A stretch of DNA of 64,000 nucleotides from Selaginella moellendorffii. Its lineage: Eukaryota > Plantae > Lycopodiophyta. How positions within the stretch are numbered: position 1 is the first letter of the stretch; each line of letters starts with the position of its first letter. The stretch covers positions 1,235,193 through 1,299,192 of the forward strand of contig NW_003314280.1 in the NCBI RefSeq assembly GCF_000143415.4, read 5' to 3'. Shown here piece by piece: positions 1 to 64,000 of the stretch. The position numbers and the translations under genes are program-made. Below the pieces are notes generated by a model. It saw nothing but the letters and a program-made list of their open reading frames with translations, was not told where the DNA came from and made no database searches.

Positions 1-225
1 CGGCCGGTGGATACAGCCGCAGTGTCTCGTTGAGCACCATTCCCACCTGGAAGGAAACGAGAACAGTGAGAACGAGAGGAGAAAAGCAAGATTTTGCTCA
101 CGATCTTCAGCTTGCTGGCTGGGAAGACTTGCAAACTTCCAGTACCTCTGCTCGAGCACGCTCTTGCCAAGTCGGGTTTGTGGCGAGCAGCATCATCGCC
201 CAAGTTATCAGCTTGGCTGTGGTTT
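1..225 (-). pseudogene. CYP72-clan P450 fragment (I-helix to ExxR region), paralog of the 4115-6088 gene; continues off the left edge
   Basis: Near-copy of 4501-4742, including the last intron and ETLRLYPPA. Has a net 16-nt deletion near 121-124 (frameshift). Homology stops abruptly at 225. Confidence 0.85.
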
Positions 226-1420
226 ACGTAAAGCATCGTCGCCCACGTCACCAGTCAAACAGCGACTTGGCGCCCTCCACGTGGCCGCTGTCCGCGAACG
301 CTGCCAGCGTGGCATTCCATGTCACCAGGTGGCGCTCCGGCATTTTGTCAAACAGGTCCTCGAGGTCGCCGCCCTGCGACATCGCCGCGATCAGGGCCGT
401 GCAGTTCACGAGGGGCATCGCGCGGGATATCCGCGTCGTGGTCGCGTGGTCCCTGCCGCCGCGATCACTGTCGCCGACGACCTCACGTCCCGCGTGGGCA
501 TCCGACGATAGAGATCCGCTGCCGCGTCAATCTGCGATCATCGTGGTCCACGACGTGAGGGTTTTCTCTGGAATGGATTCGAACACGTGACACGCCTCTG
601 CTAGCACGGTGTTTTTCTGGGGTATACGCTTTTGCTTGATCTACTAAGTGGCCTTGTGTGTATGCTCTGATCATCGCAGTGAAAGACACAACGTCCCACT
701 CGGGCATAGTAGCTTCGCTTGATCGAAACCGCCACCCTCGGCATAAGCAGATATCATGCAGTTACGCGAGATCAAATCCCTCTCGGGCATCTCGTCAAAC
801 ATCAGCCGAGCGCCACGCAAATTCCCGGACTGGGCGCGCGCGCCCATCACGGCAGTCAAAGCGATTGGGTTCCAGGAGGGGATTCGATCCAGAAGCGCTT
901 TCGCCTTCGTGGGTGTATGCCGCGAGCAGAGCATTCCAGGATGCCAGATCTCTCTCCGGCATCTCGTGGAAGATCTCCTCGGCCTTCGCGGCATGCCCCG
1001 CCCGGGCAAATGCCGCGACCATCGCGTTCCAGGCGATGGAATCCCTCTCGGGCATTTTCAAGAAGAGCTCCTTCGCATCCTCGATTCGCCCCCTCTCGGC
1101 AAGCGCGCACACCATGGCTGTCCACGACACAAGATTCTTGCAGGGCATCGACACAAACACGGCCTGCGCGCCATCGAGATCCCCGTGCCGCGCATCATCT
1201 GCACCCACGAGAAGGCATCCTTGCAGGGCATGGCGTCGAAGATCGCTCGCGCCTCGCGCACGCTCCCGCAGCGCCCATACATCTCGATGATCTTGTTGGG
1301 CACGAAGGTGTCAGTGGCGGCGGCCGTGGCGAGCTCCTGGAATGCGGCATGGAGCTCCCTGGCCCTGGAGAGATCGTTGCAGCTCTGGATCAAGCCCACG
1401 CACTGAGCTCGATCGAGCAT
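226..1420 (-). pseudogene. PLS-class pentatricopeptide repeat (PPR) gene, frameshifted and 3'-truncated
   Basis: PPR motifs spread over several frames: NKIIEMYGRCGSVREARAIFDAMP, VSWTAMVCALAERGRIEDAKELFLKMPERDSIAWNAM, ARLMFDEMPERDLISRNCMISAYA, MPEWDVVSFTAMIRAY. Confidence 0.85.
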
Positions 1421-1554
1421 AGGATAGCAAGCGTGCTCTGATCATGACAAAGAAAACCACGTCTTCCGAGGCATAGAAAGAAAGAAATCCCTTGATCCAA
1501 TTCGATTCAAACAGAATATAATTGTTTAGAAGAGAATGGGAGAACACACTTTTG

Positions 1555-1707
1555 TCATGGCCCCGTCACCGGAGGGGTCTTCGGTGGAGGCCTATACCCC
1601 TCGACATTTTGGATAGGCAGGGTAAACCGGCTCTCCACCTTCTGGATGACAATTGAGAGTAGAATCAAAATCACAACTTGAAGAGCGTATTGCCAAACCC
1701 GTTGCAT
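1555..1707 (-). CDS. Putative small secreted peptide precursor, 50 aa (copy 1)
   Basis: MQRVWQYALQVVILILLSIVIQKVESRFTLPIQNVEGYRPPPKTPPVTGP*: hydrophobic N-terminus and Pro-rich C-terminus. TATATAT about 45 nt upstream; paralog next door. Confidence 0.55.
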   Translation of the reverse strand: MQRVWQYALQVVILILLSIVIQKVESRFTLPIQNVEGYRPPPKTPPVTGP

Positions 1708-1962
1708 TGTTTTCGTGCATGATCTTTTCTCGTGTGCATGATCAAAACATATATACCAAACAGCAGCTTGACTAAAAGTCTCGTTTTCTACAAAATCGTG
1801 CTTCACTTTTGACTGTCATTTCCATATCGAACGAGGTCAAACTGGAGAGCTTCCCCCTTGTGTGACAATTTTCACGATGCTCACAATGCGATCCTACGGC
1901 AAAGAACGATTCAAAGAGAATAAAATGTTTAGGAGATAAAAAGAACACATAAAGTATAATTG

Positions 1963-2088
1963 TCATGGGCTCAGGGGTTTTATTCGAGGCCTAAATTTGA
2001 AATTAGACTCCTGGTCCTCTCCATTATGAATGACAAATGAAAATGCTGTGAAAATCACAACAAGAGCATATCGCCAAACGCATACCAT
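1963..2088 (-). CDS. Putative small secreted peptide precursor, 41 aa (copy 2; below the ORF-track cutoff)
   Basis: Manual translation MVCVWRYALVVIFTAFSFVIHNGEDQESNFKFRPRIKPLSP*. Start, stop context and upstream TATA are homologous to copy 1. Confidence 0.5.
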   Translation of the reverse strand: MVCVWRYALVVIFTAFSFVIHNGEDQESNFKFRPRIKPLSP

Positions 2089-2370
2089 TGTCTGCTTGCA
2101 TTAATCTTTCTCGTATGATCAAACTCTATATATACAAACAAGCACTCAACGTCTCGTGATGTACAAAGTCGTGGTTCACTCCGACTTTAGACTTTTCAGT
2201 AAAAAATTTCGTCTTGATCGAATGAGGTCAAACTGGAGTTCATCCAGCAGCTTCCATTCTCACGTTTTGAAAGAGCCCATTCTCACAATCAGATTAGAAA
2301 TGGCTCTGATGGAGATTGTCTCTCCCGGAACATCGCCATTTGCCGGCATTGCAAGGAGGGCCGGATCCAA

Positions 2371-4060
2371 ATGGCTAAACAGCTCTTCGATGCAATGCCA
2401 GTCCAGAACCTGGTGGCAGCAACCGCGCTCCTGGATGCATATGCCCGCGTGGGGCATTTTGACTGCGCTCGGGGCATCGTCAGTCAAATGCCTGTGATGG
2501 ATTCGGTATCATCCATTACCATCGTCACAGCGTACGCGAGATCAGGCAATTTCGAAGGAGCGGCAATGGGTTTTGAAGAAACGCCACACAAGGATATTGT
2601 TTCCTGGAACTGTTTGCTTGCTGCGCATGCCCTGGCAGGGCATTTGAAGGACGCTCTTAAGATTTTTTACGCGATGCCGCTGTGGAATCTAGTTTCCTGG
2701 ACTTCAATGCTTGTTTGTCATGCACGAAACAATAAGTTGGTAGAAGCTTGGAATCTTTTCTGCTTGATGCCTGAGAGGGACTTCATTTGCTGGAGCTCCA
2801 TGCTTTCTGCTTATACCATCAATGGGCATATTCTTGAAGCCGAGAACATCTGTTTCCAGATGCCTCTCACGAACTTGGTCTCGCGGACGGCTCTTCTTAG
2901 CATGTACGCGCAGTACGGAAAGCTGGAGAAAGCAAAGAAAACGTTTGATACTATGCCCGAGCACAACATTGTTTCGTGGACTTCGATGCTCTCGGCATAT
3001 TCCTAACACGGGCATATTGACTTGGCCATTGGAATCTTTCACGCGATGCCAGAATCCAACCTTTTCTCTTGTAACTTGTTACTGTCGGCAGTTTCTTCCA
3101 GTGGCGACGTGACGATGACAAAACAAGTATTCGACGACATGCCCGAGTGGGACTTGGTATCTTACAATGCCCTTCTTGCGGCATATGCTCAAAACGGGCA
3201 TCTAATATGTGCTATTGGGATATTCTCTACCAGGGATCTCGCTTCTTTTACTTGTGTGCTTGCAGCATACGCGGATGCTGGGAATCTAGAAGAAGCTAAG
3301 CGGATCTTTACTAGAATGCTGGTATGGGATGTTGTGGCGTGTGGTGCTATGTTGTCCGCATATTCCAGTTCGTGGCATCTGGAAGATACTAAACGCCTGT
3401 TTAAATCGATGTTGCAAAGGAATCTGGTTTCATGGACTACAATGATGACAGCGTATGCCCAGTATGGGCATATTGAAGAATCTAAAAGCATGTTTGACAG
3501 TATGCCGGAGAAGAATCTGGTGGCATGGAATGCCATGCTTGTAGCATATGCCCAGCTAGGGGACGCTGACATGTCACGCCACCTTTTCCAGCAGATGCCT
3601 CAACGGGATGTCATGTCTTGGAACTCCCTTCTCTTTGCGCATGCCAACACAGGGAACGTTCCATGCACTGAAAAGATGCTTGCTCGCCTTCCAGAAGAGA
3701 ACCTCACGTCTTGGGAATGCCTGGATATCGGCGCTGTGCCACAACGGCTACTCGGCAAAGGCCTTGGATGCGTTTAGCAGGCTCCGGCTATGCCATCTCC
3801 CCAATGGGACGAGCTTCGTCACAATGCTCATAGCGTGGAAACACGAAGGGAAGTTACGTGCCGGGAGATCTTTCTTCGTTTCCATGTCAATGGACTATGG
3901 CTTGCAGTTCCAGAGGCAGCACTACTGCTGCATGGTCGATCTTCTGGCGAGGGGTGGCTACTTGGAGGACGCGGAGGACCTGATCGCCAACATGCCCTTT
4001 GTGCCCGAGCCCAGGGAGTGGCTATGCCTCCTCGGATCCTGCCGCTCGCACAGAGTGGTT
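2371..4060 (+). pseudogene. PLS-class PPR gene with E-domain start; disrupted
   Basis: Many ~31-aa repeats (AKKTFDTMPEHNIVSWTSMLSAY) ending in HYCCMVDLLARGGYLEDAEDLIANMPFVP...WLCLLGSCRSH. In-frame TAA at 3004-3006 and a frameshift near 3715-3725. Confidence 0.88.
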
Positions 4061-4114
4061 GCCAACATTTTACAAGTCCCAAGCATAAAGTTACCAGTTG
4101 CGTCGTCAACTTTC

Positions 4115-6088
4115 TTACACTCCTCTTCGGCTAAGGAGGAGAGGCATGCCATGCTTTGGCGTTAGAGTAAGGCGCAGCACAGGGCTGTGCTGGTAACTTG
4201 GCGATATCTCGAAGCTAAACCTGTGGAGGATCATGGTCAGCGCAACCTTGGCCTCCATGAGAGCGAATCCTTGGCCGAGGCAAACCCGGGGCCCGTGAGA
4301 GAAGGGGAGAAAGGCAAACGGGTGCTTGGAGGCGTTGGCCACACCGTCAGCGAAGCGCTGTGGATTGAACTCGTTGGCATCTTCGCCCCACACTTCCTTG
4401 TCGTGGAGGATAGAGAGTATCGGCACGAGAACGCCGGTTCCCTCTGGAACAATCAAGTTTCCCAGCTTCGTGTCCTCCATGGCCGTGCGGACCAAGAACA
4501 CGGCCGGTGGATACAGCCGCAGCGTCTCGTTGAGCACCATTCCCACCTGGAAGAGAACGAGAACAATGAGAAACGAGAGGAGGAAATCTAGATCTTGCTC
4601 ACGATCTTTAGCTTGCTGGCTGCTTCTGAATCCGGGACGCCAGACTTACAAACCTCCAGCACCTCAGCTCGAGCACGCTCTTGCCAAGTCGGGTTTGTGG
4701 CGAGCAGCATCATCGCCCAGGTTATCAGCTTGGCTGTGGTTTCATGGCCAGCGACGTAAAAGGTCTTGCATTCCTCTATCAGGCTCTCGCTCGTGAATGC
4801 CAGCGCTGGCTTGATCCCGCTGCCGCTGAAGCTGCGGCTCGAGTCCACTTCGTCGAGCATCAAACCGAGAAGATCGCTGCCATAGTTGCTGCTAGCACCC
4901 GAGTCTTTGAGCTGCTGTCGCGCATGGACGATCTCGAGCAGCAGATTGTTCACCTTTTTCTGTCCGTTTCTTATGGCTCGGTTAAGCTCGCTGAAAGGAT
5001 TCATGCTGCATACAAACCTCCCAGCGATCAAATGGGAACAAAACCATGAACGGGAATACCTCTCAATCCATGGCTTGGAGAATCTCTGTAGGATAATCGC
5101 GGTCAGCTCTTGAACGAGCTCCAGAACGCGACGGCCCTGCGCATGGCCGCTTCCAAATGCTGTCCGAGATATCACGTCCGCAGTCAGCTCAGTGATGGGC
5201 TCGCTTACCTCCACTTCTACACCACTGCTATCTCGCGTTAGAGCAAGCCATTTGTCCAGCATCTCGGATACGCAGTCTACCATAGTCCCGACCATTCCCT
5301 GCGAAGAAAGAAGAAGAGGCGAAGGTCGAGAGAAGCTCGAGAAGAGAGAGGTTTGGCCACCACCTTTATCTTCTCCTGGTAGAAGGCGGGCGACATGATA
5401 TGGCGGCGAAAGGCCCACTCGTCTCCATTCACAACGACGAGGCCTCTGCCAATGACTTGCATGAGGAACTTCTGCTGGATGGAGGAGCGCCAAAACACCC
5501 CGGATTTGTTGTAGAGCACGTCCTTGACCATGTCCAGGTCGGTGAGAACGATGCGAGGCTCGTAACCCCACCACATCATCATCGGAGACCCTGGTGATGA
5601 TCGAAAGACAAACAATCAAAGATCAACAGAGAAACACTTCCAAGACAAACAAAGAGCTAGCGAATTTTCGAAAGAAAGAAACTCTGGTGATGATCGAAAA
5701 AAAAAAACAATCAAAAAGTGCCAGAGACACAGAAGAGGAAATCCTCCAAGAGCAACAAAACAAACAAGTAGCGAATTTTGTCGAGAAAGAAAGAAGAGCA
5801 AAGGAACATACCATAGATTTTTTCCCAGTGTAGCGAGTGAGGCTGGGCGTAGCCAACGATGTCGTGAGAGATGCCCTCCATGCAGCGCTCCTCGGCGGCG
5901 GCCCGCATTTCCATCATCTCGCGGATGTTCCCGCGGAGGATGGACCGCGGAGGCCCTCCAATCCCCTGGCGGCGCAGCTTGGCCTCTAGAATCCATGGCT
6001 TCGCTACATAGTCTCTCACAAACCCAACCCAAGCGCCCCACGCAAGCAGCGGGAGGAGCAGCAGCGCCGCGATGAGCAGCAGCGCCAT
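4115..6088 (-). CDS. Cytochrome P450, CYP72 clan (CYP-1), 5 exons, 525 aa, apparently intact
   Basis: Exons 6088-5812, 5590-5364, 5298-5060, 5005-4603, 4546-4115, all GT-AG, total 1578 nt. TM anchor, GPP hinge, AGHETT, ETLR, PQRF, heme motif FSHGPRVCLG. Confidence 0.93.
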
Positions 6089-6474
6089 GGCATCAAATGG
6101 AGGAAACCCCCATGAAGAAGCAGCAAAAAAGATTGGATCGATCAACGCGCGCTCTGGATCTAGGTAGTCAACCCGCAAAACGCCACAAAGGAGGCAAGAA
6201 ATGGGGGCCCAAAACACATGACCCACGTACGTATCGCGGCAGCCGTAGCGCATGTAGATTTTGCTGGCGAGTCACGAGCTTTGGACTCCCCAATCTGTCA
6301 AAGCTGGTAGGATCTTTGGAGAGAGGAGAGATTAGATGACCAAAGCTCTGGAGAACGAGGGCGATGATCCTCATTGTTGATACTGTGCTACAAATATGTG
6401 AAGCGAGACTTACTAAGACTTTGCTGAAACTCTCGAAGCTTAGGAAGAGTTATGGTATAGATGGTGATGAAGGA

Positions 6475-8225
6475 TCATATTTTCTCCATGACGAGAGGAA
6501 GACCGTGGCAAGGTCTGAGCGTAACTTTGAACACCGGGCAGTGGCGATACGATGGCGACAACCGAAACCGGAAGCGCTGGAGAATGGTGGCCAAGGCGAT
6601 CTTGGCTTCCATGAGTGAAAAGGACTGGCCGACGCACACCCGGGGGCCAAGCGAAAACGGCATGAACGCGTTCGGGTGCTTGGACGCCTTGGTGACACCA
6701 TCCTTGAAACGCTCCGGATTGAACTCGTGGGCGTCCTCCCCCCAGAGCTCCTTGTCGTGGTGGATGGCGAGGATTGGAAAGGAGAGCCCCGCTCCCTTTG
6801 GGACGAGGATAACTCCCAGTATGGTGTCCTCGAAGCACGATCGCATCATCGACACCACCGGTGGATACAGGCGGAGAGTTTCGTGGAGGATCATGTTGAT
6901 CTAGCCATGAGAAAGAAAGCTCGTGAAACTCGAAAGTAACGTAAAACCTTTACCAGCTTGAGCTTGCTGATTGAATCGGCTTCTGGAGTGGCACCTTCGC
7001 AGACTTCCTGGGCCTCGGCGCGAGCGCGCTCCTGCCATTCCGGGTGCAAAGCAAGCAGCATTATGGACCAGGTGAGCAGAGTTGCCGTCGTCTCGTGGCC
7101 AGCAAAGTAGAAAGTCTTGCACTCCTCCATCACGGCCCGATCGTCAAAAGAAGAGTTTCCACACTCGGCAAGCATCAACCCCAGCAAGTCATGACTCTGG
7201 CCACTCTGAGCTCGCCGCTCCTTGATCAGGCCAAGCAGCAGCGAGTCGAGGTCGCTGTAGAGCTTTCTCAATCGAAAGTTTGCTGGAAACGGAAGGAATC
7301 TGCGGTCAGAAAATCGTGTTATAGTACGTAAACGAAAGAGATTTGATCACCTTTTGCCTGGTACATAGTTGTATCGATCGACCTTGGAAAGCTCCTCTGG
7401 GATTGCTCTCAAGGTTTCGAAGACCTTCTGGCCTTTGAGATAGCTGCTTCCGAATGCCGTGTGGGAGATAATGTCTGCGGTTAGCTTTGAGAATTCACTG
7501 CTCATTTCAATCTCGGGCTGCTCGCGGAGCGCTTCTTCCCACCTGTCTAGCATCTCGAGCGCGCACAGTCCGATACGGGGCACCATTTTCTGGTTTGTAT
7601 GACCAAGTAGTGAAAGTTGATAAGAAGCAAAGAAAGAAAAAATGGAACCTTGAGCTTCTCTAGGTAGAAAGCTGGAGCCACAACACGTCGATGGTGGCTC
7701 CACTCGTTACCATTCACGGCAATGAGCCCTCTGCCGATTATGGATGCGACTGCAGAAACCATCATGTCCGATTTCTCAAACTGAGTAACTTTCTTGGCAA
7801 GAACTTCTCTGATGAGCTCGGGCTCCGTGACCATGATCCTCGGCTCTGTCGCCCACCAGTAGAAATACATCTTTCCTGGGAAGAAATCCTCCAGAGTCTA
7901 ACTCAACTTACGATAGAAACGAAAAGAGAGACTAACCGTATTCCTTGGACCACTGGTGGTAATCCAGCAACACATGCTCCACAATATCGTGATTCAAGCC
8001 TGCCATGTCCCGCTCCTTGGGAGTGTCTCTCATCTTCATCACCTGGAGCATATTCCCGGCCAAGAAAGTCCTTGGCGGCCCCTGGATACCCTGGCTTCGA
8101 ATCCTTGTGTCGAGCGATCTTGGCTCCAGCCAATACCTGGTGACAATTGATCGCCATAGCTTCGCAACCAGTGCTAGCAACACGAGCAGCGCGCCCGTCC
8201 ACACTGCCTTGCCAATGCCCTCCAT
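6475..8225 (-). CDS. Cytochrome P450, CYP72 clan (CYP-2), 5 exons, 508 aa, apparently intact
   Basis: Exons 8225-7937, 7875-7649, 7589-7351, 7299-6954, 6900-6475, total 1527 nt. AGHETT, ETLR, PERF, FSLGPRVCVG. Confidence 0.93.
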
Positions 8226-8390
8226 TTCTCACAACAAACAAGTGACCCAATGTCAAAATTATCGAAGTTCCCGACGAGCAGGTCTCCACGTTCGAGAACG
8301 TGAGCACGACTAAACTTTGCTGCGGAGTAGCTTTCACTGATTGGGACGATTTGACGACTGCATTTTTAAATGCTATACAGGATTCTGTCA

Positions 8391-8470
8391 ACGAGTGAGT
8401 GACGAGCTCAGTATGATTACCTTGCTGCCAATGAGTGAGTGACAAGCTCAGTATGATTACCTTGCTGCCA
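8391..8470. repeat. 2 x 40-bp tandem repeat upstream of CYP-2
   Basis: acgagtgagtgacgagctcagtatgattaccttgctgcca / atgagtgagtgacaagctcagtatgattaccttgctgcca (2 mismatches). Confidence 0.9.
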
Positions 8471-8479
8471 GGAGAAATT

Positions 8480-10375
8480 ATTTGCAATGAGATTTTGGTG
8501 ACTCCTCTCAAAGAAGGATCCAAAACCTGTAGAAGATGATCAAGCTCAATATTTTTGGCAAGGTTTACCAAAGAGTGCATCCTTCTATGTGTGATGCATA
8601 CTTGCATTCGAACGGGTACGATTAATAAAAAATGCTGTTTAAAACATGTGAGTGAATTTCCATGTTAGGATGGCAAATCAGAGTCGGGTGAAGCCATTGG
8701 GAGTTCTTACAGGTGTGAAGATGGATGTAGTAGGGTTGAACTTTTACATGGATTTTGTGGTTTTTAGGATGAGTCTTGGTGAATTAACTTATCCATTGCT
8801 TCTAAGCCGACCTTGGTTGGTGCAAGCTGATGCTTCTCAATACTATCATAAAGGCTTGATGAGGATTCGAAGTGGAAATTTCAAGTGCAAGATTCAAGTT
8901 AGTGTTCAAGCAATGTCAAAGTCAAACCAGCCAGTGGAAATTGAGAGGGACGATAACAACAGTGATACTACTTCTGGCAGTGAGGAAGAGGAGAATTCTT
9001 GCTCTAATTCAGGTTCTAGTGATTGACTAAGAAGAGGATGAAGAAGCAGCTCTGGTCCAGAAAGAGAAGATGATAAATTATGCCAACCTAGCCTTGTCCT
9101 CTTTTGAGTGGGATTATAGCAGTGATCGTTTGAAGCATTGGTTATGGAAAGTGGTAGAAAAATCTTTTGCAATTTATGAAGAGCCAACAATATAGGTTGG
9201 AAAGGAGTTGAGATTTATCAAGCCTCCCGAGTTGATTAATTTGGATCTGGGGATGCTAGGAAGCTCTAGGGTGGTGACCAACTGGATCATGAGAAGCAGA
9301 TGAGTTTAGTGAAGTTGTTGTCTAACTATTGAGATATTTTTGCGTGAACCTACAAGGACATGAAAGGGATTGATCCAGCTCTAGCTGTCCATAGGATTCC
9401 TCTAGTTCCTGGTGCTGTGCCAGTGTGTCAACAACCCTATCACTCTAATCCCCATTACTCCAAAGCTATGAGAGAAGAGATTGAGAAGCTATTGTGAGTT
9501 GGTTTTATCTTTGAAGTGGAAGTTAGTGAGTGGCTTTCTCCAATTGTAGTCATCAAGAAGAAGAATGGTCAACTCCAAATTTATGTAGATTATAGAAAGC
9601 TGAATAATGTAACAAGAAAAGATGGCTTTCCATTGCCATTTATGGATACAATGCTGAATTTAGTTCCAGGCCATAGGCTCTATTTTTTTCCTGATGGTTT
9701 CAGTGGCTACAATCAAGTTTGAATAGCTGAAGAGGATCAGCTTAAAACTACATTCGCTGAGTGGGGATGATACACATATCAAGTGATGCCTTTTGGCTTA
9801 ACAAATGTGCTTGAGTTTTTAAAGAGTGGTAATAGTAGCCTTTCAACGTTTTATACAAGATTTCATGAAGGTATTTTTGGACGATTTTAGTGTGTTCACT
9901 GATGTTGAACAGCATGAGAAGAAGCTTGCTAGTTTCTTTGACAGGTGCAGAAAATTTGAAATTTCACTCAACCCTCTCCCAAGAAGGATTAACAATTGAT
10001 CCTAGTAAGATAAAAGTTATTTAGGCTTTACCAGTTGCAAGTTTTCTTGGGACATGTAAGATACCATTGCAGATTTGTGAGGAGATATGCTGAAAAAGTT
10101 TTGCTGTTGAAGGATGTGAAGTATGAGTGGAACAAGAAGTGTCAATAGGCTTTTGAAGAATTGAAGCAAACTTTGGTCACGGTCCCAATTTTGAAGATGC
10201 CAAATTGGTCTCGAGAATTCCATGCTTTGGCAGTGGCAATTGGTTCGGTAAGGAGTTTACTTTTTATATTGATCACCAGGCCTTGAAATATCTTATTTTG
10301 AAGCCATGCAAAATAGGTAAAGTGACTCATTGGTTGCTAATTTTATAGGAGTTCTAGTTTAAAACAGTTCTTAAG
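8480..10375 (+). mobile_element. Degenerate Ty3/gypsy element A (non-chromovirus, Athila/Tat-like), 5' part: protease region, RT, RNase H
   Basis: WLSPIVVIKKKNGQLQIYVDYRKLN, DGFSGYNQV, VMPFGL, VFLDDF, DHQALKYL. Many stops; cut at the inversion breakpoint. Confidence 0.85.
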
Positions 10376-12438
10376 TGTTTCAAATGATCCTCCAATGTTT
10401 CGCTGAAGACTAGAACATCGTCGATATATAGGACAACAAATGTGTCCAAATAATCTCCGAATATTTTATTCATCATAGTGCTGAACATTACCGAAGCATT
10501 GCATAACCCGAATGGCATGACAAGAAACTCATAAGATCCGTACCGAGTCTTAAAAGCTGTCTTCTTCACATCTTGATCCGCCACCCATATCTGATGATAC
10601 CCAAACCGCAAATTTAGTCGCGTAAAATACTTAGCCTTTAAGAGTTGGTCAAACAAGTCATCAATGCATGGCAAAGGATAATTGTTTTTAACCGTGATCT
10701 TGTTGAGTGCCTAATAATCAATACACATCCTCATGGTTCCATCCTTTTTCATAACAAAAAGGACCGGCGCTCCATAAGGTGATTTGCTTGGTTAGATATG
10801 ACCTTTGTCAAGAAGCTCTGTGAGTTGTTTCTTGAGTTCAGCCATCTCCTTGATGTTCAACCGATATAGAGCTTTCATAGGTGGTTTAGAACCCGAAATA
10901 ACCTCAATCCGATGATCAACCTCACGGCTAGGAGGTAGCCCTGGTGGCAAATCCTTCGGAAAGATATCTTGATTCCTCGCCAACAACTCCAATATCTTCT
11001 TTGGTACGGATCAACCCCGTCACCGATTCAAACTGTGTCACCAATACCCTCAGTTTCCATCATTTGAACCCAAAAGGTCTGACATCCCTTCTTAACTGCT
11101 ATTTGAGCGGCCCTCGCAATCTAGAACTTGGCATCCCAATCCTTTGAGGAGTGCTTTTGCAATTGGAAGGACATATCAGGATGTCCTTTTGACTTCAATA
11201 TGATATGACTTTGTCCAGCACTATAAATCCCTTTTATATATTTGTTGAAGAAGTCTATACTAAACACCATATGAAAATCTGGTATTTTCAACACTATCAA
11301 GTCCACTCTTTCTTTCCACTTGGATATTTTTATTGGAACATCACTCATAAACTTTCTGGCTACTTGCCCACCTTCCACAAACTGGAAGTGTATAGGTGAC
11401 ATTTGCTCAGCATTCAATCCTAACAACTTAACTAAGTCTTTAGATATCATATTGTGCATAGCTCCCGTGTCAATCATCACTCAGATTCGGTGTCCACGGA
11501 GAAAGCCTACCAGATACATCAACAGATTAGTGTTTGCATTGACTGCGAGAAAAGCTTGAGGAAAGCAACGAAAGTAACTCACCTCCTCTTTCTCATAATC
11601 TGCATTGACCAACTTGTCAACCCCTTCAGCTTCGCCACCACCGTCTTCCCTCAAGACATTAACCCGAGACCTTGTCTTATGCTTGTTGTGGCATTTCGAG
11701 GACTTATGTCCTAACTCTCCACAATGGAAGCAATGACCCACACTACCTGTTCCACTAGGAGTAGGTTTCGCAGGTTGCTGTTGCTTGTACCCACCAAGAG
11801 GAGGAACAGAGGGCCTAGGACCAGAAGTAGCTGTTGGTGGTCTCCAACCACCACCACCTTTGTTAACCATTGCTTGTGAGCCTCCAGAGTAGAACCTGCT
11901 TTCCACCCCCTATTTCTGGTCACCTTGTTTATTCCCAAAATTCCTATTCTTATCCGAGTTACCAGCATATGGTTGCTGATATTGTTCCATGAGCGAGTGA
12001 CTAAAGGCAACTTGTTGTGCTGCCTCCTTATACTCCAAGTATGTCTTCGGCTTAAACTTCAAAATCTCATTACGAGAAAGTGAACTTAAACCCTCCAGAA
12101 AATAACTCCGAGCATCTTCGTCACTCATATTTGCAATCATAATGTGCTTCTGAGCAAACGCATTAACGTAATGCATGAGATCCCCTTGCTGATTTAACCG
12201 CCGTAGCTCCATGCGAAGTCTCAAACCAAGATCATTCGGCAAGTATTCTTTACAAATATGAGACCGCATCTTGGTCCAACTTCTAGTCTGCCCTTTTTCA
12301 GCACAGACCTGGCACCACCAACTTTTGGCATGATCGGTGAGAAAGGATTGCGCACACGCAACTTTCGTATGATCATCTACGTCTACCGCTATGAAATAGT
12401 TTTCCATATCGTAGACCCAGTCTTCCAAAACTTGATAG

Positions 12439-12825
12439 TGTCAAGACCCCCAACAAGATCAAGACTGGAAAATGCAAAAGACAAAGAGAAAAGCTAGTGG
12501 AAACAAAGAAAAGGCCTTAGACTGGCGTTGATTCAGATTGTGGAGAAATGGAACAAGGCTAACCTATATATACTATAGGTTGATGAAGCTCCACCACTCT
12601 TGGATCGAGGACAGCCTAAATATAGCTGAGGTTGAGGAGGTGCCACATCAATATCAGGAATGTGGTTCGAGACTCAGGAATCGTACAGGAAATCAGAGAG
12701 TTGGGAATAGGGAAGTGTCTTGAGAGTCAGGAATAGGGAAGTGTCTCGAGAATCAGGAATGTGGTCTGCAGGTCAGGAATCCGGTGAGAGTCCGGAATGT
12801 GGCAAAAATTGGGGGATTCCTAATA
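12439..12825 (-). repeat. 3' LTR of element C
   Basis: Direct repeat of 17647-18042; contains ~26-bp subrepeats (gagagtcaggaatagggaagtgtctt). Confidence 0.93.
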
Positions 12826-15800
12826 GCACCCCCTCCTCAAGAACGAGTGGAACGAGGATGTGAATGAGAACGACGAGGAGGATGAGATGAGCTGTAAGGG
12901 ATGGGAGATGGAGAAAAAGAATGAGGACTGGGACGAGAAGGATAACGGCGGTAGAAGTCCTGAACAAGGTCAGGAGAATGAATCAGGTTGTCCGCAGGTT
13001 CCCAAGTGCGTTCTTCAGGCCCGTAACCCTTTCAGTTGACCAGATAGTAGAGTTTAGACCGTGAAATCTTGGAATCAAGGATGTCCTGAACCTCGTACTC
13101 AGACCCATCCTCGAGCTGCACTGGTGGAGGTGGAGGAATGACCCAATCGGGAATAGTACTGGGAATATAAGGCTCAAGGAGAGAGGAATGAAAAACGGGG
13201 TGAATTTGATATGAGGAGGGAAGTGCAAGGCGATAAGTGACAGGATTAATGATGGCAGTGATAGGGAAAGGACCGAGGCGTTTGAAATCAAGTTTTGGAC
13301 AGGGCCTGGTGGTGGAGATATTTTGCCAGAGGAGCCAGACTTTATCCCCGATATTGTAAGGGGGACAATCCTGACGATGGACATTGGCAAATGTTTTGTG
13401 AGATTCCTGAGCACGATGGAGGTGGAAGGAGATGGAGTTGTGGATTTCTTGGAGGTTGGAGACAAATGCCTCAGAGCGAGGATTTGAATGAGAGGATTCG
13501 GATGAAGAAGGAAGTGAGAGATTGAATCGGGGATTTCGGCCAGAGTTTGCAAAGAAGGGGGAAATTCGAAGAGAGGAGTGAACAAAGTTGTTATAGGAGA
13601 ACTCAGCAAGGGGAAGGATATCGAACCAGTTATCCTAATGATAGTTGATGAAACACCTCAAGAATTGTTCCAACGTCTGAATCGTTCGCTCGGACTGCCT
13701 ATCAGTTTGAGGATGATATGCCGAAGAGAGGTTGGCCTTCACTCCAAGCAGCTGCAAAAACCGTTTCCAGAAATGAGAGATGAACTGAGGCCCCCGATCC
13801 GAAACCACATCTATAGGAATCCCATGAAGTCAGAAAATTTCCCTGAATACCAGTTTTGCCATGTCCTCGCCCAAAAACTCCTTGGTACATGGCAAGAAGT
13901 GCGCCATCTTTGTGAAGCGATCCACCACGACTAAAATGCTGTTGAAGCCTCCAGAACTCGGAAGATCACTCAAAAAATCCATGGAGATGGATTCCCAAGG
14001 ACCTGAAGGGACCGGAAGGGAACAAAGCAAACCTGAAGGAAGGAGGTACCTTATTCTGGGCGCAAGTGTCACAGGAGGTAACAAAAGCTTTGATGTAGTC
14101 ATTCATGTGAGGCCACCAAAAGTCCCATGCAACTAGCTCATAGGTTTTCGCAATGCCAAAGTGACCAGCAATCGGGCTATCGTGGCACGCCATCAGGACC
14201 AACCTTCGAGCATCACCTTCAGGAATGTAAAGTTGCTCCCCACGGTATAATAAGCCATCTAAGAACTCAAACTCGTCAAATCGCCGGCAGTCGGGAGTCA
14301 CAGGGTGTCCAGCCTGAAGATGGGGGAAAATGTCGCTGGCGAGATCATCGGATTGAAGATCGTTTCTGATTGCATCCATCAAGGAGGAGTCCTGCGGGGC
14401 CAGGGAAATTGCCATAACTTGAAACCGATAAGGACCGAGGATAACTTGATCCTGTTGATCGAAGGCAGGATTACCAGGCCTGAGACTGAGATAGGAGCGC
14501 CTTGAAAGAGCATCAGGAAGGCCTTGAAGCTTTCCAGGTCTGTACTTGATAACAAAGTCAAACCGACTCAGGAATTGTGCCCACCTTGCTTGACGACGGC
14601 TTAAAACTCGGGAAGTGGCAAAGTACTCGAGATTTTTGTGATCCGTCCAGACTGTTGTTTGATGGCCCGCCCCCTCCAAGAAACGGCGCCACTCTCCAAA
14701 GGAATCCACGATGGCAAGGAGCTCCTTGTCGTGGATTTCGTAATTGATCTCCGCAGGCTGAAATTTCCGAGAATGGAAAGTGACCAGATGAAGTTCTTGA
14801 TCCGCTCCGAGTTGAGACAACACAGCACCGATGGCAAAGTTGGAGGCGTCAACCTCGATGAAGAAAGGTTGTGAGGAATCAGCATGGATCAAAACGGGAG
14901 CAGAACTGAAGGCTGCCTTGAGTGTGTCGAAGGCATACTGGGCAGCAGCAAACCAAGAGAAGGGAACATCCTTGCGAGTGAGATGTGTGAGAGGAAGGAC
15001 AATGTCAGAGTAATGATCAATGAATTTGCGGTAGAAGTTGGCAAAGCCAAGGAAAACCTGAATGTCCGACATTGATTATGGAGGCTCCCACTCGAGAATA
15101 GTCTTGACTTTGGCAGAATCCATCGTGATACCCTCAGAAGTGATAATGTACCCAAGGAACTCCACAGACTGCTAATCGAAGGAACATTTCTCAAGCTTCG
15201 CGTATAGGCCGTGTTCTCGCAGCTTCGCCAGCACCTTGCGTACATGTTCGTCGTGCTCCTCCTGAGTTTTTTAGTAGATGAGGATGTCATTGAGGTAGAT
15301 GATCACCATCTGATCAAGAAACTCCCGAAAGACATCGTTCACCACGTGTTGGAAAACTGCTAGAGCATTTCTCAAGCCAAATGGCATGAAAGTGTACTCG
15401 AAGTGGCCATAGCGGGTTCGGAACGCAGTCTTCCATTCATCACTAGGCCAGATCCAGATCAGGTTGTATGCGCCACGGAGGTCAATCTTGGTGAAGAAGC
15501 GGGCACCACCGAGGCGTTCCAACAGGTCTGAGATCAGGGGCAGCGGATAACAGTTCCAAACAATCACCTTGTTCAAACCTCGGTAATCAATGACTAGCTG
15601 CAAACTCCCATCCTTCTTCTTGACAAAGAAGACAGGCGCTCCAGCTGGGGACTGCGAATGCTAAATGTACCCCGAGGCAAGGTTCTCATCCACGTACTCT
15701 TTGAGGGCCTTAAGCTCGAACGGGGATAACCCGCAGATAGGCCCCCACGGAGGTGACGCTCCTTCCTGTAAATCAATGGGATAATCATAAGCCAATGAAC

Positions 15801-16559
15801 AGGCAGTACACTAGCTTTTTTCTTGTCAAACACATCCCCAAAATCATGATACTTCTCAGGAAGACTGACAGGAAAAACATGCAAAGCAAAAACGAAAATA
15901 GGTTCTTCATGAAGGAGTTCTTTCATAGTGATTGTGGAGATAGGAGGAGGTGTACGACTAAATGGAATGATGAGACGAGGATACTGTCCAGTGTAAGATG
16001 GAAGAGAGGAAAAAGAAGAGGGTGAAAACTTCGTAGAGTCAGGAATAGAACCCCGATTTAAGTTTAGGGAACTTTTCCTGATTCGGACTCGATGAACAGC
16101 AGGGGAAGCCATGGGAGATGGTGATGTGGGAGAGATGAGCTGTAATTCCTTCCAACAAATTTGAGGCTGATGTAGTTGGAACCAAGGAAGACCGAGCACC
16201 ACAGAGGAGGACTTGCTGTTGATGATGTTGAAGGCGATATCGGTGACAGTGGACCCGATGTGTACTCGAACGGGCAACATTTCCCTAAGTCCAGAAGATG
16301 GAGACACAAAATGCCCGCCAATGCCTTCAACCCTCAGATCCCGTATGGTAGGAGAAAGAGGAACATGATGTTGGGCAGCAAAGTCCGTGTCCATGAAGCA
16401 GGAAGTTGCACCCGAGTCCAGTAGCGCCAAAGCCTTGAGTCCTGATTGTCCGGTGAAAGAAAGGAGATATGGGACGCGGAAGTTGCGGGAATTACTGGTG
16501 GCTTTGATGAAAGGTGGTGAGGAGCTTGATAAAGAAGAAAAGTGATTTTTATTCGGGGA

Positions 16560-16604
16560 GTCCAAATAGACAGCTCCTACTCTGTTTGGACAGGGTCGTT
16601 TCCC
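16560..16604 (-). promoter_or_regulatory. Putative -1 ribosomal frameshift signal at the gag/pol junction of C
   Basis: G GGA AAC heptamer in gag phase (16598-16604), 6-nt spacer, then an 11-bp stem with one mismatch (16560-16591). pol is in the -1 frame. Confidence 0.75.
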
Positions 16605-17629
16605 AACTGCAACAGAGGTGGACTTTGAGGCAGAGTGAACTCGAGCAGTCGAGGAGGCTTCTTGGGACACACAGCTGCTTTGTGATTAGGATCAACATAG
16701 TAAAGGCAAAGATTATGAGATATTCGACGTTGCTTCTCAGTAGGACTCAACTTCCCTCTAATGAGTCGGGGAGTACCAGAAATATCCATCGGGACCAGAG
16801 CAGTAGGTTCAGGAGTATGCCCCGAAGACTCAAGCTGGGATTCCTAAGTTTGGGACGGAAAAACAGCGGCGCGGCAACTTTCCTAACGACATTCAAAGAG
16901 ACGATTGTCACATCGAACAGCTTTGGTGATGGCGTCCGACAGGTCCTTGGGATCCTCCATGGTGAGCAACAAATCCTTGACACCGTTGTTGAGGCCGAAA
17001 CGAAATTGGTCAATCAGGGCCCGCTTATCCCACTAAGTGTCCAAGGCAAGGAGTTGGAACTCTGCAGCGTAGATTGAGGCAGGACGAGACCCCTGAGAGA
17101 GACGTCTCATCTTTGTAGTAGCAACCCGAACCCGATCTATCTCACCAAAACATGCTTCAAGCTTCTCTTTGAACAATTGAAGATCCATCAGCTTCGGAAC
17201 CACGACCCCTTTCATGCTCTTCTCCAGAAGAGGAGAAAACCATGACAAAGCTGCACCTTCGAGCAATGTCCCAATCACGCCAACTTGAGACTCGGGAGTG
17301 GGGTACCGCTGATGTTGAAGTGCAAAGATCAGCTCCATTTGGTTCAAAAATTCGCGAAGCTCAGAATGCTTGCCTGAAATTTTCGCTGGGAAACTCACCT
17401 TCGGTTCAGGAACTTTGCTGGATCCCTGAGCCGAAAGTGAAGCAAGCTCCTGATGCATGCGAAGAAGGGTCGCCTTTAGCTTGGTATTCTCAGACTGGAT
17501 TTTTGTAAGGACTTCGGCAAAGAAATCAGGATGGCTTGGAGACTCCATCGGCAAGAAGAAAGGAAAAAAAAGGGGAAAAAAGACAAAGGCAATCAAATAA
17601 TCCAAACAAGCTAAAACAAAAGCAAAAAG

Positions 17630-17644
17630 CACAATCTGAATCAA
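17630..17644 (-). promoter_or_regulatory. Putative self-priming primer-binding site of C
   Basis: Starts 2 nt inside the 5' LTR boundary and lacks the TGG of a tRNA PBS. Perfect 15-nt complement of LTR positions 17736-17750. Confidence 0.75.
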
Positions 17645-17646
17645 AC

Positions 17647-18042
17647 TATCAAGACCCCCAACAAGATCAAGACTGGAAAATGCAAAAGACAAAGAGAAAA
17701 GCTAATGGAAACAAAAAAAAGGCCTTAGACTAGCGTTGATTCAGATTGTGGAGAAATGGAACAAGGCTAACCTATATATACTATAGGTTGATGAAGCTCC
17801 ACCACTCTTGGATCGAGGACGGCCTAAATATAGCTGAGGTTGAGGAGGCACCACATCAATATCAGGAATGTGGCTCGAGACTCAGGAATCGTACAGGAAA
17901 TTAGAGAGTCTTGAGAGTCAGGAATAGGGAAGTGTCTTGAGAGTCAGGAATAGGGAAGTGTCTCAAGAATCAGGAATGTGGTCTGCAGGTTAGGAATCCG
18001 GCAAGAGTCAGAAATGTGGCAAGAATTGGGGGATTCCTGACA
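17647..18042 (-). repeat. 5' LTR of element C
   Basis: Direct repeat of 12439-12825; TATA-like tract at 17773-17780. Confidence 0.93.
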
Positions 18043-18603
18043 GATAGTTCGGCATGCCTCTGAAGTTGGGTGGTTTCAGAGGCTTGAACTTTGAAACTCG
18101 TGCAACTGGGGGCGGCTGCAAAACTTCATCATCCTCAGAACTTGAGGAGGAGTCCGGTTGCTTAGGCTTAGCTGGTTTAGTTGCCTCAGCTTCTTTCTTC
18201 TTCTTTTTGTTCTCCTTCTTCAATTTGCAAATCTCCTTTCGCAAATTCTTGATCTCAACTTCTTGAGCCATACGTTACAATGCCACAGCATCTGGCTCTT
18301 CCTCTTTTGACTCGGCCTCAGCCTCTATTGCAACATTTCTAGCAGGAGTTTCCTCCTCTCGATTTGCTCGTCTAGAGGTTTCAGCGTCATCAACATGGTT
18401 CCTTTTCACCATCCCGCTAGCTGCATGCATGTCTCTATCAGTAACTGAACATGCTTACAACATTCTTACTGAATGGTGCAATCCAATTAATTTTACACAG
18501 GTCGCTTCGGATCTACTAGAAAAGTCTTTGCGTATGCAACTTGAGTTAGAAAATCCGACAAAAGTTGGATAGGAATCGCTGAAACAATTTCTCTGATACC
18601 AAA

Positions 18604-19539
18604 TGTAGCACACCTGAATTTGGAGCTGAACTCCAAGCCCGTTGCACTACAAAACGAGGATCCGGTACAATCCCACGAGCACCAGCTCCCCGTATCTAGC
18701 ACCTGCATGCAAAATGGTGTTAGACAAAGTCTGGCACAATTTTGATATACCGGTGGCCTAACACAAGGAGGAGGGTACCCCACCGACTAGAGCAGCATGG
18801 AGCTTGGGCTTAGACCCAAATTGGACGCAAAACAAGGAGCGACACAACCCAACAGGAGCCAAATTAATGTCTCAGGTGGTCGGATACATTCCAACCATTA
18901 TCCCTACTATATATTTGAAACCTCCCCCAACCCCCCCTCCCTCCCCAACCCCCCCCCCCCTACATGCTTTGGGCTTTCACCCGAAGCCTCCCTTAGTACC
19001 AGGAGTTAGTCTCTGGGACAAGCTTGAAACTTATTAAATATTAAATATAGAATGGCACTAGATTGCGAATTTGGACATGGAACGAACACTATTATGTTTG
19101 GGCTGATCTTTACATTCCGTCGATATGCCAAATGAGCTAATCTAGACACTTTCTATAAATAGCATTTGGGACTGAAATGAGACCAACACAAAAGACGTGA
19201 TAGCGAGGGTGTTTGACAGACACGGTAAACTATCATTCAGTGATATTAAGGGACTAGTCTTAATATGTGAGGGTTTTTGTCACTAACAAGTGCAAGACAA
19301 AACGAGACAGGAACTCTTTACCAAGCTAAGTATGCTTAGCTAATAGCACTTAGGAATTCCGTCCTTATGCTCGTTTGGTCTAAGTACACTTGAAATGCCC
19401 AGTTAACTCCACTAGCACAAAAGGGGCTACTAAAGGAATTCAACTATACCGACCTCCTGTCATCATGGCAGTAAGGAAAGAGTATCCGTAAGGACTAGCC
19501 GAAAAATATCTTTTGATACCCAAAGTTACATTTGTGACA
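18604..19539 (-). repeat. 5' LTR of element B
   Basis: TG...CA termini; reverse complement of 26589-27527; PBS adjacent. Confidence 0.92.
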
Positions 19540-19884
19540 CTATTTGTAACATTTGCATTTGAGTCCAATTTCATGAATTTGAGTTATAAATGTCTCTAAT
19601 TGCTGCCAAAAAGCTAAATCAATTTTACTGTCACAACAACCACATTATTAAAATTGAACAACATAGCTCTAAAACCTCCTCATTGAGAACACTAAGTCAC
19701 ACTTAATAATGACAATGACAATGAATGGGATGTCGGTCAATGACCGTCGTGTACCATTCTAAATGCATATATGCCCATCTCATTGGCATCTGGCCTCCGT
19801 CCAATTGAAAAATGCCACCTGGACTATGCCACGCGTGAGTTTCTTACGCAAGTAGAATATACTGTCACTTGTTTGTTGTGAGAA

Positions 19885-21642
19885 ATGGAGGGCATTGGCA
19901 AGGCAGTGTGGACGGGCGCGCTGCTCGTGTTGCTAGCACTGGTTGCGAAGCTATGGCGATCGATCGTCACCAGGTATTGGCTGGAGCCAAGATCGCTCGA
20001 CACAAGGATTCGAAGTCAGGGTATCGAGGGGCCGCCAAGGACTTTCTTGGCCGGGAATATGCTCCAGGTGATGAAGATGAGAGACACTGCCAAGGAGCGG
20101 GACATGGCAGGCTTGAATCACGACATTGTGGAACATGTGTTGCTGGATTACCACCAGTGGTCCAAGGAATACGGTTAGTCTCTCTTCTCGTTTCTATCGT
20201 AAGTTGAGTTAGACTCTGGAGGATTTCTTCCCAGGAAAGATGTATTTCTACTGGTGGGCGATGGAGCCCAGGATCATGGTCACGGAGCCCGAGCTCATCA
20301 GAGAAGTTCTTGCCAAGAAAGCTACTCAGTTTGAGAAATCGGACATGGTGGTTTCCGCAATTGTATCGATAATCGGCAGAGGGCTCGTTGCCTTGAATGG
20401 TGACGAGTGGAGTTACCATCGACGTGTTGTGGCTCCAGCTTTCTACCTAGAGAAGCTCAAGGTTGCATTTCTTTTTCTTTCCTTCTTCATATCAACTTTG
20501 ATCACTTCATAACAATCAGAAAATGGTGCCTCGTATCGGACAATGCGCGCTCGAGATGCTAGACAGGTGTGAAGAAACGCTCCGCGAGCAGCCCGAGATT
20601 GAAATGAGTGGTGAATTCTCAAAGCTGGCAGCAGACATTATCTCCCACACGGCATTCGGAAGCAGCTATCTCAAAGGCCAGAAGGTCTTCCAATTCTTGA
20701 GAGCAATCCCAGAGCAGCATTCCAAGATCGATCGATACAACTATTTGCCAGGCAAAAGGTGATCATCGTTTTATTCTAGCACGTACTATAACACGATCTC
20801 GTCATCGACCGTAGATTCCTTCCGTTTCCAGCAAACTTTCGATTGAGAAAGCTCTACAGCGACCTCGACTCGCTGCTGCTGGCCTTGATCAAGGAGCGGC
20901 GAGATCAGAGTGGCCAGAGTCATGACTTGCTGGGGCTGATGCTTGCCGAGGCTGGAAACTCTTCTTTCGACGATCGGGCCGTGATGGAGGAGTGCAAGAC
21001 TTTCTACCTTGCTGGCCACGAGACGACGGCATCTCTCCTCACCTGGTCTATGATGCTGCTGGCTTTGCATCCGGAATGGCAAGAGCGCGCTCGCGTGGAG
21101 GCTCAGGAAGCATTCGGCGGTGCCACTCCGGAAGCCGATTCAATCAGCAAGCTTAAGCTGGTAAGGTTTTGAGTCAATCCTTTCAAGTTTCATGAGCTCA
21201 AGATTAGTTTTTCTAGATCAACATGATCCTCCACGAAAGTCTTCGCCTGTATCCACCGGTGGTATTTTTCATGCGAGCATGTTTCGAGAACACAACACTG
21301 GGAGATATCCTTGTTCCAAAGGGAGTTGGGATCACGTTTCCAGTCCTTGCCATCCACCACGACAAGGAGCTCTGGGGGGAGGACGCCCACGAGTTCAATC
21401 CAGAGCGCTTCAAGGATGGCGTTGCCAAGGCGTCCAAGCATCCGAACGCGTTCCTGGCCTTCTCGCTCGGGCCCCGCGTGTGCGTCGGCCAGTCCTTTGC
21501 ACTCATGGAAGCCAAGATCGCCTTGGCCACCATTCTCCAGCGCTTCCGGTTTCGGTTGTCGCCATCGTATCGCCACTGCCCGGTGTTCAAAGTTACGCTC
21601 AGACCTCGCCACGGTCTTCCTCTCGTCATGGAGAAAATATAA
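19885..21642 (+). CDS. Cytochrome P450, CYP72 clan (CYP-3), 5 exons, 508 aa, close paralog of CYP-2
   Basis: Exons 19885-20173, 20235-20461, 20520-20758, 20815-21160, 21217-21642, same lengths as in CYP-2. AGHETT, ESLR, PERF, FSLGPRVCVG. Confidence 0.93.
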
Positions 21643-22379
21643 TGGTACCTGCAGCATCACCATGCCCATACTAGAAATTAGTAACCATACTAGTAACCTT
21701 ACTAGTATTATTTATTAATCCAATTAAATAATTGAAAGTTTATATATATAGACATGTTTAGAATTTATGGTAGAATAACCAGAATATACTACAAAGTGTT
21801 TATATTATAAACACGTTTATAAATTATAAATATAAAACTAATCTAAATAAATAACAACCTTTAAGTTTTAACAAAAACAAGAATGAAAACCTGAAAACTA
21901 GAAGTTCAACTAAAACCTTAAACTCATACTCCAAGAGCTACATAGGAACAAAAGCTTTTATTCCTTTCACAATTTAATTAAGACTTCAGTTAGCAGCTTA
22001 ATCCACTCTTGCCCACAGTGCAAGCACACTATACTCACTTGCTACTCACTGGATAACCTTGCTTGTTTTGCATATTGCCGCACTTAAATATGCTGTGTTA
22101 CCACATTGGCTCTACACTGTGCTCCATTGTTCTGCCTCTCCAACTCATGCAAAGCTCCACTTGTCATTCTTCTTTCTTCCCTAACTTCTTCTAATTTCAT
22201 TTCTTCTTGTAATGAACTCTTCCACTCCACGACTTGCCAACTCTTCAAATATTAAAAAAACAAAAGAAAATGCCATATCTTGACAATGTTTTATCACCGA
22301 CATCACCCCACCACTATACTTGGCCTTGAGGCACAAAAAAGGTTGTTCAAAGTATTTCTTCACACAATAACTATTCACT

Positions 22380-23718
22380 CACATTGGCAATAAGTTCTTT
22401 GTAAAATCCTGAAGTTGGACTGATCCATTTCCGACTGCCACTAGATACCCTGTCCAATGACACTTCAGCTTTCCAAGGCGTTTCCAATACTTCGAATTAT
22501 AGAGAAAAACTTTATCACCAACTAGAAACTCTTTCTTGTGCAAGTGCCAATTATGCCAAACTTTGCAACATTGTTGAATCACTACACGAGCTTGAAATGC
22601 CAAGAGCCGCCTCTCATCTAACTTATCCAGCTGCTGCAACCTGTTTTTGATAGCCCTGTCTCAGTCAAGATCATGTTCCATAGCTATACACAAAGATGGA
22701 ATTTCTAGCTCAATCGGCAATACTACTTCCTGTCTATACACCAGCTGAAACGGTGAAGCCTGTGTCATCACTTTGAAAGCCACCCTGTAAGCCCAAATTG
22801 CATCTAAAAGCCACTTGTCCCAATCTGTCCTGTTGGCTGAACAAGTCTTTAAAATAATATTGTGAAATATACTATTAGTCCGCTCAACCCAACCATTACA
22901 ACGAGGATAATATGGTGTCGATTTCCTATGAGCGACATTATACAGTTTTGTCAATGAAGCTACCATTTCATTCAGAAAATGAGAACCTTTGTCACTAACT
23001 AACTCTAAAGAACAACCAAACCTAGTAATGACTTGCTCATACAAGAATTTAGCAACTTTCCTGCCTATAACTTCCTTCAACGCTTTCACCTCAGCCCACT
23101 TGGTCACATAATCTGTATAAACTACAGTGAGTATGCTTGGAAGATGGAAGAGGTCCCACAAAATCAATTCCCCACTTCTCAAATGGTAAAACTGGAAGAA
23201 GTGATTGCAATGGTATCATATCATGTTGTGTCAACTCCCCCATCCTCTGATATGGATCACAACCTCACACATAATCTATAATATCTTTGTGCATAGTCAG
23301 CCACCAATAACCTGCTCTCTTCACCAACTTGACTATGTCCAAAATGTCCACCAACCAGTGAATCATGGCAAGAACATATAATTGAAGATACCTCATGTGA
23401 TAAAACACATCTCCTGAGCACACCATCATTTCCCACTCAATAAAACTACCTTGCAATAAGAGTAAATCATTGAGACTGAAGGAGTAATTGTTTCTTTTGC
23501 TTGCTTGAAAATTCTAGAGGATACTTGCCACTTGCCAAAAATTGCACTAACTCAGAATACCACTCATTCAACTTGAAAAATCTACTTGTTTAAGCTTTCA
23601 AGATCCACCTAAAACGATTTGCATCTGGTAGCTCATCATCGACACCTTTTTCTTCATCCACAATAAGAGTTAGCAACTGAGAAATATGATCTAGCATAGT
23701 ATGATATTGTCTAGGCTT
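22380..23718 (-). mobile_element. Element A, 3' part (end of RNase H and integrase), displaced by inversion
   Basis: KPRQYHTMLDHISQL...DDELPDA; DYVTKWAEVKAL..ITRFGCSLELVSDKGSHF..STPYYPRCNGWVERTN; GDKVFLYNS. Confidence 0.88.
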
Positions 23719-26700
23719 GGAGCTGGTGTTTCAGAAGTTGCGTGAACACAAACTGTATGCTAAGGAAAGTAAATGCGCTTTTGGTCAATTGCGCATAAAC
23801 TTTCTTAGACATATAGTTGGTGGTGGCGTGATTGAGGTCGATCTAAAGAAGGTGGAAGTGGTGAAATCCTGGGAAGTCCCGACCACTATATAAAATATTC
23901 ATTCCTTTCTCGGTTTGGCGGGATATTATTGCAAGTTTGTCTACAATTTTGCAAAAATTGCTCTTCCGTTGACTGAGTTGACGAAGAGTAGTATTCCATT
24001 TCATTGGACACCAGCTTGTCAGTGTGCTTTTGTATGGTTGAAGGAGATCTTGACTACAGTTCTTGTTCTTAGGATCCCAGATCTTGATAAACCCTTCGAA
24101 GTGCATTGTGATGCATCTGGTTATACTATTGGTGCCATATTGCAGCAAGATTGTGACAAAGTGGTTGGTATTACGCTAAGGTGATATGGTTGTCCCGTTG
24201 CGTTATATTCCAAGAAATTGGATGAAACTCAACGAAGATGGCCAACGCATGAGAAAGAAATGTTTGCTATAGTGTCAGCCCTAGAACACTGGAGACACTT
24301 ACTTGGGTGGACATACCAAGGTTTATACAAATAGTAACACACTAAACTACTTTGCTAAGCAGCTTAAGCTTATGCCAAAGCAAGATCATTGGCAAAAGAA
24401 GCTTGCTAGATATGACATTGAAATCATATATAAACTTGGTAAAGACAATATTGTCCCGGATGCATTGAGTCACCAAGCTCAGTTCCAGGCAATATCAGCA
24501 ATTAGTTCGGATTGGTTAGAGGACGTTCAGGCTTCATATGGAAGTGATCCATTGGCGAAGGCAATCTTATGCTGTGTGGGGTTGTTGAAGTAGGGCCTTG
24601 GTAGCGAAGCAACGAAAGTTGCTAATCGCACTAATGCGAAGCTTCACTTCTTAGTTCGGGATGGGCTTATATTCTACAAGCAAGAAAGATTGTATCTTCC
24701 CTCTAAGGATCTGCAGCAGTTGTTTCTGCAGGAACATTATGATGTTCCAGCAGCGGGACATGGTGGGAAGCAAAAGACTCTGGCTTCATTGAAAAAGGGA
24801 TTTTTCTGGTCTAGTATGGAAGGTGATGTAGCGGATTATTTCCGTTCCTGCCCTATATGCTAGCAATGTAAGCAGAACTGAGAAGCAGGCTGGAAAGTTG
24901 CAGTGCATTCCAGCACCGGCATGGCCATTTCAGAGTGTGACACTTGATTTCGTCACTTGCTTGCCGAAGTCTAAGAGTTATGATACTTTGATGGTGGTTG
25001 TGGATCGGTTGTCAAAAATTGCACACTTCATCCAATTGTGGGAACAGTAAATGCGAAACAAGCAGCAAAACTCTTTTTCCATGAAGTAGTGCGGGTTCGT
25101 GGTCTCTTGAAAAGATGATCTCAGATAGAGATTTGAGGTTTACGGGGAAGTTTTGGGAGACACTATTCCAATTGTTTGGTACCAAGTTAAAGTTTAGTAT
25201 GGCTTATCATCCTCAGACTGATGGGCAGACCGANNNNNNNNNNNNNNNNNNNNNNNNNNNNNNNNNNNNNNNNNNNNNNNNNNNNNNNNNNNNNNNNNNN
25301 NNNNNNNNNNNNNNNNNNNNNNNNNNNNNNNNNNNNNNNNNNNNNNNNNNNNNNNNNNNNNNNNNNNNNNNNNNNNNNNNNNNNNNNNNNNNNNNNNNNN
25401 NNNNNNNNNNNNNNNNNNNNNNNNNNNNNNNNNNNNNNNNNNNNNNNNNNNNNNNNNNNNNNNNNNNNNNNNNNNNNNNNNNNNNNNNNNNNNNNNNNNN
25501 NNNNNNNNNNNNNNNNNNNNNNNNNNNTCGATGTGATAAGGATCAGCATCGTCGGGATGTATCCTATCAAGTGGGAAATCAGGTGTGGCTATCTTCCCAG
25601 AATTTGAACATTAAGGGTTCTCTGTCTCGGAAGCTCTTGCCGAGATATGTTGAACCTTATCGGGTGTTGAAACACATTGGTGATGTATCCTATCGGTTGG
25701 ATCTTCCTACAGAGATGTCCCATGTTCATAATGTATTTCATGCCAATCTCTTGGCTCCTTACACTATGGATGTTGTGCAGTGCAAGAAGATTTGTCCGCC
25801 ACCAGATGTTGTGGAAGGTGAACCAGAATATGAAGTTGAAGCTATATTGGATGCTCAGTCTCGAAGACAGGCTCATGCAAAGGAATATCTCGTTAAATGG
25901 AAAGGTTACCCATCTTGTGAATCAACTTGGGAACCCCTTAGGAATCTTACCCATGCTCATGTGTTTGTCACGGAGTATGAGAATCATAATAAAGATTAGC
26001 TTTTGTAAAATTTGTAATAATCTTGCACATTAATAAATAATATATTTCTATAAATCAAAGTGTCATTTCTCTCGTTCATTAGTACTTGGGTCAGTTTTGG
26101 CAAGCTGACTTCGGCACTTCGGTGCATGGGTCCAATCCATAACCATGGGGATAACTATTATAGACTGATCACAAGTCCCCACCTTTCTCTCGATGCCTAA
26201 CTTTTGAACCGGGGTGTGGTCGTGTAAACAACTTAATCTACCAGTTTATAATAGTTGTCTAAATCTTCTTGCTCAGGGGCAATTGGGCCTCTGGCCTTCT
26301 CCCTATGTCCTTGCGGGCAGGGATGTATCATTCCTTTGTAAGCCAAGTGGTACTCGGAGCAGCCAGAGTGGTTAACTCCATTAGTCATTTCCTTGTCGGT
26401 GATGGCCGGAGGGTGTCTGAGTCTTAACGTCTTTGGACATAGAGGAGAGGTCGTTCCATAACTCATTTAAGTCAGTGTGTTTCTCACATAGTGTGCTTTC
26501 CGTTAACTTTCAGAGTTGTTTCCTTGACAGTTTGCTAGACTCGGGTATACATCGACAAGGATGTCGATCTTCCCCAAGGGGGGGAGAGTGTCGCGAATAT
26601 GACTTTGGGTATCGAAAGATACTTGTTGGCTAGTCCTTACGGACACTCTTTCCTTACTGTCATGACAGCAGGATGTCGGTACAGTTGGATCCCTTTAGTA

Positions 26701-27527
26701 GCCCTTCTTGTGCTAGTGGAGTTAATTGGGCATTTCGAGTGTACTTAGACTGGACGAGCATAAGGACGGAATTCCTACGTGCTATTAGCTTAGCCCGGTA
26801 AGGAGTTCCCATCTCGTTTTGTCTTGCACTTGTTAGTGACAAAAACCCTTGCGTATTGAGATTAATCCCTCAATATCACTGGATGATAGCTTACCATGTC
26901 TGCCAAACACCCTTGCTATCATGTCCTTTGTGTTGGTCTCATTTCGGTCCCAAATGCTATTTATGGAAGGAGTTCCCGTCTTGTTTTGTCTTGCGCTTGC
27001 TAGTGACAAACCGCCCTCACATATTGAGACTAGTCCCTCAATATCGATGGATGATAACTTCACTTANNNNNNNNNNNNNNNNNNNNNNNNNNNNNNNNNN
27101 NNNNNNNNNNNNNNNNNNNNNNNNNNNNNNNNNNNNNNNNNNNNNNNNNNNNNNNNNNNNNNNNNNTGTTTTCTTCAGAGGGGGGGGGGGGGGGGGGCTA
27201 TGGGGGGTTCCAAATCGTATAGTAGAGATAGTGGTTGGAATGCATGTTCGACCACCTGAGATATTAGTTTGGCTCCCATTGGGGCTGTGTCGCTCCTTGT
27301 TCTGTGTCCGACTTGGGTCTAAGCCCAAGCTCCACACTGCTCTAGTCGGTGGGGTACCTTCCTCCTTGCGTTAGGCCACTGGTATGTCAAAATTATGCCA
27401 GACTCTGTCTGACACCATTTTGCGTGCAAGTGCTGGATACGGGGAGCTGGTGCTCGTGGGATTGTACCGGACCTCGTTTCGTAGTGCAATGGGCTTGGAG
27501 TTCAGCTCTAAATTCAAGTGCGCTACA
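23716..27527 (+). mobile_element. Element B, 3' half: C-terminal RT, RNase H, integrase, chromodomain, ~0.6-kb 3' UTR, PPT, 3' LTR
   Basis: [63 protein letters not shown] 26576-26588; LTR 26589-27527 followed by AATAG. Confidence 0.92.
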
Positions 27528-30500
27528 AATAGGTATCTTAGTGATAAATGAATAAAGTGTGGAATTGTTATTAGGCTTTAGTGAGAGTGAAAATAAGATG
27601 AAAATTCTAATATTCTAGTGGTTGAATAGATGAATTTCCAAATTTCATTATAGTATTTTTTATAGTGCTTCAATAATTTTTTTAGGTCGAGGGGATTTGA
27701 TACTGCAATGTCATTTTGTATATAGATGCACTTGAAGATTCTTGAGACAAAGACCATAGCTTATCTTACAAATTATTTAGAAAATACAAAACCAACACTG
27801 TACAAATATATGTGGGTGGTGGATATAAATTGGACGGAGATGTACTATAGGATATTGACAAAAAAGTTCTTAGCCACGTTTAGAACAAAATATTCCTATG
27901 AATCATGTTAAAGATAAATTAGAGAATTATCAACTCCTACTTTTATTGTTGAACAATTGATTACTGCTTTAGTAAGCATTAAATTTGTAATGCATTAGCT
28001 TTACATGATCCAAGAAGGCTACAAAGTAGGCATATGTCACAAATTCATCGACAAATATACACCAATGAGCCATCTTATACACTATCCCATATAAATTATA
28101 ACTATTTTCTTCCTTGTCTTTTCTAACCATTATTTTTGTGTTTGTGTAGTATATTATAAATTTGTAGCTTATTGGTTTTACATCCATGCCATGATTTATG
28201 AGGCAATGCATTTTATTGTGGCTTGTGAGCTATCTACAGCCAAAGAGGCCCATGCTATTTTCAACACATATACATGGGCGGTACATCACTTTGGGAGGCC
28301 AAAATAAATAAAAAGCGATAATGCTTTAGAACACAATAGCATGGAGGCTAATATGATCCAGTGTTGGGATGTAAAAGCAAGAAATTTTATATGTGAAACA
28401 TCAATATAAAACCAGGTAGATAGTTTATATTTGCTTGAAATTTATGAGAGTATTTTTTTAAAGCACATCAAATATTTGTAGCAAAAATTGTATGAGTGAG
28501 TGGTATGCTTTTACAAGCATCTCTTTGAGTCTATAGAGGATATTAGTATTTTTTATGTAAACAATATATAGTATAAGCAAAGCTTACAAAGTGTACTTTT
28601 GCTTTATCTCTTAAAAGATATTGTTGCAATATAAAACTTAAAATAAGCTTTATCTCTTTAGATGTGGTGAATATTTAAAAGCATCTTACATCCTTACTAA
28701 TTTATTCCAATTGAACTTGAGTAAGATCAAGACTTTGTTTCGTTAAGCATTTTGGCATTGCTTAAATTATTTTCTTTTCTTCCAGAATAGTCCAAATCCT
28801 TCATAAAAAGATATTGAAGATTTTCCAGGAGAACTCATTTCTAATGTTGATGGAATAACTTTGGGATAGGTTAGTTTGCTTCAATTTGCATTTGTTTTTC
28901 AAAGCCATTTTTTGTAGAATGTCAATTTTGTAAGAGATTGAGCATTTATAATGCATTAGGAAGGCTTAAATTTAGATGAATAATATCTCCTTTATTTGGA
29001 TTTATCTGTAGAGTGTGTAATGGCTTAGCAAGGTTTAGATCTTGCAATGTACATCAACACTATGTTGCCAACTACAATTCTAATGAAGAGAAGAGCTTTA
29101 CAAACAGTATAGTTAGCTATTGTTTAAGGTTTAATAAGCACTGGTTTCATTCTCCTTATATTCAATACATTGTCTATAAAGTTTAAAATATTATAATTAA
29201 ACTTTATATCAAACACAGAACCAAATTCATATTAGTGACTTTTTATAGATACTAGAAGTTGAAAATTTAATAAGAATTTAATATAGCCTAAGACTATATT
29301 AAATTTAGGTCTAAATTTAGTGATTTATTATATATTTAAGAAGTAGAATAACTAGGGTTTTTCATTATATTATATTTTAATATTGGTTAATATTTTCCTA
29401 CTCTATAAATTCCAGGATTAAAATATAATTAATTTTAAATTTCAGATTATATCATAGTCAGTTACAAATTTTAGTGTGAAGAAAAATCATGTCAGATTTT
29501 AATTTTACAATTTTGATTCTCTTTTTTATTCTGAAATGGATTGCTAATCTTATTTTTTTGTTTCTGCATAGCCAAGAAGCTCTAGCCTATTGCATAAGAT
29601 GGAACTCACAATCAAGTTGATCCTCTTGAGCACACTTGGATCTTCTATGCTTGGATCATCTATGCTTAGATTTAGAACTTCTACAACGTCACTCAATGCA
29701 TACAAAGTTGGCATCGTGATTGCATTGAAAAGGAGCCTCCTTGGACTCCGCATGCCCACCTAAGCATGTCAACCATGTAGTATGATAGAGCAAGGTTGCT
29801 CTTACATTCGTGCCCAAATGGAGGAGATGAACAAGATCAAGGCATAGGAGTGGAGCTTTGGTCCTGTTTGCTCTGTGGCTTTGGTTTTGGAGTGACAAGC
29901 AGGATGAGGAGGAGCTGTGGGATCACAAGTGTGATGTACGATGGGCTGGGCTATGAGGTGTAGGAGTTTGACATTGCAAGAGCTACTGTTTGGAAAGCTT
30001 GAGCCCATAAGGATTGTTTTCAAGGATTTTGAGAATGCTTATGTGCTTTTTTACTACACTATAAGTCACTTGCTGATCACTCATTGATCACTTGCTGAAT
30101 CTCACTAATCACTTGTTGGAATGATCTTGGAAGTGATCACTTCTAGGAATGATGCCTCTTATTGTTATACCAACCTAGAACACAATGGTTTCATCTTGTC
30201 CTCCTCATGGTTTATAGTTTGTTCTTGGAATGTGTTGCTAGATGTGTTGTAGGTTAATGGTTAAAGGTGGCCAAGGATTTAGGGCAAGATTGGAAAAATG
30301 GATGTAGGCCATTTTTTTAATATTTGAACCCCTCTTTGGTTGTTTATAGTATTGTCTCCTTCATAATCTTGTCATTCTTCTTCAAAATATATGCAATCAT
30401 GAGCAACCATCCTCATTACACATGAAATAAAGTCATTCTGCAAGATTTGTTCTACTAGTGTCCTCTTAGTGTGCTGAAGCCATGGCCATCTCCATCACAC

Positions 30501-31112
30501 TTTGAGCACCAAGTACTAGTTTGCTACTGTTGTCACTAACAACTAAAACAGCCATGCTGGTGTCTATCTCTGCTCCTATTGTACTCACTTCGACATGCTA
30601 TAAGCTTTCAGTGCTCCAGATCCTTTGACTCTTCCCTACTAGACTCACAACATATTTCTATTGCTACCAAGTGTTTTCTCCTCCACTCTCAGATAGCCTC
30701 GTTTGCCATGCTTAGCAAATCCTTAAGCCTTGCTTGCTTGGTAAATATTGTGTGCTTCTAGTGCTATGCATAACACATTCACTTTCTCACATCTAGCCAC
30801 TCTATTATTGTGTGTTGCATAGTAAAAAATATCAAGGTAGAGGTCAAACTCTGCACCCATCTTATACACAAGGTATTGATGTGCAATGCCAAAGAAATCT
30901 TTAGTAAAAAAAGCTCATTTTTTACCTGAGTATCATGCATAGACTTTCCTAGTTTTCATGCTATTTTGGGGTCCTTGAGAAGTGCTATAATAGCCACTAT
31001 AAGCTTCTCATTCATCCACATGGTCTAGGGCCAAGCCATCATTATCAACTCCCCACTATGGTTCCTTTGACACAATTGAATGTGTCCTCCCTTTCTCTCA
31101 AGGGGAGAGGAA

Positions 31113-31532
31113 TGTGAATCTCCTTGTCTAGAAGTCCTTCCTCTTGAGAGTGGAGATGCCATTTTTCCTAAAAATAGGAGGAGGGATATTCCCAGAAGTG
31201 AGGTGGCATTCCAAAGTATGGAGACACTATAGCAAACAATTGACTAAACAAATAGCTACTAGAGACAAACAATTACAATAACAAACTTACACTCTCATAT
31301 TGGGAGTGGTTTCCTCTACTAACCCCTCATGATGCTCCTTATAGCATGATTACTTGGACACTCATCCACACCCCTCTTTATGCATCTTTCGATATTAGCC
31401 AAGAACTCTTAGATGTGTTAGTTGATCCCCTTGCTAACAACACCATCCCCTCCATGTTAGATTCTTAAGTGTTAGTATCCTCTACCACATGGCTAACCTT
31501 GAGTCCTCCTATGGATCAATATGGGCTGTTAT
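31113..31532 (+). repeat. Degenerate LTR preceded by a PPT-like tract
   Basis: aggggagaggaa then TG at 31113. Its 3' ~170 bp is homologous, in inverted orientation, to about 39776-39955. Confidence 0.5.
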
Positions 31533-32249
31533 AAATGTACTTTGTCTTGTAGGGCATTCATTGATAAAAGAATTCATTGTAGAATTGCAATACAAATGGA
31601 TGATTAATTACCTAATATAAAATATTTTGTCCTATACAATAGAAGGATTAATAGATTCCATGCAAAAATGGAGGTGTTAGTTCCCTTTGGCTCAATAAAG
31701 GTTGTTAGTCAATAAATTAAAAAAGGGGCATCACAAATCTCTATAATCTGAATGAGCAAAATTCTATAATGTTTTAAATATTTTTTAAAATATTTTAATT
31801 TTTTAAAAGTATTACTTAATTGGAATTATTTCAAAATGTGAGGTCCATGTGTATGGCTATGATGCCTTATACTAATATTAATATAGTGAGATTTTAGTAA
31901 CCGTTGGATTGATTTCAATTTGAACCACTCACTTTTATATATAAATTAGGGTTTTTGGGCTAATTGATATACACATTTTCTATATTCCCTTTCCATATTT
32001 CATGCACTCACATTAGTGGAAGTGAGAGGCACTTTTGGTTGTTCCTGAGGAGTGCTTAGATTTAGGATTTTGGTTTACATCTAACTCTTGCATTGTTTAG
32101 ATTTAGTTTTTTCCATTTCCTTTCTTTTGTTCTTTTCTTTCGGGATTTTGGTTTAGATCTAGCTTTTGCATTGTTTGGATCTCCCTTTCCTTCTAGCTTT
32201 TTTTCATTTCTTTTCTTTTTTGCTTTTTCTTTTTCATTCATCTTCATGG

Positions 32250-35200
32250 TAGAACAATAGTCTCCTCCTCCTTTGACTCTAGAGTAGCAGTTGGTGCAAT
32301 TGTTTGATGTTATATAATTGTAATTGAAAAATCAAACTCAGTTGATAGTAGCATTCATGAGACATAGTACAACTCCTTTTGCTCTTGGTGCCAATCCTTG
32401 TGTTCAACTAAAATTCTTTCATGGGAATCCTAAGGATGATGTGTACTATTGGTTTAATCACTTCACAATGATTGCCACATATCATTCTTGGGATGATACT
32501 CAACATTTACATGAGTTTTCCATGTGTCTCCAAGGGACAGTGTTGCAGTGATACAAATTGTTTGAGCGCAGCCACTCATGGGGATTGGAATATTCTCTTG
32601 GATGTTTTTAAATGCGCATTCAGACATACTGACGATTGTGATGATGCTTTTTAATAATTGCATCATTTTCATTAAGGGCCATTTGAGTTGGTGATGCAAT
32701 TTAACGTTTGTTTCTGAAGCCTTTTGCTTCGTGCGGAGCCAAATATGTTAGAGCAGATCAAGCTAGAAATGTTGTGGCTAACACTTCATCAAACTCTTGT
32801 ACGACTTATGCATGCACTTGCTCCACCCACCCTTGACGATGCCCTTCATTTGGCATAATATTATAAAATGTCGCCTCTTCCACTTTTTACTATACATCCT
32901 TCAACTCTACTTCATGTGGGAGATAGTCCTATTCCAATGGAAGTTGATGCTGCTGTTACTCAAGTTTGAGGATGTAGTCATAGGGCGTGTGATGAAGTTA
33001 GTCACACTTATTAGCGTTGTTGGTGTTTTCCGGATTGGCGGCCTCTATTTCTTGGGTGGAGATCTTGGCGTCAACGTCGTCCTGTTGGTGTTGCTACAAT
33101 GGAAGGTTTGGATACCGAGATGTATTCAAGAAATGAGGAGTTGTGCAAGTAATGGAGGGATATTGTGCAAATAAGTTAGTGATCCCTCCATCTTTCTTTT
33201 GGAGTATCATCAAAGGGTTCACTTGGCAACAATTCATCCAATGTTTACTTTCCAAGCTTATTTTTATAATAAAATATCTCATATTATTCTCTTTGTGTTG
33301 GTTGATACAAGTTCAAGTTTATCCTCTATTGCTCAATATATTGCCATACATTGCCATCTACATTTGCATTGTGCAATAGAACCAATTTTCATTTTTTATG
33401 GCAACGGCCGTATATATGCATATGCACGAAATGAGGCGGGTGAGTGTGGGCAATCTTGAGCTTGGGTTGCAGTCATTGCAACCTCATCCTTAGTATGGAT
33501 TGGTTGCAACATAATCATGCTAAGTATGACTTTGAGCCTTTTCCCCCTTGTCTCATACTTCCTTATATTTTATCCATTCCTCTCACTTCCATATCTCTTC
33601 GTCCTTCTGTTTTTATTTTTACTTCCATTACTTTTGTTCTCCATTAATTCCTTTTATATTTATGTTTTGTTCCACTCTTCTCTTTTCTGATCCCTTCAAT
33701 GGCCTTTGTGTTGCAGTAGTTGACCGCCTTATGAAGGAGTATGCTAATCTCTTTGAATTTGACCTATTGTTTGGGGCCAAAATTGCCACACGTCATCCGA
33801 TTCTAACCAGGGATGCTGGTTCAATCAAGGTTCTTATTTGTCGTTAGTCACCCAATGAGATCAAGATTTTATATGCAAATGTCAAAGAGATGTTAGAAAA
33901 GGATGTTATTCAAAAATCGCGAAGTCCTTGGGCATGTGAACCTCACCTTGTGATGAAGCTTGATGAGAATATTTGTTTTTACATTGACTATTATCCATTA
34001 AATGAAGTGATGATCTTGGATGTATACATCTTCCTCATATTGTTGATCTCTTGGATCGTCTAGGGAAAAATTGTTAGTTCACCAAGCTAAATCTTACTTA
34101 TGGATACTGGTAAGTATTGATGGCTGAAAAAAATATTCCTAATATTGTTTTTCGTACACCGTTTGGTTTGTATGAGTTCTTGGCGATGTTATTTGGTTTG
34201 AACAATGCTTTAGCAACTTTTCAATAGATGATAAATGAGGTCTTTTGCAATATGCCAGAGGTGACTGCTGACTTCATTGATGATGTCTTGATCCACTCGG
34301 AGGGGATATGGGAGGAACATGTCCGTGATATTCATAAAGTGTTGGATTAACTATGAAACATTGGTTTAAAGTTGAAGCAATCAAAGTGCATATTTAGGTC
34401 CAAGGACACAGTTTATCTTGGGTATTGTATTTCTCGTGAGGGTTTATGGCTATTCTAAAGTTCTCTACTCTAAAGTGTGTGAATAATGTCCAATACTTCC
34501 TGAGTACGATGCAGTATCTCAATCGTTTTATAGATCATCTTTCTAATTGCATTGCACTGTTCCAAGTGTTGCTGAAGTCATCAACATCATCTTTCATCTA
34601 ATTTGCAAATTGTGAGTGGGTGTTCATGGATCTCAAAGAGCTATTGATGACTCCTTTAGTTTTAGTATATTCTAACTACACTTGACCTTTCATTTTGTGC
34701 GTGGATGCTTTTGATATTAGTCTTAAAGATGTGTTGGTGCAAGAGAGCCTAAGTATGCCTGGTCAGCACCATCCCATTGCATATATAAGCTGTACATTAC
34801 AACCAATAGAGGTGAACTATTCCACGATAGAGAAGGAGCATTTAGTAGTAGTTTAGGGTTTCGAGAAACTTCATGCATATCTATATGGTTCTCGAACATT
34901 ACTAAAAGGTGATCATGCTACTGTTACTTCCTTATTAAAGTGGAAGAACCTAGTTAGTTGTTTTGTTTGGTGGGCTATGAAACTTTAGATATATGATTTT
35001 GATGTTGCTCATTGCCCGAGGAGTTCTATAGCTAATGCTGATGCTCTTTCTCAAACTTCTCTTCCTTCTTTTCTCTCTTTTCATATTTCTAACGAGCCTA
35101 TTGTTCCAGTATCTATGATTTTCTAGATGAGGATTTTGTGCCATCGGAAGTTGTTATACTTAATGTTCAGTGTCCACAATGTATAAAGCAAAATCTACCT

Positions 35201-36600
35201 TCACTTGATGAGGCTCGCGAGGCTCAAAAGATTGAGCCATGGATTTGAAAGCTTCAAGATGGGTTTGAGAATTTTGTATCACTTGCTAATGACTTGCCAT
35301 TTTGGCATTTACATTCTTAATATCACCTTGAAAACAGCCTTCTTTATTTTGTGGGGATGGATCATGATGATTATTTATGGCTGATGGTATTTTTAATCTT
35401 TATTCCACAGTTTCTCCATGTCTACCATGATTTTCCTGTTCTAAATGGGCATGTAGAATATCATTGTGTGACTGATAAGCTATGTAGATATTTCTATTGA
35501 CCAGAGATGCAATGTAATGTTATCTGGTATGTATAGCTATTTTTTGTGCCAAGCTTGTAATACTCCCCCTCATACTGCGAAAGAACAGTTGAAGTCAATT
35601 GCAACTTCCTATCCATTTGAGTTAGTGGCATTTGATCTTATAGAACCTTTTTCATGATTGATTGCTAGTAATGAGTATGTTATTATTGCTTCTAACTACT
35701 TTACTCGTTAGGTGGAAGTTGGTGCTCTTGCTAGCACCTCTCAAATTGCTGTTGGATACTTCCTCCTCAATCGAGTGGTGTTCCAGCATTCTTGTCTAGA
35801 GCAGATTTTTTTGGATAATGGTCCTATATTTATGGCTGAGGCATTTCATGTTTTGACGTCTCGGTTGGGGATACGCTACACTTTCACGAGTGCTTATCAT
35901 TTATAGTTAGATAGTTTGGTGGAATAGCTCATTTGGACATTCAAAGGAATGATTGTGAAGTACGTGAACTTTTAGCATTTGGATTGGGATGGTTATTTGC
36001 CATCTCTTCGGTATGCATATGTCATAGGGGTGTAGGGTTGTCATATGTCTGTTGGTGCTTCACCATATAAACCCCTATGATCATGATCTAATATTACCAA
36101 CAGAGTTGGGTTTACCTTTGTGATTGCTATAAACTATTGATGCTAGGTCGTGGGATCAGTCTTTGATAAGCATTCTTCCACTTGTCTGAATAGAGTTTGC
36201 CGAACATCTAAACCACATACAAGTAAACAATAATGGTGTTACAATTCCCATCATCATCCATCTACATAGTACAAAATGAATGGCTTAATGTTAGTCTGTT
36301 TTCCTCACCTTATAGTATGTGATTTATCTAAGAGGCTCTTTGCTTAGTGGAAAAGACTGTATCGGGTGTTGTGGCAAGTTAGACTACAAATTTATGAGGT
36401 TTGGCATGACGTTTAGTAGGCCGATTCTTTAGAAATTATGCATGTGCAGCAATTAAAACACTTCGTACAAAGGGATCAGGAACAATTGGTACCACGTACA
36501 AATCTATTGATACCTCCTCCTAATATAATTCCAAATCCTAGCCTATTTATGAGAGAACCATGATAGTCTTCCATTATTCCGAGAGGGGATGATGTGAAGT
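32250..36600 (+). mobile_element. Heavily decayed Ty3/gypsy element (gag, protease, RT, RNase H, integrase)
   Basis: FHGNPKDDVYYWF, LVDTSSS, FRTPFGLYEFLAMLFGL, FIDDVLIHS, CVDAFDI, LDNGPIF..FTSAYH. PPT-like gagaggggatga at 36581. Confidence 0.8.
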
Positions 36601-37379
36601 CAAAGTGTACAGCTATATAATGTCTTTAGGTTTGAGTAGGGTGAATCCAAATTCAAAACCTTACACACACATCTTTAAACTTAAACATGCACCTGAATCC
36701 TCATCTACCAAAGGTGGAAAGATAGGCTACTTATGTAAGGTGGTGTAGACAGTGTTTGACTGGGAGGCTGCTTAATCCTCTAGCATCTACCAAAGGTGGA
36801 TGCGGCTATCAAGAGGGCAATAAGTAAGCTTTTGCAATGAGACAGAGCAACTGAAGATGAAGTCCTCTATATTTGGAAGACCCCAGAAAAAAAAGGTATG
36901 GCACACCAACCATACAAGGCTTATGTGGTGAAGGGAGATAATATTATCCTCCTGGCCTTCTCGCAAGTAGTTCTAGATACGAGGATGAGAGTGGCAGTGA
37001 TCTGCTCTATCGTACATGGAGGTCACAACAAACAACACAGTCAGGTCATACATGGAGGTCATGGCAAACAACAAAGCCAGGAGGCAGGGCCTGTTTGCTG
37101 CAAGTGGGATGCCGGAGCACGCCAAGTGCACAAGGTGCTAATAGCCAACGTCTCGCCCTATGCTGTCTAAAACCACAGAGGTGAACATTTGGTGTTGCTG
37201 CACTGTGAGAGGATAGCATCAATCACCAACATTCCTCACCTGTGCAAGCTCTCCAGCATCAGCCTGGCAAAGACTTGGGAAGTATGTGTATCTACTATCA
37301 AGTTTGGTGATGAGGCACTGAAGGTACTCTCAATGCGACAAGGAATTTCTGACCTAGGTGAAGTCACAGCTACAGCTTG

Positions 37380-38720
37380 GCCCGTGCTTAGCAGGAGCCA
37401 GGATAGAGAATGAGCTCAATGAATTGCTTCTTCGATACTGGCACATTTCCAGCATGAAGGCCAACAACATTGGCAAAACGGACATAATACAACACAGAAT
37501 CCACACAATAGCTGAGCATCCTATCAAGCAACATCCTTACCGAGAATCTCCAAAACAGAGAAGGGTGCTATGACTATCTGAGGAGCTGCAGAAGATTCTT
37601 GATGCAGTTGTGGAGCCGTCAACCTCTCCATGGGCATCATCAGTTGTGATGGAGGCAAAGAAAGATGGGAGCATGAGATTCTGCGTTGATTACCAAAACT
37701 TGAACGCAGTGACAAAGAGAAACGTGTATGGGTAGATGACACACTTGACCAGCTCGTAGGTGCAAGAGTTTCAGCTCGTTAGATCTAGCATCGGGTTTTT
37801 GACAAGTTCCAGTATGTGAAGAAGACCAAGAGAAGATGGCATTCATCTGCAGGGATGGACTATTCCAGTTCAACATGATGCCATTTGGTTTATGTAATGC
37901 AAGCACCACATTCCAGTGTCTCATTGATAAAGTACTTGGGAGCCTGAGATGGGAATGTGCCTTGGTATACAGTGATGATGTCAATGTATACTCCAAGGAT
38001 GCTAGATCAGATCTCTTGGATATCAGCAGAGTCTTGTCAAGGATGGAGGCAACAGGCCTAAAAGTCAAGCCCAGGAAATGCCACCTCTTCATGGAAAGTT
38101 TTGGCCACATGGTCTCAGCAGCTGAGGTAACTCCAGATCCAGCTAAGGTAGCAGCTATTAAAGAATTCCCCAATCCTGGGAAGGAATAGGTGAGTGCTTG
38201 AGTTTAGTCAGTGGAAGGTAAAAGTGTGGCTGGATATTATCGCAGATTCATATATAAGTCTGCAGAGGTGGCACGAAGTTGCTCAAGCAGGTGGTGCCTT
38301 GGTGCTGGGGAAAGAGCAGAAAATGGCATTCGACCAAATGAAGGATCTCCTGTGCACTTGGCATACCCAAACTTCAGGTACAATATAGTGAATCAAGTTA
38401 GATATTTTACTAAGTGCCACAATATTTCAGGTGTGATGCTTCAAAGACAGCCATATCAGCTGTCCTATCTCAGGCTGGGTAAGATGGGTGAGACAGGCCT
38501 ATTGCATTTTACATTAGGAAGCTAGACATAGCAAAACACAATTACAACATATCAGAGGTGGAGTGTTTGGCAATAATGCAAGGTTTGAAGCACTTCTGTA
38601 CATACTTGCATGGATCCAAGACCATCATACAGACTGATCACTAAGCTCTGAGGGCCTTGACCAATTCCTCAAATCTATCGGGCAGGCTACAATGCTGGTT
38701 TGTTCAGCTAGACACTTGAT
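37380..38720 (+). mobile_element. Decayed Ty3/gypsy RT-RNase H fragment (another family)
   Basis: [57 protein letters not shown]. Confidence 0.8.
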
Positions 38721-39775
38721 TATAGAAATCCTTGAAATGCAGAATTAAGCACGCATAAAATATTCTTGCTCAGAACTGACTTTAACTAAGAGGTGGCGTC
38801 AAGTGAACCTGCTCATGTGCCACACATAGAAAACAACCTTTATCAAATGTACGCCAATTCTCCTAATGGTACCTTAAGAGTCACCAACTGCATGAGATAG
38901 GCCATCGGTGTTTGCATTGCTGGCAATATATGACCTCATAATCATACTCAAGCATTATTCCAGTAACTGAAACCCTGATTCTATTATTCATTTAGTTTCT
39001 CTTGGTTATGAACCTGCTGGAATACAAAACGCAACTCTCACTATGCATATCAGGCAACATCCCGGCACTAGTAAGAATAGAGTGCAAAGAGGAAGATACA
39101 AATTCCAACTCCTAGACAGCAAATTGGTTTGCCTTGTCAACACAAGTGTTGACCACTACTTGAAAGTCGTCCAGGCACATGAAGTGAAAGAAATCTTGGA
39201 GAAGTTCCACACAGGTGCACCTTTCCAGAAACTGCATGTTCACAAACATCAAGCTTCACTACTAGTGAAAAGGTATGAAGGCAGTGTAGGGAAGTTTATA
39301 AATGCATCTTTACATTGCAAGCCAACTCACAGTCACACATGTTGAGCATCCAGTGTGCCTGTATTAGAGCCATTTGCAAGGATAAACCTAAGCAAGCCAC
39401 AACATCTAATGCTTGACATGCCAGCTCTGGAGGAGAGCCTAGACTTCGTAAAATACATTGAGCATTTAGCCAAGAACTGTAGGACTTGAGCTGAGCATGC
39501 AAAAACTAACATTTGACATGAGCAGGAACATTATGCTAGAAACTTCAACAAGAGAATTGCCAAGCATGTGTATTTCTGAAGATCATTCAACAAGGTGTCC
39601 AAGGATGGAAAGGCTAGGTGAAGTTTGAAGGACCATTCATCATTACTTAGCAAATTCACAAGTTGAAGTTCTGGGTATCAGCTCAAGGCAATGTAGAAGA
39701 GAGGTATTAACCTCGGAAATGAGATATGACACACTCAACTTTGACCCCTCCACATTGTCAACGACTCAGCTGGCC

Positions 39776-39960
39776 TATAGTGGCCCATATTGATCCATAG
39801 GAGGATTTGAGGCAAGTCCTTTGTTAGAGGACATGTACAACACTAATGCAGTTGGGAATCTGACATGGGGAGATGGGGTTGTTAGTGGGGGTATTATCCT
39901 GGAGGAGTTCTTGGCTGATACTAGAAGATGCATGGTATGGGAAGCTTTAGGACGTGGAGT
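39776..39960 (-). repeat. LTR-end remnant related to 31365-31532
   Basis: Shares cctcctatggatcaatatgggc and atgcatctt..attagccaagaactc in reverse orientation. Confidence 0.5.
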
Positions 39961-41960
39961 CTTGGGTTGGCAAAAGTTGGGAATACGTGTACAAGGTGAG
40001 TTTCTTTGCAAGGCAACATCTTCCAATGTGCCTTGCATGAGCTTAAACCCATTTTAGAACTACAACAATGTATTTTTTCAATATTAATTTTTAGCAAGGG
40101 TATATTATATTTTAAGTAGCCACTAATTAATGAAAATTGAACTTATATGCCATTTGCTATTTGCTCTGATACTATATATAAGATTCAAAAATCAATGATG
40201 ACAATATATTAATCACATACACTACACATTACTATAAATATTTTTAGTTTTTTTATACTTAAGAGATTCAATAGCATCTTCATATAACATGATTCAAGTA
40301 CTGTAAAAAAATAAAAATAAAAAGTAAAATAAAAATCAGAAATCAGTCCAAAGTTGCCAAGTACTTGGCTTTAGGCTTGATTGGCTTGATAGGTAATATT
40401 TAATCATCAATAAAAATTTTAAAATGATTTCTTGGGGAGGAATAGGATTGGAAATATAAACTAGATTGAGTAAGGGTCACTATGTGTATAGTGTCCTCTC
40501 ATGGAATGCCATTGTCATAACTTAGCTCAAGAATAAGATGTAAAGGATTAGTGAGACTGATCTAGGCAAGGTTTGATCAAGTTTGAGAGTGATTTGTAAA
40601 ATAAATAAAAAGAGGAACTTTAGCTAAAGCATGAATATGACAAGCAATGTATAAGTTTTTGGAATTTGTAAGCTTTTAAATTTGAATTTCCCAGGAGGTC
40701 GACAATTGTGCCTTTGATTTCAAACAATTTTCCTTCTTAATTATATTTAACAACTCCAAGATTGATGTAGTGTGACTCTTCATTTCCAAGCCAAGAGAGC
40801 TATAGTGATTTAGCAAGAGTGTAAATCGAGTGTTTGATTGTTATTTATAATGAGTATCATGCCTCCATTTCGGTAGTGATCAATTGTTCCATTGATTGTG
40901 TCATTACAGACTAGAACACCAAGTTCTGCAATGTGAAGGGGTGGACCCCCAACTCTGGCAGCTCCTCTGACCGCAACACCATCCATATAGGGGCAAGTTC
41001 CTGGTGTTCTACCAATTGCCTTTGAGCAGGAAGAGTGATGTGTTGCATTGCATATATTGTAGCATATAAGCAATATTCAACATGTTTTCATCTTCTCAAG
41101 ATTGCAACTCTGCCAATAACATTTCCTCCCCACCACAATCAGAGCCAACACTACATTAGCAAGTTACTGGGCAAAACACAAATCCTTCTAGTCTAGCCCC
41201 AAATCTTGTAATAGTTTCCACATAGGCTTTTAGTGCCATGCGAAATAGTAGTAGTCGCAGCCCACATAGAAGCACGATGAAGACAAGGTCTATGAGTGCT
41301 TCTGCAACCCCATCCACCTCCCAAGGAAGGAAGTAACCAATTAGTGTAAGTGTTTTTTCCATCTTATTGTTTCAAATGGCTCAATTGTACCTTTGTTACC
41401 AAGATGATTTGACCACTCCATTGGCACACCATTTATTTAGTCATTGAGCCACCTCCCCTTCCAGTTCATCCTCCTCATCCCTTGGCACTTTTGGTCATGC
41501 CATTACACACTGTGTTGCTTAGCCACCTTCCCGTCAAACCATAGGTAATCTCACTATGTTGTAGCTTCCATGTTCTTAGTATGCTCACATGGTATTGGCA
41601 ATGCAGAGCCTTTCTCTGCTTGTTGCAATAGTGCAAACCTTTGCTAACAATAATCGGCAAAGTTTTTCCTCTCGATGTGGACATCCTAGAAGATGCTTTA
41701 GAATTCTAGTTGGTGTTGCTAGCTAAATATTAAATGTTCCACGCACTCTAACAACAATGTTGATCATTAAGTTCATTGCCGTTCTAATGTCTTGGTACCT
41801 ACATTACTTAGCTGACATAGGGAACTATAGTCAAAGGATAGGCCTTAAGAGATACACTATTAATTGATATAAGGGCTTTTATACACAGATCAAGGCAGTC
41901 TAAAAGTACCTAACAGTCTATAAAAGCTCAGAAATTTTGAGAGAACTCCTATTGCCCATG

Positions 41961-43312
41961 TGTCGCGAATGTGACTTCGGGTATTGAAAGTTACTTGTCA
42001 GCTAGTCCTTACAAACACTCTTTCCTTATTGCCACAATAGCAGGAAGTCGGTATTACTAAACCCTTTATCAGTCCCTCTTGTGCTAGTGGAGTTAACTGG
42101 GCATTTCGAGTGTCCTTAGATGAGACGAGCACAAGGACAGAATTCCTACATATTATTAGCTAAACATACTTAGCTCAGTAAGGAGTTCCCATCTCGTTGT
42201 GTTTTGCACTGGCTAGTGACAAGAATCCTCGCATATTGAGACTAGTCCCTCAATATTGCTAGATGATAGCTTACCATGTTTGCCAAACACCCTTGCTATT
42301 ATGCCTTTTGTATTAGTCTCATTCCAGTCCCAAATGCTATTTATAGAAAGTGTCTAGATTTACTCATTTGGCATATCTATGGAATGTAGAAATTATTTTG
42401 AACACAATGGTGTTTATCCTGTGTCCAAATTTGCAATCTAGGGACATTCCATATTTAGTAAGTTTCGAACTTGTCCTAGAGACTAACTCCTAGTACTAAG
42501 GGAGGCTTGGGGTGAAAGCCTAAAGCATGTGTTCCTCAAGGGGGAGTGAGGGCTATAGGGGGTTCTAAATATATAGTAGGGATAGTGGGTAGGTCAGGCA
42601 TGGTTGACCAACTTAAGGTATAGTTTAGCTCTCACTTACGTGTTTATTTTTGTTCTGCATTTGACTTGAGTCTAAACCCAAGTTCCATTCCATGCTAGCT
42701 AGTGGAATACCTATATCCTTGTGTTCGGCCACCAGTATGCTGAAATAGTGCCAGACTCTATTTGTCTCTGTTTTGCATGCTAGTCCTAGTATTGGGATGC
42801 TGAATGCTCTAGAACTATTCCAAGTCACTCTGTGCTCCTATCCCTTTGCTCCTTGGGTCGAGCGTTAGAGTGAAGGTTGGGAGCGATGGAGATGTGAGGA
42901 GAGACTGCACGGCGTTTAATCGGTAGTCTTCCATTTGAACATGGAGAGTGTGAGACTCTAGCTGTATACGCAGGAGTTGCTTCGTGGTCCAGTTTCCTTC
43001 GCTCCTCAGCTCCATGCTCGAGAGTTTGGCACCGTTCCTTCGTTTAGTGGCCCAAGGCCCTGAACCTCGAGTTCCACACCACTGTCTTATGGACACGTGG
43101 CATGTGACATGTGGCACATGGAGGGTTTAGGTTCTACTTCCGTGGTTATCCTATGGTAAATCACTATAGGATAAAGGGTAAAAAATAATGTACACTACAT
43201 TTGATATCAAAGGATACATCTCAACAAGTACTATCCAATGAGATTGGGCAACTAATCTCGTTGCATACGCAGAGATGAAAATGATGATCCAAGTGGGTAC
43301 ATGTTTGGGTGC
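41961..43312 (+). mobile_element. Element F: 5' LTR (41961-43199), degenerate PBS and ~110 bp of leader, interrupted by element E
   Basis: TG..CA LTR homologous to 44808-45943. The leader matches 45944-46056, then switches to a new LTR start. Confidence 0.88.
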
Positions 43313-43762
43313 TATTGCGAATGTTACTTTGGGTATTGAAAGTTACCTGTTGGGGGGATGGTCCAAAGTTGAGTTGAGCTCATGAGTTGAGCTCAATTCA
43401 GCTCAAGTCAATGCTAGTCAACATAGTCAACGATAAGTTTTATAAGGAAATATTAAGTCAGAAAAATGTTATTCTTTGGTGAACTTGAAATTTATGAGTT
43501 TAAGTATCAATGGTTCAGAGAGATTTTTATTTTTTGAATCTTTCTAATGTAGTTTATACAATTTCTAGAATTAGAAGTTCGTCTGAACCCATAGAAATTT
43601 TTGGGCTTTATTGGTCCCAAATAAAATGGGAATATTGAAGTTCGAATGAACTGGAAAATTTCTATTGTACATTTCAACATTTTAACATTTCAACAATTGA
43701 CCAGAAATATATAAATAATTCAAAACACTGATTCACTCGTTCATTCTTTAGGGTTTATAGAG

Positions 43763-43999
43763 ATGGGAAGCAAGGAAGACAAAAAATCTGTAAATAGTTC
43801 TAGCATACAGAATGTGAATTTTGTTTCACTACCACAATCTCCATATTACACGCCTGGTCCTTATTACCCATCCGGGAATGTGGAGACCACTGTCACTATT
43901 GATAAAAATGCTCTTGTTACTTCCGAAACAACAATCCAGAGCAAGAGAAAAGAAGAAATGGACAGCACAGCGGAAAGCACTAATAAATCCACTCTATAA
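43763..43999 (+). CDS. Small hypothetical ORF (78 aa) inside the MULE
   Basis: ATG-initiated ORF in AT-rich DNA with TATAAATA about 50 nt upstream; no recognised domain. Confidence 0.3.
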   Translation: MGSKEDKKSVNSSSIQNVNFVSLPQSPYYTPGPYYPSGNVETTVTIDKNALVTSETTIQSKRKEEMDSTAESTNKSTL

Positions 44000-44438
44000 A
44001 CCTTTCAATGGCTTTTGTAATCCACAAAAATATTATAAAAAAATGTAAATTTTTTATATATATCTTATTCCTTTTGATATGTTGGTCTTTGCAAAGATAT
44101 ATGATGTAGACAAATCAAAGAATTAAATCTATATATGATTTTGGGATTGAAAGGTAATCTTGCAAAAAGGCATACTCGCGTGCCTGTGTATATTCGCTAT
44201 TATTATATATGGCAGGCCAACTATATAAAATAAGGCTACATATTAATTATATGCTAGTTTTTAGCTTTTGAAACCCTATAGCCACTTGTTTCTCATAGTA
44301 GGTTGTAATTACTAAGACTGACAATTATCATTCACTATAGTGTCATGTCATAATAAAACATCATTCCCGAGATTGAAATATAGTATATTAATGAGAGAAT
44401 TCTTATTGCTAGGAAGTTTAATTCTTCTTGTGTGTTGC

Positions 44439-47400
44439 AATGGTTAGGAAGAAGTTTACTTTTGGTCCCGAAGGCCTCTCATATGAGTCTCCACCTCCAT
44501 CTCCAATCTCAACTAATAATCCACCTTCACCTCTACGCAACAATCCTCCTTTTTATTTTGAGGGTTATTGTGAGGCTCTTCCATTTGCGACCTCGAGTGC
44601 AACTGAACAAAAACTCCTTCCTTATGATGTTGTTAAAAAAGTTAGATTGCCTCCAATGCTTCAAGAGCGATGTCAATATTTTCTTCAAGATCTTGCTCCA
44701 GATATGGCAGGGGAGCTTAATGTAGATACATATTATCTTCAGTGTCCTATATGCAACTTTTATTTAAACAAGAGGGATGGTTGCATGGGTTTGGTAAATT
44801 GTATTGATGTCGCGAATGTGACTTCGGGTATCGAAAGTTACCTGTCGGCCAGTCCTTACGGACACTCTTACCTTACTGCCACGATGGCAGGAGGTCGGTA
44901 TTGCTGGACCCGTTATTAGTCTCTGCCTAAGCTAGTTGAGAAACTGGTCATCACATGTGCACTTAGACCGAAAGGGCACTAAGGAAGGAAATCCTAAGTT
45001 GTCATTTAGTCAAGCAGACTTGACACGGTGATGAGAAACTCATGATGTTGGCTTGCACTTGCTAGTGTTGGGAACCCCCACGATATTGAGCTTGGTCCCT
45101 CAATATCGCTAGATGATAGCTTACCGTGTTTGCCAAACACCCTCGCTATCATGCCCTTTGTGTTAGTTTCATTTCGGTCCCAAATACTATTTATGGAAAG
45201 TGTCTAGATTTGCTCATTTGGCATATCTACGGAATGTAGAGATCGGCCTGATCACAATGGTGCTCGTCCCATGTCCAAATTCGCAATCTAGGGACATTCC
45301 ATATTTAGTAAGTTTCGAGCTTGTCCCAGAGACTAACTCCTGGTACTAAGGGAGGCTTGGGGTGAAAGCCCAAAGCGTGTGTTCCTCAAGGGGGGGGGGG
45401 GCTATGGGGGGGTTCCAAATGTATAGTAGGGATAGTGGGTAGGTCGGGCATGGCTGACCAACCTGAGGCATAGTCTAGCTCCCGCTTGTGTGCCTGTCCT
45501 TGTTCTACGTCCGGTTTGGGTCTAAGCCCAAGTTCCATTCCATGCTAGCTGGTGGAGTACCCATATCCTCGCGTTAGGCCACCGGTATGCCGAAATAGCG
45601 CCAGACTCTGTTTGGCTCCATTTTGCGTGTTGGTTCTGGCATTGGGATGTTGGTTGCTCTAGGACTGTTCCAAGTCGCTCCGGGCACCTGTCCCTTCGCT
45701 CTTTGGGCTATATGCGGTTCGGTTCCATCACTCCTTGGCTCTATGCTTGGGAGTTTGGCACCGTTCGTTCGTTCAGTGGCCCAAGGCCCTGAACCTCGGG
45801 TTTCTATGGACACGTGGCATGGACATGTGGCATGTGAGACGTGGCATCTGTCACGTGGCACAAAGAGGGTTTAGGTTCTGCTTCGTGGTGTTATCCTATG
45901 GTAAATCACCATAGGATAAAGGGTCAAAACCACGTGCGCTACATTTGGTATCAGAGGATGAGTCTCAGCGAGTACTATTCAATGAGATTGGGCAACTAGT
46001 CTCGTTGCATACGCAGAGATGAAAATGATGATCCGAGTGGGTACACGTTTTGGTGCAAAGACTTCGCATTGGTTCCTTGGGATAGGTTTTGGTTACCTTT
46101 TTGTTCCATATTATGTGAGCTTGCTCTTGGGCTCATAAGAAGGATTGAGTTGTTCCAGTAGCATGAGTTTGCGCTTAGGCTCGTGAGTGAGGAAAATTGC
46201 AACTCGAGGTTACACTTTGAGTTGGCAGGATTAATGTTAGCCTATCGATGGTTCCATGAGTTGTTCCATGTACCATGGGTGAAAATAAACTTTCCCTGGG
46301 TTTGCTATGAGTGGCAAATAGGTTGGTCCATAGCTGTTTAGCACGGCACTAGTAGATCCTTCCTAGGCATGATTATAATTGGATCAATCAAGACTGTAGG
46401 GAACAGTCTATTGGTTCAAGTAATCATTGCCGTGCTCTCTCATAAACTTTTCTTCGATTGAACTGAAGGCAGTGTGAAAGCAAGCTTGAGGTTTGGTCAA
46501 AGATGAGACGAAAAGAGAGTCGGGGACGGAGGATCAAATACGTAAATCATTTTCTCTTCTTGGAGAGATGATTTGCAACGAGGTGTTAACTCATTGCTTG
46601 TGTTCACATTATGCAATCAAGAGTCCCTACCTTGATGCATGTTGGAAGTGATGGTCTTACAAGTGGTGAGTTATGGGATGGATAATGGTGAAACACTAAA
46701 CCATTTTATCTAAGCTCGCTATTGGAAGACTTGGGTTGCAATGCTCAATTCTTTTCCGGGGAACTTTGCTATTGCTCATTGAGTAGCTTGGTGTTGGATT
46801 AGTTTTGAGATTGGTCGGAAAGAGAGTGGCATGAGCTTGTCTGTGTTGTGAACAAAAGTTAGTGGTGTTGGGTGTCATAAACCTCTATTAGTGGAGTGTG
46901 GCATTTATGTTGCATTTTGGCGAATCGAGTTGGCATTTGATACTCACATAAACGTTTGAAGTAATGACATAGGCATTGCTCATTGCGTTACTCAATTAAT
47001 GATCAAATCATTGTGATATTTATATCATATCTATGTGATAATGAGCAATGTGTTTACTAAGTTGCTTGGTTAAATGATGATCAACCCCAAAGTGGTTGAT
47101 GGAGAAACTAGTCTACTTGCACGAAGTAGCATTGTAGTAGCTTTGACTGGATTCTCTATAGCGGTCCATTATGCTAAGCTTAAGTTGGTACCTTGTTTCC
47201 TTAAGTTTGCTCACTAAGGTGTTAAAAAAGGGTTGTAGCATTCATTTGCTATAGCTTGTCGGTTGATCCGTTAGCACTTGGAGTAGATTGTTGGATGGAA
47301 AAGATGTGGAGTTGGGGCATTGACGTCACTAACACTTGTGTTAGTGGAAGTGGCATTGTTATTTTAAGTGATGAGGAATTTTCCTTGGACCTTGATTTTT

Positions 47401-50400
47401 CCATGTCATTTTTCTTGTTAGTGTTTTGGCTTCACATTGGATCTTGAAGGTGATTGAAGAAGAGTGTTAGTGCAATATGGATATCCGAAAATGTGGTCTT
47501 CGTGATCAAGCCTTGGATGTTCATTTTGCACTTTGCAGATGTCGATGTTGGATATCGGTTAGATGGGCAAAGATGTTCGAGGCTTAAGCATATTATGGGT
47601 CATGAGAATTGGTGTTGAAGTGAACCTATGTGAAGTTGTTGGTAGGAAGAAGTTGGTTGAGTCTTGAAAGTTTGCAATCCTGGACTGAGAATCATTCTTT
47701 CTCTAGGATGGGAAATTTTCCACAAATTTTCTTAGACTTTTCCAATGGCTGATCTATTAATCATTTTGTCCGAAAACCATTCTGTTTTCGAAGGCTAGTA
47801 CAAACTAGTGAAGGGGTTGGAGTTGACTTCGGTTAACTTAGACCTTGGTAGGTAGTTTGTATGATGCAACCTGAAAGGGATGTTGACTTTTGGGGCTAAA
47901 GCAATTGAGTTGGATAGAGTCTAGAGTTAGTGTAGAAAAGTGGCCGTAGCACTTTTCTAAGAAGGGTGACTCTTGTGCCTTTCTTTTGTAGCATTATGCT
48001 CGGTGGCAGGTTGCACCTTGCATTTCGCTAAGACTCTATGAGAGTAATGAGCTCTCACTGATCTTGACTTAGTCTTGGTAGCCCTGCACCTTGGCTGAGG
48101 ATGGTGATGTCCAACTTAGTTGTTTGAGGTTGAGATGTTGGTACCCATACTATAGCTTTGTCTATGAGGAGGTTGTGTACCGATATGAGTCCATCTTATG
48201 GTCTTCACTTTAGTTTCGACTGAGTGTTGATTGCATAGCTAACCTCTTCAAAGCATGCTCAGAGATAGTGGCTAAATGTTTTAGTGAGCTTATTGCGGTT
48301 GAGTTGGATTTGAGTGGTCATTTAGTTTGTGCATGTCTATGAACTTTTATCTCGTACCTGGGGTATCACGTTCATATTGGGCAAGTATATAACTTGATGA
48401 CAAGAGTTGGTGTTTGGGTCTTGTGAAGGCAAGTTGAGGAGTGATTGTTAGTTGCTTTGTGACTAGTGATTACTTGTAGACTTCGTCAAGGACCGTTGAC
48501 ACTTGCTTTGCTCGATGATGATTTAGCAGTGATGGGCTTGCTTTACCGGATAGTGTTGCGGAGGATCGTGTCATTAGGCTGGCATGGTTTTTCCATGTTG
48601 GCATGTCAATTCCTTTGTCGATATCATTTGGTTACGTTTGGTTTATAGTGTTGGATTTCATTGAGTCTTGGATGTGGTGATTCACTCTTTGATGAAATGT
48701 TATCTGTAACTGAGTATTGCTGAAGGATTGGTCTCGGATACTAAGTATAGTATCTTCGACTTTTGTTAACTTGGTTGCTGGAAAGCTCCGAGTGGTGATT
48801 CACTCTTGCTTTCTTCTAGCTTTGTCCTAATGTTGATGGCATTGAAGTGATGCCTTGTCATTGATATTGTTGATATTGAGATCTGAGTGAAATGAGATAT
48901 CCTTCCAAGGATTGATATTGAGTTTCATTAGTCTTGATGAATATAGTGTTGATGATTTGGCTATAGCTTTGTGTTGTTGGCATTCGTGCATTTGCTAGTT
49001 AGCAACTGTATTGACGTTCAAATGAACTGAGTGGCAAGTTTGAGTTAGTTGTGTTCTAGATGAGATTGTTTCGTAGGGGTTGAGCTTTAGCTTTTCCTTG
49101 AAAAATGATTTAGTCGTGAACTATGCTAACTTCACGAGAGGAAGAATTAGTGTTCAATATTAAACAATTTGAGTCCCTATTGGATTTGAGTTGGACTATA
49201 TCTATCATTGATGATTCTTCTTGTGCTTGTTATGAAGTGAATTACGTCTTGCTATAGATGGATTCATAGAGGATCGTTTGATGATCATTTGTTAAGCATA
49301 GCTTCGTTATGCTTAGCTTTTGGATTGATGCAGACATGCTCTTCATTAGCTTTAGCATTATGAAGTTTGGCTTATGGATGTGTTAAGGAAGATATTGTGA
49401 GTTGCATCACGTTTTCTTCTTTAGCATTGAAGTTAGTTTCTATGAGACTCATGATCATTATTACACAAGACTTAGCTATAGGCTTCTTTGAACTTTTGGT
49501 TCCTTGAGTTTTCATGCTCATTGTTCCATTTGTTAGAAGTTGTTGGGGAAGGCATTTTGGCTCATTAGCTTCGATGTTGAAGTTGGCTTTGCATCTAGCA
49601 ATCATTGGTGATGATTGACTATCATCTAGGGTAGTTGATTGTCCTTATCACAAGTTTTGCTTGATTATTGTTGGTTTGGAATTATTTGCTATTCTTCGGG
49701 ATGGTACATTCTTTCTTCAATGATGATTATACATCACTACATTGATGGGTTAATTGACGATCTTTCATGATAGTTGGTTATTCTCTTTGATGGCTTTTGG
49801 CTTTTCGCAATACCACATGTTCTTTGTGGTTTGCTCTGGATTGGTCTCTTGGGTTTGAGACGTCAGTAGGATGTTGCTGACACTTGCTTAGGCAACTTGA
49901 GTTCCTTGGTATTGTTGGCTGGGATCTATTCAGATTGGCTTTTGTGATAGTTGGCAAGCATGAGTGTTTGTTGGTCTTACCACATTCATTCTCTTCTGTT
50001 GATTGTTGCTCGAGTTAGTTTTGATAGATTTGGATGTTATTTCCTTTGGGTGATACATTCGCGAGCATTGTGCTTGTTAGTCAATGATACTTTGTGTTCT
50101 TTGAGTTATCTCTAGTAAGTTGTTGGCTTACTGTCTGCTATCTTCGGTAGTTAAGTTTTATCATTGAGTTTACTTGATGATATACTTGCTATTGAATTTT
50201 GTTGGATGGTGAATCCTATGTTTTCCAATGATAGTGATCTTAGTGGTTCCTATACTGTAATACTAGTTTATCAGATGATAACATACTTGGAATACTTGTG
50301 TGTTCTAATATAAGATTTATTCACTGATAATTCCGACTCTAAGATATCATTGTCTATGACTTTGATATTGTCCATCTATTGATCTTTGAGTTTGGGCCAG

Positions 50401-52202
50401 TAATAGGCAGGCTAGCTTCGGCACTTTGTGTGCATGTTGAAATCTCTAGTCATGGGGTAGCTACTGTTGACTGGTCACATAACCCGCCTCTCTGTCGATG
50501 TTCCTTATTCCGTTGAAAGGGCGTGACCGTGTAAACAACTCTAACTGCCTGTTTACAGTAGTCTATCTAAACCTTACCAACGGGTTTGGTTTCTTTGCTT
50601 AGGAGGGTTGGGGCCTCTGGCTTCTCTCTCTATGTTCCTACGGGCAGGGGCATATCACACTTTTGTAGCTGGGTGACCCCCAGAGCAGTAAGGGTGGCTG
50701 ACTTCGTTGGTCATTTCCTTGTTGGCGACGGCCGGAAGGTGTCTGAGCTGGTAGCGCATCCGCGTTAGACAAAGAGGTTGCCTCCTAACTCATTTAAGTT
50801 GGTGCATTTCTCACATAGTGTGAGTACCATGAACTTTTTATGGAGTTGTTTCTTTGGCGGTATTCTAGATTTGAGTATGCATCGACGAGGACGTCAATCT
50901 TCCTAAGGGGGGGAGAGTGTCGCGAATGTGACTTCGGGTATCAAAAGTTACCTGTCGGCCAGTCCTTATGGACACTCTTACCTTACTGCCACGATGGCAG
51001 GAGGTCGGTATTGCTGGACCCGTTATTAGTCTCCGCCTAAGCTAGTTGAGAAACTGGTCATCACATGTGCACTTAGACCGGAAGGGCACTAAGGAAGGAA
51101 ATCCTAAGTTGTCATTTAGTCAAGCAGACTTGACACGGTGATGAGAAACTCATGATGTTGGCTTGCACTTGCTAGTGTTGGGAACCCCTGTGATATTGAG
51201 CTTGGTCCCTCAATATCGCTAGATGATAGCTTACCGTGTCTGCCAAACACCCTCGCTATTATGCCCTTTGTGTTAGTCTCATTTCGGTCCCAAATACTAT
51301 TTATGGAAAGTGTCTAGATTTGCTCATTTGGCATATCTACGGAATGTAGAGATCGGCCTGATCACAATGGTGTTCGTCCCATGTCCAAATTCGCAATCTA
51401 GGGACATTCCATATTTAGTAAGTTTCGAGCTTGTCCCAGAGACTAACTCCTGGTACTAAGGGAGGCTTGGGGTGAAAGCCCAAAGCGTGTGTTCCTCAAG
51501 GGGGGGGGGCTATGGGGGGGTTCCAAATGTATAGTAGGGATAGTGGGTAGGTTGGGCATGGCCGACCAACCTGAGGCATAGTCTAGCTCCCGCTTGCGTG
51601 CCTGTCCTTGTTCTACGTCCGGCTTGGGTCTAAGCCCAAGTTCCATTCCATGCTAGCTGGTGGAGTACCCATGTCCTCGCGTTAGGCCACCGGTATGCCA
51701 AAATAGCGCCAGACTCTGTTTGGCTCCGTTTTGCGTGCTGGTTCTGGCATTGGGATGTTGGTTGCTCTAGGACTGTTCCAAGTCGCTCCGGGCCCCTGTC
51801 CCTTCGCTCTTTGGGCTATATGCGGTTCGGTTCCATCACTCCTTGGCTCTATGCTTGGGAGTTTGGCACCATTCGTTCGTTCAGTGGCCCAAGGCCCTGA
51901 ACCTCGGGTTTCTATGTACACGTGGCACGGACACGTGGCATCTGTCACGTGGCACAAAGAGGGTTTAGGTTCCGCTTCGTGGTGTTATCCTATGGTAAAT
52001 CACCATAGGATAAAAGGTCAAAACCACGTGCGCTACAATTAAGCATTGTCGCAAATGCCCAAGAGCGGGTTTGGAAGGTGTGCACACGTGGATGTATAAG
52101 AAAATCAAGAAAAAATTAAAAATACACAGCTATTATGATTTCATGGTGGAAAACAATATTCCATTAGTGAACACTGCATCAATAAGTATCAATAAGTGCT
52201 GA
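44439..52202 (+). pseudogene. MULE cargo ORF with a CxxC...HxxxC zinc-finger-like motif, interrupted by element D (44439-44807 joined to 52043-52202)
   Basis: Removing D and one TSD gives an open frame: ...LQCPICNFYLNKRDGCMGLVNCI(K/E)HCRKCPRAGLEGVHTWMYKKIKKKL...INKC*. Confidence 0.65.
44808..52037 (+). mobile_element. Non-autonomous LTR element D (LARD-like)
   Basis: Near-identical LTRs 44808-45943 and 50918-52037; PBS TGGTATCAGAG at 45946; PPT about 50905-50917; TSD ATTGA/ATTAA. ~5-kb interior has no ORF over about 80 aa. Confidence 0.92.
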
Positions 52203-52640
52203 ATATGGGATATTTAGGTCACCCTTTAATGTAATGTGAAAGTCATGCATAGTTTTTTCAAAAGGTTAATTCTTTATGAGTAAAGTGGAGAATCTTATAT
52301 TTTCGAGAATGATATTATTCTAGCATGTATAAAGATATTATTATATATACAAGTGGTTATGACACTGTTATAATTTTGAAGTCCCATTTTTGAGACTGAC
52401 AATTTAAACTTTCAAGAACCCCTAGATCTTTTCTTANNNNNNNNNNNNNNNNNNNNNNNNNNNNNNNNNNNNNNNNNNNNNNNNNNNNNNNNNNNNNNNN
52501 NNNNNNNNNNNNNNNNNNNNNNNNNNNNNNNNNNNNATTATACATCCCCCCCCCCCCAAGCCCCCCTTTCTACTTTTTTTTATTAACAAAATTGTATTAC
52601 CTATAGATAATAAACTGATAATACTAGTAATTATGAAATT

Positions 52641-52770
52641 TGACAGACTGACACTGTAACTTTGTCATCTTTGACACTGACACTGTCTCTGTCACTGACA
52701 CTATCACTGTCGCTATCTGCTACACTGACACTGTCAGTGTCACAATCATTATCACATTGACATGTGACAC
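52641..52770. repeat. Array of TGACAC/GTGTCA-like hexamers
   Basis: More than 10 degenerate copies in both orientations (tgacactgacactgtctctgtcactgacac...). Confidence 0.7.
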
Positions 52771-52971
52771 ATCTTTCTCATTGCATTCAATTGTCTTTTA
52801 ATGTATCATTAATAAATAGATTTTTCATACCACTCCTCAATTTACACATTGCATATGATGTGCCATGCATACCTAGGAAAACTTCTAGAAAACTAAATAT
52901 ATATTATTTATAAGTTTTTAAAACATCATAAATTACCTCCTAGAAGCAACTGATAGAGAAGGATGAAAACC

Positions 52972-55900
52972 TCAAAGACGGCGTTTGAAGAACTTATATT
53001 CTTCAATCGCAAACACCGATCTACCAGAGTCATGTGCTACTTCTACCATCGAACCACTACCTGCTGTGCAATTGATGACAACACCCCTAGTTGGGCAATA
53101 AAGCTCAAGTAGGACATGCATCGTCGATGGAGATCGGAACCGATACCCAGACAATGTGTTACGGATGTCGTTGTCTATGAGATTTGGTATGATGTCAGTA
53201 AAGTTATCATACCCTGGCAAAACCCTTGCAGCACGCTCGCTATCATGAAAACCGTCATTTTCTTTTCTGCAAAACACATGGTAGGTCCACATCATAACCT
53301 GAATAATAAAACTTTAGAGACAACCAAAACAGAAAATGATTTCTTACCTTCTCTGGCATGCTTAGGACACCTTTGGTCTCCCCAACACTATCCATGATGC
53401 ATCCGGAAGAGAACCTCTTGAAGTTGACTCGACTTGCATACCTCATAAGGCAGGACATCCAATGGGGGTCATTCGGGAGAATGAAGGCAACTTGACCGGT
53501 TGTATGAAGGAGAATTGCTGCAAAAAGGAATGCATCCTTCAAGTGGTTTTTAGTCAGGTTGTTCCAGCTTGGGACATCATCATTAGCGTTTAGAAGACCA
53601 TCTGGCATGTCAAAGAGCATGAAGTTTGTGCTCTTGAGCGGTCGCTTATGGATCTTCTGACAAAAGCGCTCCCACTTTTGCCGGATCGCCATATTCTCAG
53701 CATCCTCCTCAAAAGATGCCATCAATGAACTATAGGAGCCAATAAAGATCCCAATTTCACTACAGCATGCCACTAGAGATACAGGGCGAATCTAGGGGGA
53801 GAAGACAAAGATAAGATGTGAACTTAAGAAAAATTTACATACCGTCATGTGGCGTGTGGTAGATGTAAGTTCCTCCAAGTCCTCTTCTCGAGCATCAAGA
53901 CGAGCTGGAATGAAGTTACTCCCGACAGTTTTTGCTGCAACCATTTTGAGGAACTAAGAAAAGGAGAGAATTAAAAGAAATATACCTCGAGAAGTTCCTC
54001 GGTTACGGGGACGTCTTGGACGATCATCATCACTGTTGACTAATTCCTCCAGATGTGGATTTGCTCGCTTTCATCGAGGTAGAACTTCTTTGACGTTCTG
54101 GTTCTCTTGCTCGACTTCATCTCGAAGAATCTCGTTCTCACCGCCATCTTCACTCTGCTCGCCATTGGCACCAATAGGGTCGACATTCTCATGGCCATCA
54201 TCTTCGTCATCATTGTTGCCTCTTGCAGCCTCATGGTGGGTTGGTTCATAATCTGGCATCTCCAATTCCCAAGGACAAGCGTGCTTTATTGCTGCTGGAA
54301 ACTTCATTGTTGTCGAGTACATGCCTCCATCTCTCACACCATGCCTCAGGAGGCGTGTGCATACCGGTGTTTCGAGAGGAACACCTCTATATAATAGAAT
54401 ATAAACAATTGAGTATAGTTGAGAAATTGTATATTACCTAAAAGCCGCTCGACGCATGAAGTAAGGTTGGCCAAGTTGTTTATCAAATGGAGTCGTGCTT
54501 GTGGCCTTCTTTGGCAGCCAGTCCTCTCCAAGTTTTGTAAGCTCAATGGTGACAAAGTCCTTAAATGGAAGTTGCTCAGGATCATCCCCTATGAAAGGCG
54601 CTAGAAACATCTCCCCTTCATATACAGTTTGTGAAATGTAGACGGTTCTCCTCATCACAGTCTCCATCATACTATCCAAACCTTTTTCTCCTTCACTGAG
54701 TCTGCTATTAAGGTCGTTCAGAATGTGTATCTGTTCCTCATATGTAAGCTTTGACTTTGAGATGTTGTAAATAATCTCATCTGGAGTCTTGCCCACTAAA
54801 AAATAACTTTTGTGAGAACCTTCATGTAAATACAAACAATACTTACTTTCATGACAAGCAATCTCTATTATAATATCGAACCACTCCTTTGGGCATCAAG
54901 GATCAGCCACACTAAGTAATTTCTTTACCTTTGTCTTCTTTGTGCTGTTGATTTCTTGTCAATTGCAGCTAAATGCTCTAAGAGTTCTTGATCATTTTCA
55001 GCTCGATGCAACTGTGCATATGCATCTTGCTTAACCTTCACCAATGGCTGAAGACAACACAAACATTCTATGATAAGAAGTATACTTAAAAGAACATACC
55101 TTACTCCACACAGCTGTCATAAAAGCCATTGGATTCTTGTACCATCTATTGGCATCCTGACGACCTTGTTGATGTCGAATAAGTGATGCTAAATCATCAC
55201 CATAGTGGCTGCGGACTGCATCCTCGTCGAGATTGGCAAGAAACAGGATCTGCTCGATATCATGTATTAGGCTTTGTTTCTGCACTGCAAACTGTCCCAG
55301 TCTGCAAAACACAAATTGTTAAAAGTGATTGAAGAGGGAGAGGTACTTATGCATTAATTTTGTGGCAAGCTATCACAAGCCTTGCCACATCTAGAGATCC
55401 TCTCGCATGTACATGTCCAACCGGAACATTGATGTGATAGACAGGATCGTCTCGGAAGCATTCTCGGATGCACTTCATCCACGCGCACCAGCGATAATTC
55501 CCGTCAATAATGTAGAACATTTTCCCCACAAATTGTTGAGTCTCAGGATGGCTCATAAGCTTGTTGTCCAATTCGCGGGACTTCATTTTCCAAATGTCAT
55601 CCCAATCCCTCTCGATTTCCGGTGACACCGAGAGGGTATTTGTCGTTCCTGGCTTGAAAACCGAAACAAGGAACATACCTATGTTTGTCCCAAGGCCATT
55701 CTGTTTGTACAGACTATAGATGTCCATGTTGACGAAGTGCGGTGAAGCAGACCGAACGATGCTTGTCTGAGTGAATCGACATAGTGGGATTTCTCGGATC
55801 ATGTGCCCCGGGCCTTCCCACTTGAGAGACTCCAGAGTCGTGTGAATGGCCTTCTCTTTAGTTCTCAAAACTGTCTCTTGGAAGCGCTTGTCGACAATGT

Positions 55901-56027
55901 GTTCAGGTAGCTCCACTTCTCTTTCAGCTTCAGCTACACCTCCAGTAGCACCATTATCAGATCTAGCCCCTGACTCGGGCCCAACACCGCCATCAGGCGC
56001 ACTTGGGCACTGCTCCGTTTCTGCCAT
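52972..56027 (-). pseudogene. Multi-exon ParB-like domain + N6-adenine/N4-cytosine DNA methyltransferase (beta-order motifs); MULE cargo, disrupted in this copy
   Basis: ParB/Srx-like FYIIDGNYRWCAW (55491-55511). Motif IV-like MLFDMPDGL (53600-53611) precedes motif X-I-II RSPSTMHVLLELYCPTRGVVINCTAGSGSMVEVAHDSGRSVFAIEE (about 53000-53140). Short introns, e.g. 53347-53299; several stops and one GT>AT donor. Confidence 0.78.
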
Positions 56028-56084
56028 ATTTTATGAATATGTTAAGAGTAGTGGCATTTGTGGTTGTGGCAGCAATGGTAGTGA

Positions 56085-56312
56085 TGACAATGGTTGTGCT
56101 GGTGGTGGTGATGATGGTGGCGGTGGTGGTGGTAATGGTGGTGATGACGGTGGTGGTGGTAATGGTGGTGATGATAGTGGTGGTGGTAATGGTGGTGATG
56201 ACGGTGGTGGTAATGGTGGTGATGATGGTAAAGGTGGCGGTGGCGGTAATGGTGGTGGTGGTGGTGGCGGTGGTAATGGTGGTGGTGGCATCGATGGCGG
56301 TGGTGGGGGTGC
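56085..56312. repeat. (GGT/GAT/AAT)n trinucleotide tract; poly-Pro on the minus strand, in frame with the ParB exon apart from one TAA
   Basis: ORF 56031-56486 shares its frame with ORF 55347-56027; only TAA AAT separates them. Confidence 0.8.
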
Positions 56313-56519
56313 ATGTGGACTGGAGCTATGTGGTTGGGAAGACGGTAGAATTGTCGCTGTGGAAATCTCTATCTGAAGGTCAACTTGATTGTCGTCCTGG
56401 ATCTCATCTTCCTCATGTCTTCTCTTTGATCCAACATCCCTCTCCTTTTGTAGTTGCTTCCATTTCTGAAAATAAAAAAAACTCATTATAAATTATAAAT
56501 GCATAAGAAGAGGGGAACA

Positions 56520-56878
56520 GGGCGTGGGCTCAGTGCAGGCCTCCCCCAAGCACCTTGGCTGGCCCGCGCCAAGGCCAACTGCCCGAGAACCTTGCCTTGG
56601 CGCTTGGAGGCGAGCCGGTTCACTGGCGAACTGGCCCTCCTCCAAGCACCAAGGCCGGCTCGCGGGCGGTTGGCCGTTGCACTTGGACTTAGCTGGCTCG
56701 CGCCAAATGCCTAGCGTGGGCATTTGCCACAAGCACTTGGCGCCTTTGCCGGCCAAGCACCTTGGCCGGCCTAGGCGGAGTGCCCAGCCAAATGCCCGGC
56801 CTGGGCACTTGGCAGCAGTGGTGCTGGGCAGCAGTGGCCCTAGACAACGCGGCGCTGGCGTGGCGTGGCGTGGCGTGG
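56520..56878. repeat. GC-rich tract of CTTGGC/GCCAAG motifs between the divergent MULE genes
   Basis: Many short palindromic units such as gccaagcaccttggc; abuts an assembly gap. Confidence 0.6.
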
Positions 56879-58013
56879 NNNNNNNNNNNNNNNNNNNNNN
56901 NNNNNNNNNNNNNNNNNNNNNNNNNNNNNNNNNNNNNNNNNNNNNNNNNNNNNNNNNNNNNNNNNNNNNNNNNNNNNNNNNNNNNNNNNNNNNNNNNNNN
57001 NNNNNNNNNNNNNNNNNNNNNNNNNNCGCGGAGGAGAGGGAGTGGAGGAGAGGGAGTGGAGGAGGAGAAAAAACTTACTCTTGGCGGCATTCTGTTCCCA
57101 CAGTCACTCCCAATCTCCCACGATACTTTCTGTAAAACCCTAATGCCGGTGGCTGCCCTAACCCTAACCTAACTTTCATCACAGCCGTTCATCATGGATG
57201 CAGTAAATCTTCACTGTACAATAAATAATAATAAATCTAGCATTGTACAATTTATACTCCGCCCTAGATTTGATCACGTGACAAAGTCCTTTTGAATTGT
57301 AATTTAATAATGGAGGTGTGCTCTAATATGACTATATCATAATGTGAAATAATGTCACAAATGCATGTGTTGAATTGATCACAGTACAAAATTGTTAGAA
57401 AATATAAGATTATTAAATCGTAAGGTGTTATTTCCAAAGCAATGTATATAGATAATTTACTATAGGTGATAGATGGTAGTACAAAGATGGAATATATTTA
57501 AATGAGTTCAGAAGAATGTGATGATTTCTAGCTTTAATGAAGTACTGAAAATATGTACAATATTTAATTTATTTGGCAACAATTGGTTGATGGTAGATCC
57601 TAGAATAAAATCATTCCTATCTTTCATATTATGGCACATGCTTGAGGTGATATTTCTTTCCGTTCGACCAAAAGTTAGTGCATATAATAAATTTGAGTAT
57701 GGTTTTGAATTCAATGTATATAGACTTTTAATATTGTACAACATAGTCCTATATACTTTATACAGAATTTATTATAACAACATTATTCGATGTTAGATCC
57801 TAGAATAAAATCACCCTATCTTTTCACATAATGGCATAGCACATGTGAGGTGACATTTCGTTATAAAAGTTTAGAGTTCCAAAACCTAAAGGCAACAAAA
57901 TGGAGGGCTTCCTTTTGCATTACCAAGATCACCCACCGCTTTCTATCTCCTAGAGTCTTATTTCAGAAAGTTTTCTTTGCCGACGTTTCAATCTTTCTCT
58001 CGGTTCTATTTCA

Positions 58014-61000
58014 TTGGAAGCTGTGATTCGCAACAACATTGGTGTAGTTGAACGATCGGAGTTTCTTCTTTCGGGTGTAGGTGAAGGTGGACAACATTGG
58101 GATTTGCAACATTCCAAGTCGAAAGAGATTCGAGTTTTTGGATCTCCAATCAAAGTGCGAGGCTGTGATCCTGCTAAAGTGAATGTGAAGCAAGAGTTGG
58201 TCGTTTTCATTTCTTCCTCTTCTAGTTCTAGTGGAGATGTTAGTCCAGTGTGAGCCAAGAATTTCCAAACTCCAACTTCACTGATATTCCAAGCTGTTTG
58301 CAATGCTTTCTAGTTTTCCCGCCTCTCTATCAATGTTCGTTCCTTTCTGCATAGGCCTGTTAGCGAGCTCCCATCTACATACAATGGCAATATCTTCTTT
58401 GAACTACCACCTCTTGTCAACTCAAAACGAAAGGGGATGGAGACGAAGCAGGATGTCCACAACTGATGCAAGATCAAGACCACACATTTCCAGCATTTCA
58501 AAGGCATAGTGTCCATGGTTCATTGTGGTGGGTATTTGGATTGTGTGAATAAAGCATGCAATCAAGAGCACGGTAAAAACTCCATATTTTTTGAAGGATC
58601 TGCAACCAATCCTCCCCTCTATGACACCATTGGTGTTGGATTCAAGTGTCGGTTTTGCAAGAATGCTCCATTGTGTCGTGCCATCTGTGGGGCCAAGATG
58701 TACTATTTTCTTCCACGGGATGGAGAGGTTGGTAGAGCTGCAGTACATATTGGCACGCACACACATCCAATGCAGGAAGGGATACAAAGGAGTTCAGTCA
58801 ACCATTTCAAAGATGTAGTGCAGATAGAGACTGTGAGAAACTCATCTGCAACTCCGAAGCATGTTCAAAAGATAATGCTCAAGGATTTTATCGCAAATAC
58901 TTTACTTGATCCGGACTACAAGAATACTCAACTGGATGAGGCTAGCTTGTGGGAGTTACTACGACATGTGCAACCTGCAACTAGCCTCAGGAGGTATGAA
59001 AATATTATTACATACTTTTCAATAATATCTCTCTTACATTTTGTTTTATTTAGGATAAAGTCTTGGATGTGTGAATCTCGACAGGGGAAACTCCAATAAA
59101 AAATTGACTCAATCCTTGAACTAAAATGGACTTGTCCCTATGAGTTTATCCATGGGAGTTTATTTCCAGATCAAGTCATTAGTGAGCAAGAGCACCCCTT
59201 CGTTTTCAAAATGTCTACCATGGGCCCTGCCTCTGGTGTGGATCTTGTTTCCCAAATGGATATGTCTGGGTCGAGTGACCTTGCTAATGCATGGGTACAT
59301 TTTGACCATATGGAGCGGGTGGCAGGTTAGACAACCATGGGAGCTCATGTGTATGATCCAAGGTAGTTTTTTTTCTCATTATCTTAAAATGGTTTTAAAC
59401 ATTGCATGCTTTATTTCGTTAAAGTGGGACTTATTCAGTAAAGTGGGACATTAATTAGCATGTGTCCACATGCCATTTCCTAGTACTTAATTAATATTTA
59501 TTAATATTTCTATCAGTTTTTTAATTTATTTTTTTATATTTCACAATATTATAACACAAAATCATATGAAAAGTTTTTAATTTATAAATTATAAAGTTAA
59601 AACTTCAATTTTTTATTGTTGTTATAAAAATGGCATGTGGCCACACACCATAAGTGGGATAATGAAAAGTCCCACTTTAACGAAATAAAGCATTTGCACT
59701 TTTCACAGGCTACGTTGTAACTTGACAATTGCAACGGCAGAGTTTAAAGTACAAGACCAGATGGCTCAAGAAATATTTTGGAAGTCCCTCTCCGACATTG
59801 TATTGAAGCGGACTGGTAAGCCTGCCAACTTTCGCGGTTTCATGGCAGATGGGGCTGGGGCTAATTGGAATGGTGTCCGGGCAGTCTTTGGGAATGGTCT
59901 ACCCCTAGAAGGTCGTGAGAGGACTTGTGAGTTCCATTGGGCTCAGAGCCTAAACCAACACTGCCACCTTATCAAGCCAGATTTCCAATTAGCATTTAAG
60001 GAGTTGTGCAAACAATGGCAGGCTGCACCTTCTGAAGAAGAGCATGAGGCAAAAGCAAACGAGATCCAAATGTGGTGGCGTGAAGATGGCCATACTGACG
60101 TAAGTTGTCTACCACAACTTGAGTCGTGGTTGGGGTGGTGGGAAGTTAGAATGTTCCAATGGGGACATCACTCTTTTCAGGTTGGTTTTTCTTTTTTTCC
60201 TCTCTTTTTATTGCTTTTTAATATCATCTTTTTATAAGGATCAACCACTTGAGGATCTTGCATACACCCCAACTGTGAATCTCTCAGAGAGTAAGCATTG
60301 GAGCTGGCGTTCCTCTAAGGCAGGGAAAGGGAAGATGAGTCTATATGAAGCATGTCTATCAGATTTGATACGCGCTGTAGAGCGGTCTTCAAAAGCCTTG
60401 GCATTTGAGGAAGGAAGATATATGGGAACAGGACCTTCGGTTGAGATGTTACACGATCGGATGAAGAAGAAAGTGACTCCACTAGCACGAACAATGGCAA
60501 CTGCAGTGGAGGAAGTGGTCCGCGGCACATCTATGGAGTACACTCCTCGGGCTTCTATTGGTGATATGAAGACCGTCCGCTCAAAGCGTCGATTTTCCTT
60601 TGCTGGTGAAGATGTTGGCACGGATCTTGGAGCAAAAAGCTCTCACAGGCCTGATGTTGAGTATCATTCTACTCCAAGACATCGCCCCAGAACCGAACCA
60701 CCTCAAGTGGCTGATGAAGAAAGTGCATCACAGTAGGTTGAAATTGCTTATTGTAGTGTGGAGCCGAAGCAATGGGCAATCCATCGAGTGCTAGCGAAAT
60801 CAAATGTAAGGTGTGTGGGGATGCTTCCAAGGGGCAAGTGTTGGGCTTGGATCCGTGGTAATAAGTCTGTTTCTGTTCCAGCGCCATGTTTCCATGGGGA
60901 ACGAAAGCAAGCAGGATTTTCAAGATGGTGTTGGTTATATTGCTGCAACTCTGATGTCAACCATACAAAGCGGCTTGAAGACACTATAGTGACTAAACCT

Positions 61001-61516
61001 AATGCAGTACCTAAAGAATGGCCGGTTGCTAATGGGGTTGCGCTCACCTCGGATGAAATTGAAAACCTTGAGAAATCTGGTTTCAATCTTGAGAGGAGAG
61101 TTGGAGATATGAGTGACAGAACCAAGACTATTCCTACAGAGATGCACAGGAGGCTAACATGAAAAGGTAAGGCAGTTAAATTTATTGGTACCGTCTCCAA
61201 GCAGAAGCAAGGTAAAATAAACTTGGCTCAAACACTTGAGTGTGAGATTCTCTCCACGAAGTACATCACTGCGCTCGCAAAGGAGTACACAGTCAAAACA
61301 GAAGGTGGAGAGTACACAATTGCCATTCAAGACTTTCCTTCTTGCACATGTCCAGACTTTACGAAGCGCGAGGAACATGGGAAGGCATATGCTCCTTGTA
61401 AGCATATGTACTACATCTTCATCAACATCTTGCACCAGGATCCTAAAGTGGATATTCATATACACCAAACAAGCCTTACTATTGCTGAGTTGCAGAAAAC
61501 TTTTGGAGCTAATTAG
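58014..61516 (+). pseudogene. Mutator-family transposase with GCM/WRKY-like Zn domain, DDE core and C-terminal SWIM finger; intron-containing, several stops
   Basis: CGGYLDC..C..CRFC..C..C..HIGTHTHP; VHFDH, FMADGAGANW, CEFHW (MULE CxxH), TVNLSESKH; SWIM SCTCPDF...PCKHMYY. Confidence 0.85.
59406..59693. mobile_element. MITE in a transposase intron
   Basis: 27-bp perfect TIR atgctttatttcgttaaagtgggactt, an inner inverted repeat (ccacatgccattt), AT-rich core, flanked by TTGC on both sides. Confidence 0.85.
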
Positions 61517-64000
61517 ATTTTCCAGCACTATCGATGTTTATTCTCTATCAATAATATAAACTAATTATACCTTATATAATTAATAAAAATATTTTATTAT
61601 TTCACTTTTCATTTCATATACTTGTGAGGTTCTTTTCGCAATACTACCCATAGTATTTGTGAGTCTCCATTTTTGTCTTTACCTTCTCAAAAAATATTTC
61701 GTGATAGTCTTTTGGGTGTATGATGTTACAATGTATTGTGAGAGCATATGTACCATCACAGTTGTTTTTTTTTCCTTTCAAATAGTTATATGGCCTTATA
61801 TAGAATCTTAATTCAAATTTAATAATTTAAAAATTCTTACAAACCTGACATTTACTAGCTAGAAAGCACAGAGTACAAATTTAAAGAAGTGACAAGAATA
61901 CTCTTTTTGCAAACATTTTATTTTATATTCTAACAAACGTCTCTATTATTGCATGTAGTAAATATTTAACTTATTATAACAAGAAGTGTCCTTTAGAACA
62001 TTTTTATCTATATAATATATAGAGAGTTATGAAATTATTAAGTTCGCCATAACTTTAAAATTTTAAAGTTTATAATGTTTGTACTAAATTACAATTGAAA
62101 ATTGAGCTCAACTCGTGAGCTCAACTCTTCAGCTCGTGAGCTCAAGTATGGTCCACGCTCCCTGTTGGCTAGTCCTTTTAGATATTCTTTCCTTACTGCC
62201 ATGACAGTAGGAGGTTAGTATTGTTGGACCCGTTATTAATTTCCACTTGAGCTAGTTAAGAAACTAGTTAATGAACATGCACTTAAATTGGATAAATATA
62301 AGGTAGGAACCCTATGTGTTTCTTGCTGAGCATACTCGGCCTGGTTTGAGAAACTTGTGTCATTAGCTTGCACTTATTAGTATCAAGAACCCCCTGCAAT
62401 ATTAAGATTAATCCCTCAATATTGCTAGTTGATAACTTACCGTGTTTGCTAAACACCCTCACTATCATGCCTTTTGTGTTAGTCTCATTTTGGTCCTAAA
62501 TACTATTTATGGAAAGTGTCTAGATTTCCTTATTTAGCATATCTATGGAATGTAGAGATTGTTCGGAACACAATGGTGTTCGTCTCATGTCCAAATTCAC
62601 AATCTATGGACATTCTATATTTAGTAAGTTTCAAGCTTGTCCCAAAGACTAACTCTTGATACTAAAGGAGGCTTGGGTGAAAGCCCAAAGCATGTGTTCC
62701 TAAAGGGGGGGGGGGGGTCTATGGGGGATTCCAAATGTATAGTAGGGATAATGGGTAGGTTGGCTAGCATGGCTGACCAACTTGAGGCATAGTTTAACTC
62801 CCGCTTACGTGCCTATCCTTGTTCTGCATTCGGCTTGGGTGTAAGCCCAAGCTCCACACCATGCTAGCTCCCATATCCTTGCGTTAGGCCACTAGTATGT
62901 TGAAATAGTGCCAAACTCCATTTTGCTCCATTTTATGTGTTGGTTCTAGCATTGGGATACTAGATGCTCTAATACTATTCCAAGTCGCTCCGTGCTCTTG
63001 TCCCTTTGCTCCTTGGGCTGTATGCTCAGGAGTCATTCCATGCTCTAGTGCCATCACTCCTTGGCTCCATACTTGGGAGTTTGGCACTGTTCCTTCGTTC
63101 AGTGGCCTAAGGCCTTGAAACTCGGGTTCCACACCACTGTCCTTTGGACACGTGGCATATAAACACTTTGTGGTTAAATCTTGGTGACGCCAACGTGGCA
63201 AAAGGTTTTGATTTGATGGTAAACCACCATAGGATAAAGTGTGAAAACCGCGTGTGTTATATTTGGTATCAAAGGTAAAGTCTCAACAAGTCCTATTCAA
63301 TGAGATTGGGCAATTGGTCTTATTGCATACGCAGAGATGAAAATGATGATTCGAGTAGGTACACGTTTGGGTGCAAGGGCTTCACATTCGTTCCCTAGGG
63401 ATGGATTTTGGTTACCTATTATGTGAGCTTGCTCTTGGGCTTATAAGATGGATAGGGATGTTCCATTTTGCACGAGTTTATGCTTGGGCTAATAGTGAGA
63501 TACATTAGCAACTCAAGGTTACACTTTGAGTTGGCAGGATTAACGTTAGGCTATCAATAGTTCCATGCTATGAGTGGCAAATAGGTTGGTCCATAGCTAT
63601 TTAGCATGGCACTAATGGATCCTTCCTAGGCATGATTATAAGTGGATCAATCAAGACTATAGGGATTAGTCTATTAGTTCAAGTAGTCATTGCCGTGCTC
63701 TTTCATATACTTTTCTTGGATTGGACTGAAGGCAGTGCGAAAGCAAGCTTGAGGTTTTGTCAAATTAGAGACTGAAAAGAGAGTTGTTAGGGACGAATGA
63801 TCAAATATGTAAATCATTTTCTCTTCTTGGAGAGATGATCTTCAATGAGGTGTTTAATCATTGCTCGTGTTCATAGTATGCAATCAAAAGTCCTTATCTT
63901 GATGCATGTTGGAAATGATAGTCTTACAAATGGTGAGTTGTGGGATGGATAGCAGTGAAGTGTTAAATTGTTTTTGTCTAAGCTTGCTATGGAAGACTTG

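What the first reader, a model, noticed from the sequence alone, without database searches (positions are those of the whole stretch)
10373..23718. ~13.3-kb inversion with breakpoints in two different retrotransposon pol genes; it flipped CYP-3
Inverting at the 3-bp microhomology AAG (10373-10375) / CTT (23716-23718) does four things. It restores element A in frame (..FKTVLK|PRQYHTMLDHISQL) and element B in frame (..DHLKH|LELVFQKLREHKLYAK). It makes B's LTRs direct repeats with matching TSD AATAG (rc of 19540-19544 equals 27528-27532). It puts CYP-3 on the same strand as the other P450s. Both junctions appear lossless and need no long homology, suggesting end-joining repair of two breaks; the event post-dates B's insertion.
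Basis: seen in the sequence. Interest (0 to 1): 0.75.

Follow-up and report, generated by a model that had tools for sequence, protein, structure and literature searches.

The report
Clean 13-kb inversion splitting two retrotransposons
In a spikemoss (Selaginella moellendorffii) P450 gene cluster, a 13.3-kb stretch was cut out and re-inserted backwards without losing a base, splitting two dead retrotransposons and flipping one apparently intact P450 gene; it is a well-documented but ordinary kind of chromosome rearrangement.

Summary
Window 10376-23715 lies inverted relative to its flanks.

- **Element A** is an LTR-less Ty3/gypsy fragment. Its left part ends at 10375 (+) and its right part starts at 23715 (-).
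- **Element B** is a complete Ty3/gypsy element. It runs on the minus strand down to 10376 and resumes on the plus strand at 23716.
- **Junction fit.** Read with X at each break, both elements align without gaps across their junctions to independent intact polyproteins (A 13 of 13 alignments, B 26 of 35).
- **B's termini.** Its LTRs now face each other. Its 5-bp target duplication (AATAG) matches only if the segment is flipped. PBS and PPT sit where expected.
- **CYP-3** is on the plus strand while CYP-1 and CYP-2 are on the minus strand. It looks intact.
- **Breakpoints.** There is no long homology, hairpin, transposon end or assembly gap at either one.

The most likely mechanism is two double-strand breaks rejoined by end joining. 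The 3-bp "microhomology" is expected by chance in 6% of random break pairs, so it adds little.

An assembly artefact is therefore unlikely but not excluded.

This is a known kind of event; a human inversion with clean breaks in L1 elements is a close analogue. The scan has noted other clean inversions elsewhere in this genome.

The parts
4118..6031 (-). CYP-1, a CYP72-clan-like P450 outside the inversion
   Evidence: Pfam p450 on the ORF at 4588-5619; tblastn of P0391/P0002
6481..8225 (-). CYP-2, a P450 outside the inversion. It is now an inverted repeat of CYP-3 (6474-8246 against 19864-21643, 91-96% identity)
8652..10375 (+). A-left: protease, RT and RNase H part of an LTR-less, degraded Ty3/gypsy fragment. 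It ends at the left junction
   Evidence: tblastn of polyproteins; Pfam RVT_1 and RT_RNaseH traces
10373..10375 (.). Left junction J1: AAG, 3 bases shared by both partners. The break lies somewhere in 10372|10373 to 10375|10376
10376..23715 (.). The inverted segment (13,340 bp, with 3 bp of ambiguity at each end)
10376..12438 (-). B-left: gag, protease and RT up to just past the YIDD box (RVT_1 positions 21-167)
12439..18042 (-). Element C: a younger Ty3/gypsy element nested in B's gag region. LTRs are about 95% identical. TSD GATAG at 12434-12438 and 18043-18047
18043..18603 (-). B leader and start of gag. A PBS-like TGGTATCAGAGA lies 2 bases after the 5' LTR (rc of 18590-18601)
   Evidence: the match of this PBS to initiator tRNA-Met is from my own knowledge
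18604..19539 (-). B 5' LTR (TG..CA), now inverted relative to the 3' LTR
19540..19544 (-). B target-site duplication, 5' copy (CTATT, which is the reverse complement of AATAG)
19885..21636 (+). CYP-3, the flipped P450. It has no stops in the exons and dN/dS is 0.26 against CYP-2 over 313 codons
22343..23715 (-). A-right: linker and integrase part of element A. It starts at the right junction
23716..23718 (.). Right junction J2: CTT, the 3 shared bases
23716..26588 (+). B-right: end of RT, RNase H, integrase, and the PPT AAGGGGGGGAGAG at 26576-26588. An N gap lies at 25234-25527
26589..27527 (+). B 3' LTR (TG..CA; N gap at 27067-27166)
27528..27532 (+). B target-site duplication, 3' copy (AATAG)

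Best explanation
This is a real, balanced 13.3-kb chromosomal inversion in the Selaginella moellendorffii genome.

Inferred ancestral order: CYP-1(-), CYP-2(-), element A(+), CYP-3(-), about 340 bp, then element B(+) with C nested in it, if C had already inserted (its timing relative to the inversion cannot be told).

Two double-strand breaks occurred. One was in A, between RNase H and integrase. The other was in B's reverse transcriptase, about 15 codons after the YIDD box. The excised middle piece was re-ligated in reverse orientation by end joining, with no base lost or added. Three bases (AAG/CTT) happened to be shared, or helped to align the ends.

Shown: the reciprocal junctions, their losslessness at codon resolution, and the order of events (B inserted first, the inversion came later).

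Inferred: the repair pathway, and that the event exists in the plant and not only in the assembly.

Consequences: CYP-3 keeps its own 340-bp upstream region and downstream flank, so its expression need not change. However, the CYP-2/CYP-3 pair and B's LTRs became inverted repeats. That blocks unequal crossing-over between the two P450 copies and creates substrates for further homology-driven flips.
For: - Translations at both junctions.
- Gapless alignment of the X-joined halves to independent polyproteins: A 13 of 13, B 26 of 35.
- Collinear query coordinates of A-left then A-right in more than 30 polyproteins.
- The references closest to A-right's integrase (39-52% identity) are also closest to A-left's RT (37-53%) and more distant from B-left's RT (25-36%).
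- B-left stops at RVT_1 position 167 of 205.
- B's LTRs are inverted, with TG..CA ends, PBS and PPT, and AATAG matching only after flipping. The chance of that 5-bp match is 1 in 1024.
- CYP-3 is on the opposite strand to CYP-1 and CYP-2.
- No inverted repeat of 10 bp or more within 150 bp of either junction, and no long repeat at the breakpoints.
- Both junctions lie inside one gap-free contig, 1-25233.
- Clean end-joining inversions with breaks in retroelements are documented, for example HsInv0379 (PMC4591017).
Against: - There is no independent DNA.
- No near-identical protein fragment crossing J1 exists in the protein collection.
- No second copy of A or B in the window gives base-level proof of the ancestral junctions.
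- The assembly is a gapped draft: four N runs, two of them inside B.
- The 3-bp microhomology is within chance, P = 0.06, so the sub-pathway (classical versus microhomology-assisted joining) is open.
Confidence: 0.78

Rival explanations
1. Assembly artefact: the 13.3-kb piece was mis-oriented when the draft genome was assembled, and the plant carries the un-inverted order.
For: The window is a gapped draft, with N runs at 25234-25527, 27067-27166 and two more. The region is 87% retrotransposon. No independent DNA could be examined.
Against: Both junctions are inside one gap-free contig. They join two different element families at only 3 shared bases, where an assembler has no repeat to slip on. 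The two junctions are exactly reciprocal with no base lost, which chimeric clones or reads would not produce. The repeats that could mislead an assembler (CYP-2/CYP-3 and B's LTRs) are not at the breakpoints.
Confidence: 0.07
2. Replication-based template switching (FoSTeS/MMBIR type): a stalled fork switched strands twice at microhomologies and copied the segment backwards.
For: Three shared bases at both junctions. The scan's notes report small flips at short inverted repeats elsewhere in this genome (unchecked notes).
Against: Such events usually leave duplications, deletions or templated insertions. Here nothing is gained or lost in either element. The microhomology is no longer than chance gives. 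There are no nearby inverted repeats to prime a fold-back.
Confidence: 0.08
3. Enzyme-made staggered cuts with compatible 3-base overhangs (a topoisomerase, integrase or nuclease acting at AAG/CTT), exchanged and ligated as a reciprocal sticky-end swap.
For: A lossless exchange with the same 3 bases kept once at each junction is what compatible 3-base overhangs would give (inference).
Against: There is no element terminus, recombinase site or repeat at the junctions. The breaks are not at LTR tips, so the integrase-type events noted elsewhere by the scan do not apply. Blunt joining explains the data equally well, and the 3 bp may be chance.
Confidence: 0.04
4. Homologous (NAHR) or transposon-driven (alternative transposition) inversion.
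For: Both breakpoints lie in Ty3/gypsy pol genes.
Against: In the ancestral order A and B were in direct orientation, and the breaks are at non-homologous positions (the RNase H/integrase linker versus RT). Only 3 bases are shared. No DNA-transposon end or new target duplication sits at either junction.
Confidence: 0.02

Closest known systems
HsInv0379, a human 415-kb polymorphic inversion made by non-homologous end joining (PMC4591017)
   Same: Clean breaks with no insertion or deletion. Both breakpoints lie inside retroelements (L1s of different subfamilies). The ancestral order was inferred from abruptly interrupted element copies. NAHR was excluded.
   Different: It is human, 30 times longer and has no microhomology. 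It was confirmed by PCR and reads in thousands of individuals and has a shown effect on genes. None of that has been done here.
Inversions induced by two nuclease cuts in Arabidopsis
   Same: Two simultaneous double-strand breaks on one chromosome, repaired by end joining, give inversions of kilobases to megabases, often with scarless junctions.
   Different: Those are engineered, with known cut sites. Here the cause of the breaks is unknown.
NAHR inversions between inverted repeats, the main class discussed for plants (review PMC13516404)
   Same: The outcome is a balanced inversion in a repeat-rich region.
   Different: NAHR needs long inverted homology at the breakpoints, and none is present here. 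Instead the event created two new inverted-repeat pairs (CYP-2/CYP-3 and B's LTRs) that could support later NAHR.
Other clean small inversions noted by this scan in the same genome (s1-332880, s1-431164, s1-402830; unchecked notes)
   Same: Same species, with precise flips that restore reading frames when reversed.
   Different: Those are 0.26-4 kb, inside genes, and some are at short inverted repeats. This one is 13.3 kb, lies between two retroelements, and has no inverted repeat.

Membership tests
Simple balanced inversion by two-break end joining | Two reciprocal junctions, each joining sequences that were formerly on opposite strands of two continuous units | tested here: met
   A and B are each split into a + half and a - half at the two junctions
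Simple balanced inversion by two-break end joining | No or minimal loss or gain at the junctions, with 0-4 bp microhomology | tested here: met
   Gapless alignments across both X-joined junctions with frames kept. There is 3 bp of ambiguity, which chance gives in 6% of cases. Exactness to the base could not be tested for lack of intact family copies.
Simple balanced inversion by two-break end joining | No long inverted homology at the breakpoints | tested here: met
Simple balanced inversion by two-break end joining | The junctions exist in the organism's DNA (reads, PCR, second assembly) | not testable with these tools
No plant genome or read collection is on hand.
NAHR inversion | Inverted repeats of high identity spanning both breakpoints | tested here: not met
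   Only 3 bases are shared. The inverted repeats in the region (CYP-2/CYP-3, B's LTRs) lie away from the breakpoints and are products of the flip.
Transposon-mediated (alternative transposition) inversion | An element terminus at one breakpoint and a new target duplication | tested here: not met
   Both sides of both junctions are internal pol sequence, with no extra bases
Replicative template switching (FoSTeS/MMBIR) | Copy-number change or templated insertion at the junctions | tested here: not met
   Nothing is duplicated or missing in A or B at the junctions
Ty3/gypsy LTR retrotransposon (element B) | Direct LTRs with TG..CA, PBS after the 5' LTR, PPT before the 3' LTR, a 5-bp target duplication, and the order gag-PR-RT-RH-IN | tested here: met
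   Every feature is present, but only if 10376-23715 is read in reverse. As the sequence stands, the LTRs are inverted.
Ty3/gypsy LTR retrotransposon (element A) | LTRs and a target duplication | tested here: not met
   No LTR pair flanks A. It is a truncated PR-RT-RH-IN fragment with Ty3/gypsy domain order and homology.

The most novel reading that the evidence does not exclude
The inversion is carried by only one of the two haplotypes of the sequenced plant, and it is one instance of an unusually high rate of scarless inversions in S. moellendorffii; the scan holds 74 notes that mention inversions in this genome. If so, it would be a natural, base-resolved example of end-joining inversion that turns tandem P450 duplicates into an inverted pair and locally suppresses unequal crossing-over and recombination in a metabolic gene cluster.
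Probability: 0.15. Interest if true: 0.5.

Novelty: new member of a known kind. Interest (0 to 1): 0.3.

Why it matters
The two split retroelements act as built-in witnesses. They fix both breakpoints to the base, give the direction of the change, and show that nothing was lost. That makes this a tidy natural example of end-joining inversion in an early-diverging vascular plant.

The event also changes the recombination landscape of a P450 tandem array. CYP-2 and CYP-3 can no longer lose or gain copies by unequal crossing-over, but they can now drive further flips.

It does not reveal a new mechanism, and the flipped gene keeps its own flanks, so no large functional effect is expected.

Tried and rejected
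- **Other haplotype or assemblies.** I tried to fetch them through the look-up of encoding contigs with P0001.
- **Independent protein fragments crossing J1, or near-identical B-family copies.** The best hits were only 66-67% identical, so there was no independent witness.
- **A second copy of A or B inside the window,** for base-level proof of the ancestral junctions. None was found.
- **Pfam on the 58-residue start of B-right alone.** No hit even at E = 10, because the piece is too short. The X-joined alignments replaced this test.
- **Hairpins or inverted repeats near the breakpoints.** None.
- **LTRs for element A.** None.
- **Microhomology as evidence for a particular pathway.** Rejected: 3 bp or more arises in 6% of random break pairs.
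- **Re-inverted sequence.** Exons were compared one by one.
Full report
**Source of the window**

Exons at 8225-7935, 7876-7649 and 4546-4118 are 100% identical to the Selaginella moellendorffii protein SELMODRAFT_97810 (P0391, EFJ26611.1, on a 2.3-Mb scaffold). Its allele SELMODRAFT_186869 (P0001) differs at six residues and lies on a 352-kb scaffold, which I take to be the other haplotype. The window has four N runs: 25234-25527, 27067-27166, 52437-52536 and 56879-57026. None is at or inside the claimed inversion, and both junctions lie in the gap-free stretch 1-25233.

**Layout**

| Feature | Coordinates | Strand | Notes |
|---|---|---|---|
| CYP-1 | 4118-6031 | - | P450 |
| CYP-2 | 6481-8225 | - | P450 |
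| A-left | about 8652-10375 | + | protease, RT, RNase H |
| B-left | 10376-12438 | - | gag, protease, RT |
| C | 12439-18042 | - | Ty3/gypsy, TSD GATAG, LTRs about 95% identical |
| B leader and PBS | 18043-18603 | - | |
| B 5' LTR | 18604-19539 | - | |
| CYP-3 | 19885-21636 | + | P450 |
| A-right | 23715 down to about 22343 | - | linker, integrase |
| B-right | 23716-26588 | + | rest of RT, RNase H, integrase, PPT |
| B 3' LTR | 26589-27527 | + | |

**Checking the observation**

For B, the minus-strand frame ends with [17 protein letters not shown] plus two bases. The plus strand from 23716 completes that codon and goes on LELVFQKLREHKLYAKESKCAF, which is the normal continuation of a Ty3/gypsy RT. 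Pfam places B-left at RVT_1 positions 21-167 of 205.

For A, FKTVLK on the plus strand continues as PRQYHTMLDHISQL on the minus strand.

I did not build the rejoined elements. Instead I read each one through with X at the break: X for B's split codon, and X for A's AAG codon and its stops. I aligned these to 68 polyproteins of 600 residues or more, taken from an exhaustive HMMER search with A's integrase piece.
- All 13 alignments that span A's junction are gapless within 12 residues of it. They place it inside the conserved LLLQEFxFxVxYKPGxxNxxADxLS motif.
- 26 of 35 alignments spanning B's junction are gapless within the same range.

Since both frames and both motif spacings are kept, none of the four ends lost or gained bases, at codon resolution.

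A-left and A-right are collinear in more than 30 references. The references nearest to A-right's integrase are also nearest to A-left's RT and farther from B-left's RT.

**Independent support from B's termini**

- The two LTRs align from TGTC to CTACA but in opposite orientation.
- The PBS-like TGGTATCAGAGA follows the 5' LTR and a purine tract precedes the 3' LTR.
- CTATT at 19540-19544 is the reverse complement of AATAG at 27528-27532.

An LTR element cannot insert with inverted LTRs, so one breakpoint must lie inside B. The sequence puts it at 10376/23716.

**CYP-3**

It is on the opposite strand to CYP-1 and CYP-2. Exon by exon it has no stops. Against CYP-2 it gives dS 0.16 and dN/dS 0.26 over 313 codons, so it looks like a working gene. 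It moved together with its 340-bp upstream region and its downstream flank.

**Mechanism**

NAHR is excluded. In the ancestral order A and B were direct, the breaks are at non-homologous pol positions, and only 3 bases are shared.

There is no transposon terminus, filler, duplication or nearby hairpin.

Two double-strand breaks with end joining is the simplest fit.

A 3-bp overlap arises in 6% of random break pairs drawn from these same elements, so it does not argue for microhomology-mediated joining.

That both breaks fall in retroelements needs no special cause, because about 87% of 8.2-27.5 kb is retroelement.

**Timing**

- B's LTRs differ by K2P 0.12-0.155.
- C's LTRs differ by 0.054.
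- CYP-2 and CYP-3 differ by 0.091.

The inversion is younger than B's insertion. Its order relative to C cannot be told, because C lies wholly inside the segment.

**Artefact?**

Unlikely. The junctions are in gap-free sequence. They join different families at 3 bases, and they are exactly reciprocal. The repeats that could mislead an assembler are elsewhere.

It is not excluded, though.

**Comparison with known cases**

Clean end-joining inversions with breaks inside retroelements are documented. HsInv0379 in humans was analysed with the same logic (PMC4591017). Reviews of plant structural variation stress NAHR and transposons (PMC13516404).

The scan's own notes list other clean inversions in this genome. 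They are unchecked and I did not use them as evidence. This is therefore a new, well-resolved instance of a known kind.

- The halves and X-at-break reads answered the question.
- Joined P450 exon models were not sent to any tool.

Noticed in passing
window 4118-8225: The public gene model SELMODRAFT_97810, and its allele SELMODRAFT_186869, joins the first three exons of CYP-2 (residues 1 to about 250) to the last exons of CYP-1 (about 251-529). On their own, CYP-1, CYP-2 and CYP-3 each look like complete five-exon P450 genes, so the model is probably a fusion artefact. No separate protein for CYP-3 turned up in the protein collection.
   Followed up: partly
window 6474-8246 and 19864-21643: Homology between CYP-2 and CYP-3 (91-96%) stops abruptly 21 bp upstream of the start codon and a few bases after the stop, so the duplicates share no promoter or flank. 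Possible causes are gene conversion confined to the gene, or flanks replaced by element insertions.
   Followed up: no
window 8247-10375 and 21644-23715: Element A has no LTRs, gag or target duplication. It is a truncated PR-RT-RH-IN fragment that fills the space between two P450 genes.
   Followed up: partly
window about 26990-27066, next to the N run 27067-27166: B's 3' LTR does not align with the 5' LTR for about 90 bases just before the gap. That stretch resembles an earlier part of the same LTR. This could be an internal duplication or a local misassembly at the gap edge.
   Followed up: no
window 26086-26588 and 50392-50917: The last 500 bp of B's internal region, before the PPT, match a stretch at 50.4-50.9 kb at 70% identity. 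That stretch lies inside the region another note calls a Mutator-like element.
   Followed up: no
window 3022-3777: A PPR-repeat ORF on the plus strand lies between P450 copies on the minus strand.
   Followed up: no
window 10354-10674 (-): Read through J1, B's RT frame continues by chance as HLRTVLN before a stop. This mimics the usual RT continuation (HLxxVL), so some database RT fragments show 100% query coverage. It could mislead an annotator into missing the junction.
   Followed up: no

Follow-up and report, generated by a model that had tools for sequence, protein, structure and literature searches.

The window analysed here is a 64 000-nt stretch of the Selaginella moellendorffii genome (GCF_000143415.4, contig NW_003314280.1, 1,235,193–1,299,192, forward strand), and all coordinates below are positions within it. 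As the original prediction claimed, positions 43354–62160 are occupied by a single insertion that carries two divergent genes and is bounded by a target duplication and inverted ends; the duplication is 8 bp long and the inverted ends are imperfect. The two copies of the target site duplication (TSD), CCTGTTGG, are located at 43346–43353 and 62161–62168, and the empty site (...GTTACCTGTCGGCCAGTCC...) runs uninterrupted in two paralogous LTR copies (44841–44848 and 50951–50958), which shows that the element integrated into an LTR and duplicated 8 bp of target sequence. The terminal inverted repeats (TIRs) are imperfect and ~45–60 bp long; over a core of 28 nt, their complementarity reaches 96 % in an end-to-end alignment. 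The left TIR, on the accessory-gene side (43354–43415, plus strand), contains two TGAGCTCA units, after which come short repeats of the AGTCAA type, and the right TIR, on the transposase side (62100–62160, minus strand), contains three TGAGCTCA units. The window holds seven such units compared to 1.6 expected, a number reached in 0 of 100 shuffles, and five of the seven sit in the two termini.

The copy measures ~11.6 kb, or 18.8 kb if a nested LTR retroelement (44805–52040) is counted. This later insertion, whose LTRs (44805–46056 and 50915–52040) are 97–98 % identical, lies outside the two-gene system. Two assembly gaps leave the exons untouched and are crossed by no reading frame; one (52437–52536) is found 436 nt 3' of the accessory-gene stop, and the other (56879–57026) falls between the two genes, in the divergent promoter region; it lies 852 nt upstream of the accessory ATG, and ~860 nt separate it from the earliest transposase exon that can be recognised. 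The intergenic length of 1.86 kb, which spans the latter gap, is similar to that of a second S. moellendorffii element (L002), as would be expected if the sequence were continuous there. Short tandem and inverted GACACTGACACTGTC repeats (52638–52755) are present ~220 bp downstream of the accessory stop.

The accessory gene (52972–56027, minus strand), a pseudogene in this copy, encodes a ParB/sulfiredoxin (Srx)-like N-terminus, a poorly conserved middle and a C-terminal beta-class amino-methyltransferase (MTase)-like domain. Its ATG is positioned at 56027 and its stop at 52972–52974, head-to-head with the transposase gene, and all the motifs previously quoted for it were located on the minus strand. 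Exon 1 (55351–56027), encoding the ParB/Srx-fold domain, includes IPLCRF (55773–55790) and IIDGNYR (55491–55511); the donor of intron 1 is AT in place of GT, and the next GT occurs only past an in-frame TAA. The exon at 53348–53773 encodes the motif-IV-equivalent strand and loop (FDMPDG, 53597–53614), VPSWN and MTase-like motifs V–VIII. The last exon (52972–53298), which is 51 % identical to its L002 counterpart, encodes motif X and the SAM-binding motif I of the MTase-like domain (RSPSTMHVLLELY at 53098–53136, VVINCTAGSGS at 53050–53082 and SVFAIEE at 52999–53019) and then the stop. Four short introns of 49–52 nt each were placed in the gene, and these show the long residence in eukaryotes that had been suggested for it. 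In the middle region (~54930–53800) no clean splicing was found; the obstacles are a 32-nt candidate intron, a mismatch of frame and in-frame TGA codons at 54071–54073 and 54896–54898. Family accessory proteins are ~900–1200 aa long, with the Riccia protein P0108 reaching 1207 aa.

Remnants of the transposase gene extend over 57888–61516 on the plus strand and comprise a conserved 5' exon (57888–58145), a zinc-finger-like region (~58509–58770), DDE-like motifs (WVHFDH from 59292, FMADGAG from 59839, CEFH from 59926 and NLSESKH from 60278) and a SWIM-like CxC...CxH (61343–61405). The gene is proposed to encode a transposase of the DDE type, with a zinc-finger region near the N-terminus and a SWIM finger at the C-terminal end, the DDE and CEFH motifs and their spacing having been read by eye only. 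The SWIM profile scored 19.1 bits against a cutoff of 19.6 (E=9e-4), and the sole profile match beyond it was to the ZSWIM1-3 RNaseH-like domain (E=0.18). No match to the MULE, Transposase_mut, DBD_Tnp_Mut or FAR1 profiles was obtained at E values up to 5 with the window pieces, the ORFs of L002 and of the Riccia locus L001, or eight annotated Riccia proteins, and Pfam and NCBIfam searches with 18 transposase sequences gave no superfamily assignment. Because the splicing of the Riccia transposase annotations is inconsistent, a profile built from these proteins was not used. The Mutator-like identity given in the original prediction is thus confirmed by no profile, and what points to it is the borderline SWIM match together with the motifs read by eye. 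MULEs are recognised by a SWIM finger, a C/D(2)H motif, D–D and D–E spacings of ~65 and ~110, long TIRs and a 9–11 bp TSD, and an 8-bp TSD is also found in hAT and Zisupton elements. An assignment of the window element to hAT or Zisupton was considered on account of the 8-bp TSD, and nothing was found that speaks for or against it; TSDs of 8 bp or 8–10 bp are tabulated for some MULE groups (PMC6446971).

The transposase gene contains an in-frame stop directly after ...ERVAG (59327), where Riccia carries W, as well as a 295-bp MITE (59401–59695) that is 98.6 % identical to positions 2110–2404 of the S. moellendorffii locus L003. With the broken splice donor, the premature stops and the nested LTR element, the decay already noted for this copy is evident, and the window copy is a dead, inert fossil.

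The AF2 model of the window's own N-terminal domain reached a pLDDT of 92.3 and a pTM of 0.86. In a Foldseek comparison with the PDB, its top 42 matches were, with a single stray exception, ParB, KorB, Noc, sulfiredoxin, SbnI, SerK and PadC structures, the best match to the ParB/Srx superfamily having E=5e-3 and probability 1.0. The predicted fold thus supports the assignment of this domain to ParB/Srx, but the claim does not extend to sequence profiles; the domain of the window and those of 30 relatives gave no sequence match in Pfam, NCBIfam, PHROG or PDB, the best being phrog_1033 at E=0.2. The IIDGNYR on which the assignment was originally based is a mutated form (H to Y) of DGNHR, which is nearly invariant within the family motifs PLCR...DGNHR..AW and agrees with the conserved phosphate-binding motif of G-x-x-R type that goes with the ParB/Srx fold. 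Canonical ParB and KorB have an HTH domain adjacent to this fold and bind parS-type palindromes. No HTH was identified beside the ParB-like fold in the structural model, which covers the exon 1 domain, and DNA binding by this domain is assumed. Among the 30 matches to the ParB part with an assigned source (three plants account for 14, and assemblies or metagenomes of Logan, ENA or JGI for 16; 75 further matches lie outside that count) no bacterial or phage sequence scored.

The C-terminal domain is supported as a permuted, beta-class (PF01555-type) amino-MTase homologue with an intact motif I and a non-canonical motif IV. Pfam N6_N4_Mtase (PF01555) matches the last exon of the window at E=0.02 (15.3 bits, compared to a gathering score of 26.7) and the scanned Riccia copies at E=5e-5 to 9e-6 (23.7–26.2 bits), and a PF01555 match is on record for four Riccia proteins. 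The strongest sequence matches are those to PHROG families of DNA-MTases (down to 4e-9), with PHROG 3008 matching the last exon of the window at E=6e-4. In single-sequence searches of exon pieces against Pfam, NCBIfam, PHROGs and PDB, all MTase matches were sub-threshold, and when the 172-aa exon that carries motif IV was used in a word-based search of proteins, no match was obtained; a PDB phmmer match to polyubiquitin was discarded as an artefact of summed repeats. A profile search against the PDB retrieved beta-class enzymes only (M1.HpyAVI/DpnA, CcrM, RsrI and Adineta N4CMT). With the low-confidence MTase model (pLDDT 48.8, pTM 0.53), Foldseek returned CcrM (4.8e-12), M1.HpyAVI, M.BceJIV, MboIIA, PvuII, N4CMT and RsrI over 210–260 columns. 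The alignment and the secondary structure of the model indicate a permuted order, with strand 4 and motif IV first and motif X and the SAM-binding motif I (FxGxG in beta-class enzymes) last, and in the window, L002 and Riccia the protein ends 10–40 residues beyond the region of motif I and strand 2. Both motif I and the acidic residue that follows strand 2 have been conserved.

In both the alignment and the model, the motif IV position is occupied by a strand ending in D and the following loop. The canonical (D/N/S)-P-P-(Y/F/W) is absent family-wide and the tetrapeptide reads D-[LMIVF]-[PS]-[STEDFI]; the window has DMPD, L002 NLPD and the Adiantum protein P0033 DVPF. Thus, the MTase predicted at this locus stands as a homologue, but its FDMPDG does not correspond to DPPY, which leaves activity unproven. 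The loop D and P are nearly invariant, with P replaced by S in some variants, and the aromatic residue is absent in 12 of 13 variants and present only in the fern protein Adiantum P0033, which makes catalysis uncertain. In active enzymes, this residue stacks on the flipped base, and it is likewise absent in inactive paralogues such as METTL14. MpDN4MT1 of Marchantia was set aside as a different, canonical enzyme with a TSPPY motif.

The pairing of the two genes recurs beyond the window. L002 has the same head-to-head layout at 32–59 % amino acid identity, with both genes enclosed by TGAGCTCA-type termini. In Riccia sorocarpa, the head-to-head pair is present in 5/5 loci picked by the MTase part alone (L001 and L005–L008), and the annotation contains seven adjacent locus-tag pairs; two metagenomic contigs (L052 and L065) both carry the pair. 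The family is multicopy and found on many chromosomes, and relatives of the accessory protein exist in ferns. Orientation and spacing are shared across two Selaginella subfamilies, Riccia and the metagenomic contigs, and both genes diverge in parallel. The partner gene is absent from L003, L004 and many metagenomic loci, and such copies look decayed; L003 and L004 were rejected as full elements, being fragments without the transposase. Of 69 metagenomic loci, most of the long ones are decayed ParB exons with no detectable partner, as judged with an MTase HMM that is insensitive on their intron-split ORFs. Between L001 and L005, dN/dS is 0.10–0.12 in all three parts of the accessory gene, which is the only proper value because dS is saturated in all but one Riccia pair (pS 0.73–0.91 and pN 0.26–0.39 in the other pairs). 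The accessory gene is under purifying selection, with a dN/dS of ~0.1 and not near 1, and the pairing is supported as a conserved family trait under selection rather than a Pack-MULE capture. The anatomy and these family-level claims are held with high confidence.

Repeats accompany the pair in Riccia as well. The five loci contain 71 CCGGCGG-N-CCGCCGG-type palindromes, 68 of which lie either in one of the two flanks or between the genes, and a search for TIR and TSD limits of the Riccia elements found only palindrome-rich subterminal regions. Subterminal repeats are ordinary transposase sites.

The explanation that is favoured, at somewhat better than even confidence, is that the window preserves a dead member of a family of cut-and-paste DNA transposons that carry two genes and inhabit land plants without seeds, here Selaginella, and in which a DDE-type transposase would be accompanied by an accessory protein that may bind the repeats of its own element and modify DNA. 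This protein, transcribed divergently from a shared intergenic region, would combine the ParB/Srx-fold N-terminus, the variable middle and the C-terminal permuted amino-MTase-like domain. It would bind the terminal repeats or palindromes of the element and methylate nearby DNA (6mA or 4mC), or at least use SAM there, and the mark would favour expression or transposition, for instance if it counteracted 5mC silencing by the host or controlled the access of the transposase, in the way known for Dam with IS10/Tn5. Such inferred self-marking is plausible, although tentative. The more specific proposal that intact members such as Riccia L001 write 6mA or 4mC on their own end and promoter palindromes, with the ParB-like domain loading there and the mark shielding the element from 5mC/RdDM or licensing its transposition, is doubtful. 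If true, it would represent a self-contained, transposon-encoded system for writing its own mark in land plants, with an amino-MTase lacking the canonical DPPY. Riccia sorocarpa supplies an apparently intact natural copy and candidate binding or target repeats are defined, which makes self-marking testable in plants that can be grown for methylation-aware long reads.

The MTase-like domain may instead be a pseudo-enzyme without catalysis that, together with the ParB-like domain, assists the transposase as an architectural partner that binds SAM or DNA; this is rather unlikely. Such a protein might act in end pairing, target choice or promoter repression, comparable to MURB/MutB-type second ORFs or KorB/ParB clamps. 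The D-hydrophobic-P-x form of motif IV, mostly lacking the aromatic residue, the restriction of MTase profile matches to the motif X–I half and the palindrome clusters in the divergent promoter, which resemble KorB/ParB operators, favour this possibility, and strong purifying selection is compatible with any function. However, the conservation of motif I and of the acidic residue after strand 2 argues for catalysis, the near-invariance of the loop D and P suggests that the active site is still shaped, and the entire 250-aa catalytic fold has been retained from liverwort to lycophyte. The conserved non-canonical active-site motif could inform amino-MTase chemistry or the study of pseudo-enzymes. 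An active MTase whose targets in trans would be RNA, protein or host chromatin in general, with no self-marking, is much less probable. Sequence alone gives no specificity, PF01555 enzymes have repeatedly switched between 6mA and 4mC (PMC8885841), and the odd motif IV could reflect another substrate, but the known PF01555 relatives are DNA enzymes, and local action is favoured by the presence of a ParB-like domain in the same protein and of repeat arrays, specific to the element, beside the gene. Extremely improbable is the single capture of a host ParB-MTase gene in the manner of a Pack-MULE, or the nesting of two unrelated elements; the single-gene loci L003 and L004 would fit it, but it is opposed by the shared orientation and spacing in Selaginella, Riccia and the contigs, the parallel divergence of both genes, their position between one pair of TIRs both in the window element and in L002, and the low dN/dS of a dispersed, multicopy family.

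To our knowledge, transposons with their own DNA-modification enzyme are rare and known mainly from retroelements, fungi and algae, and we know of no study of the function of the algal ParB-like/MTase accessory genes. The system was put forward as a candidate undescribed one; ParB-like/DNA-MTase accessory genes are on record for transposons of Ectocarpus, and red and green algae have related genes, but for land plants no report of such a transposon gene was found in the literature. The family is a real, new land-plant member of a kind of transposon recently noticed in algae (2025), and purifying selection has maintained the two-gene unit in elements of liverworts and lycophytes, which brings land plants into the range of the phenomenon.

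In Ectocarpus, a ParB-like/DNA-MTase accessory gene resides inside the large DNA transposon Sola1-1_Ec32, and its protein was proposed to bind and epigenetically modify its own element (Genome Biol 2025, PMC12477816). As in that element, the accessory gene lies on the strand opposite the transposase (in the window, L002, L001, L005–L008 and L052/L065), and the ParB-like and MTase parts follow in the same order in one protein (~1100 aa; 1207 aa in Riccia P0108), as compared by description. However, the host is a brown alga rather than a land plant, and the transposase is Sola1 rather than SWIM-type and MULE-like. In red algae, PAG2 carries PF01555, while PAG3, adjoined by tandem inverted-repeat arrays, has a ParB-like N-terminus with 7BNR as its best HHpred match, and PAG genes move among TE superfamilies, including Mutator elements of Chondrus (Petroll et al. 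2025; bioRxiv 10.1101/2025.02.11.637652). 7BNR is also among the Foldseek matches of the window domain. In PAG2 and PAG3, which are carried by EnSpm/Plavaka, Zisupton or Fanzor elements, the domains occur in separate proteins, where they have other partners (SET; 2OG oxygenase), whereas here they are fused in one.

VANC of the Arabidopsis VANDAL/Hiun MULEs is likewise a TE-encoded accessory protein, which recognises the element's own short repeats and alters its epigenetic state, but it has no MTase or ParB fold, causes 5mC loss and shows no homology. Retrotransposons that carry DNA methyltransferases (DNMT, PMC5890265; Dam-type, bioRxiv 10.64898/2026.05.21.726589) and KDZ/Plavaka transposons with TET/JBP genes (PMC12730594) similarly combine a mobile element with a prokaryotic-type DNA-modification enzyme; however, these are C5-MTases, alpha-class Dam or dioxygenases, mostly in retroelements or fungal hosts, and have no ParB-like domain. 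Phages and prophages encode ParB-domain/beta-class N6A/N4C MTases (PF02195 and PF01555, ParB-Tls loci; PMC4738411) with the two folds in equal order and a permuted MTase. The plant proteins differ by an interdomain insert of 400–600 aa, introns, DGNHR in place of the phage ParB motifs and the lack of DPPY, and the phage and prophage enzymes are their probable ultimate source.

The transposon at 43354–62160 is a single insertion bounded by a target site duplication (TSD) and terminal inverted repeats (TIRs), as the original prediction proposed. It is flanked on both sides by CCTGTTGG (43346–43353 and 62161–62168), which constitutes an 8-bp TSD, the sequences on either side join up as one LTR-like repeat, and two paralogous copies of this repeat run across the insertion site unbroken. 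The element ends are imperfect inverted repeats, ~45–60 bp long, in which a core of 28 nt reaches 96 % complementarity, and both are composed of TGAGCTCA units. Seven such units occur in the 64 kb versus 1.6 expected (0 of 100 shuffles reach seven), five of them in the two element termini. Two later insertions interrupt the element, namely a nested 7.2-kb LTR retroelement (44805–52040; LTRs of 1.1–1.25 kb, 97–98 % identical), the interior of which contains no long ORF, and a 295-bp MITE with perfect 27-nt TIRs within the transposase gene (59401–59695), which matches the copy at another S. moellendorffii locus (L003, 2110–2404) with 98.6 % identity. Assembly gaps are located 3′ of the accessory gene (52437–52536) and between the two genes (56879–57026). 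Neither is crossed by any exon or reading frame, and the apparent intergenic distance, which includes the gap at 56879–57026, resembles that of L002, a second S. moellendorffii element carrying both genes.

The minus-strand accessory gene extends from an ATG at 56027 to a stop at 52972 and contains all of the motifs for which it was originally noted. Its divergent orientation and spliced structure were also borne out; four of its short introns, of 49–52 nt, were placed, all with GT–AG borders save intron 1. The plus-strand transposase exons (~57888–61516) encode an N-terminus rich in Cys and His, DDE-like motifs together with CEFH, and a SWIM-like finger at the C-terminus. In the window copy neither gene is intact. 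The donor of accessory intron 1 is AT, where the L003 paralogue has GT, and the next available GT comes after an in-frame TAA; in-frame TGAs are present at 54896–54898 and 54071–54073, and Y replaces the nearly invariant H of the family motif DGNHR. The transposase has a stop at the position of a W in the proteins of the liverwort Riccia sorocarpa, and additionally carries several frame breaks and the MITE. Judged by these lesions, the copy is an inert fossil, in agreement with its earlier description as decayed.

An exhaustive HMMER search with accessory exon 1 identified 105 relatives, with no named family among them. The identified sources are S. moellendorffii, R. sorocarpa and two ferns, Adiantum capillus-veneris and A. 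nelumboides; the other relatives traced to a source are from assemblies and metagenomes. The Riccia protein P0108 (1207 aa) is a full-length accessory protein. The ParB-like assignment of the N-terminal domain, which carries the family signature PLCR ... W ... DGNHR..AW, holds at the level of the fold, although the kinship to ParB/Srx was invisible to every sequence profile tried. AlphaFold, supplied with the window's own domain and 30 relatives, produced a confident model (pLDDT 92.3, pTM 0.86), the top 42 PDB matches of which all belong to the ParB/Srx superfamily bar one stray and include ParB, KorB, Noc, sulfiredoxin, SbnI, a serine kinase and PadC (best match E=5e-3, probability 1.0).

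For the C-terminal domain, the last exon of the window gene hits PF01555 with E=0.02, below the Pfam gathering score, and the Riccia copies do so with E=5e-5 to 9e-6; a PF01555 match is on record for four Riccia proteins. Phage DNA-methyltransferase (MTase) families match the accessory C-terminus with E down to 4e-9, and the profile of the accessory MTase family retrieves only beta-class enzymes from the PDB. Even the low-confidence model of this domain (pLDDT 48.8) yields whole-domain structural matches with E down to 4.8e-12, retrieving CcrM, M1.HpyAVI, M.BceJIV, M.MboIIA, M.PvuII, rotifer N4CMT and M.RsrI. The alignment shows the permuted motif order together with a retained SAM-binding motif I. 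Taken together, these results make the domain a true homologue of beta-class amino-MTases. The predicted class therefore stands, but the DPPY motif is absent; the strand expected to hold it ends in D-[LMIVF]-[PS]-[STEDFI], and among 13 distinct variants of this tetrapeptide an aromatic residue is found in only one fern protein. Due to this non-canonical motif, catalysis should not be assumed.

The designation of the element as Mutator-like is plausible but unproven. MULE, Transposase_mut, FAR1 and IS256 profiles match none of 18 transposase sequences, and the TSD, at 8 bp, is shorter than the 9–11 bp typical of such elements. Support for the label is limited to a SWIM finger match slightly below the Pfam cutoff (E=9e-4), a weak match to the ZSWIM1-3 RNaseH-like domain (E=0.18), DDE/C(2)H motifs whose presence and spacing were read by eye, and the long TIRs.

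Several lines of evidence establish the pairing of the two genes as a property of the transposon itself. L002 has the same head-to-head layout as the window element at 41–59 % identity in the transposase, 42 % in the ParB part and 32–51 % in the MTase part, and its termini, which enclose both genes, align with those of the window element, including the TGAGCTCA units. In Riccia, all five loci (that of P0108 and four chosen solely via C-terminal MTase fragments) contain a complete accessory gene with the transposase upstream on the opposite strand, the copies differing by 20–60 % in protein sequence, and the annotation holds seven adjacent locus-tag pairs in the same arrangement. The two-gene arrangement recurs on metagenomic contigs L052 and L065, and the MTase part lies downstream of the ParB exon in ten further metagenomic cases, counting L045 under both methods (L045, L062 and L076–L078 by tblastn; L072–L075 and again L045 by HMM). 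In the least diverged Riccia pair, the dN/dS of the accessory gene is 0.10–0.12 in all three parts, which indicates purifying selection; the remaining pairs have saturated synonymous sites, with an accessory pN of 0.26–0.39 and a constraint slightly below that of the transposase. Fragments lacking a partner do exist (L003, L004 and many metagenomic loci) and might suggest that the accessory gene was captured only once by chance; these fragments look decayed, and a one-off capture is essentially excluded. The Riccia copy L001 (CM100801.1, 27409598–27433440), in which every exon of both genes is stop-free (4146–13843 of the locus), is a candidate for an intact, possibly autonomous element.

The element encodes a long-kept protein under selection, in which a ParB/Srx fold is fused to a SAM-binding, beta-class MTase-like domain, and the gene adjoins arrays of element-specific palindromes. 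Each of the five Riccia elements (L001, L005–L008) has clusters of 19-bp palindromes (CCGGCGG-N-CCGCCGG type) between its two genes and past at least one gene end; four of the five have them past both, none being found past the end of the accessory gene in L006. Of 71 palindromes, 68 are intergenic or past gene ends and three inside genes, and they are nearly absent from the rest of the 21–24-kb loci. The termini of the Selaginella elements are marked by TGAGCTCA and AGTCAA-type units, and in the window a small inverted GACACTGACACTGTC array is positioned directly 3′ of the accessory gene. All of these repeats could be sites of action. One possible function, which we put forward tentatively, is that the accessory protein would load onto the element's own repeats and then methylate element DNA (6mA or 4mC), the mark either opposing host 5mC silencing or gating transposase binding or expression. 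Dam methylation gates IS10 and Tn5 in such a way. The main rival, for which the aberrant motif IV speaks, is a catalytically dead cofactor whose fold would have been kept for SAM or DNA binding; this is only slightly less likely than self-methylation. That the MTase domain acts on other substrates seems improbable. The interpretation offered for the element is supported in part, and the observation underlying it is confirmed.

Such genes are not wholly undescribed. They are not mentioned in plant transposons by a 2019 survey of MULE diversity (PMC6446971) or a review of eukaryotic adenine methylases (PMC4738411), and the PF01555 enzyme of rotifers was said to have no eukaryotic homologues (PMC8885841). 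However, a study of Ectocarpus transposable elements (PMC12477816) describes a 1104-aa ParB-like/DNA-MTase protein on the strand opposite to a Sola1 transposase, resembling the window element in both domain content and antisense arrangement. The Bostrychia genome paper (bioRxiv 10.1101/2025.02.11.637652) reports PAG2 (PF01555 and SET) and PAG3 (ParB-like and 2OG oxygenase), found together with arrays of inverted repeats in elements of the Plavaka, Zisupton and Fanzor types and in Mutator elements of Chondrus, and suggests self-binding and self-modification. ParB-like/DNA-MTase accessory genes are thus of a known kind because of these two 2025 works, beyond which a full-text literature search found nothing; this prior record consists only of brief notes without functional work. 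New, as far as could be found, are the family in land plants, the SWIM-type transposase with which it is paired, the analysis of selection, the aberrant form of motif IV and the arrangement of palindromes in three clusters. The window feature is real and represents a new land-plant case within a class of accessory genes recently noticed in transposons; what makes it interesting is the family and its putative function rather than the fossil copy.

The window is largely composed of nested repeats, and those common to it and two S. moellendorffii loci have 80–98.6 % nucleotide identity. This eukaryotic sequence is accordingly assigned to S. moellendorffii or a very near relative, and the shared MITE points to the same host. 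The transposon's own target belongs to the same LTR family as the nested retroelement (42510–43353 and 62161–63000+; 77–88 % identical), and more retroelement sequence, 80–90 % identical to the L002 flanks, is found at 15009–18020 and 21880–23704. At the left end of the element, ~1.4 kb (43416–44804) is without a counterpart in L002 and includes a 125-aa open frame (44428–44804, plus strand) that is truncated by the LTR insertion and has no Pfam match. Immediately upstream of the accessory ATG, a GGN/CCN-rich tract with a 9–15-nt period (56031–56486) reads Pro/Gly/His-rich in every frame.

The ParB-like exon was also found on 69 JGI metagenome contigs (L013–L081; Ga0116226-31, Ga0181522-37, Ga0209208, Ga0209611 and others) at 27–68 % identity to the query. 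These contigs are mostly AT-rich, decayed and intron-containing, and presumably represent host-plant DNA within environmental samples. The Riccia proteins P0106, P0108, P0109, P0128–P0130, P0146 and P0154 are copies of these transposon genes, and their UniRef names, which include ‘Trimethylguanosine synthase’, ‘Profilin’ and ‘Leishmanolysin-like peptidase’, look like automatic mis-annotations.
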